Source of the DNA: a virus
Lineage: Duplodnaviria; Heunggongvirae; Uroviricota; Caudoviricetes
Direction: 5' to 3' (one strand)
DNA length: 40,604 bases
Virus record (IMG/VR): IMGVR_UViG_2778261089_000001
Span: 1-40,604 of that record
Part shown: positions 1 through 40,604 of the stretch, piece by piece
Position numbering within the stretch: the stretch's first letter is position 1
Layout: each line of letters opens with the position of its first letter
Notes under the pieces: model-generated
Databases searched by the model: none
The model's input: only the letters and a program-made list of their open reading frames with translations
Told to the model about the DNA's origin: nothing
Position numbers and translations under genes: made by a program

Positions 1-14
1 TTGGTTTGGGAGAA
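1..14. other. Partial hix/gix-type DNA-invertase crossover site (central TT at 1-2, half-site GGTTTGGGAGAA)
   Basis: Window starts with TT GGTTTGGGAGAA, an inverted match to the site at 1816-1841; reading frame across it joins in-frame to the constant fibre segment. Confidence 0.5.
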
Positions 15-503
15 GGCTCTGCATTACCGGTTGGGGTGCCTGTTCCGTGGCCTTCAGCCACTCCGCCAACAGGCTGGCTGAAATGCAACGGTGCCGCTTT
101 TTCTGCTGAAGAATACCCGGAACTGGCAAAGGCTTATCCGACAAATAAATTGCCTGATTTACGTGGTGAGTTTATTCGTGGCTGGGATGACGGGCGTGGT
201 ATTGATGCTGTACGTGCCTTGCTAAGTCTTCAGAATGGAGGAGTGGAATCACACACCCACCAAGGGCAGCTCTTCAGAGTTAGTGATTATCGTACAAAAG
301 AAATACCAGCATCAGAAGTTATGGGAAGAGGATATATTGCAAGCCTGACGCCGGGTGCTGATAGCCCACTTGATTTTGATGATTATTCTGTATCTTCTAA
401 TCCAAATGGATATTTTGTCGGGAATCAGAGAACAACAGCATATGGGATAAATGAAACCCGTCCACGGAATATTGCATTTAACTATATCGTGAGGGCTGCA
501 TAA
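3..503 (+). CDS. Tail fibre C-terminal variable domain (alternative tip, Sv-prime), 5'-partial; not fused to the constant part in this orientation
   Basis: Translation ...PVGVPVPWPS...HTHQ...NIAFNYIVRAA resembles lambda Stf C-terminus; frame open to window edge. Confidence 0.75.
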   Translation, partial: GLGEGSALPVGVPVPWPSATPPTGWLKCNGAAFSAEEYPELAKAYPTNKLPDLRGEFIRGWDDGRGIDAVRALLSLQNGGVESHTHQGQLFRVSDYRTKEIPASEVMGRGYIASLTPGADSPLDFDDYSVSSNPNGYFVGNQRTTAYGINETRPRNIAFNYIVRAA

Positions 504-1105
504 TGGATAACGCTGTATTAAATAGCGAGTTTATTGCTACAAAGGCGGGGAATATTACCGTCTATAACTATGATGGCGAAACACGGGAATATATTTCCAC
601 ATCAACTGAATATCTTGCCGTTGGTGTCGGTATCCCTGCATATTCCTGTTTAGATGCCCCTGGCACATACAAAGCTGGTTATGCAATCTGCCGATCTGTA
701 GATTTTAACTCATGGGAATATGTGCCAGACCATCGCGGTGAAATCGTCTTTAGCACCGAAACAGGAGAATCAAAAGAAATCACAGTTCCGGGTGATTACC
801 CTGATAATACAACCACTATCGCCCCGTTAACGCCATACGATAAATGGGATGGTGAGAAATGGGTGACGGATACCGAAGCACAGCATAGCGCCGCAGTAGA
901 TGCAGCAGAAGCACAGCGCCAGTCACTGATTGATACTGCAATGGCTTCAATCAGTCTGATTCAGCTGAAATTGCAGGCCGGACGTAAACTGACGCAGGCA
1001 GAAACAACCAGCCTTAACACTGTGCTGGATTACATTGACGCGGTGACGGCAACAGATACCAGCACCGCGCCGGATGTCATCTGGCCTGAACTGCCGGAGG
1101 CGTAG
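503..1105 (+). CDS. Tail fibre assembly protein (Tfa, paired with the alternative tip)
   Basis: Lambda Tfa-like; C-terminal DTSTAPDVIWPELPEA motif; TAATG overlap with preceding fibre ORF. Confidence 0.8.
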   Translation: MDNAVLNSEFIATKAGNITVYNYDGETREYISTSTEYLAVGVGIPAYSCLDAPGTYKAGYAICRSVDFNSWEYVPDHRGEIVFSTETGESKEITVPGDYPDNTTTIAPLTPYDKWDGEKWVTDTEAQHSAAVDAAEAQRQSLIDTAMASISLIQLKLQAGRKLTQAETTSLNTVLDYIDAVTATDTSTAPDVIWPELPEA

Positions 1106-1517
1106 GCCATTCAATATCTGGCGCACTGGCGGTATCGACCAGCTCCAGTGCGTCCAGATAATCCAGCCACAAATTATATTGTGCCAGTTCCTCACCTTTC
1201 AGACGACCAATAGCTGCTTTACCAGGCCATTGCTTACCGTTCATGTAATCATTGGCTAAATCTATTCTTTTTTGCTTCTCCACATCAGCAGCGACAATTA
1301 ATTCTTCTCGTGTAGGTGGAGGAATATCACCCCATGCTGGCATGTTATTTAAAGTTATAAGTTGCTTACCTGTAGGGGGAGTGCCGGAAAACTCATAATA
1401 AATGCTGTCACTAACGTTAATGGCATCATGTGGCCAACAATTATTATCAACATAATCAGCCTGCCACTCGATGGCATAAAAACGGGACTCAGATGGACTG
1501 AACACAAAACGATTCAT
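1077..1517 (-). CDS. Tail fibre assembly protein (Tfa, paired with the currently expressed tip)
   Basis: C-terminal DTASAPDIEWPTPP motif typical of Tfa; convergent with the other Tfa, 3' ends overlap. Confidence 0.8.
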   Translation of the reverse strand: MNRFVFSPSESRFYAIEWQADYVDNNCWPHDAINVSDSIYYEFSGTPPTGKQLITLNNMPAWGDIPPPTREELIVAADVEKQKRIDLANDYMNGKQWPGKAAIGRLKGEELAQYNLWLDYLDALELVDTASAPDIEWPTPPAVQAR

Positions 1518-1518
1518 A

Positions 1519-2118
1519 TTAATATCCTATAGCTAAAAACATAGCGTCTGAGGTGTTTGTATTTACAGCAATATTCATCATGACCTGAGCGGTAAATCCT
1601 GTATTGCTTACCCACTCGCATGAGTTAGTTATCTGAACCCATGTTAATTTGGTAGAAAAAACGCCCCAGCAATTAACAGGGAACGGGACAGGGAAAGTCA
1701 CTGGCACAGAATTTACTACACCGACAGTAGTCAAATTTGCGAGCGTCCGGCGAAACACCTGAATCTTAAGACCATCAGGACCTGTAAATAACAAATTATC
1801 GGTGTACTGCCCGCTTGCTCTTAAACCAAGGTTTTCGAGAGCCGTTTTCACCGTGCCATCCGATTTGATATCGCCAAACGGATTCTTGCGGCTTAACAGC
1901 AGCGCACGAAGCGCGGTAAGCAACTGGTCGTGCCGCGCCTTCTCCAGGCTGGCACCGGATGCCTCCACCACGCTGCAGAGTTCTTCCTGCAACATATCAA
2001 AGTAGTCATCATCCAGATCGGTGGCAGGTGTGCCGGTCTGGGGGTTACCACGAGTAAAACCGTTCTTACCCGCGCCGAACTTATCCTTCTGCGCGGTTTT
2101 AGTGTCTATGCGATGCAT
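1519..2118 (-). CDS. Tail fibre protein: constant N-terminal part (residues 1-97) fused to current variable C-terminal part
   Basis: N-terminus [10 protein letters not shown]...[15 protein letters not shown] is a conserved phage fibre N-terminus; crossover site lies inside the ORF at codon 97. Confidence 0.7.
1816..1841. other. hix/gix-type DNA-invertase crossover site (TGCTCTTAAACC AA GGTTTTCGAGAG)
   Basis: Close match to the Hin hixL site TTCTTGAAAACCAAGGTTTTTGATAA, with central AA dinucleotide. Confidence 0.6.
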
Positions 2119-2121
2119 GGA

Positions 2122-2706
2122 TTACTCCGGATATTTAAAAATTACGTAGGTATGCGACGGGCAGAGTTTGTTAAGCACACACTCGACAACGGTGTCGCCC
2201 CATATACGCAGTGCGGAATCACAGGGATCGCCACATGTCATCCAGGTGGTGTTGGTGGCGGCTGGCATGTTGATCTGCCAGTAATACCGCCATTCCGGCG
2301 CATTCACCGCGTCAGTACAGGCCGATGAGCAGGTGAAGGTGCTTTTGTCGTATCGCGTGATGGTGGCATCTGGCCTGCCCAGGGCAGCAAGCTGTGCAAG
2401 ATAAAAATCCTCGTTGATGCCGCCCGCCAGGTTAACCTTCGCATCCAGCCGTTGCTGACGCTGGCGAAGAGTCTGCGTCCCTGCCGGAATACATTCATCC
2501 GGCAGGCCGCACAGACGCTCCCAGCGGTTTATCAGTTCGGTGGTGGTGCGCGGATCCAGCTCCTGCATCAGGGCATCCGCACGCTGATGAACACGGGTTA
2601 ATGACGGTGCCGCACCGGCAATCGCCGGATCGCTGGCTGACCACGCCGGACCGGGCGGCAACAGTGCTGACAACAGACGGATGTAATCATCGTTTGTCAC
2701 GTCCAT
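2122..2706 (-). CDS. Mu gp48-like tail protein (DUF2313/YmfQ-like)
   Basis: Position between baseplate J-like gene and tail fibre; family-level recognition of the translation. Confidence 0.6.
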
Positions 2707-3755
2707 GAAATCGCCCCCAGAACCGCCAGTTCATTTTTCGCAATGGTGATATTGTCCGCCGGTGCAAGCAACTGATGGCTGTATTCCCCGTTCGCACCGG
2801 AAATCGCTTCACTGATACGTGACACCTTCAGTTCTCCCTGCGGATAACCATCACGCAGCAGGAACGAACGCAACTCCGCGGTGATGGCAGCCCGTATTTC
2901 CGGTGTGTCCGGCGTCACACGGATATGAAAATCCACCGTATGTGCCACCGGCCTGAACACATACAAATCAGAGCCTGCCACCGGGGCCAGTGGCCCGATA
3001 TGTTGTCTTGCCGCCGTTTCCGTTGATTCTTCCGGAATGGGATTAATCAGGTCACTGCTGGCAATCATCACACCGACAGTCCCCGTTCCCATCCAGTGTC
3101 GGTATGTCCATGCGCGGGTAATGCCAGGCACTTCTTTAGCCCAGACGACATAGTCCCCGTCAGCCCCGCCCTGCGGCGTCCAGTAATACCGCTCAATGAC
3201 GCGGGCGCGCCACGTTTCCAGCTCTTCAGTATCAAATCCGCCTGTCAGGGTGTCAGCCACACCGGAAGACGGCAGACCATTCACCGGCGTGACCAGGATT
3301 AATGCCGTACCGTCGTCAGCGTTACCGACCGCACCTGCACTTGAGCAGGCGATCGGCACGCGCAGGACACCACCGGAGCTGATTGCATCGTCAGTTGTCG
3401 TGTACTGCACCAGGTCATCGCGCTGAATAACACTCCCGGCAGTCACCTTCAGGCCATCGCTGACACCTTCCCAGCGCATATACCCGCTGGCAACCGTGGC
3501 TCCCTTGCGCGGACACCGTTTCATCGCAGCATGTCGCGCCAGCCAGGACTCATCGCACAGGTCAGGCAGCATATTCATTGCCAGATAATCGATGTAACCG
3601 TAGACCGTATGCAGCGCCGCCGCATACACCTTTGCCCGCACGTCTTCATCCATGCGCCGGAGCGTGTCGCTGACGTCCAGCCTGGCGAATAAATCGTTAC
3701 GGAGCATACTGATATTTTCTGCCAGCGTCGGGCGCTGAAATTCACTGTCCGCCAT
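2697..3755 (-). CDS. Baseplate J-like protein (Mu gp47-like)
   Basis: 352 aa; sequence character and synteny in Mu-like baseplate cluster. Confidence 0.7.
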
Positions 3756-4170
3756 GCGTTATCGCACTCCACAGATCATCAAAAGAAATCATTACTGGTC
3801 CATCACGACGCCAGAGGGTGATACTGTTACCCAGCTCATTAATCCCGGTGCGGCGGATATCCAGATCAATACGGAACACCACGCCGTCATCAGTCATCCA
3901 TTGCAGGCATTCGCGGATATATCCCCTTACCGTCTGCACCAGCTGATTGGTCAGTTTGCTGCGCTGAAGCAACCACAGTCGGGAGCCGTAACGGTCATTC
4001 TGTACCGCAGGCCAGGTATCCCCCCACCATCCCATCGGGACGTCGGCATTGTCATCAGGCTCCGCCCGCCGCCAGGTGAACAGGGAAATCACCACGGCGC
4101 GGGTCAGCGGATCCAGCGGTGCGCTGGCGCAGGTGCGTTTACCGTTCACCGTCAGCCACAGTTCCATCAT
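3742..4170 (-). CDS. Mu gp46-like baseplate protein
   Basis: 142 aa ORF between baseplate V-like and J-like genes. Confidence 0.6.
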   Translation of the reverse strand: MMELWLTVNGKRTCASAPLDPLTRAVVISLFTWRRAEPDDNADVPMGWWGDTWPAVQNDRYGSRLWLLQRSKLTNQLVQTVRGYIRECLQWMTDDGVVFRIDLDIRRTGINELGNSITLWRRDGPVMISFDDLWSAITHGGQ

Positions 4171-4715
4171 GCCTCCATCGCTTTATCAGGTTTGTCGGTG
4201 TTACTGCCCTGACCGTTCTCTCTGTGACGATGCCCGTTATAGGCAAGCCGCATCGCTGACATGGTGGTGCCGCCGGAGTCGCACAGGTCTTTCACCTGTC
4301 CGGTCACTTCCAGATCCATTTCAAAACGTGCTTCAGGTGCATTGCGAAACGTGATCGTTTTCCCTGCACCGTCCACCACGATCCCCTCCCGGGTCAGCGT
4401 CACAGACTGCCCCTGATCGTCATAGACAGCCACCTCACCCGTTTGCAGCCCTTTCAGGCGGTAGCGCCGGTCCGACACCGTAACAACCACCGCATGAGAA
4501 CGGTCGCCATCCGGAAACAACACCACCGCTTCCGCACCGCTGTTTGCCCTTGCGGTAAAACCGTAGGGTTCAAGATGTTCAACCCCGGCTTTGGGTTCAC
4601 CGGCAATCAGGGACACATCCACGGTCTGACATTTCGTGGCGGCACTGATGCTTTTCACCACTGCCCGCCCAATCAGGCCGAGAAGTTGTCGCTGCATGGC
4701 TTCAATCGTCCTCAT
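4167..4715 (-). CDS. Baseplate assembly protein V / spike (Mu gp45-like)
   Basis: 182 aa; synteny downstream of P-like hub. Confidence 0.6.
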   Translation of the reverse strand: MRTIEAMQRQLLGLIGRAVVKSISAATKCQTVDVSLIAGEPKAGVEHLEPYGFTARANSGAEAVVLFPDGDRSHAVVVTVSDRRYRLKGLQTGEVAVYDDQGQSVTLTREGIVVDGAGKTITFRNAPEARFEMDLEVTGQVKDLCDSGGTTMSAMRLAYNGHRHRENGQGSNTDKPDKAMEA

Positions 4716-5794
4716 CAGAACGGGTCCTCCTGTACTCTGGCTTTTTTCTTTTTCCGCGCGCCGGGGGCTTCGGGTTCAGGCAGATAAGCATCAGGCGGGC
4801 CGACACGGATTTCCGTCAGGGTGCCGTTCTGGTCCTGAGTAAACGTGACTTCCGAGACAAGCAGTTCGGTATTGTCGAAACCACAGACCGGATCGAAGAC
4901 AATCACCCGCTGGTTGGGCTGCCACAGCGTACCGTTACCCTGTCGCCAGCCCTGCACCACATAGGTGGTTTCATCCGTCCGCGCCGCCCGTTGTCGGGCT
5001 TCAAAGTCAGCACGCGCAATACAGCCTGCCCCCGTGGCCTGCCCTGTCTGCCTGATATACATCGGACGGTAACGGGCAATAAATGCGTCCTCTGTGCGGG
5101 CCCGCAGCGCGGTGGTGGTGGCCTCACCGAAATCATCGTCGTTTCCGGCACGCTGCCCCGCCACCTGGTAAACAGAAAATCGCTCCCGGATACTCTTCTC
5201 CGTATCGCAGGAAAGGATGTTTTCCCCGAGTACCAGCGCAGTATGTGCCCGCGTTGAGCCAATACCGCCAATCACCAGCCTGCCGTGCGGGTCGTCGTAA
5301 GCCAGTGCCTGCTGCTGACCGAGTATTTTGTTGATTACCTCAATCACCGTTTCACCGTGATCAGGCTGAACATCAGGAATAACACCCGACGGCGCACCGC
5401 TGTTCACCACCTCAATGCCGAAAGGCGCAGCAAGCGCCTGCGCAATCTGCACCAGCGAGCGTCCGTTAAACTGTGTCGGTTCGGCTGCACAGTCAATCAG
5501 GTCAGCCGTCAGACTGCGTCCGGCAATACCGGTGCTGACCGAACGGGAATCGTAACGAACGGGCGTCGCCTCCACCCAGCCGGTGATCACCAGCTCATCA
5601 CCAATCAGCACTTCCACTTTTGAACCGTTTTTAATGCGCGGCTGAAGCGTGGTGATACCCTCATCTCCCGGCCACTGGCGGGTGATCTCCACACTGAAAT
5701 CCCGCGCCAGCCGTTCAATACCGGCACCGATGCGCACCGATGTCCAGCCATTCCACTCCCGGCCATTTACCCGTAGCGTGACGTTATCGTTCAT
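4715..5794 (-). CDS. Baseplate hub / late-control-D-like protein (Mu gpP-like)
   Basis: 359 aa; synteny after N-like DNA circularisation protein. Confidence 0.65.
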   Translation of the reverse strand: MNDNVTLRVNGREWNGWTSVRIGAGIERLARDFSVEITRQWPGDEGITTLQPRIKNGSKVEVLIGDELVITGWVEATPVRYDSRSVSTGIAGRSLTADLIDCAAEPTQFNGRSLVQIAQALAAPFGIEVVNSGAPSGVIPDVQPDHGETVIEVINKILGQQQALAYDDPHGRLVIGGIGSTRAHTALVLGENILSCDTEKSIRERFSVYQVAGQRAGNDDDFGEATTTALRARTEDAFIARYRPMYIRQTGQATGAGCIARADFEARQRAARTDETTYVVQGWRQGNGTLWQPNQRVIVFDPVCGFDNTELLVSEVTFTQDQNGTLTEIRVGPPDAYLPEPEAPGARKKKKARVQEDPF

Positions 5795-7161
5795 TGCACT
5801 GGCACCTTCAGAGGGATCACCGGCACAAAGCCGGGATGCGTAATGGCATTACGCCGGATAATGTCCGCGTCACGCGCCGCGTTATCAAACCAGGTCGCCG
5901 CCAGCACCAGCGCGGGTAAAACCTCATCCGGTGTGCGCTGAATGATCCGTGCAGACTGTTCAAGGCGCGTGTTGATATCCGCATTCAGATCTGCTTTCAC
6001 CCGGCGCAGCGCCAGAAACAGCGCATCACTGGTTGTACGGGACAACTCCTTATCAATTGCCGTATTCAGTGTGTCGCGAATGTCGGTCAGTTCTTCCCAC
6101 GTTGGCAGGTCAACCGTGTTTTTCACCGCCGGTGCATTGTTCAGTGCCGGATGCGTGACAGAAGGCCAGCCGGTGCTCTGCGCGGGTGTTGTTGACTGCC
6201 CTACTGTGGCATTCTGCATCACCGCGGAAGTTGTGGGCGCAGGCAATCGTGTGACGGCATACGCCGCTTCGCTGATTGCGGTTGTACGAAGGGTGCTGGC
6301 AACCACGTTACGCTGCTGCGTCGCCGTGGCGGTAGTTTTACTGTCCGTTTTCCAGACGCCGCGCGGTTGCAGATCGCTGCCGAGGCTGACACCGGAAAGC
6401 GTTTTGATCATGGTGACCAGGTCGCTGGCGTTACCATAAAGGCGTTTCCCGGTACGCCACATTTTCTGCACCTGCTCAACGAAATTTTTGCCTGACGATG
6501 GTGGCGGCAGAAGTACCGAGATATCCCCCTGCAACAGCCTGGCGGCATCCGATACGGCAGAATCCACCACTTTCATCGCATCAGAAACATACCCAAGCAT
6601 TGTGCTGGCATTACCGACGACGTCGTTCTGCACAAAATCTGCCACGCCATCGATACTGAAACCACTGAAGCTGTCACTGATGCAGTCATCCAGTGCAGAA
6701 CAGGATGACATCAGCGTCTGCGCCGTCGCCGCACCTGAAGTGGGGTAAGAGAGTTCTCCCGCTTCGACAAACTTCAGGTCAAAGCGGACAATACGCCCTT
6801 CACTCTTCGATGTGCTGACCCGAACTTCCCCGTCAACACAGACTTTCAGCTCACCGTAAGTCGGATGGACAAGCGTGCCGGGACCGGGTTTATTCAGCGC
6901 GTCAATCAGGCGATCGCGCTGGTCAAAGCAGTCATCTCCCACCACATAAGCTGTGATGGACGGGCGGAAAGTGATTTTCCCCAGGTCTTCGGTATAGGGT
7001 TTGTCGCGGTTCGGGTATTCGTGCGTTTCCACACGACGACCGGTTCCCGCACTTTCTTCTTCAACCTTAAACGGCACACCGCGAAATGACGCGTCCTGAA
7101 GTCTGTCTTTCCACGTCATATAAACTCCGTACATAAAAAATCCCACCGGAGTGGGACTCAT
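5791..7161 (-). CDS. DNA circularisation protein N-like (Mu gp43-like)
   Basis: 456 aa; N-terminal region typical of Mu N family; follows tape measure. Confidence 0.65.
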   Translation of the reverse strand: MSPTPVGFFMYGVYMTWKDRLQDASFRGVPFKVEEESAGTGRRVETHEYPNRDKPYTEDLGKITFRPSITAYVVGDDCFDQRDRLIDALNKPGPGTLVHPTYGELKVCVDGEVRVSTSKSEGRIVRFDLKFVEAGELSYPTSGAATAQTLMSSCSALDDCISDSFSGFSIDGVADFVQNDVVGNASTMLGYVSDAMKVVDSAVSDAARLLQGDISVLLPPPSSGKNFVEQVQKMWRTGKRLYGNASDLVTMIKTLSGVSLGSDLQPRGVWKTDSKTTATATQQRNVVASTLRTTAISEAAYAVTRLPAPTTSAVMQNATVGQSTTPAQSTGWPSVTHPALNNAPAVKNTVDLPTWEELTDIRDTLNTAIDKELSRTTSDALFLALRRVKADLNADINTRLEQSARIIQRTPDEVLPALVLAATWFDNAARDADIIRRNAITHPGFVPVIPLKVPVQ

Positions 7162-7179
7162 TAACAGATTAATTTTTCA

Positions 7180-9015
7180 TTACCTGCCAAAGCGCGTATA
7201 GCCAACATCATGGCTGACATCAAAACCGCTGGATCGCGTTTCCATAACCCGCATACCCGGAGGCGAATTCACAAAAGAGACCTTGATCTCACCATCAACT
7301 TTTGGCGCAGAAGCTTTGTTAATCATGAAGGGATTCGGGCCTGTGGCACCGGAGGCGTTGTTTGACTGAGCCGGATCTACCGCCTGATAAGGTGTGTATC
7401 CCCGCGCCGGTATTCCCGTCCCATAAGCATCATAAGCACCCGCGCCCCACTGCGCAGAGTTAATGGCATCGACCGTGTCACCGGAACTGTCGGTAAACCA
7501 CTCAATAATTGGCTTCAGCTTGTCCCACATATCCTGAAACCACTTAACAACCGGTCCCCAGTTATTGATCACCATCCCCAGCGGCGACCAGGCAAAAACC
7601 TTCTTAAGAAGTTCCCAGCCAGTCTCAAAATAAGGACCAATGGTTTCCCAGAGTTTCTTAAAATAAGGTCCGACAACATCCCAGTTAGTGATAATTAATC
7701 CCGCAGCCAGGGCTATCGCCGTCGCAATCATGCCAATCGGCGTCATCGACATGATCCTGCTGACAATACTGATGGCACCGCCAACGCCCATCAATCCCAG
7801 TTTCAGAATCGCAAGACCGGCAGCAAGCCCGACGACGCCGCGAATAACCCGGGGATTTTTATCCGCAAACTTCGTGAATTTCTCCCCCAACTCCCCCAGC
7901 CATTGCGTGATATTTTTAGCGTCACCAGAAAATGCGCCGCCAATAGCCGCAAGGCCGTTAGTTGCGGTCCCTGTCATTGCCTCCCACAGGTTGGACAGCG
8001 TACCAAGCTGTGCCTGAACACGTTTATTCAGGCTGGCCTGTTTATTCATCTTCTGCTGGATCTGATCGTAGCCATCCTTTCCTTTATCGATTAGTGCATT
8101 GACCACCTGAAGGGTTTCGGCATCATCACCAAATATTGCCTTAAGTACACCTGTTCGCTTAACGTCGGTCAGTTTTCGCAGCTTTGCCAGTTGCTTAAAC
8201 ATGTTATCAAGACCGCCAAAACTCCCTTTGCCGTCAGTAAAATCGAGCTGCACTCCGAGTTTCTGGCGGGCCATAACTTTATTAACGTCCCTGATTTTCT
8301 TAACGCTTAATCCGGACTGGATAACTTTTCGCAGGGCATTACCTGCCGACTCCCCGTTCATCCCCATCTGATCCATCATGACGCTGATGGGGGCAAGGCT
8401 CTGTGCAGCCTGAAGACCGTCCTTGTTCACCATCTTCAGAACAGAACTGGTTTTAGTGAAGAAGGACAACATGTTGGTATCGTCAACGCCCAGATAAAAC
8501 GCCTTCTGGATAGTGTCGAACAGCCCCATCATGTCTTCTGACGCCGTTCCGGTAGCATCCTGCATCTTTGCAGCAAACTCAGCAGCCGCTTCCGGTGTTT
8601 TTTTCAGTTGTACCGCAAGATAAGCTGTCGCTTTACCCACACCACCCAGAATGTTTTCTGCCGGGATCCCCTGACGCACCAGCATCTGCATCATGTTCTG
8701 GAAATCAGCCGTTGTACCGGGTAGCTGGTTACCCAGGCCAATAGCCAGTTTATTGATGTCCTGAAAGCTCTTTCCAACCTCGCCGTTCGCATCCATCATG
8801 GCGACTTTCAGCCCGGTGGCGGCGTTTTCCTGATCGGCATAAGATTTCAGGGAAAGCGTCAGACCCGCTGCCAGTCCGCCACCAAGCGCCAGCCCACCCT
8901 GTGACGCTTCTTCCGCCTGGCGTTTAAATCCCCGGATTTTCTTTTGCATTTTCGACAGCGCCGGAGAAAGCCTGTCGACACCGGTGATCAACGCCTTAAG
9001 CTCAAATTCAGCCAT
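7180..9015 (-). CDS. Tail tape measure protein
   Basis: 611 aa; Ala/Gly/Lys-rich helical N-terminus, hydrophobic segment, Trp-rich C-terminus; lies after frameshifted chaperone. Confidence 0.8.
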   Translation of the reverse strand: MAEFELKALITGVDRLSPALSKMQKKIRGFKRQAEEASQGGLALGGGLAAGLTLSLKSYADQENAATGLKVAMMDANGEVGKSFQDINKLAIGLGNQLPGTTADFQNMMQMLVRQGIPAENILGGVGKATAYLAVQLKKTPEAAAEFAAKMQDATGTASEDMMGLFDTIQKAFYLGVDDTNMLSFFTKTSSVLKMVNKDGLQAAQSLAPISVMMDQMGMNGESAGNALRKVIQSGLSVKKIRDVNKVMARQKLGVQLDFTDGKGSFGGLDNMFKQLAKLRKLTDVKRTGVLKAIFGDDAETLQVVNALIDKGKDGYDQIQQKMNKQASLNKRVQAQLGTLSNLWEAMTGTATNGLAAIGGAFSGDAKNITQWLGELGEKFTKFADKNPRVIRGVVGLAAGLAILKLGLMGVGGAISIVSRIMSMTPIGMIATAIALAAGLIITNWDVVGPYFKKLWETIGPYFETGWELLKKVFAWSPLGMVINNWGPVVKWFQDMWDKLKPIIEWFTDSSGDTVDAINSAQWGAGAYDAYGTGIPARGYTPYQAVDPAQSNNASGATGPNPFMINKASAPKVDGEIKVSFVNSPPGMRVMETRSSGFDVSHDVGYTRFGR

Positions 9016-9190
9016 GTGTGCGTTTCTCCTGCTCTATCCTGTTTGCCTGACTGACCAGTAAGGGAATTTCACTGATCGGCATATTCAGCAATTCGAAAGG
9101 ATTAATGCGCCAGTAGCTGGCGCAGTCAAAGAAGCGATCAGTGAGGTATTCAGCCGTCAGGCCTGGAGGAAAAAACCGGCCACAAGCCAC
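9008..9190 (-). CDS. Tail assembly chaperone frameshift extension (GT-like -1 frame), ends at tape measure start
   Basis: Overlapping -1 frame ORF continuing from slippery site T_TTT_TTC. Confidence 0.6.
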   Translation of the reverse strand: MACGRFFPPGLTAEYLTDRFFDCASYWRINPFELLNMPISEIPLLVSQANRIEQEKRTHG

Positions 9191-9426
9191 GCCGCTGCAT
9201 TCAGGTCTGCCGGAGACATCTGGTCGACAGAGCTTTGCGGCACTTTCGCCAGCCGCACGATGTATTTCGATACCACATGCGCCAGAAGTCTGACGGACTC
9301 ATCCTGATTCATCTGGTAGGGATATCCCAGCTCGCGGACATCTTTCCCGGTGGGCTCATCAAACTCCAGTACGGAGAGTGTCTCGCCATGAGCGGTAATC
9401 GGTTTCTTTAACTCAAGCTCTTTCAT
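9157..9426 (-). CDS. Tail assembly chaperone (G-like, zero-frame product)
   Basis: 89-aa ORF between tube and tape measure ending ...AGFFLQA with slippery heptamer. Confidence 0.7.
   Translation of the reverse strand: MKELELKKPITAHGETLSVLEFDEPTGKDVRELGYPYQMNQDESVRLLAHVVSKYIVRLAKVPQSSVDQMSPADLNAAAWLVAGFFLQA
9169..9175 (-). promoter_or_regulatory. Programmed -1 ribosomal frameshift slippery heptamer (T TTT TTC on minus strand)
   Basis: Heptamer in zero frame GGT TTT TTC of the 89-aa ORF; -1 frame continues as FFPPGL... Confidence 0.65.
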
Positions 9427-9782
9427 TACTGGTAATCCCCTTCTTCACCGTGGAACTCAAGATCAACCGTGCCTTCTTCGGCATTATGGTTCGCTTCGCC
9501 GTGCAGCCAGGCAGACGACAGTACATAGACCTGACCGTTCGCCAGCTCGGCAGTGATTGTCATCTCATCAGACGAGGTGATTTTGTTCACCGGAAAATTC
9601 TTCGGCACCTTGAAGGTCCCTTTGACATAAGGCGCACGGTGAGTTTCCTTGCGGTCCACTGAGCCGTCCAGGCCGATGATGTCATCATTGACCGTCCTGT
9701 TCATGGGCACCTCAATGCCGCCGGTCAGCGATAGCTGCTGACCGTCAATTTTGAAATAACAGGTTCCCCCGATACGGGCCAT
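9426..9782 (-). CDS. Tail tube protein (Mu gpM-like)
   Basis: 118 aa directly after sheath gene. Confidence 0.7.
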   Translation of the reverse strand: MARIGGTCYFKIDGQQLSLTGGIEVPMNRTVNDDIIGLDGSVDRKETHRAPYVKGTFKVPKNFPVNKITSSDEMTITAELANGQVYVLSSAWLHGEANHNAEEGTVDLEFHGEEGDYQ

Positions 9783-11278
9783 TATGCAGACTCCTCTGAA
9801 TACTGAAGACGGAACTGGTTAACCACGGCAAAGACACGCAACTGGTTAACATAGTCAGGCGGGAACAGCGTGTTCAGGCGGTTCGGATCGCTGGCATCAC
9901 GCTCTACAACCAGGTACTGCTTGAACAGTTCGTAGTTTTCCACGATCCCCGCACGCTCGAGCTGACGGTAGGTTGCCAGCAGTTCCCCTTTGATCACCGC
10001 CGGGGTGACAATCGCCTGACCGGGACCAAAGCGGGTACCGTCACTGGCAAGCTTGTGACGCCCGTACTTACTGGTAATGACGGATTTCAGTTTGCGCAGT
10101 ACATACGCACTGGTATGCAGCGTCTCGCTGTCGAGGTAGCTGTTATCCGCAACCCCGTAAGCATTTTTCCTGTACGTGGTGACATCACGCTGAATGCGCA
10201 GCACCCCGCTTTCGACATACGCCGTTGCCACGCCATGAGACAGCAGAGTCTGTTGTTCGGTCATCGTGAACCGTTTCCCCTTCGGCGCAGGCAGCATACC
10301 CACCAGCTCACCGGTCTGCGTGGGACGTGCCGGATCGTTGCGAATAAACACCGCTGCGCGGGCGGCACGGCTTGCCGCCAGCTCGTCGGCAGGCGTCTGG
10401 GTCTCTTTTTCGTACCCCGCCAGGGTAATGTGCTGCTGGTTAAACTGGTCACCTGCGGTCACCAGTTCTGACAGCGTGCCGATCTTTGCCGTATACACAT
10501 GACCATACAGCTGACGCGCATAGCTCCAGCGACCGCTGGTATCGTTCATCTCGGTCACCAGCGTGTTAACGGAGGCCGTGTCGTTGAACGGAAGACCGAT
10601 ATAATCAAACGGCTCATCCGCCATTGCAGCCACCGCGCCGGTGAGAACAGGAGCCCCCGTTCCGGCGGTCCCCGCCGCCACGGCAATCTGTACGCCCGCA
10701 GGCAGCACTTCTCCCCCACCGAAGCCGTAGTAATTGAGGCTGACAGGAATTTCATTCCCGCAAAGCCCCTTATGACGCGCGGTCAGTGTGACCACGCCAG
10801 CCGAAGATGAGGCCGTAAACGGCAGGGCCGGAACGGCATTGATGGCATCCTGGATACTGCCGGCAATCGTCGCGACGTTATCGCCATTGGTCACCGGTGC
10901 CTGCACGCGGGTACGTCCCACATAAACATTCACCGTGCCGGTTTCGGTTGCCGCCCCGGTCACCGTCAGCGTAACCGTTGCCGCCGCGCCTGTGGCTTCC
11001 GGAACGGCAATCACATACAGCTCGCCAAACGGGTCAGTCTGGCGATAAGCCTCGACCATACGCGCCAGCTGACTTCCCGCACCACAAATCTGGCGTGCAT
11101 AGTCTGCCGACGGCATCAGTACCAGACTGTTGGCAACAATCTCTGCACCGTTATTGGCATGACCAATCAGCAGCGATGCTCCGCTGTCCTGTGCAGTATT
11201 CGCCGCCTGGTTATCCATTTCCGCATAAAACAACGGAACCAGCGTATTCGACGGAATGGTGTTAAAGCTTATCGTCAT
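9782..11278 (-). CDS. Contractile tail sheath protein (Mu gpL-like)
   Basis: 498 aa; size, position and sequence character of sheath proteins. Confidence 0.8.
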   Translation of the reverse strand: MTISFNTIPSNTLVPLFYAEMDNQAANTAQDSGASLLIGHANNGAEIVANSLVLMPSADYARQICGAGSQLARMVEAYRQTDPFGELYVIAVPEATGAAATVTLTVTGAATETGTVNVYVGRTRVQAPVTNGDNVATIAGSIQDAINAVPALPFTASSSAGVVTLTARHKGLCGNEIPVSLNYYGFGGGEVLPAGVQIAVAAGTAGTGAPVLTGAVAAMADEPFDYIGLPFNDTASVNTLVTEMNDTSGRWSYARQLYGHVYTAKIGTLSELVTAGDQFNQQHITLAGYEKETQTPADELAASRAARAAVFIRNDPARPTQTGELVGMLPAPKGKRFTMTEQQTLLSHGVATAYVESGVLRIQRDVTTYRKNAYGVADNSYLDSETLHTSAYVLRKLKSVITSKYGRHKLASDGTRFGPGQAIVTPAVIKGELLATYRQLERAGIVENYELFKQYLVVERDASDPNRLNTLFPPDYVNQLRVFAVVNQFRLQYSEESA

Positions 11279-11432
11279 CGGTATTCACCTTTTTATTCAC
11301 GCGCCGGATATCACCCGCTGCTTCACGGCGCAGCCAGTAGTTGTTCTCGTCAACATTTCGCCCTTCGGCGGGCAAAAGGTCGCCGCGGGCAGGATCAGGA
11401 ACTGACCGCCCTTTAACAGGTTTGACAAACAT
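11265..11432 (-). CDS. Small hypothetical protein (56 aa) upstream of sheath gene
   Basis: Manually translated ATG-initiated ORF (MFVKPVKGRSVPDPARGDLL...) filling the gap between gp37-like and sheath genes; not in the ORF track (below its length cut-off). Confidence 0.35.
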
Positions 11433-11440
11433 GAGGATCC

Positions 11441-12001
11441 TCAGGAAGGAAGGGTTATTTCGGTGTGATGTTCGATATCGCCGTCAGGCCCGTTACCGGG
11501 CTCGAGATAATCAACATCAATCGCCAGCGTTTGCAGTTCATCCAGACTGTTCAGATCATCCTGCTGGCGGGTATCGTCTTCAGTCAGCTCGCTGATGACC
11601 GAAAAATCGAACTGATAAATCAGCTCATGACGATTCAGATCCAGCAGCGTGCCGCCGTCATAGGTAATCGGGTTACCGCACGCTTCCGGGTTCCAGCCCA
11701 GCAGAGCCTTAAAGAGCATCTGCCGGACATCGTCCACCACATCATACGAGGCAAACTGACCGCGCTCATCACGCCCGTTACTCAGTATGACAACCACGGA
11801 GAAGCCCTCTTTCAGCTCCTGCCAGTAGTCGGTCTGGCTTTTGTTTTCTCCCGGAGAGTCATCACCCGGTACCACATACGCCGCCGGGAGTCTCAGCTTT
11901 CCGACCTCCGGCAGATTTTTGAACTGTGCCGCGCCTGCCACCCGGTTTTCAAAATACGGGCAGCGGGCACGCAGCGCAGCAATAACAGGCGTCAGTTTCA
12001 T
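11441..12001 (-). CDS. Mu gp37-like virion protein
   Basis: 186 aa; position in Mu-like tail module before sheath. Confidence 0.55.
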   Translation of the reverse strand: MKLTPVIAALRARCPYFENRVAGAAQFKNLPEVGKLRLPAAYVVPGDDSPGENKSQTDYWQELKEGFSVVVILSNGRDERGQFASYDVVDDVRQMLFKALLGWNPEACGNPITYDGGTLLDLNRHELIYQFDFSVISELTEDDTRQQDDLNSLDELQTLAIDVDYLEPGNGPDGDIEHHTEITLPS

Positions 12002-12504
12002 CTGTGTCGTCGCTCCGGCTTCAGTGATTTACGCAATTCCCGCGCCAGAAAATAGCGTGTCCAGCTGCGGTTCTTTTCAAGCGTTTCCACCATGAAGTTA
12101 TTACGTGGAGCCAGTCGCCAGCCGCTGCCACCGGATGCACCACGATGATGACTACGACGACGTTTTGCTCCTCCCCGGACACCAAAAAACAGAAACGCCG
12201 GATAGAAGTCACCAGAGATCATCCGGTTCCCCTTCCCGTTGCGCTGGTTAGGGGCAATGCGTGTCATAAAACCGGCTCGCTTTTTACTGGCTCTCGGCAC
12301 CATATAACCAATCGAACGAGCCAGGCGTCCGGTCTGATAACCGGGGTTTTCACCCGGTGCCGACCGCGCACGGCGCATCACCAGCCGACGGGCATCACGC
12401 ATATGACGCTGCCCAATCGTGACAAACGCCCGCCGGACACGGGCGCGGTTAAAGCGCATCTCGGCGGGCTGCTGAACATCAACGTGAAAAAAGGGAGTCG
12501 CCAT
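11998..12504 (-). CDS. HK97 gp10-like virion morphogenesis / tail completion protein
   Basis: 168 aa basic protein; synteny between head-tail adaptor and tail genes. Confidence 0.55.
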   Translation of the reverse strand: MATPFFHVDVQQPAEMRFNRARVRRAFVTIGQRHMRDARRLVMRRARSAPGENPGYQTGRLARSIGYMVPRASKKRAGFMTRIAPNQRNGKGNRMISGDFYPAFLFFGVRGGAKRRRSHHRGASGGSGWRLAPRNNFMVETLEKNRSWTRYFLARELRKSLKPERRHR

Positions 12505-12889
12505 TGCTGCCTCCGTGACTCTGCCTACATTCGCCCAGCTCCGTACACTCCAGCAGCAGAAAGCGCCGCGCCCCGTTCAGATCGCGCTGACGTTTCACCC
12601 GGTACACACTGTCACCGCAGACCACCTCATAATCAGCGGTGATCCCCCGGCGGTAACGAATGGTGATGTAATGGGTGATGGCGTCCCCGGTCTGCGCGGT
12701 TTCCTGCCAGGTGGTGGCACTGGTCTGGATAACCTTCGCCCATGTCCGGAACGTAACCGGGTATTGAGGCTCCACGCCAAAGTTATCCGCGGGCATATCC
12801 ACCCGCAGGCGGATCAGGACGCGTTTATTCAGTTCACCGGGGTCCGGCAGAATGTAGGTTGCGCTGGTCTGCGCCTGACGAATTTTCAT
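12479..12889 (-). CDS. Head-tail adaptor / head closure protein
   Basis: 136 aa; synteny after gp6-like connector. Confidence 0.55.
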   Translation of the reverse strand: MKIRQAQTSATYILPDPGELNKRVLIRLRVDMPADNFGVEPQYPVTFRTWAKVIQTSATTWQETAQTGDAITHYITIRYRRGITADYEVVCGDSVYRVKRQRDLNGARRFLLLECTELGECRQSHGGSNGDSLFSR

Positions 12890-13209
12890 TGCGGAAAGTA
12901 CCTGTACGGGCCGACAAGCCAGCCAAAACTCTGCGGCATGTCGAGTTTCTCCACTTCCGTAACCGACGAGCGGTTTTCGTAAAAATGGCTGATAAGCATC
13001 AGCATCCCCAGACGAATATCATCCGGCAGGTGCAGTCCGTCCGGGTCGCTGTCCGGAATGGTTTCATCCGGTGCATAGAGCTTCCGGTTCAGATACGTTT
13101 CCGTCCGCTTTTGCGCCGCACAGGCCAGCAGTTGCAGATGGCGGTCATCAGCATCGAAATCCTCATCCAGCCGGAGTTGGGCTTTAATCTCTTCCATTGT
13201 CAGAAGCAT
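12886..13209 (-). CDS. Head-tail connector protein (gp6-like)
   Basis: 107 aa acidic protein following capsid region. Confidence 0.6.
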   Translation of the reverse strand: MLLTMEEIKAQLRLDEDFDADDRHLQLLACAAQKRTETYLNRKLYAPDETIPDSDPDGLHLPDDIRLGMLMLISHFYENRSSVTEVEKLDMPQSFGWLVGPYRYFPQ

Positions 13210-13211
13210 AC

Positions 13212-13412
13212 TCAGCCCTCTTTACTGGTCGTGGCTTTTTTCTCTTTTGTCGCTTTACTGCTTTTTGCACTGGTTCCGCGCTCTGCTAACCCGGCCTGAA
13301 GTGCAATCTCCTGCACCCGGGCAGGAAGCGCCCCGTCGTCATACTCACCGGCCCGAATGACCTCAACACGCATACCGTCCGGTGACCATTTCAGATCTTG
13401 TTTCAGGATCAT
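13212..13412 (-). CDS. Small hypothetical head-module protein
   Basis: 66-aa ORF tightly packed after capsid gene, Lys/Ser-rich tail. Confidence 0.35.
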   Translation of the reverse strand: MILKQDLKWSPDGMRVEVIRAGEYDDGALPARVQEIALQAGLAERGTSAKSSKATKEKKATTSKEG

Positions 13413-13461
13413 GATTCTTCACCCGTCAGAACAGGGGGCGTGGTTCCGCGCCCCTGAGTGA

Positions 13462-14667
13462 TTACGCCGCTGCAATCTTCAGCAGTTTGATGGCCTGCGA
13501 ATCGACCAGCATCCCGCCGGTGCGCTTGGTGGTATAAAAACCGACAAACGGTTTATTGGTGTACGGGTCACGCAGAATGCGGGTGCCGATACGGTCAACG
13601 ATGGTGTAACCCCGTTTGAAGTTACCAAATGCAATGGCTTTCGCATCAGCGGCGATATCCGGCATCTGTTCGTTTTCAGCGATACCGTAACCCGCCAGAG
13701 AGGACGGCTGCCCCAGTTCCAGCCCCGGACGCCACAGATAGTTACCCTCGCTGTCTTTCAGCAGACGGATGGCAAACAGGCTGTTGTTGTTCATCATGAA
13801 CTTCGCGCCAGTGCGGTGTGCCTTACGCAGCGTGTAAATCAGTTTGATAATGGCGTCTGCGGTCACCGCGGTCGCTTCGCCGGATACAATATGCTGAAGT
13901 TTGCCGAACGCCCGGACCTTGTCGGTTTCATCAGTGGATTCATACGCCAGGAACCCTTTCGGCTTCTTGGTGCCATCGCCTGAGGTAAAGGCAATTTCTT
14001 CCTGTTCGGCAAATTCGGTTGCCAGCTCGCTGTTGATCCAGGCCTCCACGTTGAAGAAGGCATCGTCCAGCATTTTCTGGGTGGCCTGCGGGTTGCCGTA
14101 GATTTCCCCCATGAGAGGTTCAATCAGCTCCAGTCTGGAGGTGGCAGTCTGGGATCGCGTATCCGTTTCCCCCACCCATCCGGAAGCCGTACCGCCCAGA
14201 TTCACCAGTTTTTTGTAGTCGGAACCGCCAACGGTGATCACCGTGGCTTCCTGACGCATCACCACTTCATCTTTCAGCAGGTTAAGAATGTTGCGATCCA
14301 GTTCTTCCGGCACAGCGTAGCCACCGTCTTCATCGGTACCCACCTGCAATGCCTTACGCTCCAGATCGCGCAGACCGTCTTCACGGCCTTTACGCAGGAA
14401 GCCCACAAACGCCTCTTTATGCTCGGTGGCCAGTTTATTTTGCGCTCCACCTGCCGGACGTTTCAGCTCAAGCAGCTCTTTTTCAAGGTCGCTTTTGAGA
14501 TTTTCCAGCTCGCTGAGTTTCCCGTTCAGGGTTTCCACCTGCCCGGCAAGCTTGCCTTTTTCCTGCTCAATCGCATCCACGCGCTTGTCGTTCTTTGCTT
14601 TGAAGTCGTCAAACTTCTGCTGCAGCTCCTGCGCGACCTGTTCGACATCTTTAATATCAACCGCCAT
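13462..14667 (-). CDS. Major capsid protein, HK97 family (with N-terminal coiled-coil delta domain)
   Basis: 401 aa; coiled-coil N-terminus then HK97-type capsid sequence. Confidence 0.85.
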   Translation of the reverse strand: MAVDIKDVEQVAQELQQKFDDFKAKNDKRVDAIEQEKGKLAGQVETLNGKLSELENLKSDLEKELLELKRPAGGAQNKLATEHKEAFVGFLRKGREDGLRDLERKALQVGTDEDGGYAVPEELDRNILNLLKDEVVMRQEATVITVGGSDYKKLVNLGGTASGWVGETDTRSQTATSRLELIEPLMGEIYGNPQATQKMLDDAFFNVEAWINSELATEFAEQEEIAFTSGDGTKKPKGFLAYESTDETDKVRAFGKLQHIVSGEATAVTADAIIKLIYTLRKAHRTGAKFMMNNNSLFAIRLLKDSEGNYLWRPGLELGQPSSLAGYGIAENEQMPDIAADAKAIAFGNFKRGYTIVDRIGTRILRDPYTNKPFVGFYTTKRTGGMLVDSQAIKLLKIAAA

Positions 14668-14681
14668 CGTATTTCTCCTGA

Positions 14682-15368
14682 TTAGAAGTTCAGATTTTTC
14701 AGTGCATTCAGTGCAGAGCCCACATCCTCAGCGTCGCGCAGGGACAGTGCGCCATAGCCCCCGGCCATGAATGCTTTGGCCTGGGTACGGGAGAGTCCGA
14801 CATCACGCAGGACTCTTTCGATTTTTTTTTGTTCGGGGATTTCCCCGCGGGCCAGCGAGTTCTTGACGTCGCTGATCCGCGCCTCGTCGTTAGACGGGAA
14901 CGTCACCAGACTGACTTCCCAGAGGTCGATTTCTTTCAGCAGAAAGGCTTCTTTGCTCCGGTCGTATTCCCAGTCTTTCAGGACGTACCCAATAGAAAGG
15001 CCGGTTAACGAACCGGCCTTCATGTGTGCATGTGCGCGTTTTGCCAGGGGATCATCATCAATGAGCAACCGCCCCCTGACGTAAAGCCCGACATCGTCTT
15101 CCTTCATTTCGGTGTAAACACCGATGGGCTCATCCATGCGGTGCTGCCAGAGCAGCGCAGGTAACGCTTTTCTGTCACTCCACGCCCGCAGGGAAGCAGC
15201 AAATGCCCCGGACATCACCACATCATCGTGGCTGTCCTTTACACCAAAGACGGAGCCATACCCTTCAAACTCACCGGAGTCACTGACAGATTTCAGACTC
15301 AGCGGTACATCAAGACGTTGTTTCGTCTGCATTAGCGTTATCCTTCTGCTTACCGGCTTTACTGCCAT
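14682..15368 (-). CDS. Prohead protease, HK97 family
   Basis: 228 aa between portal and capsid; real start may be an internal Met given overlap with portal. Confidence 0.75.
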   Translation of the reverse strand: MAVKPVSRRITLMQTKQRLDVPLSLKSVSDSGEFEGYGSVFGVKDSHDDVVMSGAFAASLRAWSDRKALPALLWQHRMDEPIGVYTEMKEDDVGLYVRGRLLIDDDPLAKRAHAHMKAGSLTGLSIGYVLKDWEYDRSKEAFLLKEIDLWEVSLVTFPSNDEARISDVKNSLARGEIPEQKKIERVLRDVGLSRTQAKAFMAGGYGALSLRDAEDVGSALNALKNLNF

Positions 15369-16551
15369 CGGAGGGTTTCGTGGTCATGTTCATTGGTGTG
15401 AGATAGACATCCCCACCGGGACGCGGATTCATATCTTCCAGGTCGCGGCAGTCATTGGGAGAGTAAATTCCCCAGTTAATCCCGGTGGCGTAGGCTTCAA
15501 AACGGGACTTCATATCCCCGCGCAGTAACGCCCCGGCGTTAAATTTGGCGTAATAAACGCCCTGCTTACTTTTTCGTACCAGTCCGGTGTTGATCCGCTG
15601 TTCGATGCGGGTCAGATACGGCACCAGTGAATAGTTGATAAATCCGAGCCCCAGTTCTTCGATATTGTTGAAGGTGGCGCGATCGGTGTTCTGCACCATG
15701 TGCAACGGTACCCGGAACAGACGACAGATTTCTTCAAGCTGAAACTTGCGGGTTTCCAGGAACTGGCTGTCCTCGGCGTTCAGCGCCATCGACTTCCAGT
15801 CCAGCCCCATCTCAAGGATCATCGGGCGGTGAGCATTGCCAAGCCCGGTGTGACGCTCCTCAAAATCTTTCTTCAGGCGCTCATAAGCCTGATCCGACAG
15901 CGTCTGTTCTGTACGCAACACACCCGACGTCACCGCGCCATTGCTGAACAGTCTGGCCCCGTGCTCTTCGGTCGCAGCTGCCAGCGATATTGCCTCGCGG
16001 GCATAGGCGACGGGATTCAGTCCCACCAGACCGTCCAGCGTCAGCGTGCGCACATGCCAGATATCTTCCTGGCTCAGTACATCCGTGGAGCCGTCCGGGA
16101 ATGTGACCTGGTAAACCGGTTCCCAGCGACTGTTAAGCTTCGGTACCACACAACCGGGATCGACGGGCAGCAGTTCAGCCACTTCGCCAAATGCTTTCAC
16201 TTTGTAGGCGTAAAAGTTTCCCCGCAGGCACAGACAGGTGACCACCAGCTCCCAGAACTCCTGCGGCGTCATATAGCCATTGGGATGCGTGGAGATCAGC
16301 TTATGCAGACGTTCGCTAGTGGCTCTCTGCTTCAGGCTGCCGTTCAGGTGATACAGGTTGCAGGGCAACATCCCGACCGACTCCGCCAGCACCCTGACAC
16401 AGGAAAAAACCGCCGTCAGTCGCATAGCCCGCTGGCTGCTGATCTGCTTTCCGGTATAGGTGTCGTAGGACAACCCGATAGCATCCGCCAGCTCTGCTGG
16501 CGTGGTCACCGGTGCGTCACTTTTTCGTTGAAATAATCCCGAAAAGAACAC
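15310..16551 (-). CDS. Portal protein, HK97 family
   Basis: 413 aa after terminase large subunit. Confidence 0.85.
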   Translation of the reverse strand: MFFSGLFQRKSDAPVTTPAELADAIGLSYDTYTGKQISSQRAMRLTAVFSCVRVLAESVGMLPCNLYHLNGSLKQRATSERLHKLISTHPNGYMTPQEFWELVVTCLCLRGNFYAYKVKAFGEVAELLPVDPGCVVPKLNSRWEPVYQVTFPDGSTDVLSQEDIWHVRTLTLDGLVGLNPVAYAREAISLAAATEEHGARLFSNGAVTSGVLRTEQTLSDQAYERLKKDFEERHTGLGNAHRPMILEMGLDWKSMALNAEDSQFLETRKFQLEEICRLFRVPLHMVQNTDRATFNNIEELGLGFINYSLVPYLTRIEQRINTGLVRKSKQGVYYAKFNAGALLRGDMKSRFEAYATGINWGIYSPNDCRDLEDMNPRPGGDVYLTPMNMTTKPSDGSKAGKQKDNANADETTS

Positions 16552-16733
16552 TATTTACCTCCGCCGACAGACGACTGTGTACGGTCGAGATATCGCGCCA
16601 CCAGCCACGACCAGAACAGGCACAACGCCCCGGCAACAACAAACCCCGCCGGGGGATAAATCAGCCAGGCACCATACGCCAGCAAAAGCGCCCCCAGCAC
16701 GCCCACCAGAGGCGCGAGAATCAGCATGATCAT
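16551..16733 (-). CDS. Small hydrophobic protein (two predicted TM helices)
   Basis: 60-aa ORF packed between TerL stop and portal start. Confidence 0.3.
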
Positions 16734-16744
16734 AATTACCTCAG

Positions 16745-18478
16745 TTAAAGCGAGCGGATCCCATAGGACTCAATGTGGTCAGACAGCGTGTCTTCTTTCT
16801 CGTACAGCATGGCTCTGCCAACCGCCATAATCAGCGCAACTGCACCGTCAATTTTGTTTTCCGCCTGCTCTTTGACGGGCTTCACCACATCATCGTTACC
16901 CGGAATGGTTTTGCCGACCACGTTGCCGATACACCAGGTCATGATGGGATTGCCATCATGATGAAAGCGCCCCGATTCAATTGCCGCTTCCAGCTCTTTC
17001 ATCGGGTCGGACATGTTGGTGTAGTTCTGAATGATAGTGATGGGGTTCAGGTCTTCATCAGCAAGGTCATGTGACAACCCGGTCGCCCCGAAGGGGTCGA
17101 TGGGTGACTCACTGACCGGACTGATTTTGTTCGCCGCTTTGGCCTCCTCGAGGATGTAGCGATAATCCACCTCCGCACCATCGGTAACGGTCAGAACGCC
17201 CATTTCCACCCATTTCTGAAAGCGTTCGGCTGTCCGTCGATCTTCATTTTTCTCGACGCTGTACACCGTGTCATACGGTACCCAGAAACGCGGGGCCACA
17301 CTGTAGTAATGCGTTTTACCGTCAATCTCGCGGGTATAAAGTCGCGCCATGCTGTTCATATCCAGTTTACGCGCCAGGTCAAAGGCCAGAATGCACGGCT
17401 GCCCCTCGAACTGCTCAAGGGTCAGTGATTTATCCTCGCAGCTCTGCCAGCTCACCAGGTTGAAATACGCCGAACGCGCCGACACCCAGATATTGAGGTG
17501 TTTTGTTTTAAAGACGTTTGCCAGACGGGCGTTATTTTTCGCACGCTGCTGCTGACTTAACAAAAATTCGCGATAAACCGACACGCCAATATTTGGATTG
17601 GCTTTTTCCAGCACCTGCGGGTCGGTCCAGTCGTCACCTTCATCAACGGTATAGATGATCCCGAACAGTTCATCGTTAGGCACCGAGCCGTTGAGCATCT
17701 CGATGACTTCCCGCCGTTTGTCGTAGCACGGCCCCTCAATGTTGTACCCGGCGGTAGTGATAGCCCACATCAGTGGCTGACGTCGCGCCCCCATCCCGGT
17801 AAGCATCGTGGTGTAAAGCGCATCTGTGGCGTGCTCGTGATATTCATCCACCACCGCACAGTGGGGTGATGAACCATCACCGGGGTTACCGATCAGCGGT
17901 TCAAAACGCGCACCATCCTCCGGACGGTTCATGTTTGAGGCGTTAACCTCAATCCCGAACGCTTCCATCAGCATGGGTGTGCGTTTACACATCAGTCTTG
18001 CCGGACGAAAGACTTCCCATGCCTGTTTCTCCGTCGTGGCACCGGAATACACTTCCGCGCCGAACTCGTTATCACAGGCAAAACAATACAGGGCGACACC
18101 GGCAGAGATTGCCGATTTGCCGTTCTTACGGGGGATTTCGGTATACACCTCACGGAAGCGGCGCAGCCGGGAGCCTTTATTGACCCAGCCAAACGCGCAG
18201 CAGATCACAAAGAGCTGCCACGGCTCCAGCGTGATGGGCATCCTCTTAAATGCCCACTCACCCTTGGTGTGCGGCAACAGCTGAATAAATTTCGCGGCCC
18301 GTTCAGCCAGGTCCTTGTCGAAGCGGTAACGAAACGACTTACTTTTTTCCGCCATCAGGTCATCAAGATGGCGCTGGCAGGCCTGAATCACAAACTGGCA
18401 GGCAACAATCTTTCCGCGCACGACATCCCGGGCATACTGATTTGCAGCATTTACGTTGGGGTAAGATTTCCGGCTCAT
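16745..18478 (-). CDS. Terminase large subunit
   Basis: 577 aa; N-terminal ATPase region (IPRKNGKS Walker A-like) and C-terminal nuclease region. Confidence 0.9.
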
Positions 18479-18978
18479 GATTCGATAATTTTCAGAAACG
18501 GGTTAGTGGCTTTCTTCTGCCCCGCCAGGCCAATCAGACGCTGGCGGCTGCTGGGGTCGAGTCCGAGCATTGCCCCCGTACTGCTCATCTCGGACTCCTG
18601 TTCTTTTTTGGCGGTCAGCTCCGGATTTTTGACCATGCCGCCCATTGCACCGGTGATGGTGTTGCCCTGTCTGGCAATATTTTTCACAGCACGTCGCCAG
18701 AACTCATAGGCCACGCACCACCGCTCAAGCACTGCGAGGTCAGTCACGCACAGCAGGCCCTGACCGCAGAGTTCTTTGGTTGTCAGTTGCCACATGATCG
18801 TGGCGAGAGGGAGCTCTTCTTCAGCGAACCACTCCGGTGGCTCAACACCTTTGATGGGCGTAAAAACAGGTTCATCTTTGTTCAGGGCTCGCTTGCCGGG
18901 GTTTCCGGCCAGCGCCTTGCGCGCCGTTGGCTTGGGGCGACGCCCGGAACGCCCCGCCGTTCCAGCCATATGCGGCAC
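18475..18978 (-). CDS. Terminase small subunit (P27 family)
   Basis: 167 aa immediately upstream of TerL with overlapping stop/start. Confidence 0.8.
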
Positions 18979-19094
18979 TCCTGGTTAAATTTCATTTTTC
19001 GCGGGTATAAAAAAACGATGGGGCGGGCAGTCCGGAAGACGTCAGGCCGCAGGGATTTGACCCGCCCCTCCCCTCAGGAAGTTGAGAATCATTA

Positions 19095-19445
19095 TCACTT
19101 CAACCGTTCACGGGCCGTCTTCGCCTTATGACACGGCCAGCACAGACTCTGCAGATTACAGTCGGCATCAGTGCCGCCATGCGCTTTAGGGATGATGTGG
19201 TCAACGGTTTTCGCTTCACGCACCACACCGGCACGCAGACATAACTGACATAAACCTTTGTCACGTTTCAGTACACGTTCACGGATAGCATCCCATTTCG
19301 AACCGTAGCCGCGCTGATGACGGGATTGTCCTGGCTTGTATTGCTTCCAGCCTTCGCTTTTGTGGCTTTCGCAGTAGCCTGACGGGTCAGTAGTGGTATG
19401 GCGGCAGCCGCGAACGCGGCAGGATTTTGGGATTCGTGGTGGCAT
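19095..19445 (-). CDS. HNH endonuclease (terminase-associated)
   Basis: 116 aa with Cys pairs and DHIIPKAHGG motif; adjacent to terminase as in HK97. Confidence 0.85.
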   Translation of the reverse strand: MPPRIPKSCRVRGCRHTTTDPSGYCESHKSEGWKQYKPGQSRHQRGYGSKWDAIRERVLKRDKGLCQLCLRAGVVREAKTVDHIIPKAHGGTDADCNLQSLCWPCHKAKTARERLK

Positions 19446-19502
19446 TGAAGAAAACTCTTTGTAATAAGCATAAAAACCCCATATTGAATGGGGCTTGATG
19501 AA

Positions 19503-20009
19503 TTACTGTCCTAAAGCACTTTTTGCCAATATTGAAGCAATTGAAGCAAACGTCGGATTTTCCAATAGCTTTTGCCAAAGGCTTTTAACCTCTGGATCAT
19601 TGCAATGCTCTATAGCATCATGTAGTTGTTGAATGGTTATATTCTTTGTGATCGAATTATCATTACCGGCTTGAAAATCACCACCAGCATTAATAGCACC
19701 GTTAAACGTCAAATGGGTCGTAATCTGCTTCGGCTTCTCTTTTACATCCAATGCCTTCACTATCAATACCGCCAAATGTGAGTAGCCAGGGCAACCAACC
19801 TCGAGACTAATTTGCACCTCGTAATCAAGCACTTCAAATAGCCTTTCCCTGTCGACCATTTTTTGCACAATGATATCGCCGATATTAAATGGGCATAAGT
19901 CACTTTCAATAGGAATATACAATCGGCCTTTAGATGAGTCACGTTGACCATAATAGGTGGATGAATTAAAGGTAAAAGTATCTGGATAGAAAAATTGATC
20001 TGGTCTCAT
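19503..20009 (-). CDS. Hypothetical protein, AT-rich moron between lysis cassette and HNH/terminase
   Basis: 168-aa ORF in low-GC DNA with ~200 bp AT-rich upstream region; no recognisable family. Confidence 0.5.
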   Translation of the reverse strand: MRPDQFFYPDTFTFNSSTYYGQRDSSKGRLYIPIESDLCPFNIGDIIVQKMVDRERLFEVLDYEVQISLEVGCPGYSHLAVLIVKALDVKEKPKQITTHLTFNGAINAGGDFQAGNDNSITKNITIQQLHDAIEHCNDPEVKSLWQKLLENPTFASIASILAKSALGQ

Positions 20010-20213
20010 AATAATCCCTTTTGTGTTTTGTGGATATCTCCATTAATTAGACTATTACTTTATCTCTTTTCCCAAATACATACATTCAAAATTAAGAGCA
20101 TTATCACAGATAATTTCGAAGCGATATTGCAATGCCTACCCATGACCTGTATTCAACGAATACGTATCAGAGGAATACCTTGTTCGTTATCTACATGACG
20201 ATAAAAATATACA

Positions 20214-20462
20214 TCAATTTTGATTATCAATGATTCTGATATCTGACTTATCCCTATTACATTGAGCCAACGCGGATAACAAACTTACATTCAAATCAAG
20301 ACTTGCACCATACGTCAGTGGGTTGGGTATAAACGGTACAGGTGTATCAGAAGTCAAGCTGACTGGTAGTGGAGTCTTCGGAATGCTCACGTAAACTGTT
20401 CGCGTACTTCCGCAACCGGTCAGCAGCGGCAGCAGGCACAGGGCGTACAGCACAATCATCAT
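20214..20462 (-). CDS. Rz1-like o-spanin lipoprotein (embedded in Rz in +1 frame)
   Basis: Signal peptide plus lipobox LLTGC, proline-rich mature part. Confidence 0.7.
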   Translation of the reverse strand: MMIVLYALCLLPLLTGCGSTRTVYVSIPKTPLPVSLTSDTPVPFIPNPLTYGASLDLNVSLLSALAQCNRDKSDIRIIDNQN

Positions 20463-20739
20463 CCGCAACAGCCACTTTGATATCAGCCTGGGTTCTCTGT
20501 GACTCCAGTGCGATCTGCTGTTTTGCATGCTGGTTAGCCTCCAGAACTGTATTGACGATTTGCAGTGATTGCAGGACGTTATTGGTAATAGCGGTTGCCG
20601 ATTCGGCATTTTGTACAGCCTCATCAGCACGTTTCTTTTCGCGCTGGTATTTGCTGTGGTAGTGGTTAGCTGACCAGACGAGAGAACCGAATAAAGTCAG
20701 GAGGAAAGCAGAAATAACCAGCTTATAGCGAAGTTTCAT
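20347..20739 (-). CDS. Rz-like i-spanin
   Basis: N-terminal TM helix then coiled-coil; follows R endolysin; start taken at internal Met MKLRYK. Confidence 0.75.
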   Translation of the reverse strand: MKLRYKLVISAFLLTLFGSLVWSANHYHSKYQREKKRADEAVQNAESATAITNNVLQSLQIVNTVLEANQHAKQQIALESQRTQADIKVAVADDDCAVRPVPAAAADRLRKYANSLREHSEDSTTSQLDF

Positions 20740-21199
20740 TAACCACCCCGCCAGCTTCTTTGAATTTGGCAATCAGACTATCGATCTTGTGTTCATACTG
20801 ACCGTAGCCAGCACCGGGCAATGAAGCCCAAATATTGCTGCAACGGTCGATTGCCTGACGAATATTGCCACGGTCAATCATCGGTAAAGCGCCACGCTCT
20901 TTAATCTGCTGCAGAGCTACAGCGTCCTGGCTTTCTGGAGAAAAATCTTTCAGGCCAAGCTGTTTACGGTAAGCATCCCACCAGCGTGAAAGAAGCTGGT
21001 AACGTCCGGCGGCTGTTGATTTGAGTTTGGGGTTTAGCGTGACAAGTTTGCGAGGGTGATCGGAGTAATCAGTGAACAGTTCACCACCAACAATAACATC
21101 ATAACCGTGGTTACGTGTCGGTTGTCGCCCGTTATCCGTTCCTTCTGACCATGCCACCATATCGAGGAAAGCTTTACGCTGGGAATTTAGTACCTGCAT
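20723..21199 (-). CDS. R: Endolysin, lambda R-like lytic transglycosylase
   Basis: Near-identical to lambda R (…QRKAFLDM.AWSEGTDNGRQ.TRNHGYDVIVGGELFTDYSDHPRKL…). Confidence 0.9.
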   Translation of the reverse strand: MQVLNSQRKAFLDMVAWSEGTDNGRQPTRNHGYDVIVGGELFTDYSDHPRKLVTLNPKLKSTAAGRYQLLSRWWDAYRKQLGLKDFSPESQDAVALQQIKERGALPMIDRGNIRQAIDRCSNIWASLPGAGYGQYEHKIDSLIAKFKEAGGVVNETSL

Positions 21200-21202
21200 A
21201 AA

Positions 21203-21529
21203 TTACTCCTTAGAGCCACCAAACTTATTACCGATTACTCTCATTGCAGCCCCACGAATAGCATCGACACCGATCAGCCCCACCCCACCACCAATGGCAA
21301 CAGAAAGCGATTTAGGCCATCCGACATACTCAAGAGCGGATGCAAAAGTCAGCGTCAGAGCGCCACAGAGTAGAATTTCGAGTGTTTTTCGCTTCCAGCC
21401 ACCACCACCGCCAAAATAGGCAATGCGCAAGCCAGCCATAACGATCGACATAATCACTGCGCCCAGTGGTGTGTCTCCACGCCACCAGCTCTGGACCAAC
21501 TCCAGCCAGGTATTTGGGTTATGAGGCAT
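21203..21529 (-). CDS. Holin (lambda S-like class I)
   Basis: 108 aa with hydrophobic helices, immediately upstream of endolysin. Confidence 0.65.
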   Translation of the reverse strand: MPHNPNTWLELVQSWWRGDTPLGAVIMSIVMAGLRIAYFGGGGGWKRKTLEILLCGALTLTFASALEYVGWPKSLSVAIGGGVGLIGVDAIRGAAMRVIGNKFGGSKE

Positions 21530-21670
21530 TTGTAGTTATCTCTCACCTCGCCGATACAGGAGGTGCAAATTGAGGGAGTACCACGAACCGCAAACCAGAA
21601 GCGGAAACGTAAAAGAAGCCGAGCCAATGGATAAGTACTAGATAGACCAAGCCCAACGAATACCAAGGCC

Positions 21671-21700
21671 CAGAAATGACAAAACCCGCTCGACGGCGGG
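21671..21700 (-). terminator. Rho-independent terminator on minus strand (candidate late-operon tR')
   Basis: Minus strand CCCGCC-GTCGA-GCGGG followed by TTTTGTCATTT, ~140 bp upstream of holin. Confidence 0.5.
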
Positions 21701-21860
21701 TTTAAGCTGTGTGGCAAAGTAACCACTCTTAACACGATATAATACTTTTTGCGTACGCGTTAACTTTTTCTGTAGTATTTAGTGTAAGATTCTTCACAAG
21801 ATAGATACTTTGGAGTACATGATGTAAAGTGCTGTATGCATAAACAGTACAAAGGATATC

Positions 21861-22382
21861 ATGATGAACAAATTAGCACGCTTATTATTAACAGCCAGCT
21901 CAATTGCACCTGTTTGCGCAACTCTATTTTTTATTGGATATGTAAAAGATACGGTTTGGCTGATGCAATATAGCTTATGCGTTGGCATAGCAAGTTGGTT
22001 ATTAGCAATAGGCCTGATTCAATATGCTGAGAAACAACTTGAACCTCTGACAAAAAATATTAGTTCAGTTTCTCCCGCTAACAAAGAAGTAACTAATTAT
22101 TTCTTAAGCTATTTATTCCCTCTCCTAGGAACAGATTCTATTGCTGAAAATAAAGCATATGCGTTATTCTTTTATTTATCATTGTTATTTTACATCAGCT
22201 TTTCCGAGAACTATAACTTTAACCCAGTATTGTCACTTATCGGTTATAAATTTTACGAAGCTGAAGATGACACCGGCGTAGGTTTTGTATTGATTTCTAA
22301 ATCAGTTATTACTGATATTAAAGATATCAAATTTACAGTTATTCAATTAACAGACTACACATTTCTACATGTTAAAGGATAA
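21861..22382 (+). CDS. Four-TM membrane protein (candidate KwaA-like component)
   Basis: 173 aa with four hydrophobic helices; AAAGGA RBS; AT-rich; opposite strand to flanking phage genes. Confidence 0.6.
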   Translation: MMNKLARLLLTASSIAPVCATLFFIGYVKDTVWLMQYSLCVGIASWLLAIGLIQYAEKQLEPLTKNISSVSPANKEVTNYFLSYLFPLLGTDSIAENKAYALFFYLSLLFYISFSENYNFNPVLSLIGYKFYEAEDDTGVGFVLISKSVITDIKDIKFTVIQLTDYTFLHVKG

Positions 22383-22387
22383 TAACC

Positions 22388-23272
22388 ATGGCACTTTTTG
22401 CAGTAATAGATAATACAATTGCAACGAGAATTGTTAGAGTCGAACTTGATGCAACAGCAAGTACTTCTGTTACGGCCATTTTCCAACAACAGCGTCAATA
22501 TTTTGAAAGTCATCATAACAATATGATACCATTCTATGCCGGTTATACACCAAAACATAGTGAGTGTTTTGAAATACAAAACTTTACTGATTCTGCACGC
22601 CTGATTGACGCAGTCAATAGGCCTACCGCCGTGCCTATCTGGGATCCTAGCCAAATTGATATTGGTTATATTAAAGCATTATTTGTTGGTGTTGACGCGC
22701 CAGCAAACCCCAATATTATTGCACTACAAACTTTCAACAAAAAACAAATCTTAGATACCTCAAAATCATTCTTTGGAAAGCTTTTTGCAAGCAAAACTAC
22801 CTTTAGTAAAGCTAATAGCATCGGTTTTAATGTTGATGATAAACTAGTTGCAATAATTATCAATGATACAATACGATTTAAGAGTTTCTTTAATCTAAGA
22901 AGCATTTTTGACATGTCGTCCTATTTTTCTGCTGCTACTGACCAAGAACTTAATGCATTTAGTCAACTTAGTGTATTTTCTACTCCCCAAGGTTTTGATC
23001 TAAAATCCGTTGCAGATACAGTGATAAGAAATAAAGTAACACTAATAAATCAGACTGGGATGCTAACACCCCAAAATATGTCAAAGTTTAAATCCGAAGC
23101 TGCTAAAGTTAATTTCCCCTTACAAACCATAATAGTTGGCGGTGTTGAGAAAATTGTCATGCCTTCATCAAAAAAAGAAATAAAAGCCCTTCTTGACTTT
23201 CTTGAGGAAGACATTTGGGTTTCTGGAATAAGTGGAAGACGCTTTAAATCGAATTCAAAGCGCCCAATATAA
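22388..23272 (+). CDS. Soluble 294-aa protein co-transcribed with the TM protein (candidate KwaB/DUF4868-like)
   Basis: Starts 5 bp after upstream stop with AAAGGA RBS; AT-rich; no recognised catalytic motif. Confidence 0.6.
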   Translation: MALFAVIDNTIATRIVRVELDATASTSVTAIFQQQRQYFESHHNNMIPFYAGYTPKHSECFEIQNFTDSARLIDAVNRPTAVPIWDPSQIDIGYIKALFVGVDAPANPNIIALQTFNKKQILDTSKSFFGKLFASKTTFSKANSIGFNVDDKLVAIIINDTIRFKSFFNLRSIFDMSSYFSAATDQELNAFSQLSVFSTPQGFDLKSVADTVIRNKVTLINQTGMLTPQNMSKFKSEAAKVNFPLQTIIVGGVEKIVMPSSKKEIKALLDFLEEDIWVSGISGRRFKSNSKRPI

Positions 23273-23293
23273 CTAGAAGACAGTTAAGAATAG

Positions 23294-23656
23294 TTAACAG
23301 GCAAGAGTGCAAACAATGCCTTCAATGAAACCAAGCGATGTTTGCAACTCTTTCCTGATAGTCCCATCCGAACACTTTCTCTTCTTAGCAATGGCTCGCA
23401 ATGAAATCCCTACCACAAAATGGGCTATAACTAACTCATACTCTTCTGGTTTGTACTTTCTTAATCTAGCTACGCACCCATCGATCATGAGCCCCTCATC
23501 ATCATCACACTGAATCCGGGACTTTTTGCCATGAGGTAAAAGCCCCTTGAAGCCAGCGGCTACCGGTTGCCAGTCCACTCCGCTATTGTCTGAAGCAGCC
23601 CAAGCTCCCCAACGATCCATCACTTCATACATATCACGCATCAACTTTCTCCACAA
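23294..23656 (-). CDS. Q: Late-gene antiterminator Q
   Basis: 120 aa; Q-family character and position at end of early-right operon. Confidence 0.7.
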   Translation of the reverse strand: MWRKLMRDMYEVMDRWGAWAASDNSGVDWQPVAAGFKGLLPHGKKSRIQCDDDEGLMIDGCVARLRKYKPEEYELVIAHFVVGISLRAIAKKRKCSDGTIRKELQTSLGFIEGIVCTLAC

Positions 23657-23658
23657 AA

Positions 23659-24654
23659 TCAGGCCAGTACGCCAATTGCCAGCGCACGATCGATAAAACG
23701 AAATATCAGCTCCAGCTGAGAGCCATACTTCTCTTCAAATGCCACGGTATCCGCATGCAGCTCGTCGTGATGCTTTCTGCACAAAGGCAACACAAAGAGG
23801 TCATGCGCTTTTGTACCCATTCCACCCTGACCGTGGCCTATCAGATGGTGGGGATCATCAGCAGGCTTTCCACAACATGCACACGGCTGTGTCTTAACCC
23901 AGCGCGTGTACTTTTCATTAACCCAGCGGCGGCTTTTTGGGCGTAACATAAAAGACTCCGGCGACTCCGGATCCACTTTCAGCGCCAGCACCTTTTTCGC
24001 TTTATCCTGGATGATGCTGGTGGCAGGAACCGAAGGCACAAGGTCACTTTCCCGGGTGACAGACGGCACAACAGGCTTCGGTAATCTCAGTGCCTTACGG
24101 GCTGCACTTTCCGGTAAGGCATCCGCCAGGTCATTACGAACCAGCCACCAGCACAGTTCCGGCATTGTCACAACGTGACTATCATCAAAACCGAGATCCC
24201 GACGCACAACAGACAATACCCAGCGGGCACAGTTATCCGTTGCCATTGATTCCAGCCGTTCCGTGAACTGATCGCGCAACTGGTTATCGCAGTGCCAGCA
24301 CAGACGGATTGCGCCCGGCGCGTGCCGCATTGTGGTCATGTTCTCGCTGTGCCAGTCGGAATGAGGCCACTGACAGCCCTTTTCACGAAGTAACCAGCTT
24401 TCAAGACATTCCACGCCACCAGCACGACGGATCACTGCCTCATTGCGGAACACGCCCCGAACGGCAGGATCATCCGCCAGCGGTTGTGATACCGCCGGAA
24501 CGGCACCACTGGCAAAAGATGAATAACGTTCCGGCTCAGGCTCCAGCAGGACACGCCCCTGCATAAACAGGGGCATCAGCTCTGAACCTGGCCTGAACAA
24601 TACGATCCCCATACGCGGGGCAATTTCAGGAGTCAGTAGTGCTCTCACGGTCAC
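23659..24654 (-). CDS. DUF968-like phage protein with C-terminal HNH-type Cys/His motif
   Basis: 331 aa; C-terminus CACCGKP...HHLIGHG...CRKHHDELH. Confidence 0.45.
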   Translation of the reverse strand: MTVRALLTPEIAPRMGIVLFRPGSELMPLFMQGRVLLEPEPERYSSFASGAVPAVSQPLADDPAVRGVFRNEAVIRRAGGVECLESWLLREKGCQWPHSDWHSENMTTMRHAPGAIRLCWHCDNQLRDQFTERLESMATDNCARWVLSVVRRDLGFDDSHVVTMPELCWWLVRNDLADALPESAARKALRLPKPVVPSVTRESDLVPSVPATSIIQDKAKKVLALKVDPESPESFMLRPKSRRWVNEKYTRWVKTQPCACCGKPADDPHHLIGHGQGGMGTKAHDLFVLPLCRKHHDELHADTVAFEEKYGSQLELIFRFIDRALAIGVLA

Positions 24655-24655
24655 C

Positions 24656-25486
24656 TCAATGAACGGTATCGAGCAGCTTTAACAGCTCAGGGAATCGGGA
24701 TTCGAAGAAATGCGGCTGCGTCTCGCGCGGATTTGCGGGACTGGTGATGTTCTTGCCGAACATGCAGCCTTTCGCTGTCAGCGACCAGAATTTTTTGATG
24801 TTGTTAATCGCGGTACGGCTGTATCGTTCGCGCTGCTCGACGATCCCCAGCTTCACCATCTGGTGATATGCCTGATTAGCCGTCAGGCGGATACCATACT
24901 GTTTCAGCAGTGCACTCAGCGACAGCGTGGGGCGACTTGAGCCATCAGGCGCGTCAGCAGGAGCATCAATGGCATAGCGCGGTGCCAGATTCGGTAAGCC
25001 AACAGCCTCCTGGAGTTTCTGACAGGCACCAAGCACTGATGAGTTAGACAGGTTTAATTCCCGGCGCATAAAGTCCAGCAGAATCACGCCAGCCTGCATC
25101 TTGTCAGCAGCCTGTCCGGATAATTTTTCCGGTGCGCTGGTTACCATGTCGAAAGTACGGATCACCTTCAGATGGAATGACGGGCTTATCCACATTGCAT
25201 AGGCATACACCAGTTCTTTGCAGACATACGTCCCCTGGTTATTTCCGCCACGAATAACGTTAACTGGCTCTATATTGACCGAGTTGCAAATCTGCAACTC
25301 GCTTATTAAACGTTCAGTTTGCTCATTGCGGAGCCAGAATGCAGGCTTATGCTTATCCAGAGAACCGGCAGCCCTGTGCAGATCGTTCAGGCTGTAACGA
25401 CCATAAGCATCACGACGAACTTCAATACCATCAATGACCATCAGATTATTCATACTTCGTTTCTCCTCTTGATCAGGCGGCTGCAC
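24656..25486 (-). CDS. KilA-N domain protein (antirepressor-like)
   Basis: N-terminal KilA-N-like region (VIDGIEVRRDAYGRYSLNDLHRAAG). Confidence 0.55.
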   Translation of the reverse strand: MQPPDQEEKRSMNNLMVIDGIEVRRDAYGRYSLNDLHRAAGSLDKHKPAFWLRNEQTERLISELQICNSVNIEPVNVIRGGNNQGTYVCKELVYAYAMWISPSFHLKVIRTFDMVTSAPEKLSGQAADKMQAGVILLDFMRRELNLSNSSVLGACQKLQEAVGLPNLAPRYAIDAPADAPDGSSRPTLSLSALLKQYGIRLTANQAYHQMVKLGIVEQRERYSRTAINNIKKFWSLTAKGCMFGKNITSPANPRETQPHFFESRFPELLKLLDTVH

Positions 25487-25862
25487 CCGCCGTTTTCTCG
25501 TACTTACTGATGGTGATCTCGACCTTCCCTTTCGGGATAACCGGTCCCCACTCCACCAGCATTCTTTTCACCTGTCTGTCGTCTTCCCACACACCCGCGT
25601 GGGTCAACGCGTCAAACAGCGCCTTGTTATAGTTGTCCAGATCGCGGATCCGGTTATCCGGAGGAAACAACACGATCTCCACTGAAGCAGGTGCCGACGT
25701 TGGTTTTGGCAGACGACGTAACTGCTCAACTATTGCTGCGCACGCCGCGCTCTGAAATTTTCGCCCCGCCGCGCTTATCAGGCTCTTACCAGCAAATGCC
25801 CCTTTGTTGGGGTGTCGCCAGTACGTGTTCACGCTGGGCGGGAAAGGCAGGATCAGCTTCAT
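25473..25862 (-). CDS. rusA: Holliday junction resolvase RusA
   Basis: 129 aa; RusA-family sequence with conserved acidic residues. Confidence 0.8.
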   Translation of the reverse strand: MKLILPFPPSVNTYWRHPNKGAFAGKSLISAAGRKFQSAACAAIVEQLRRLPKPTSAPASVEIVLFPPDNRIRDLDNYNKALFDALTHAGVWEDDRQVKRMLVEWGPVIPKGKVEITISKYEKTAGAAA

Positions 25863-26185
25863 ACTTTCAGGCCTCTCTCATGTAACCAGTGGGTTGCACG
25901 CAGCCTGGCGTTTTCCTCACCGGCAAGCAGTGAGCGGATAATCCCGACCGCCTCGCTGTCGTCGTCCTTCACCGCGGTATGAAGAGTGATACCCCGGGCC
26001 ACGCCACGCTTTATCGTGATGACGCCTTTTTTCTCCAGTGCGCGAAGATGTTCCACCGCTGCATTCACTGAACGGTATCCCAGCATGGTTGCCACCTCCT
26101 GATTGGTTGGCGGGAAGCCACGTTCTTTCTGGTAAGAAATCAGCATATCCAGCACCTGCTGCTGGCATTGAGTTAACGTCGTCAT
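25859..26185 (-). CDS. LexA-like DNA-binding domain protein
   Basis: N-terminus aligns with LexA winged-helix region (MLGYRSVNAAVEHLRALEKKGVI). Confidence 0.65.
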   Translation of the reverse strand: MTTLTQCQQQVLDMLISYQKERGFPPTNQEVATMLGYRSVNAAVEHLRALEKKGVITIKRGVARGITLHTAVKDDDSEAVGIIRSLLAGEENARLRATHWLHERGLKV

Positions 26186-26868
26186 GCCGCCATCTCCCTG
26201 ACCAGTTTTTCCGCCTGCTGGCGAACCTGCGCCAGAAACGCCTCACCACATGCCTCAAGTTCATCGCGCCCGATGTAGCTGATTGCCGGTCCCTTCCAGG
26301 TCTTATCGAAAACAGCAATAGCACCAGCGAAGAAAGCGCCTGTCGGCACCTGCTTCTCGTCTTTCGGGATAAACCAGACAGGCAGTTCAAAACCAATACG
26401 CCCGCGAATAAAAGCAATATGATCTGCATCTTCCGGCCACCACACTTCGCTGGTGGCAGCTTTGATCAGGAAAACATAGCGCCCGCCTTTATCACGCATG
26501 GCACTGGCATGCTTCATGATGTAACGCATGCCGGTGATGTATTGCCCCTCATGCTGACTGGCGCGGCTGTATGGGGGATTACCAAAGGCAGCACCTTTAA
26601 GCTCCGCAAGACGTTCTGACCAGTCATGCGCCAGCGCGTTGTCTTCCGCCGTGTAATACGCGGCACATTTGGCGTTATCACCGTCAGTAAAAAGATCCAG
26701 AACAAACGGGCCAAACAGAGTGTTAATTCCCCAGAAAATGTTATCCGGCGTGCGCCACTGATCGCCCACTTCCTTCAGTTCATGGGCTGGTTTGTTCCGT
26801 AGTTCCACCAGCGCCTGGCAATATTTATTACTCATTAAGCCCCCACGTAATTCCCTGACAGATACCAC
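26182..26868 (-). CDS. Phage N6-adenine DNA methyltransferase (phage Dam family)
   Basis: 228 aa with NPPY catalytic motif (AAFGNPPYS). Confidence 0.8.
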   Translation of the reverse strand: MVSVRELRGGLMSNKYCQALVELRNKPAHELKEVGDQWRTPDNIFWGINTLFGPFVLDLFTDGDNAKCAAYYTAEDNALAHDWSERLAELKGAAFGNPPYSRASQHEGQYITGMRYIMKHASAMRDKGGRYVFLIKAATSEVWWPEDADHIAFIRGRIGFELPVWFIPKDEKQVPTGAFFAGAIAVFDKTWKGPAISYIGRDELEACGEAFLAQVRQQAEKLVREMAA

Positions 26869-27329
26869 TCATCACTCGATACAGCGCGCTTGCTGCTTTT
26901 CCGTAAACACTGCTCACGACGCGCCAGAAAATTGTTTCGTTCTGGCTGGGAGTGGCTTTCACGGAATGCCGCCATCCACACCGTTGCAGCACGACGGTAT
27001 AAGCCCCTGGACTCCAGTTCTTCCGCCTGGCGGGTCAGGCACAAAATCACCCGGGGATCGTTAGTGCCGACATAGAAATTGCGCACAGGTCTGGTTTCAC
27101 GAACTGGTTGTGGTTCCGGCTCCTGCGCTCTCTCAGTCAGGCGCGGGAAATGTCTGCGTGTATCTCCTTCACAACGGTGAGCCACACGCCCACTCTGACG
27201 TAACTTGCTTGCAGACTGCAGAACGCGCTGCCGTGAGTAACCTGCAAAAGCATCCGCAATGTCTCCGGAAGTACACCCCGGATGGGCTTCAATGAATTTC
27301 TGAACGTCATTTAACAGACTCATGATCAC
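26835..27329 (-). CDS. Hypothetical early-region protein
   Basis: 164-aa ORF translationally coupled between replication gene and Dam. Confidence 0.4.
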   Translation of the reverse strand: MIMSLLNDVQKFIEAHPGCTSGDIADAFAGYSRQRVLQSASKLRQSGRVAHRCEGDTRRHFPRLTERAQEPEPQPVRETRPVRNFYVGTNDPRVILCLTRQAEELESRGLYRRAATVWMAAFRESHSQPERNNFLARREQCLRKSSKRAVSSDEWYLSGNYVGA

Positions 27330-28267
27330 CCCCTGAATCCTGCCGGGATCTGGCTGTAGTCCACGTTGTCGTAACTGGATTTGAAGTACGGGTCTTCGCG
27401 TTTTTCGGTGTACGTGCTGACGGACGGTGATAAGCGCAGGGAAAGCTCATCCCATTTTTCCCGCAACTTCGACGGGCTGAGCACGTTACGGCACCAGAAC
27501 GGATCGCGGCTGACGCGGCTGTACATCTCGCAGATTTGTTTGTGAGTACGACCATCCTGCACACACATCAGGCGAATTTCGTTTGCCCAGGCTGTCCAGT
27601 TCGGTTCTTTGGGACGAACCACCTCGCCGTCACATTCGGCGGCTTGCTCGTACAGGGCGATGATTTTTTTCCAGAGCCACTGTGCGCAGGTCAAATCATC
27701 CTGCGTTCCCCACTGGCGCTTTTTAGGGCTGAATACAACCGCATCAGGATGGCGAGTTAAAAAATCCTGTTCATCCGTCTGCGTGTCCGGTTGCGAAGCG
27801 TCCGGACGAGAAGGTTTTTTATCTGACGGATCATGTTTTGATTTTACTGACGGATCCCCGCCAGATTCTGACGGGTGAAAACCCGCTTTTTTGCCAGATT
27901 TCGACGCATCAAATTTTGACGGGTCAGATTTTGATGCGTCAGATTTTGACGGGTCAGAATCTGACAGTTGAGAAAATGCCGCTGCCTGAAGCTTCGCAAC
28001 GTTAAGCTGATAAACATTCGACGCATTGCGGTTACCCTGGCGACGCGCCTTACGCGTTAACCAGCCTTCTGCTTCCAGCCGTGCGATAGCCGTCCTGACG
28101 GTACTCATCCCCGCGCCAATCTGACGGGCAATAGTTTCAATTGATGGCCAGCACACACCTTCGTCATTACTGAAATCAGCCAGGCGGGCCATAATTGCCA
28201 CGCTGGATAATTTCATGCCTGATGCAGCGCAACCATCCCATACATAGCCGGTTAATTTAGTGCTCAT
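27326..28267 (-). CDS. Replication initiation protein (O-like, HTH N-terminus, internal origin iterons)
   Basis: 313 aa; N-terminal winged-HTH-like region; central repeat peptides encoded by iterons. Confidence 0.7.
   Translation of the reverse strand: MSTKLTGYVWDGCAASGMKLSSVAIMARLADFSNDEGVCWPSIETIARQIGAGMSTVRTAIARLEAEGWLTRKARRQGNRNASNVYQLNVAKLQAAAFSQLSDSDPSKSDASKSDPSKFDASKSGKKAGFHPSESGGDPSVKSKHDPSDKKPSRPDASQPDTQTDEQDFLTRHPDAVVFSPKKRQWGTQDDLTCAQWLWKKIIALYEQAAECDGEVVRPKEPNWTAWANEIRLMCVQDGRTHKQICEMYSRVSRDPFWCRNVLSPSKLREKWDELSLRLSPSVSTYTEKREDPYFKSSYDNVDYSQIPAGFRG
27821..27970. repeat. Origin iterons: at least 6 copies of a ~15-bp repeat (consensus AGATTTTGACGGGTC) inside the replication gene
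   Basis: Five contiguous 15-bp units at 27894-27970 plus degenerate copies at 27821-27877. Confidence 0.75.
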
Positions 28268-28276
28268 GACCGACCT

Positions 28277-28615
28277 CTATTTCCCTGAATTTACGACGAA
28301 ACTGTTCGAGCGGGCTGAAGCACTCATGCTCATAGCCTTCGCGGAGGTAGATAACTCGTTGTGTTTCCGGCTCCCAACGAATGACTCTGACGGGCACTCC
28401 GTAGTGATCTTTGAACCAGCGGTTAACTTGTCGCAAAGGACTGTCTCCTTCTGCCGGTTGAAATCACCCACAGCCCACTCAGCAAAGCTGTGGGTTACAA
28501 TTTCCCTGTCACCTGGTACATTAACTGCATAGCAATACTCCACCTTCGCTTTTCCACCCGGTACAGGAAGCGCAATCAGTTGCGAGCGACGGTAGTGTGT
28601 TGTTAAACTGTTCAT
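28277..28615 (-). CDS. Hypothetical early-region protein
   Basis: 112-aa ORF in operon between CII-like and replication genes. Confidence 0.35.
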
Positions 28616-29220
28616 GCGTTAGTTTCTCCACAGTCACGACACGCCACGGCGCCCGGAGCTGCACACTCGCGGGCGTCATTACTTTCTGAAATGCAAAAGA
28701 TTTTGTAGACCAGTGCTGCATGCTCCTGCAGCTTCGAAATTGAGAGATACAGCTCGTCGTTAATTGCTGTCTTCTCATGCGGTTCCACCACACCGTCTTC
28801 GATTGCCGAACGAATCTGTCTGGAATAACTGCCAATCTGTTCAATGACTTCCAGCAGGCGCTGGTTAATATCGGCGTTGTCCACATCCTCGACGTCAGGA
28901 AGAGACACAAAGACGCCATTTGCAGACTGCGCCACAGCGTCAGCAATGAAGTGAGTTCCACCAGCACGTTGCAAAATCATTGCCCATCCCAGCGGGAAAA
29001 TCTGATCGCCATCGGCACGAAGGCGGTTAAATAATGCGTTTTCTGTTACATCCAGCCAGTCAGCTGCTTCAGCGTAACCACCCGGCAACGCTGCGATAGT
29101 TTTTCTGACAGCTTTCACGTACCACTCAGGCTGTTTTTCTACTTTCCAGTGATGCTTACCCACGGTTAGCCTCATCGTTCTGTGGTTTCTGTTAATCGAT
29201 TTATCCATTAGATTTTTCAT
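28612..29220 (-). CDS. CII-like regulatory protein (Phage_CP76-like); start uncertain
   Basis: Position immediately after cro; the longest frame begins with GTG at 29277, ATG at 29220 chosen. Confidence 0.45.
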
Positions 29221-29401
29221 AAAGCTCAGGTTTAAATGGCAACCGTCCGCAAGTTCTATATGCAGCTTCTGCTGCACGTCCTTTTGGAATTAACTGGCCC
29301 GGACGGTTTCGCCACTGATAAACGGCTTCAGTTGTTATGCCGAAAAAAGCAGCAACTTTCTCAATACTGCCGAAGTAGCTTTCGATATCGTCAGTTGTCA
29401 T
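29201..29401 (-). CDS. cro: Cro-like HTH repressor
   Basis: 66 aa with HTH (AAFFGITTEAVYQWRN), divergent from cI across operator region. Confidence 0.75.
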   Translation of the reverse strand: MTTDDIESYFGSIEKVAAFFGITTEAVYQWRNRPGQLIPKGRAAEAAYRTCGRLPFKPELYEKSNG

Positions 29402-29498
29402 ACGCCCTCCAAACTAAGTTTTATTAGATGCTAATTACAAATCTATCTTTGGTCAATAAAAACTAAGATTACTTAGCAATTCAAGAAATGGTGCTCCT
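29402..29498. promoter_or_regulatory. Divergent operator/promoter region (OR-like) between cro and cI
   Basis: Repeated AACTAAG motifs at 29412 and 29461; palindrome CTAAGATTACTTAG at 29463-29476. Confidence 0.55.
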
Positions 29499-30125
29499 AT
29501 GGAAACGGTTGGTCAGCGTATAAAAGCTCTGAGAAGAGTTACCGGAACGTCCCAGAAAGAATTGGGTAAATTTTGTGGAGTAAGCGACGTTGCTGTGGGG
29601 TACTGGGAGAAAGACATCAATACCCCTGGTGGGGAGGCACTTTCGAAATTAGCGAAGTTCTTCAATACGTCAATAGATTACATTCTTTATGGTGCTGAGT
29701 TTGAAGGCAAACTCGTCACAAACATGCGCAGAGTTCCTGTAATATCGTGGGTTCAGGCTGGGCAGTTTACTGAGTGCAGGGCAGCAGAAGTGTTTAGTGA
29801 AGTGGACAAGTGGGTAGATACATCATTAAAGATTGGTGATAACTCATTTGCATTAGAGGTTAAAGGTGACTCCATGACTAACCCTAATGGCCTCCCAACA
29901 ATACCAGAAGGCGCAACAGTGATTGTAGATCCAGATGCAGAACCTCGTCATGGAAAAATAGTCATCGCTCGACTTGATGGAACAAACGAAGCTACAGTAA
30001 AAAAATTAGTCATCGATGGCCCTCAAAAGTTTTTAGTGCCATTAAATCCTCGGTATCCCAACATCCCTATCAATGGTAATTGCCTTATCATTGGTGTAGT
30101 CAAAGGAGTTCAATACGAACTCTAA
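29499..30125 (+). CDS. cI: CI-type repressor (HTH_XRE N-terminus, S24 LexA-like peptidase C-terminus)
   Basis: 208 aa; HTH QKELGKFCGVSDVAVGYWE; C-terminal S24 region with GDSM serine motif. Confidence 0.85.
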   Translation: METVGQRIKALRRVTGTSQKELGKFCGVSDVAVGYWEKDINTPGGEALSKLAKFFNTSIDYILYGAEFEGKLVTNMRRVPVISWVQAGQFTECRAAEVFSEVDKWVDTSLKIGDNSFALEVKGDSMTNPNGLPTIPEGATVIVDPDAEPRHGKIVIARLDGTNEATVKKLVIDGPQKFLVPLNPRYPNIPINGNCLIIGVVKGVQYEL

Positions 30126-30129
30126 GACC

Positions 30130-30200
30130 TCTCTTCTCTAACTAAGGCACCGAACTAAGAAAAGTTTGGTGTTTTCTCTTGCCATAATAACTAAGTTAAG
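30130..30200. promoter_or_regulatory. Second operator cluster (OL-like) downstream of cI
   Basis: Same ACTAAG motif family as OR recurs at 30141, 30153 and 30189. Confidence 0.4.
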
Positions 30201-30331
30201 TTAGATTTTATATCAAAGATAACGAACAGGCAGGACGCCCACGAAGTAGCCGCCTGGGGCATATGAAGTCCAGGATGATTCGTTGAGTCATGTTGTGCCA
30301 CCAGGCACTCATGTTAAAGCAGGTGTATGAA

Positions 30332-30607
30332 ATGAAAGTCCAGATTTTAAACAATAACTGTGAAGTCGTTTGGTCATACGACATAGCCGCCCCTGTAGAT
30401 CAGAGCGGCGATAGCTGGACCAATGGGAAACATCAGATTATGGCTGGAGTTGTGTTCTCTTTACGCCGTGCTTTGGAACAGGCTGAAGTATTTCCATCAG
30501 ACCCTGAATGGAAATGGCCTTTTTCTATTTGTCCAAATTCGGAGAGCACATTTCAGAAAATTGGTCAGAAAGTCGCACTCGAAGAGCATCAGCCAACTGT
30601 TTCCTGA
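30332..30607 (+). CDS. Hypothetical protein, first ORF of leftward early operon
   Basis: 92 aa from ATG with AGGTG RBS; no family recognised. Confidence 0.4.
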   Translation: MKVQILNNNCEVVWSYDIAAPVDQSGDSWTNGKHQIMAGVVFSLRRALEQAEVFPSDPEWKWPFSICPNSESTFQKIGQKVALEEHQPTVS

Positions 30608-30770
30608 TTTTTTCAGGTAACTCGTCGGCATCGCAGAAACAACAACGCTCGATCATGTTGAAAGCCGATTCGTAGAACTGTTTCTGCTGAGTGTCGCTGA
30701 GACAGGAAAAGAGCGACGTTACGATGATTTTATTAATTGCATTATCAAGTTCTTTTTCATCAAAAGTCAT
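30525..30770 (-). CDS. Hypothetical small Cys-containing protein
   Basis: 81-aa ORF convergent with and overlapping previous ORF; weak RBS. Confidence 0.25.
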   Translation of the reverse strand: MTFDEKELDNAINKIIVTSLFSCLSDTQQKQFYESAFNMIERCCFCDADELPEKIRKQLADALRVRLSDQFSEMCSPNLDK

Positions 30771-31025
30771 TTGATTTTCATTTTATGTATACGGGCTTAA
30801 AAGGATACCACCGAGCCTGAAGTGGTGAAAAGACAGGCACATAACAGCTAAGTATTTTCAACCAAAGAGAATCCTTAGCGTTGTGGTGAATGAGGCTCAG
30901 CGCACGCGGGTTAAGATTGAGGCTGACAGTCGACCTTCTGTGGATACCCACCCGTCTGGTGTGCAACCTTCGCCAGGCACCGGGAGGCACCCGGCACCAC
31001 AACTTTATGCTGTGTGTAGTCTTGG

Positions 31026-31068
31026 CGGTACCAGCTTGTACCCTTGCTTCCGGCTGGTACCGTCCTTT
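31026..31068 (+). terminator. Rho-independent terminator-like hairpin (10-bp stem CGGTACCAGC/GCTGGTACCG plus T-run)
   Basis: Perfect 10-bp stem, 17-nt loop, followed by TCCTTTTTA. Confidence 0.45.
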
Positions 31069-31070
31069 TT

Positions 31071-31159
31071 ACAAAACAGAGAAGAGCATCACCGGACGAC
31101 GGGCTCATAACCCAATCCATCCGGGCGGCTGCCACCGCAGGTGTTCTTCTCTGTTTTGT
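31071..31159 (+). ncRNA. Candidate structured RNA element: 15-bp perfect inverted repeat enclosing a 59-nt GC-rich segment
   Basis: ACAAAACAGAGAAGA at 31071-31085 pairs with TCTTCTCTGTTTTGT at 31145-31159; region lacks a convincing ORF. Confidence 0.35.
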
Positions 31160-31283
31160 GGAGAAACTAACCGCCCCTACGGGGGCATTTATGGAAATGT
31201 AATTAACTCAATAATCGCCGGACGGTGAGGGCTTCCTTTTACCCGAGTTCAGCGCGGTGCAGCGCATATACGTGGAGAACAAA

Positions 31284-31820
31284 ATGTCATTTATTAAAAC
31301 TTTTTCCGGGAAGCATTTCTATTATGACAGGATAAATAAAAACGACATCGTTATTAACGATATCGCGGTTTCCCTTTCAAATATCTGTCGCTTTGCAGGA
31401 CATCTTTCACACTTCTACAGTGTCGCCCAACATGCGGTGCTTTGCAGCCAGTTGGTGCCGCAGGAATTTGCTTTTGAAGCTTTAATGCATGATGCAACAG
31501 AAGCGTATTGCCAGGACATCCCCGCACCACTGAAACGACTTCTTCCTGACTATAAACGGATGGAAGAAAAAATAGACGCCGTAATCCGTGAGAAATACGG
31601 GTTACCTCCTGTTATGAGCACGCCAGTGAAATATGCCGATCTCATCATGCTGGCAACCGAACGCCGCGATCTCGGGCTTGATGATGGCTCTTTCTGGCCT
31701 GTGCTGGAAGGTATCCCGGCAACAGAGATGTTCAACGTGATTCCACTGGCTCCAGGCCATGCCTACGGGATGTTTATGGAACGCTTTAACGAATTATCGG
31801 AGTTACGCAAATGCGCATGA
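31284..31820 (+). CDS. HD-domain phosphohydrolase-like protein
   Basis: H...HD motif (HFYSVAQHAV...MHDATEAY); start taken at MSFIKT. Confidence 0.5.
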   Translation: MSFIKTFSGKHFYYDRINKNDIVINDIAVSLSNICRFAGHLSHFYSVAQHAVLCSQLVPQEFAFEALMHDATEAYCQDIPAPLKRLLPDYKRMEEKIDAVIREKYGLPPVMSTPVKYADLIMLATERRDLGLDDGSFWPVLEGIPATEMFNVIPLAPGHAYGMFMERFNELSELRKCA

Positions 31821-32173
31821 ATGTTTTCGAAATGGAAGGGTTTCTTCGCGGGAAATGTGTACCGCGAGATCTGAAAGTGAACGAAACAAATGCTGAGTAC
31901 CTGGTACGTAAATTCGACGCGCTTGAAGCTAAATGTGCGGCACTGGAAAGCAAAATAATACCAGTGTCAGCTGAACTGCCACCAGCAAATGAAAGTGTTC
32001 TGTTATTTGATGCTAACGGAGAAGGCTGGCTGATTGGCTGGCGTTCTCTCTGGTACACCTGGGGACAAAAAGAAACCGGAGAATGGCAGTGGACATTTCA
32101 GGTCGGGGACCTTGAAAACGTCAATATCACTCACTGGGCAGTAATACCGAAAGCACCGGAGACTAAGAAATGA
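31811..32173 (+). CDS. DUF551-like phage protein (Trp-rich C-terminus)
   Basis: 120 aa; C-terminal GWLIGWRSLWYTWG...WQW. Confidence 0.45.
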   Translation: MRMNVFEMEGFLRGKCVPRDLKVNETNAEYLVRKFDALEAKCAALESKIIPVSAELPPANESVLLFDANGEGWLIGWRSLWYTWGQKETGEWQWTFQVGDLENVNITHWAVIPKAPETKK

Positions 32174-32385
32174 GCGTGATAAAAACTCATACAGGAATTG
32201 TTATCACCCGAGACGGTGAAAAGCGGATGAAATTACATTCCACTGAAACGTCCTGGGTTGCCGGACGTTGTGAATCCTATGACAAAAAGACTGGTTACCG
32301 TTGGGGTGCACCTAACATGCGTCGCCGTCTGCTACTGGACAGCATCAGGCCAATAAAACAGGTAGCAACCAGGGAACAAAATTAA
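32170..32385 (+). CDS. Hypothetical small protein
   Basis: 71-aa ORF translationally coupled to DUF551-like gene. Confidence 0.35.
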   Translation: MSVIKTHTGIVITRDGEKRMKLHSTETSWVAGRCESYDKKTGYRWGAPNMRRRLLLDSIRPIKQVATREQN

Positions 32386-32432
32386 TTATCAGGACTGGAA
32401 TTTGATATTACTGCCCGTGTGCAGCGGGCTAA

Positions 32433-32651
32433 GTGGAGAAACATATGCTGAACCTCGATTGTGTTCCAATCTCAACTTATTGCAAAGAAACTGGCGAAAC
32501 TCCTGAAGCAATAAACAAACGTGTACAGCGCGGTGTTTGGCGTGAAGGTGTTCAGGTTTTAAAGGTTGAAGGCGTTAAGGAGAGGTGGATTGACCTTAGT
32601 GAGGTTGCAAAATGGGCCAGACAAAACTGCTCAAACTACCGCGCGGCGTAA
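32433..32651 (+). CDS. xis: Excisionase-like protein
   Basis: 72-aa basic protein immediately upstream of and overlapping integrase. Confidence 0.6.
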   Translation: MEKHMLNLDCVPISTYCKETGETPEAINKRVQRGVWREGVQVLKVEGVKERWIDLSEVAKWARQNCSNYRAA

Positions 32652-33778
32652 CAATCAGGAAACACCGCCAGGGCGAAACGATCAATATAACTTTCACCTA
32701 CAAAGGAGTTAAATGTCGTGAGCCTCTTTCCAATCTGGAAGTAACACCAAAGAACATTAAATACGCCGAGCGTACACTCGGCGAAATCCATAATAAGATC
32801 GAAAAGGGAACATTCATTTATGCAGAATATTTTCCCCGTTCTGCTCGTTTGAAAATTTTTGGTAATGCTGCTGCAGGCAAAACGGTAAAGATGTACCTGG
32901 ACGAATATCTTGAAATCTGCGAAACAAGAAAACTTTCACCCTCTACGATTGGTGGCTATAAAAAATGCCGTAGGGCGTTAGCCTCACTTCACATTTGCCC
33001 TGCAAGTGAATTAACACCAGCAACCCTGAAAGCGTGGATTCAAAGCCAGAAAACAACCTTAAAAACCATTCGCAACCAGTTATCTTTCCTGCGGTCAGCA
33101 CTTGATGAAGCCGTGACCGATGGGGTACTTCAAATTAACCCCGTATCGTTAGTAACAGCTTCGCGCTACCAAAGTGATAAGTCAGAAGCAGAAAGCAGCT
33201 ATGTGGTTGATCCGCTATCACCAGCAGAAGTTGATGCATTACTAGCAGCAGCCGGAAACAAACAATGGGAAAATCTGTTCCGGTTCGCTATACATACAGG
33301 CCTGCGTAGTTCTGAACTATGTGCCCTTCGATGGCGTGATATCGACTTTGTTGGAAAAACTGCCCATGTCCAGAGCGCAAGTGTTGTCGGTGTTATCAAA
33401 GGAACAAAGACAAAAGCCGGTACTCGTAAAGTTGAACTGACAGAAGAGGCTATGTTGGCGCTGATAAATCAGAAGCCATTTACATTCATGAAGGATGCTA
33501 CTGTCTTTGAAGATCCAAAGACCAATAAGCCTTGGGCAAGTGCTGATGCAATCAGGAAAAAAGCATGGGTGCCAACATTGCGAAAAGCAGGTATTCGTTA
33601 CAGAAACCCATATCAAACCAGGCATACATTCGCCACCAGCCATATCAGTCGGGGTGCAAATTTGTTTTGGCTTGCGGCTCAAATGGGTCATAAAGGGCCA
33701 GAAATGCTTTTCAGACACTATGGCTCATATTTGAAGGAATATGATGGACAAGCAAGCCTGAAGAAGATAAAAATATAA
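32612..33778 (+). CDS. int: Tyrosine integrase (phage integrase family)
   Basis: 388 aa; arm-binding-type N-terminus, C-terminal catalytic region with R...HxxR...Y pattern. Confidence 0.9.
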   Translation: MGQTKLLKLPRGVTIRKHRQGETINITFTYKGVKCREPLSNLEVTPKNIKYAERTLGEIHNKIEKGTFIYAEYFPRSARLKIFGNAAAGKTVKMYLDEYLEICETRKLSPSTIGGYKKCRRALASLHICPASELTPATLKAWIQSQKTTLKTIRNQLSFLRSALDEAVTDGVLQINPVSLVTASRYQSDKSEAESSYVVDPLSPAEVDALLAAAGNKQWENLFRFAIHTGLRSSELCALRWRDIDFVGKTAHVQSASVVGVIKGTKTKAGTRKVELTEEAMLALINQKPFTFMKDATVFEDPKTNKPWASADAIRKKAWVPTLRKAGIRYRNPYQTRHTFATSHISRGANLFWLAAQMGHKGPEMLFRHYGSYLKEYDGQASLKKIKI

Positions 33779-33835
33779 CCCATGTCTGAACTGTTGGCCA
33801 CCATTTGTGGCCATTTCATTGAACAAGGTACACAC

Positions 33836-35569
33836 ATGGCAAATCAAATAACTAAACTAAAAAAAATAAACGTTGTAAAATTCCGGGGGCTAAAAAATAT
33901 AAATATAGAATTTGGAACTCGCCTAACTGTTATTTGTGGGAAAAATGGCACATCTAAATCAACAATTCTTGGTATTATCGCCCAGATTTTCAGTTTTACA
34001 AAAGACTTATCTAAGAATCCTGAGATTGATTTAACACAATATAAGACATTAACTAATGGCAACTTCAAGTCAGCTTTCAGTGAGCATTTTAGACTCTCAG
34101 AACAATTTGATACTGCTGGTTCAATGGACGTCAAGATTAGTGTCTATGATGGAGCATTTAACAAACATCTTGAAAAACTAACATTGGGTCTATACAGTTC
34201 CAGCGACAGGGATAAATCAAGACCAATAGTCAGGGGTAATGATTCTATCCCGGGGAAAAACCAAAGTAGAAACGTTACCCATCCTGTTATTTTTTTAAGC
34301 TTAGCCAGGCTTCTCCCTATTACCCTTCGTACTGATTACTCAACAAGAGATGTTGAGTATATCAAGAAAAATGCTGATGATATAAGAATAATGAGTAATC
34401 AACTCTTATTAAAAAACAATGGATGTTCAGTAACAGCCACAAAAGGGATTATTGATTCAATGGTTGTACATGGTGATAATTATGACTACCAATCAGTTTC
34501 TGTTGGTGAAGATAATGTAGGACAATTAATCCAAGCAATATTTTCGTTTAAAAGGCTGAAAGAACTGTATGATGACTATCATGGAGGTATTTTATTAATT
34601 GATGAAGCGGATGCAGGTCTCTTCCCTGCGGCTCAGTTAGAATTAATTAACATCCTAACCAAAGCTGCTAAAAAATATGATTTGCAAATAATCATGACAT
34701 CTCATTCCCCACTAATAATTGAAGATGTTTTCAATCGTTCCAAACAAGACCCCAAAGGCTTCAAAACAATCTACCTAACAGATACTTATGGTGATATAAA
34801 AACAAAAGATAACTTATCATGGGCTGATATAAATGCGGATTTACATGTTGAGACGGTAAAAATCGATGATAAGATTAGTCTTCCAAAAGCTAACGTTTAT
34901 TTTGAAGATAAAGAAGGCTTTGATTTTTTCAAACAATTGATAACTGACAGAAGAATAAAAAAAATATTAAATCCATTAGGAAATATAAATATTAGCTGCT
35001 CTGCCATTTTGGATTTAATGGCAAGAAAAATCCCTGAATTTACAATTAAAAGTCTGGTGGTCTTAGACGGCGATGTTGCTCTAGATAACAGTGATAATGC
35101 AAAAAAAGCAAAAAAAGAGAAAAGCTTATGCTTACTTCCAAGCATCCTACCTCCAGACCAAATGATTTTCGAATTTTTATATAATTTACCTCCTGATGAT
35201 GTATATTGGAACAATACAAATAGGTTCACAAAAGCTGTATTTTTGAGAATAGCTAAAGATATAATCACATCATTAAAGATAGGTAACTACCCTATTAACT
35301 TACAAAACTTAATAGATAATTATAGAAAAGAAAATCAAAACCATGGTGGAACGGTTAGAAAACTTTTTAAAGATTTTGCACACACGCCTCAATTTCAGGC
35401 TCTAGTCAAAGGACGAGTTAAAAATAACCCATATCGATATTGGGTCAAGAAAAATCCTGAGCAATCTGATCGTTTCAGGAATGAACTAATAAAGAGCCTT
35501 AAAGTTATTATGACAAGTGGACATGGTGTTGATTCTGCTACCATCTCATCATATCTTTCAGATAACTAA
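33836..35569 (+). CDS. OLD-family-like ABC ATPase (Walker A GKNGTSKST, Walker B LLIDEADAG) with C-terminal Toprim-like region
   Basis: P-loop, D-loop and SHSP motifs; C-terminal EDKEG and VVLDGD acidic motifs; AT-rich; ORF track start at 33782. Confidence 0.65.
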   Translation: MANQITKLKKINVVKFRGLKNINIEFGTRLTVICGKNGTSKSTILGIIAQIFSFTKDLSKNPEIDLTQYKTLTNGNFKSAFSEHFRLSEQFDTAGSMDVKISVYDGAFNKHLEKLTLGLYSSSDRDKSRPIVRGNDSIPGKNQSRNVTHPVIFLSLARLLPITLRTDYSTRDVEYIKKNADDIRIMSNQLLLKNNGCSVTATKGIIDSMVVHGDNYDYQSVSVGEDNVGQLIQAIFSFKRLKELYDDYHGGILLIDEADAGLFPAAQLELINILTKAAKKYDLQIIMTSHSPLIIEDVFNRSKQDPKGFKTIYLTDTYGDIKTKDNLSWADINADLHVETVKIDDKISLPKANVYFEDKEGFDFFKQLITDRRIKKILNPLGNINISCSAILDLMARKIPEFTIKSLVVLDGDVALDNSDNAKKAKKEKSLCLLPSILPPDQMIFEFLYNLPPDDVYWNNTNRFTKAVFLRIAKDIITSLKIGNYPINLQNLIDNYRKENQNHGGTVRKLFKDFAHTPQFQALVKGRVKNNPYRYWVKKNPEQSDRFRNELIKSLKVIMTSGHGVDSATISSYLSDN

Positions 35570-35649
35570 TTGATTAAAAAGGGTTTTATGTGATGTCCAT
35601 AAAGCCCTTTTTTTTGATATACTCTAGATCTGACATTTAGAGGTATCAT

Positions 35650-36549
35650 ATGCGTTTTAACACCCCACTTCGCTATCCTGGCGGTAAAGGCAAGCTTGCA
35701 AATTTCATACTTCGGATTATTGAAGAAAATAATCTTTCGCCTATACATTATGCCGAACCATATGCTGGAGGGGCTGGCTTAGCATTGAAACTTTTACATT
35801 TAAATGCAGCTGAAAAAATCATCCTTAATGATATTAATATTTCTGTTTATGCTTTTTGGTACAGTGTATTAAATCATGCAGATCAATTATGTTCTTTAAT
35901 TGAAAGAACTGAAGTTACAATGGATGAATGGTTTAAGCAGAAAGATATAATTAATAATCCGAAAGACCATGATCTTTTAACAATTGGTTTCTCAACCTTT
36001 TTTCTCAATAGAACAAATCGTTCTGGAATATTAAAAGGTGGAGTAATTGGCGGTAAAAATCAAGAAGGAAAATGGAAGCTTGACGCTCGCTATAATAAGA
36101 GTGATTTGATTTCTCGAATCCATAAAATATCAGAAAATCGTCACAGAATAGATTTATATAACATGGATGCAATTGATTTCATTGAAAAAATAGTCATTCA
36201 ATTGCCACAAAACTCATTAACATATTTGGATCCACCTTATTACATAAAAGGTAAAGGTTTATATATCAACCATTATGATCATGATGATCATGTTAGGGTT
36301 GCAAAAGTCGTACAGAATAATATTAAAACGCCTTGGATTGTTTCTTACGATAACACTCCTGAGATCCAAGCTATGTATAAGACATCATCATTAGTATATG
36401 GAATAAACTACAGTGCTCAAGATCGGTACAAAGGATCTGAGGTAATGTTCTTCAGTGAACGGTTGAAAATCTTTAAAACAGATGATCCAACTAAGGTAAA
36501 AGCACCTGTATTTAAAAGAGGATATGTTGACGACCACATCCAGACATAA
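35650..36549 (+). CDS. D12-class N6-adenine DNA methyltransferase (Dam-like)
   Basis: Motifs RYPGGK, EPYAGGAG and catalytic DPPY; AT-rich. Confidence 0.85.
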   Translation: MRFNTPLRYPGGKGKLANFILRIIEENNLSPIHYAEPYAGGAGLALKLLHLNAAEKIILNDINISVYAFWYSVLNHADQLCSLIERTEVTMDEWFKQKDIINNPKDHDLLTIGFSTFFLNRTNRSGILKGGVIGGKNQEGKWKLDARYNKSDLISRIHKISENRHRIDLYNMDAIDFIEKIVIQLPQNSLTYLDPPYYIKGKGLYINHYDHDDHVRVAKVVQNNIKTPWIVSYDNTPEIQAMYKTSSLVYGINYSAQDRYKGSEVMFFSERLKIFKTDDPTKVKAPVFKRGYVDDHIQT

Positions 36550-36621
36550 AAGGAGCCGCAAAAGATCCGCAGAATAAAATAGTTAGTATTAATCGTTTTA
36601 TTTCAGCTAATTATAAAAATA

Positions 36622-36654
36622 CGGACTCGGGTTCAACTCCCGCCAGCTCCACCA
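36622..36654 (+). other. ssrA: tmRNA (ssrA) 3'-end fragment = attachment-site core at prophage boundary
   Basis: CGGACTCGGGTTCAACTCCCGCCAGCTCCACCA matches the ssrA 3' acceptor/T-arm; no full ssrA upstream (MTase gene occupies that space). Confidence 0.8.
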
Positions 36655-36701
36655 AAATTCTCCATCGGTGATTACCAGAGTCATCCGATGAAGTCCTAAG
36701 A

Positions 36702-36733
36702 GCCCGCACGGCGCAAGCCCTGCGGGCTTTTTT
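36702..36733 (+). terminator. Rho-independent terminator (native ssrA downstream terminator)
   Basis: GCCCGCA...TGCGGGC stem followed by TTTTTTG. Confidence 0.65.
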
Positions 36734-36787
36734 GTGCCCTCAATTTGTCCCGCGAAGTCCGAAGAAAACTAATTAAATCCGATCCTT

Positions 36788-36841
36788 TTAGGCACCTTGT
36801 TAGGCACCTCATAAAGCTTTATTGTTTTTTGAGGTGCCTAA
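36788..36841. repeat. Three copies of TTAGGCACC (two direct, one inverted) upstream of integrase
   Basis: Copies at 36788-36796, 36800-36808 and inverted at 36833-36841. Confidence 0.6.
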
Positions 36842-36859
36842 AACTATGGAAACCCGGCA

Positions 36860-38101
36860 ATGGCAAGACAAACCAAACCTCTATCCGTTAAAGAAATAGA
36901 ATCAGCCAAACCCAAGGAGGCGGACTACGTTCTCTATGATGGCGATGGCCTTGAGCTACTCATTAAATCCAGCGGGAGTAAAATCTGGCAGTTTCGCTAC
37001 ATTCGCCCTGTCACCAAGAAACGAGCAAAGAAGAGCATAGGCTCCTACCCGTCAGTTACCCTTGCCGATGCCAGAAACTACCGTGCAGAGTCCCGCTCAC
37101 TACTGGCTAAACAGATCGATCCGCAGGAACATCAGCAAGAACAATTGCGCAGTTCGCTGGAAGCCAAAACCAACACTTTCCAACTCGTAGCTGAACGTTG
37201 GTGGAATGTGAAGAAAGCCAGTGTGACAGAGGACTATGCGGAAGATATCTGGCGCTCTCTTGAAAGAGACGTCTTTCCTGCGATTGGCGACGTTAGCGTT
37301 ACAGATATTAAAGCTCATACACTGGTTCAGGCCGTACAACCGGTTCAGGCCAGAGGAGCACTGGAAACTGTTCGTCGCCTGTGCCAACGTATTAATGAGG
37401 TCATGATCTATGCCCAGAACACAGGGCTGATTGATGCTGTTCCCAGCGTTAATATCGGTAAAGCCTTCGAGAAGCCTCAGAAAAAGAACATGCCCAGCAT
37501 TCGACCGGATCAGCTACCTCAGTTAATGCAGACGATGCGAACAGCCAGCATTAGCCTTTCCACACGCTGCCTGTTCATGTGGCAACTTCTTACTATTACC
37601 CGCCCTGCCGAAGCGGCTGAAGCTCTCTGGGAAGAGGTAGACATAGAAGCGCGAGAGTGGAAGATTCCTGCAGCACGCATGAAAATGAACCGCGACCATA
37701 CTGTTCCATTGTCAGATGAAGCAATTGCGATACTAGAGATGATGAAGCCGTTAAGTGGAAATCGAGAATTTATCTTTCCCAGCCGCATCAAGCCAAACCA
37801 GCCGATGAACAGTCAGACCGTAAACGCATCGCTAAAACGCGCAGGTTTTGGTGGGGTGCTCGTTTCACACGGCCTGCGATCTATCGCCAGTACAGCCCTT
37901 AATGAGCAGGGATTTCCACCTGATGTTATTGAGGCTGCACTTGCTCATGTGGATAAGAATGAGGTTCGTCGTGCGTATAACCGTAGTGATTATCTTGAGC
38001 AGCGACGGCCTATGATGCAGTGGTGGGCTGATTTTGTGATGGCTGCAGATCACGGTAGTATGATTGAAGGAGGGATAAAGGCAATGCGGTTAGTTGGATG
38101 A
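36860..38101 (+). CDS. intA: Tyrosine integrase, P4/CP4-57 IntA-like
   Basis: 413 aa; N-terminus MARQTKPLS...YDGDGLELLIKSSGSKIWQFRY typical of P4-type integrases. Confidence 0.85.
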   Translation: MARQTKPLSVKEIESAKPKEADYVLYDGDGLELLIKSSGSKIWQFRYIRPVTKKRAKKSIGSYPSVTLADARNYRAESRSLLAKQIDPQEHQQEQLRSSLEAKTNTFQLVAERWWNVKKASVTEDYAEDIWRSLERDVFPAIGDVSVTDIKAHTLVQAVQPVQARGALETVRRLCQRINEVMIYAQNTGLIDAVPSVNIGKAFEKPQKKNMPSIRPDQLPQLMQTMRTASISLSTRCLFMWQLLTITRPAEAAEALWEEVDIEAREWKIPAARMKMNRDHTVPLSDEAIAILEMMKPLSGNREFIFPSRIKPNQPMNSQTVNASLKRAGFGGVLVSHGLRSIASTALNEQGFPPDVIEAALAHVDKNEVRRAYNRSDYLEQRRPMMQWWADFVMAADHGSMIEGGIKAMRLVG

Positions 38102-38181
38102 CATGTCGTAGCTAAAACCCGTTCTGTTTTTGGGTAGATTAACCTGAAGGTCTGCAATTTTAAATGACGCTGAAAGAAGTT

Positions 38182-38208
38182 AAACCCTGCTCTTAAGCAG
38201 GGTTTTTA
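38182..38208 (+). terminator. Rho-independent terminator (possibly bidirectional) between int and convergent large ORF
   Basis: CCCTGC-TCTTAA-GCAGGG followed by TTTTTAT. Confidence 0.6.
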
Positions 38209-38239
38209 TGATTTATTCTAATTTTGGTTTTGAATCTTT

Positions 38240-40543
38240 CTATTTTAAATCAGCCTTTGCGGCTCGAATATCTGCGTTTTTTGCTGAGTATTCCCATTCG
38301 TCAGCGATTCTAAATAGCATTGCAGAAGTACGGACGCAGTGGGGCATTGAATTTGCCCATTCTCGGTACTGCTCAGCTAATATCCTTTCTTGGTTTCCAC
38401 CTTCGTAACGCATACGAGCAAATACCCCCCTTTTATTGTACCTACCAATTTGTATACCTTGCTCTAACTCATCAGAAGATAATATTTCAATGATGTGCCG
38501 AATTGCTTCATGTGGCCAGGAATTATCTACTGAGCTATTAGGGGCATGTGCCAGAATTTTTCCTATTACATGATCAGTGATTTCTTGGCGATGATGCAAT
38601 TTTGCTAAATGGCGTACATTCTCACACCAATCTTCAAGTTTATCTTGATCAATTTCATTGTCTATCTGCCCTGGTAGTATTCGTAATTTTTCAAGTAATC
38701 TGTATATAGAAGTAGCTCTTTTAACTTCCAACTCCGATGGTTCTGTTTGTTCATCTTCGTCACTACGATATACAATACATATTGCTTCTATAAAAACCTC
38801 TGGCTTTTTCATCATTAGACGATGCAGGATAAGTGGCTCATCGCTATCCGGAAAACAAGGCAAGTAGGTCATTTCTTTAAATGCCAAATCTGTTTCAGAA
38901 ACATCGTTACGTTGTTTGAGTTCATCAAAAACTTTTTTTACATAGTACGATAGCATTGTATCAAATTGGATATCCTGGCTATTTATTTCTTTAACGACTA
39001 TATCTAGAAGATATAAAAGTGTTGTAGATGGAATCTCAGAAAGGCGTTGATTTGCTGATATAATAGCAGCAAGACCCCGGCCCCTTTCTATATATTTATC
39101 CATAAGAACAAATAAATCCGAAGTTTTACCCATCATTGCAATGGGTTGTTTTTGCAACCAATATTTTTCGTTGATGTTATCTTCAAACCCTTCAATAATG
39201 CTCCATATCTCTTGTGAGTCTCTTAACGATGCTAAGATTTTCCCAGCCCTATCAGGGGTAATTTTAAACTGTTTAAAATACACTTTTATTTTATTAAGCC
39301 ATTCAGCACCAAAGCATTCAACACCATATTGCATTAACAACCCACAAACTTCATCAATATTTTTTTTGTTGTTAATAAGCATTACAAACAAATCATTTAA
39401 TTTTTCTTCATCCAACGAGAGTGCTGATATATGCCTTGCTGCAATAAAAACATTATTAACTTGTTGAAAAAGGTCTTTCACCCCAGACAAACCTAAAGTA
39501 AAGTATATTTCCCTAAGTTTTTCACTTCGCATTTCTTCGACAGAAGAAAAAATTCCGCCAGCATTTTCAATTGACTCTTCAATATCAGAATCCCAATCAT
39601 TGAAAATCCATAAACTGGCTCTAACCATGTCAATTGGTTTATAATTATCAAGTATTTTCGCTATTTTTTCCATAGACTCAAATTTAAATGCCCAGTTCGC
39701 ATCTGAATATTTTTTATGGCGAGAATACTCATGACGCAAAGCCTCCCATACGATGAACTGATCCTCTTCAGTTTGTTGAGAAAGGCAAAGTTCAAGATGA
39801 GAAAGTGTTTCATCTATTGCATTCTCAGGGAATGAGCTTAAATGAGAGATTAGGATTTCCCATCTTGTTGGGAGTATACCTGCAAGTTTAATTGCTTCTT
39901 GGATAATAAAGATTTGCCCCTCCCAAACAACGCCCCACGTTAGTTTTTCTACATCTTTATCCGACTCTCTGAACTTCATTTTTTGGTTTTGATCAGAGGT
40001 ATCATGGGAGCGAGGAAGGAGATTTTGTAACAAACTCCACCCAATACTAGGAACAATAGTGATAATTTTTTTTATAATTGCATTTCTAACTTTTACTGGT
40101 GCCCATGTATTAGGAGACCATGCCAGAAAAATGGTTCTTAAACTATTAAGAGGGCGATCTGAGTAAGTTCCTCCGGGATCTATTACAGCGAGTTTTGCAA
40201 GACAGATTGCAGCGCGTAATAGATATGTTTGTTCCCAAGCCAAGGCTTCCAATGCCCATTTTAATCCATGATAATGACTTCGAGGAGTTAACAGCCCTTT
40301 ATCTTCATTGAATATTGGAGCAATCATTTCCCCATTGCCCTTAAGCAATTGCTCAAGGGCATCAAGGAAAGGGCCAGGGGCAGCTTCTGCCAGCAGCGGA
40401 AGTTGATCTCGCAAACTAACAAATAGTCGATGGTCGTTAGCAAGTCCCGGAATACTCTGAACTATTTTGTTAACAAAATCTTGGGGTGTCATACCAGTAA
40501 CCCGGAATTCGGCCTGTTCATGTAATATGATCTTACCCAGCAA
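38240..40543 (-). CDS. Large hypothetical protein (767 aa), AT-rich island cargo
   Basis: Long uninterrupted ORF in low-GC DNA; helix-rich composition, no recognised motif. Confidence 0.6.
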   Translation of the reverse strand: MLGKIILHEQAEFRVTGMTPQDFVNKIVQSIPGLANDHRLFVSLRDQLPLLAEAAPGPFLDALEQLLKGNGEMIAPIFNEDKGLLTPRSHYHGLKWALEALAWEQTYLLRAAICLAKLAVIDPGGTYSDRPLNSLRTIFLAWSPNTWAPVKVRNAIIKKIITIVPSIGWSLLQNLLPRSHDTSDQNQKMKFRESDKDVEKLTWGVVWEGQIFIIQEAIKLAGILPTRWEILISHLSSFPENAIDETLSHLELCLSQQTEEDQFIVWEALRHEYSRHKKYSDANWAFKFESMEKIAKILDNYKPIDMVRASLWIFNDWDSDIEESIENAGGIFSSVEEMRSEKLREIYFTLGLSGVKDLFQQVNNVFIAARHISALSLDEEKLNDLFVMLINNKKNIDEVCGLLMQYGVECFGAEWLNKIKVYFKQFKITPDRAGKILASLRDSQEIWSIIEGFEDNINEKYWLQKQPIAMMGKTSDLFVLMDKYIERGRGLAAIISANQRLSEIPSTTLLYLLDIVVKEINSQDIQFDTMLSYYVKKVFDELKQRNDVSETDLAFKEMTYLPCFPDSDEPLILHRLMMKKPEVFIEAICIVYRSDEDEQTEPSELEVKRATSIYRLLEKLRILPGQIDNEIDQDKLEDWCENVRHLAKLHHRQEITDHVIGKILAHAPNSSVDNSWPHEAIRHIIEILSSDELEQGIQIGRYNKRGVFARMRYEGGNQERILAEQYREWANSMPHCVRTSAMLFRIADEWEYSAKNADIRAAKADLK

Positions 40544-40604
40544 TAGTGGACACGCGGCTAAGTGAGTAAACTCTCAGTCAGAGGTGACTCACATGACAAA
40601 AACA

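Follow-up and report, generated by a model that had tools for sequence, protein, structure and literature searches.

Among the described elements that occupy the tmRNA gene (ssrA), φNP is a phage of Citrobacter rodentium (Petty et al. 2011; Magaziner et al. 2019) whose integration site in Escherichia coli K-12 comprises the 25 bp at the very 3' end of ssrA (5'-GGTTCAACTCCCGCCAGCTCCACCA-3'), directly upstream of the CP4-57/IntA element (PMC6456863). The copy of the ssrA 3' end at the right end of K-12 CP4-57 bears the ΔT357 deletion, so that tmRNA is inactivated once the element excises (PMC10107115). Tandem arrays of integrative elements at tDNAs, including ssrA, have been described as well (Williams 2003, 'Traffic at the tmRNA gene'; Islander, PMC4383910); under the Islander definition, an integrase and a tDNA fragment of its own are required of each member of such an array (PMC4383910). 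Finally, the free phage LLS (PQ299149) carries a contiguous attP that is annotated as a tmRNA pseudogene/attP.

The locus analysed here comes from a 40,604-nucleotide stretch of a Caudoviricetes record (IMGVR_UViG_2778261089_000001; hereafter, the window) that corresponds to positions 1311-41914 of the contig NVPS01000034.1 (draft genome GCA_002462355.1). Right after the phage cargo genes, where the original prediction had placed a copy of the ssrA 3' end of about 33 nt, the window indeed contains 33 nt (plus strand, CGGACTCGGGTTCAACTCCCGCCAGCTCCACCA), of which 32 match the 3' end of E. coli ssrA (Table 1). The single mismatch is T36627, which aligns with G in the ssrA genes of GE3, H1827/12, GN4143 and K-12. 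With up to 3 mismatches allowed, the window has no other match, and 100 shuffled sequences yielded none at all. Because neither ARAGORN nor Rfam detects a tmRNA or tRNA gene in the window, these 33 nt are a fragment rather than a gene. In contrast to the ΔT357 copy at the right end of the K-12 element, the fragment keeps the wild-type CGCCAGCTCCACCA.

Table 1. Features of the tandem ssrA locus (window coordinates)
Feature	Position	Strand	Basis or remark
Prophage body, incomplete in the window	1-36627		~4.8 kb of the left end lie outside
Probable Xis (ORF overlapping the start of int)	32433-32651	+	Positional homologue of the annotated φNP xis
Phage tyrosine integrase, 388 aa, φNP type, ssrA-specific	32612-33778	+	Arm-DNA-bind_2, Phage_int_SAM_5, Phage_integrase
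AAA_15/21 ATPase	33782-35569	+	Pfam; PADLOC matches to PtuA/AriA/GajA-like ATPases
Dam-type methylase	35650-36549	+	Pfam; PADLOC PD-Lambda-5_B, E = 7e-124
Phage-derived P arm of attR	36550-36627	+	300/300 with the attP left arm of contig SRR25451619_2; includes T36627, the phage allele
Displaced ssrA 3' fragment	36622-36654	+	T-arm, 3' acceptor strand, CCA
att core, 28 bp, CGGGTTCAACTCCCGCCAGCTCCACCAA	36628-36655	+	Only sequence common to attP, attB, attL and attR
Island left arm: ssrA trailer, rho-independent terminator, int leader	36655-36859	+	300/300 with the GE3 sequence after ssrA
IntA-type (P4-like) integrase	36860-38101	+	Arm-DNA-bind_3, Phage_int_M, Phage_integrase; NCBIfam PRK09692, 931 bits, full length
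First island cargo ORF, 767 aa	38240-40543	-	No family match

The nature of the fragment becomes apparent from a comparison of four att sites, namely, attP of a 41.3-kb circular-type phage contig, attB of GE3, attL of H1827/12, and attR of the window. The left arm of attP is identical to the left arm of the window attR, and its right arm to the right arm of the H1827/12 attL (300/300 in both cases). Conversely, the left arm of the GE3 attB matches that of the H1827/12 attL at 299 of 300 positions, and its right arm is identical to that of the window attR (300/300). The phage arms and the bacterial arms are unrelated to each other (93/300 for the P arm left of the core against the ssrA sequence on that side, and 61/300 for the other pair). 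This is the pattern of an exact reciprocal exchange between attP and attB at a shared core, with attL and attR as its products and with arms matching at 299-300 of 300 positions; the two direct repeats, when aligned, have only the 28-bp core in common. The fragment is very likely the right att repeat of the prophage, as originally proposed. Since the core is the only stretch shared by all four sites, strand exchange must fall within it, and φNP's own mismatch probably narrows the crossover to 36630-36654.

The attP site itself is contiguous within the 41,313-nt contig SRR25451619_2, which represents the same phage genome as the prophage, in the order tail genes, Pin, GIY-YIG, Dcm, restriction endonuclease (RE), attP, Dam, AAA ATPase; a complete phage gene set surrounds it. 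Elsewhere, the phage right end seen in the window is joined to other right flanks, namely, the unoccupied-site flank followed by ypjA, in one context (L014), and at least one other P4-type island, with a 409-aa integrase, in three (L013, L016, L017). These comparisons dispose of the notion that the fragment reflects chance similarity or a pseudo-ssrA that arose by local duplication, with no phage integration involved: the short length of the fragment could be taken as a hint in that direction, but the shuffled sequences yielded no match, the breakpoint coincides exactly with the point of exchange between attP and attB, and an identical fragment is found inside attP of free or excised phage DNA. 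The four-way comparison refutes this explanation.

The recombination module of the prophage is of the φNP type. The segment comprising xis, int, the AAA ATPase, Dam and attP is 85.8% identical at the nucleotide level between the window (32413-36654) and φNP (40691-44932), and in both phages, int is separated from the core by 2.8 kb and two cargo genes alone. Both are myoviruses with equal gene order, the published 25-bp att site of φNP lies inside the 28-bp core, and the position of φNP upstream of CP4-57/IntA in K-12 matches the arrangement seen here. The phage integrase is 93% identical to φNP Int at the amino acid level, 87.6% to that of the Klebsiella phage Kp4866-6, and 84.9% to that of LLS, and by analogy with φNP, for which integration at ssrA has been published (PMC6456863), it would be expected to act at this site. 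The ORF assigned as Xis has no family match of its own. The placement of the phage integrase requires correction: the gene lies at the fragment end of the prophage and does not adjoin the intact ssrA. The two cargo genes between int and attP (33782-36549; GC content, 0.33) probably constitute a defence pair of the PD-λ-5 type, judging by their domain and PADLOC matches.

Outside this module, the window phage and φNP differ. The virion and early genes here resemble those of SfV, SfII and vB_EcoM-689R6, and the left-end cargo consists of an EcoRII-like RE, Dcm and GIY-YIG, whereas φNP carries ddi, hicAB and sat. The P-arm mismatch falls at another position (T36627 here, GCTGG in φNP), and the P' arms also differ over the ~15 nt that immediately follow CCA. 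LLS shares the order xis, int, cargo, ssrA fragment, P' arm, cargo, invertase, tail fibres, along with a homologous P' arm, but differs in the cargo genes and in its P-arm copy of ssrA, where the match begins at GCGGG and the position corresponding to T36627 is not mismatched.

The prophage body consists of minus-strand virion and lysis genes of an SfV/SfII-like myovirus, followed by Q, replication genes and cro/cI, and a plus-strand early-left operon with xis-int and the cargo. The region 12000-36660 is 98% identical to phage vB_EcoM-689R6 over 69% of its length, and SfII and SfV are related to it too. Relative to its two nearest complete genomes, the window is mosaic: positions 1-25000 are 100% identical to the ssrA prophage of H1827/12, and positions 25001-40604 are 99.7% identical to GN4143. 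An intact ssrA gene at the left end of the prophage, outside the window, had been predicted, and it is present in the relatives. In H1827/12, it lies 4.77 kb to the left of window position 1 (Rfam tmRNA, 296.6 bits) and is followed by the EcoRII-like RE, Dcm, GIY-YIG and Pin, and then by the tail fibre genes that open the window; GN4143 has the same left junction, and in four further lysogen contigs, smpB is followed by the same prophage left end. An Rfam scan of the attL flank returned no match besides tmRNA. As the window's own contig ends 1,310 nt to the left of the window, before ssrA, the left end and the intact ssrA of the source genome are deduced from these near-identical relatives.

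This leaves room for a rearranged source genome, in which the left part of the prophage, after recombination between related prophages, would not lie beside ssrA, so that the fragment would be a relic with its attL partner elsewhere. The absence of the left end from the contig and the mosaicism of the window relative to the closest complete genomes fit such a scenario, and GN4143, where the same two end modules surround a different, lambda-like tail region, attests to active module exchange. Nevertheless, we consider it highly improbable. The RE-Dcm-GIY-YIG-Pin module, together with myovirus baseplate and tail genes, is found beside smpB/ssrA in six contexts, that is, in H1827/12 and in 5 of the 10 contexts returned (one of these five, L042, is an internally deleted remnant), and otherwise meets the phage right end only via attP, in one circular-type contig. 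As for the other four contexts, one lysogen contig stops short of smpB (L041), two P2-like phages share only the tail-fibre assembly protein, and one myovirus of the same type has a different end module and occupies another site (L044).

Downstream of the fragment, the window enters the IntA-type island. The sequence here is letter-for-letter that which follows ssrA in GE3, and for the first ~110-125 nt also that in K-12, where the annotation puts this trailer stretch inside CP4-57. The terminator hairpin (36698-36731, with a U-run to ~36737) was identified by terminator scan and folding; the 124-nt stretch starting at 36622 folds with z = -4.8. The original prediction described a native-looking ssrA terminator at this place. 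A strong hairpin is there, but it is not native: unoccupied ssrA sites carry a flank other than 36655-36859, and in H1827/12, a different island at ssrA brings a different trailer and terminator. On the strength of these alignments, the terminator is borne by the IntA island and travels with it, rather than belonging to the chromosome. The P4/IntA-type integrase that had been predicted some 205 bp further on is present, with 85% identity to K-12 IntA over all 413 aa, and the distance from CCA to ATG is 205 nt in both the window and GE3; the spacing in K-12, said to be the same, is 203 nt and so is very nearly the same.

Thus, the island resembles CP4-57 in its position and orientation after the ssrA 3' end, its integrase and the proximal part of its trailer. 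The differences are that the left att of the island is a displaced fragment here and the live gene in K-12, and that the cargo starts with the 767-aa ORF, for which there was no match in Pfam, NCBIfam or PADLOC, instead of yfjH/alpA. Furthermore, the right end of the island in the closest relatives, along with any psaA-like fragment, has been lost at an IS3-family element. Both the window and its contig stop at the place where relatives have an IS3 element; in GE3, a homologue of the 767-aa ORF is followed by IS3. In both GE3 and GN4143, the island contains several IS elements and ends at the IS3-family element that truncates ypjA; searches of 49 kb of GE3 and 48 kb of GN4143 yielded neither a further copy of the ssrA 3' end (at up to 3 errors), as a third repeat bounding the island, nor one of the unoccupied-site flank. 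Because there is no psaA-like right-end ssrA fragment bounding the IntA island in these two genomes, it is best called a remnant. We also considered a role of the prophage in shielding ssrA from an excision-coupled ΔT357 switch of the CP4-57 type (PMC10107115); this idea was dropped because the island in the closest relatives lacks the right att and cannot excise.

Genomes without the prophage bear on the order of the two insertions. In GE3, which is 99.975% identical to window positions 36622-40604, the intact ssrA is joined directly at 36622, a junction that is the expected product of precise excision of the phage. A direct fusion of ssrA to this IntA-type arm is present in 1023 of the 5426 complete E. 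coli genomes counted (a set apart from the window's own genome), compared to only 8 genomes with the phage-IntA junction. The claim that the phage inserted into ssrA upstream of an IntA island holds, given the four-way arm exchange and the relatives. The further claim that the island was pre-existing is a weaker one: the order of insertion is not readable from the junction sequence, and island first, phage second is the most parsimonious order. In the reverse order, the phage would have integrated first and the IntA island would have entered the displaced ssrA fragment at the phage attR. The final sequence would be identical, the fragment still has the last 15 nt used by integrases of the CP4-57 type and the complete 3'-end sublocation that the K-12 annotation gives as the CP4-57 att, and a phage with the unoccupied-site flank at its attR, a possible precursor, does exist. 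However, this order appears improbable, considering the 1023 direct junctions against 8, the decay of the island in GE3 and GN4143 (several IS elements, no right-end att) as opposed to the complete gene set of the prophage, and the fact that φNP demonstrably enters K-12 upstream of the resident CP4-57. Indeed, the IS-riddled island that lacks a right end in the relatives looks older than the intact prophage.

Taken together, the region 36550-36737 is very likely the attR of a temperate myovirus whose insertion at the ssrA 3' end proceeded by site-specific recombination mediated by a tyrosine integrase, with an older IntA island downstream. The exchange of arms, the presence in relatives of an intact ssrA gene to the left of the prophage, and the contiguous attP in excised or free phage DNA are evident at the sequence level. 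Under the proposed mechanism, the host would have already carried an IntA/CP4-57-type island at ssrA when the phage arrived, its attP duplicating the T-arm and 3' end of ssrA. The host gene would be split by recombination within the 28-bp core, with the crossover in or near the T-loop and with catalysis presumably by the 388-aa Int assisted by the upstream Xis. The 5' part of ssrA (335 nt) would be rejoined to the phage's own 3'-end copy and the phage-borne trailer and terminator, yielding attL ~4.8 kb to the left of the window and keeping tmRNA intact. The original 3' end of the host gene would be left beyond the prophage, fused to the int-proximal phage arm, as the 33-nt fragment. Given an island already at ssrA, the sequence after the fragment would be the trailer, terminator and integrase of that island, and the fragment would double as the attR of the prophage and the attL of the IntA island. 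The fragment itself is probably inert, and the island-borne terminator would now act on transcripts reading through from the int-cargo operon and no longer on those of ssrA.

The present locus is similar to the described tandem tDNA arrays in that two integrase-bearing elements lie side by side at one tDNA with a displaced 3' fragment in direct orientation between them, and in that restoration of the gene falls to the element closest to its intact copy. It may depart from the Islander definition of an array: both members have integrases, but a single fragment (36622-36654) is visible in the window, and that of the IntA member would lie outside it and is absent in the closest complete genomes. 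The arrangement is an ordinary and well-documented one.

The phage P' arm calls for a separate comment. The sequence after ssrA in the lysogens (ATCATGATTGG...) was at one point considered to be purely phage-derived, an interpretation that was rejected because a homologous flank is found to the right of CP4-57 in K-12 and in S171-1 and Rb-3, where the site is unoccupied; hence the phage arm is a look-alike of the unoccupied-site flank. The two are separable by allele, with the terminator stem GCCCGCTTATGCGGGC in the phage versus GCCCACAGATGTGGGC. In addition to the 28-bp core, attP carries a copy (~150 nt) of the sequence that lies downstream of ssrA where the site is unoccupied. From Escherichia to Erwinia and Mixta, this flank shows almost no variation; it contains three hairpins and a terminator with some compensatory changes, has no match among Rfam families, and is also present in the att region of phage Ayreon, which has an unrelated core. 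It is conceivable, albeit rather unlikely, that this seemingly undescribed flank is a functional element of the φNP family (arm-type sites for Int, Xis or IHF, or a sib-like retroregulator) or else a conserved pre-tmRNA trailer. If it is a phage element, the 'native' ssrA trailer that about half of the E. coli genomes carry would be what such phages left behind; if it is a trailer, phages would copy the flank to keep tmRNA maturation intact.

Beyond correct annotation, the importance of these findings is small. The right boundary of the prophage is fixed at 36627/36628-36655, the trailer and terminator (36655-36737) are ascribed to the IntA island and not the chromosome, and the integration module is identified as belonging to the experimentally validated φNP type. 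The locus also presents a clean natural case of serial occupation of ssrA, in which incoming elements bring their own copy of the 3' end and their own terminator, so that the end of tmRNA transcription is replaced at every integration.

Positions 36622-36654 (CGGACTCGGGTTCAACTCCCGCCAGCTCCACCA) match the final 33 nt of E. coli ssrA, comprising the T-arm, the 3' acceptor strand and CCA (the intact gene ends ...CGGACGCGGGTTCAACTCCCGCCAGCTCCACCA), with a single mismatch at T36627; at this position the gene begins its T stem with a G. The match is unique in the window at up to three mismatches, and none of 100 shuffles matched; neither ARAGORN nor Rfam detected a tmRNA or tRNA gene across the whole window. 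The ssrA stretch is a fragment, not a gene. The original prediction of a ~33-nt copy of the ssrA 3' end followed by a P4/IntA-type integrase was borne out, the latter having the P4-type architecture and 85% identity to K-12 IntA. Spacing was predicted to be the same as in K-12; the distance from CCA to the integrase start is 205 nt here, as in GE3, an E. coli strain without this prophage that carries the same integrase allele, whereas the K-12 value is 203 nt.

All four att sites were drawn from public sequence, with attL taken from the lysogen H1827/12, not from the window's own contig. The attR, in this window, consists of phage arm, core and IntA arm. In GE3, which provides attB, intact ssrA runs straight into the sequence starting at 36622, and GE3 is 99.975% identical to window 36622-40604. 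In attL, intact ssrA (Rfam tmRNA, 296.6 bits), as predicted for the left end of the prophage, is followed by ATCATGATTGG..., a terminator, an EcoRII-like restriction enzyme (RE), Dcm, a GIY-YIG protein, Pin and the same tail-fibre genes that open the window; this ssrA lies 4.77 kb left of window position 1. The attL junction in GN4143, another lysogen, is identical in kind. The attP lies on the 41,313-nt contig SRR25451619_2, a phage genome in which both ends of the prophage meet (tape measure, baseplate, tail fibre, Pin, GIY-YIG, Dcm, RE, attP, Dam, AAA ATPase). Over 300 nt on either side of the core, attP-left and attR-left, attP-right and attL-right, and attB-right and attR-right are identical (300/300 each), and attB-left matches attL-left at 299/300, compared with 93/300 for the left and 61/300 for the right arms of attP versus attB. 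When the direct repeats are aligned, CGGGTTCAACTCCCGCCAGCTCCACCAA (36628-36655) is the only sequence common to attP, attB, attL and attR. As read from these alignments, the arms are swapped in the way classically expected when attP x attB yields attL and attR.

The T at 36627 is of phage origin: attP and attR have it, and attB and attL have G; the exchange therefore lies to the right of 36627. In the Citrobacter rodentium phage φNP, the mismatch is two bases further in (GCTGG), and the published att is the 25 bp GGTTCAACTCCCGCCAGCTCCACCA (PMC6456863), which would place the crossover for this integrase family probably within 36630-36654, the T-loop with flanking inverted CGGG/CCCG.

The whole window is present in no complete E. 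coli genome; H1827/12 is 100% identical to 1-25000 and GN4143 99.7% identical to 25001-40604. By an exact-protein look-up, the window was traced to its source, the draft contig NVPS01000034.1 (GCA_002462355.1, 41,914 nt), which contains it at 1311-41914, as judged by offsets, with a 4.9-kb piece identical; the contig ends 1.3 kb left of the window, short of intact ssrA, and its right end is where relatives have an IS3 element. At 31170-31173, the window lacks a ~1.3-kb stretch present in H1827/12 and GN4143 that includes a yfdQ-type gene of the early-left operon.

Positions 1-36621 represent a temperate myovirus (see the table). The phage integrase does not adjoin intact ssrA; it belongs to the prophage end that carries the fragment, from which two cargo genes (33782-36549) separate it. 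These genes probably constitute a PD-λ-5-type defence system because the methylase matches PD-Lambda-5_B over its full length. The φNP Int shows 93% amino acid identity to this integrase, φNP carries the same ATPase and Dam-type methylase module, and the last 4.2 kb of its record (xis-int-AAA ATPase-Dam-att) match window 32413-36654 at 85.8%. The virion and early regions in the window are SfV/SfII-like, and the phage vB_EcoM-689R6 is 98% identical over 69% of 12000-36660.

Features of the window and positions of the ~150-nt element in compared loci
Feature	Sequence	Position	Strand	Remarks
Alternative fibre C-termini and assembly genes, facing	Window	6-503, 503-1105; 1077-1517, 1519-2118	+; -	
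Baseplate, sheath, tape measure, head, terminase, lysis genes, then Q and replication genes	Window		-	
KwaA	Window	21861-22382	+	PADLOC E = 2e-83
KwaB	Window	22388-23272	+	PADLOC E = 2e-150
cI-like repressor, then early genes	Window	from 29499	+	S24 peptidase and HTH
Small ORF	Window	32433-32651	+	Position of φNP xis
Tyrosine integrase	Window	32612-33778	+	388 aa
AAA_15/21 ATPase	Window	33782-35569	+	PtuA/AriA/GajA-like; low-GC cargo
Dam-type methylase	Window	35650-36549	+	Low-GC cargo; PADLOC PD-Lambda-5_B, E = 7e-124
Intrinsic terminator	Window	hairpin 36698-36731		Hairpin and U-run; terminator scoring
IntA-type integrase	Window	starts 36860		413 aa; Arm-DNA-bind_3 / Phage_int_M / Phage_integrase
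First cargo gene of IntA island	Window	38240-40543	-	767-aa low-GC ORF
~150-nt element	L003 (H1827/12 attL)	8414-8570		
~150-nt element	L009 (unoccupied site)	9125-9285		
~150-nt element	L015 (attP)	3003-3165		
~150-nt element	L011 (φNP)	26-185		
~150-nt element	L008 (Ayreon)	2991-3110		
~150-nt element	L021-L035			

The terminator beyond the fragment had been taken for that of ssrA itself. It is not native: 36655-36737 occurs only where an IntA-type integrase comes next, and the K-12 annotation places the equivalent inside CP4-57, the cryptic prophage carrying intA, whose start is set 15 nt before the ssrA end. H1827/12, with a different downstream island, has a different trailer and its own terminator. 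At unoccupied sites, without a downstream element, the sequence next to ssrA is ATCATGATTGG..., with another terminator (for example, S171-1, ssrA-ypjA, and Rb-3, ssrA-glaH); in K-12, this flank is found on the right side of CP4-57, beyond a 14-nt psaA fragment. Among 5426 complete genomes, ssrA is joined directly to the IntA-type arm in 1023 and to the ATCATG-type flank in 2528, a count in which unoccupied sites and lysogens are pooled. In GE3 and GN4143, the IntA island contains several IS elements and terminates at an IS3-family element truncating ypjA; no further ssrA-end copy or unoccupied-site flank was found within 48-49 kb. The first cargo gene of the island has no Pfam, NCBIfam or PADLOC match; its homologue is two ORFs in GN4143 and 750 aa in GE3.

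The same phage right end, with an identical Dam protein and an identical P arm, also occurs next to the unoccupied-site flank and ypjA (L014) and next to at least one further P4-type island with a 409-aa integrase (L013, L016 and L017); in H1827/12, the phage, with a different int-proximal cargo gene, adjoins an island of that further type. It follows that the phage is an element independent of the island downstream. The free phage LLS, isolated on K-12, shares the order xis-int-cargo-ssrA fragment-arm-cargo-invertase, with an Int 84.9% identical to that of the window's phage and the ssrA fragment annotated by its authors as 'tmRNA pseudogene / attP'. Experimentally, φNP lysogenises K-12 derivatives at the ssrA 3' end, regenerating the intact gene (PMC6456863), and K-12 has CP4-57 intA directly after ssrA, so that such laboratory lysogens match the arrangement in the window. 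The junction would look the same whichever element inserted first, and a phage that excised precisely would leave a GE3-type site behind. Island first and phage second is the parsimonious order, because the island is an old, immobilised, IS-laden remnant without a right end and the prophage has a complete gene set, and because the phage-IntA junction is found in 8 complete genomes versus the 1023 with the direct junction. The predicted integration and tandem arrangement are supported, with the left end read from relatives; a pre-existing island is parsimonious but not proven.

A ~150-nt flank, outside the window, follows ssrA at unoccupied sites and recurs in the P' arm of the window's phage, φNP and LLS, 3' of displaced ssrA fragments in K-12 and C. 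portucalensis, and, without the ssrA core, in the att arm of phage Ayreon. When one genome per species was scanned for the exact pattern, 15 matches appeared in Enterobacterales, 8 of them directly 3' of an intact tmRNA gene (Klebsiella indica, Raoultella, Leclercia, E. whittamii, Mixta, Pseudenterobacter, Erwinia tracheiphila). Conservation of the element extends from Escherichia to Erwinia and Mixta and is far above that of ordinary intergenic DNA. RNAalifold predicts three hairpins and a terminator, and several pairs show compensatory substitutions (CG/UA/AU at pair 84:92, for example); no Rfam family matched the element. Phages may have copied it from a native pre-tmRNA trailer, or it may have begun as part of a phage att arm and stayed behind in host genomes.

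Other cargo includes KwaA and KwaB, a full Kiwa defence pair that forms a moron of low GC (0.33) and is flanked by the lysis genes and Q (21861-23272, + strand). At the left prophage end in H1827/12 (L003 8648-11324), the stretch from attL to the tail fibres carries the EcoRII-like type II restriction enzyme and Dcm-type methylase as cargo; both att-adjacent prophage ends are therefore defence-gene hot spots. GN4143 (L001, NZ_CP142070.1 1186000-1201147) has RE-Dcm-GIY-YIG at ssrA, int-ATPase-Dam at the fragment and lambda-like siphovirus tail genes between these end modules; thus, integration and cargo ends have been swapped between phages of different virion types. An invertible tail-fibre segment (window 1-2118 plus L003 12562-13116 just outside) adjoins the Pin invertase and is in the opposite orientation in contigs L037 and L040.

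In the mechanism that we propose, Int (with Xis for excision) would carry out recombination between the core on the phage and the T-arm plus 3' end of ssrA; the phage P' arm would provide the remaining 3' end, trailer and terminator. The tmRNA in the lysogen has the wild-type sequence because the P' arm supplies the rest of the 3' end. The displaced host 3' end would be an inert 33-nt stub, without promoter or 5' partner, that now also serves the IntA remnant as its left att. The IntA-arm terminator would formerly have ended ssrA transcription in a GE3-type ancestor; now 3' of the int-ATPase-methylase operon, it probably, we infer, ends read-through from that operon. The reading of a prophage integrated at ssrA is correct, and this kind of integration is already documented: the integrase family, the 25-bp site and insertion upstream of CP4-57 have been published (PMC6456863). 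Among tDNAs, ssrA is the most enriched integration target, and Islander contains 125 tandem arrays at tDNAs (PMC4383910); that paper also refers to Williams 2003 ('Traffic at the tmRNA gene'). In K-12, the right-end copy of CP4-57 lacks T357, and CP4-57 excision inactivates tmRNA (PMC10107115). Unlike that copy, the fragment in the window retains the wild-type CGCCAGCTCCACCA, and excision would therefore restore normal ssrA.

What the first reader, a model, noticed from the sequence alone, without database searches (positions are those of the whole stretch)
38240..40543. 767-aa orphan protein in AT-rich DNA directly downstream of the IntA-type integrase
This is the first cargo gene of the second island, in an integrase-proximal position where defence and accessory systems accumulate. 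It is convergent with int and separated from it by a terminator hairpin. The protein looks helix-rich with no catalytic motif I can recognise. Any partner genes may lie beyond the window end.
Basis: inference. Interest (0 to 1): 0.5.

Follow-up and report, generated by a model that had tools for sequence, protein, structure and literature searches.

The report
IS3-cut remnant of Avs8-like gene
The "767-aa orphan" is the back 61% of a 1,248-aa E. coli island gene cut by an IS3 insertion; only the helical sensor half of a likely anti-phage sensor-nuclease distantly related to Avs8 survives, so it is probably a dead remnant.

Summary
The ORF at 38240-40543(-) is real, AT-rich (GC 0.375), convergent with the IntA-type integrase and separated from it by a hairpin terminator. 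It is neither complete nor an orphan.

- **Truncation.** An IS3 left end starts at 40528. The ORF's TTG start and first five codons lie inside the IS3 inverted repeat.
- **Parent gene.** Residues 6-767 are 100% identical to residues 487-1248 of WP_000871158.1, the intact 1,248-aa gene in E. coli O104:H4. Removing two IS3 copies from strain GE3 restores that gene.
- **Family.** It has 7,045 50%-identity clusters, mostly about 1,250 aa, across many bacterial phyla. It has no Pfam, NCBIfam or PADLOC match.
- **Closest relatives.** Top Foldseek hits are SAMD9, Avs4 and Avs5. The solenoid is distantly homologous to the Avs8A/PD-lambda-4A sensor (hhalign 85%, E 6e-6). Avs8A is the divergent neighbour in intact islands.

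The window keeps only the sensor. It is most likely an inactive remnant of an Avs8-like defence gene.

The parts
38240..40527 (-). 3' remnant of the 1,248-codon gene: codons 487-1248 plus the stop. Encodes only the C-terminal alpha-solenoid 'sensor' region.
40528..40543 (-). Chimeric ORF start: TTG plus 5 codons (MLGKI) supplied by the IS3 inverted repeat, not by the gene.
   Evidence: Sequence read directly. IS3 IRL position found. The native sequence at this point is ...LLHMAILHEQ.
40528..40604 (+). Left end of IS3: IRL TGATCTTACCCAGCAATAGTGG..., with the orfA ATG at about 40593. The window ends 77 bp into the element. The target-site duplication is ATA (40525-40527).
   Evidence: Identical to the ends of two complete 1,258-bp IS3 copies in E. 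coli GE3, annotated as IS3 family transposase. This stretch accounts for the matches in 4,281 of 5,426 E. coli genomes.
38182..38205 (.). Bidirectional intrinsic-terminator hairpin between the convergent int and the remnant.
   Evidence: 10-pair stem, 5 GC pairs, T-rich tail on both strands. MFE -16.5 kcal/mol, z -3.06.
36860..38101 (+). IntA/CP4-57-type tyrosine integrase of the ssrA island.
   Evidence: NCBIfam PRK09692 positions 1-413 of 413, E 5.4e-281. Identical gene (WP_000113815.1) sits directly after ssrA in GE3 and O104:H4.
36621..36654 (+). Partial copy of the 3' end of ssrA (tmRNA), followed by the ssrA terminator. It marks the junction between the upstream prophage and the int island.
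   Evidence: Alignment with the GE3 ssrA-int region: identity starts here and runs through int. No full tmRNA or tRNA in the window.

Best explanation
The ORF is the 3' 61% of a gene broken by an IS3 insertion. The parent gene (1,248 codons, intact as WP_000871158.1 in E. coli O104:H4) sits between the ssrA-island integrase and the divergently transcribed Avs8/PD-lambda-4 operon.

The parent encodes a single-chain receptor built like an antiviral STAND (Avs) protein, in three parts:
- (i) an N-terminal PD-(D/E)xK restriction-endonuclease-fold domain, about residues 1-140, with invariant D54 and E74 and nearly invariant K84, D88 and R92;
- (ii) an NBD-helical-winged-helix module with a STAND/AAA+ fold, in which the Walker A loop is replaced by AADSPDEV, so classical NTP binding is lost;
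- (iii) a roughly 760-aa alpha-solenoid that is distantly homologous to the sensor of Avs8A.

Inferred mechanism of the intact protein: the solenoid binds a phage protein, plausibly a capsid-type structural protein as Avs8A does. Binding releases auto-inhibition or drives oligomerisation, and the nuclease then degrades DNA to abort infection.

In this window only part (iii) survives, fused to 5 IS3-derived codons. Without the nuclease and the oligomerisation module it is most likely an inactive pseudogene remnant.

Shown: the truncation, the parent gene, the folds and the family size. Inferred: nuclease activity, protein sensing and the defence role.
For: Truncation:
- IS3 IRL at 40528, with the ORF start inside it.
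- PHROG 18693 coverage of profile positions 488-1255 of 1258.
- 100% identity to residues 487-1248 of the intact protein.
- In GE3 the gene lies in three pieces (profile positions 1-66, 65-489, 488-1255). Excising two 1,258-bp IS3 copies, with 3-bp duplications ATA and CAT, restores a 1,248-aa ORF.
- The insertion site is uninterrupted in 75 of 185 E. coli genomes that carry it.
- No N-terminal part exists elsewhere in the window.

Family:
- Homologues are almost all about 1,250 aa.

Architecture:
- AF2 model of a homologue's first 893 residues: pLDDT 89.9, pTM 0.81.
- The Foldseek top five are SAMD9 (three entries), Avs4 and Avs5, with probabilities 0.97-1.0.
- No Walker A at the expected position in 217 full-length members.

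Link to Avs8:
- hhalign of the family against an Avs8A alignment: Prob 85.5%, E 5.7e-6, 664 colinear columns.
- An Avs8A HMM hits family members at E 1.6e-5 with Z set to 1e6, always on the same block.
- Avs8A/B are the next genes in the intact island and are experimentally validated (10.1101/2025.07.02.662641; PMC13581612).

Context:
- The gene sits next to integrases and to type I RM, AbiE, Avs4, REases, PDC-S01, NsnA and TA genes, with no conserved partner.
- A subclade carries fused N-terminal HTH domains, as expected for a toxic, self-regulated effector.
Against: - No experiment bears on this family.
- PADLOC (2023), Pfam and NCBIfam give no hit, even for full-length members.
- The Avs8 link is only 85% by hhalign, and the NBD itself did not align.
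- The canonical (D/E)xK lysine is absent: the motif reads WEFG, with a conserved K ten residues later. Nuclease competence is therefore inferred.
- Loss of Walker A leaves the activation mechanism unclear.
- The remnant is still an open frame, 100% identical to the intact allele, with a possible ATG at codon 18 (RefSeq annotates a 750-aa protein). Expression of a sensor-only protein cannot be excluded.
Confidence: 0.8

Rival explanations
1. The ORF is a complete, stand-alone 750-767-aa helical protein, an orphan island cargo or defence gene, as the first reader proposed and as RefSeq annotates it (WP_000188801.1, 750 aa).
For: It is an uninterrupted ORF. RefSeq lists it as a hypothetical protein in many genomes. 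A few database entries of similar length exist (P0015 at 767 aa, P0197 at 750 aa).
Against: The start lies in IS3. The ORF aligns only to the C-terminal 61% of a family whose members are about 1,250 aa in 76 of 76 species genomes examined. The missing 5' pieces are found next to the IS3 copies in GE3. The break falls in the middle of a predicted helix.
Confidence: 0.03
2. The truncation reading is correct, but the parent protein is not a protein-sensing Avs-type receptor. It could instead be a DNA-directed enzyme, such as a type IV or modification-dependent restriction nuclease, or an island maintenance or exclusion factor, in which the solenoid is a scaffold or a DNA-binding surface.
Against: The whole-chain Foldseek matches are STAND receptors (SAMD9, Avs4, Avs5), not restriction enzymes. 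The solenoid aligns colinearly with the Avs8A sensor, and Avs8A is shown to bind capsid protein (10.1101/2025.07.02.662641). An Avs8 homologue that naturally lacks nucleotide-binding residues is described in PMC13581612.
Confidence: 0.15
3. The sensor-only remnant is expressed and has a function of its own, for example as a decoy that sequesters a phage protein or as a modulator of the neighbouring Avs8.
For: The frame is open and identical to the intact allele. The same IS3-interrupted allele is found in about 110 of 185 genomes. A weak promoter-like site lies at 40492-40464.
Against: Promoter-like sites are no more frequent than in shuffled sequence (10 found against 8.0 +/- 3.0). There is no clear ribosome-binding site before the ATG at codon 18. 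Identity to the intact allele is equally expected from a recent insertion that spread clonally. In this window the Avs8 partner is not visible.
Confidence: 0.04

Closest known systems
Avs8A / PD-lambda-4A (E. coli WP_000963924.1; Vassallo et al. 2022; 10.1101/2025.07.02.662641; PMC13581612)
   Same: Same three-part plan: an N-terminal restriction-endonuclease-fold nuclease, a STAND-type module and a long helical sensor, at a similar length (1,283 against 1,248 aa). The sensor regions align colinearly over 664 columns (hhalign 85.5%, E 5.7e-6). The two genes are adjacent and divergent in the same ssrA island.
   Different: Avs8A has an intact Walker A (GLSGVGKT, invariant) and a classical Mrr D...QxK motif. 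This family has AADSPDEV in place of Walker A and a WEFG...K nuclease motif. PADLOC PD-Lambda-4_A models do not hit it. There is no Avs8B-like partner. The NBDs did not align at sequence-profile level.
'KpAvs8' of Lee et al. 2026 (PMC13581612): an Avs8-cluster protein with a natural absence of nucleotide-binding residues
   Same: It is described as an Avs8-type sensor with degenerate Walker A/B motifs, which is the combination seen here. K. pneumoniae carries a 94%-identical homologue of this gene (P0004).
   Different: Identity could not be tested, because the accession is in a supplementary table that is not held. It may be the same family or a different degenerate Avs8 branch.
Avs4 (PDB 8dgf) and Avs5/SAMD9 (PDB 9nc9, 9zjv)
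   Different: No detectable sequence similarity. The sensors differ. Low TM-scores (0.17) reflect different domain packing.
Dsr1 and other non-STAND proteins carrying the Avs7 sensor (PMC13581612)
   Same: A precedent for an Avs-type sensor working without an active STAND NTPase.
   Different: Dsr1 has a SIR2 effector and no NOD-like module. The sensor family is different.

Membership tests
Complete protein-coding gene (as annotated: 767 or 750 aa) | Native start codon and N-terminus belong to the gene | tested here: not met
   The TTG and codons 1-5 lie in the IS3 IRL. The ORF covers only positions 488-1255 of the 1258-position family profile and residues 487-1248 of the intact protein.
STAND NTPase / Avs (antiviral STAND) | Walker A P-loop GxxxxGK[ST] after strand 1 of the NBD | tested here: not met
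   The loop is AADSPDEV or variants in all aligned members. No GK[ST] at that position in 217 full-length members.
STAND NTPase / Avs (antiviral STAND) | NBD-helical-winged-helix (NOD) fold | tested here: met
STAND NTPase / Avs (antiviral STAND) | N-terminal effector plus C-terminal repeat sensor of at least 400 aa | tested here: met
Avs8 / PD-lambda-4 | Match to the PD-Lambda-4_A family model | tested here: not met
   PADLOC gives 0 hits for the fragment and for three full-length members, while the neighbouring gene scores E = 0.
Avs8 / PD-lambda-4 | Sensor homologous to the Avs8A sensor | tested here: inconclusive
Avs8 / PD-lambda-4 | Activation by HK97-fold major capsid protein, and anti-phage protection | not testable with these tools
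   Needs co-expression toxicity and plaque assays with the intact allele.
PD-(D/E)xK nuclease | Catalytic D ... (D/E)xK triad | tested here: inconclusive
   Invariant D54 (GFDG) and E74 (WEFG) lie on adjacent strands. The xK position is G, with a nearly invariant K84 on the following helix. The spatial arrangement was not checked because no model coordinates were available.

The most novel reading that the evidence does not exclude
The parent family is unannotated: it has 7,045 clusters at 50% identity across many bacterial phyla, with members in an archaeal and a CPR genome bin. It may be a major, nucleotide-independent branch of Avs-type immune receptors: a STAND-derived nuclease sensor that has lost its P-loop everywhere yet is maintained at a constant 1,250 aa. 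If so, activation would not need NTP exchange. Intact alleles, for example in E. coli O104:H4, would form a second capsid- or structural-protein sensor beside Avs8 in the same island. The window itself would still hold only a dead copy.
Probability: 0.45. Interest if true: 0.6.

Novelty: new member of a known kind. Interest (0 to 1): 0.3.

Why it matters
For this window the practical point is annotation. A "hypothetical protein" listed in RefSeq for many E. coli genomes is an IS3-generated gene fragment and should be flagged as a pseudogene, not counted as island cargo or a candidate defence gene.

The wider point is the parent family. It is very large, is missed by Pfam, NCBIfam and PADLOC, and looks like an Avs8-related receptor whose NTPase has lost its nucleotide-binding loop. 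If the intact allele protects against phage, it would give a tractable E. coli model for how a STAND-derived receptor can fire without NTP binding. It would also add a widespread family to defence-system catalogues. Lee et al. 2026 already report one P-loop-less Avs8 (KpAvs8), so the concept is not new.

Tried and rejected
Searches that gave nothing:
- Pfam, NCBIfam and PADLOC scans of the fragment and of full-length members returned no hits.
- A profile search of PDB sequences found nothing meaningful; the best E was 0.18.
- tblastn against 50,697 phage records gave no match, so despite the PHROG hit this is not a gene of deposited phage genomes.
- Literature searches by accession found nothing for this gene (WP_000871158, WP_000188801), only its neighbour.
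- Supplement searches for the accessions and for the AADSPDEV motif in Lee et al. found nothing, so identity with KpAvs8 could not be settled.

Tool failures:
- The first profile search of the representative library failed because the profile exceeded 1,200 positions. It was redone with a C-terminal alignment.
- The afdb50 fold library was unavailable.

Hypotheses rejected:
- A conserved partner gene: immediate neighbours in 76 species genomes share no family beyond integrases (6 of 137) and AbiEi (5 of 137).
- A tRNA or tmRNA in the window as the attachment site: none is present, only a 34-bp ssrA 3' copy.

Full report
**1. Observation**

The six-frame ORF list shows one uninterrupted ORF at 38240..40543 on the minus strand: 767 codons with a TTG start.
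- Its GC content is 0.375, against 0.492 for the window and 0.495 for the adjacent integrase gene.
- The integrase (36860-38101, plus strand) matches NCBIfam PRK09692 over all 413 positions (E 5.4e-281). It is the same protein (WP_000113815.1) that follows ssrA in other E. coli genomes.
- The two genes converge on a 10-bp-stem hairpin at 38182-38205. The scan reads it as a terminator on both strands, and it folds better than all 200 shuffles.

**2. The ORF is a fragment**

Three independent results show this.
- PHROG 18693 matches residues 5-767 at E = 0, but only to profile positions 488-1255 of 1258.
- The last 77 bases of the window (40528-40604) are the left end of IS3 (TGATCTTACCCAGCAATAGTGGACACGCGG...). 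This end is present in 4,281 of 5,426 complete E. coli genomes and is annotated there as IS3. The ORF's TTG and its first five codons (MLGKI) lie inside that inverted repeat.
- Residues 6-767 are 100% identical to residues 487-1248 of WP_000871158.1. That is an intact 1,248-aa hypothetical protein of E. coli O104:H4 located between the same integrase and the next operon.

In strain GE3 the gene lies in three pieces (77 aa, 432 aa and 750 aa), which match profile positions 1-66, 65-489 and 488-1255. The pieces are separated by two complete 1,258-bp IS3 copies. Removing both copies, each with one copy of its 3-bp duplication (ATA and CAT), restores a 1,248-codon frame beginning MKWIKALNLQQW.

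A 200-bp probe across the empty insertion site is uninterrupted in 75 of the 185 genomes that carry it. The second site is uninterrupted in 58 of 153. No N-terminal part is present anywhere else in the window.

**3. It is not an orphan**

- A word-indexed search found more than 350 homologues, nearly all 1,240-1,275 aa, in Burkholderia, Comamonadaceae, Rhizobium, Xanthomonas and others.
- A profile of the C-terminal region, searched against 1.84 billion cluster representatives, found 7,045 proteins at E <= 1e-3 and 4,034 at E <= 1e-30.
- One peptide pattern recovered at least 595 species genomes. These span Proteobacteria, Acidobacteriota, Bacteroidota, Actinomycetes, Cyanobacteria, Planctomycetota, Chloroflexota, a Methanosaeta bin and a Gracilibacteria bin.
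- In the 76 of 80 retained loci where the gene was found, the ORF is mostly 1,240-1,290 codons. A subclade of about 1,355 codons also exists.
- None of these proteins has a Pfam, NCBIfam or PADLOC match apart from fused HTH domains. No PDB sequence matches.
- The family is absent from 50,697 phage records and present on 24 plasmids.

**4. What the parent protein looks like**

Two AlphaFold2 models were built with a 47-sequence alignment.

*The first 893 residues of a homologue* (pLDDT 89.9, pTM 0.81) show the following:
- an alpha-beta-beta-beta-alpha-beta domain at 1-140;
- a beta-alpha-beta core at 216-294;
- helices, then a winged helix at 354-418;
- the start of the solenoid.

Foldseek against the PDB ranks three SAMD9 entries, Avs4 and the Avs5 filament as the top five (E 2.4e-5 to 3.6e-4, probability 0.97-1.0).

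In the alignment:
- The nuclease domain has invariant D54 (GFDG) and E74 (WEFG) and nearly invariant K84, D88 and R92.
- The position where a STAND NTPase carries GxxxxGK[ST] reads AADSPDEV or a variant in every member, while a Walker-B-like LVVD(T/S) and a following ...LPR are kept.
- No Walker A is found at that position in 217 full-length members.

The IS3 break at residue 486/487 falls inside the first helix of the solenoid. The window therefore retains the sensor-like region only.

**5. Link to Avs8**

In intact islands the next genes, transcribed divergently, are WP_000963924.1 (1,283 aa) and WP_000443183.1 (248 aa).
- They match PADLOC PD-Lambda-4_A and PD-Lambda-4_B at E = 0 and 2e-164.
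- They are the ECOR07 Avs8A and Avs8B studied in bioRxiv 10.1101/2025.07.02.662641. [quoted passage not shown]

Profile-profile comparisons gave these results:
- Family against a single Avs8A sequence: 60.7% probability.
- Family against a 21-sequence Avs8A alignment: 85.5%, E 5.7e-6, with 664 colinear columns (family 406-1154 against Avs8A 441-1165).
- An Avs8A HMM also hits individual family members, with best E 1.6e-5 at a nominal database size of 1e6. The hit is always on the same block (Avs8A 558-685 against family about 530-670), which lies inside the window fragment.

Lee et al. (Nature 2026, PMC13581612) classify Avs8 as a capsid-sensing STAND. [quoted passage not shown] K. pneumoniae carries a 94%-identical homologue of the present gene. 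I could not obtain the KpAvs8 accession, so identity is a lead and not a result.

**6. Context**

Six individual loci and the immediate neighbours in 76 species genomes show no conserved partner.
- The most frequent neighbour families are phage integrases (6 of 137 ORFs), AbiEi (5) and Arm DNA-binding domains (4).
- Single cases include type II and type III restriction enzymes, Avs4, PDC-S01, NsnA, PD-T4-2, SoFic, RloB and HipA.
- Nearby in the individual loci are a type I RM system, a DEAD/YjiV_N/MZB helicase, and the SymE and ParDE toxin-antitoxin modules.
- The tmRNA locus is defence hotspot #9 of the E. coli pangenome (PMC10121019).
- The roughly 1,355-aa subclade carries N-terminal Xre-, LexA- or MerR-type HTH domains.

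This is the pattern of a stand-alone, horizontally mobile gene that is probably toxic if unregulated.

**7. Mechanism**

*Shown:* domain order nuclease fold - NOD-like fold without a P-loop - solenoid; conserved acidic residues in the nuclease domain; distant homology of the solenoid to a capsid-binding sensor.

*Inferred:* the intact protein is held inactive until its solenoid binds a phage protein. It then oligomerises or opens and cleaves DNA. Because the P-loop is gone, this step would not depend on NTP exchange. The precedents are KpAvs8 and the non-STAND carriers of the Avs7 sensor such as Dsr1.

*For the window copy:* the nuclease and the NOD-like module are missing, so the most likely state is a non-functional remnant. 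I put about 0.97 on the truncation, about 0.65 on the Avs-like defence role of the parent, and about 0.9 on the remnant being inactive.

**8. Rivals**

- A complete orphan protein is excluded by section 2.
- A DNA-directed role for the parent (type IV-like restriction, or island maintenance) is not excluded. It is supported by the restriction-enzyme hits, the lost P-loop and the HTH fusions. The whole-chain matches to STAND receptors and the Avs8 sensor alignment argue against it.
- A functional sensor-only product (a decoy) cannot be ruled out computationally. It has no positive support: promoter-like sites occur at background frequency, and there is no clear ribosome-binding site before the internal ATG.

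**9. Novelty and score**

The feature in the window is an IS-generated pseudogene fragment, which is ordinary. Its parent belongs to a known kind (Avs-type receptors related to Avs8) but to a family that current domain and defence libraries do not recognise. That family may already be represented in the literature by KpAvs8. Interest for this finding: 0.3. The novel-case entry gives the family-level reading, with probability 0.45 and interest 0.6 if true.

Noticed in passing
window 33782-36549 (+): An AT-rich (GC 0.33) two-gene cassette lies between the prophage integrase (32612-33778) and the ssrA repeat. It consists of a 595-aa ABC/OLD-type ATPase (PtuA/AriA/GajA-like, best E 2.8e-20) and a 299-aa Dam-family methyltransferase that matches PADLOC PD-Lambda-5_B at 7e-124. 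The ATPase does not match PD-Lambda-5_A among its best hits, so this may be a variant pairing.
   Followed up: partly
window 1-36654: The first 36.6 kb is a prophage (structural genes on the minus strand, integrase at 32612-33778) inserted into ssrA. Its right junction is a 34-bp copy of the ssrA 3' end at 36621-36654. Two integrative elements therefore sit in tandem at the tmRNA site. E. coli NWU_3 has the same layout.
   Followed up: partly
window 40528-40604; L001 14379-14460: The window stops exactly 77 bp into IS3. This would fit a short-read contig ending in a repeat, for example an assembly k-mer of 77. The 'complete' genomes NWU_1, NWU_3 and NWU_4 show only about 78 bp of IS3 here, directly abutting yghU-side DNA. 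That could be a real deletion or a scaffolding artefact.
   Followed up: no
proteins P0182, P0219, P0221, P0245, P0253, P0114 (homologues of about 1,320-1,374 aa): A subclade of the family carries an extra N-terminal DNA-binding domain of varying type (Xre HTH_3/HTH_31, LexA_DNA_bind, MerR-like HTH_17). RefSeq annotates plasmid copies as 'helix-turn-helix transcriptional regulator'.
   Followed up: partly
protein P0111 (1,177 aa): One homologue has a different N-terminal region (FSTGGGGAHFE...DGFNTDDL...LGQVKH) in place of the usual nuclease domain. It has a D...QxK-like motif that suggests a swapped nuclease module. There was no Pfam hit and it was not modelled.
   Followed up: no
protein P0001 (911 aa; cluster of 2,059 member sequences): Many E. 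coli assemblies carry a 911-aa ORF call that starts at residue 338 of the intact protein (MSVLARQ...). This implies further disrupted or mis-started alleles besides the IS3-split one.
   Followed up: no
L072 (Methanosaeta sp. UBA80 bin), L080 (Gracilibacteria bin): Full-length family members occur in an archaeal and a CPR metagenome bin. This points to very wide horizontal spread, if the binning is correct.
   Followed up: no
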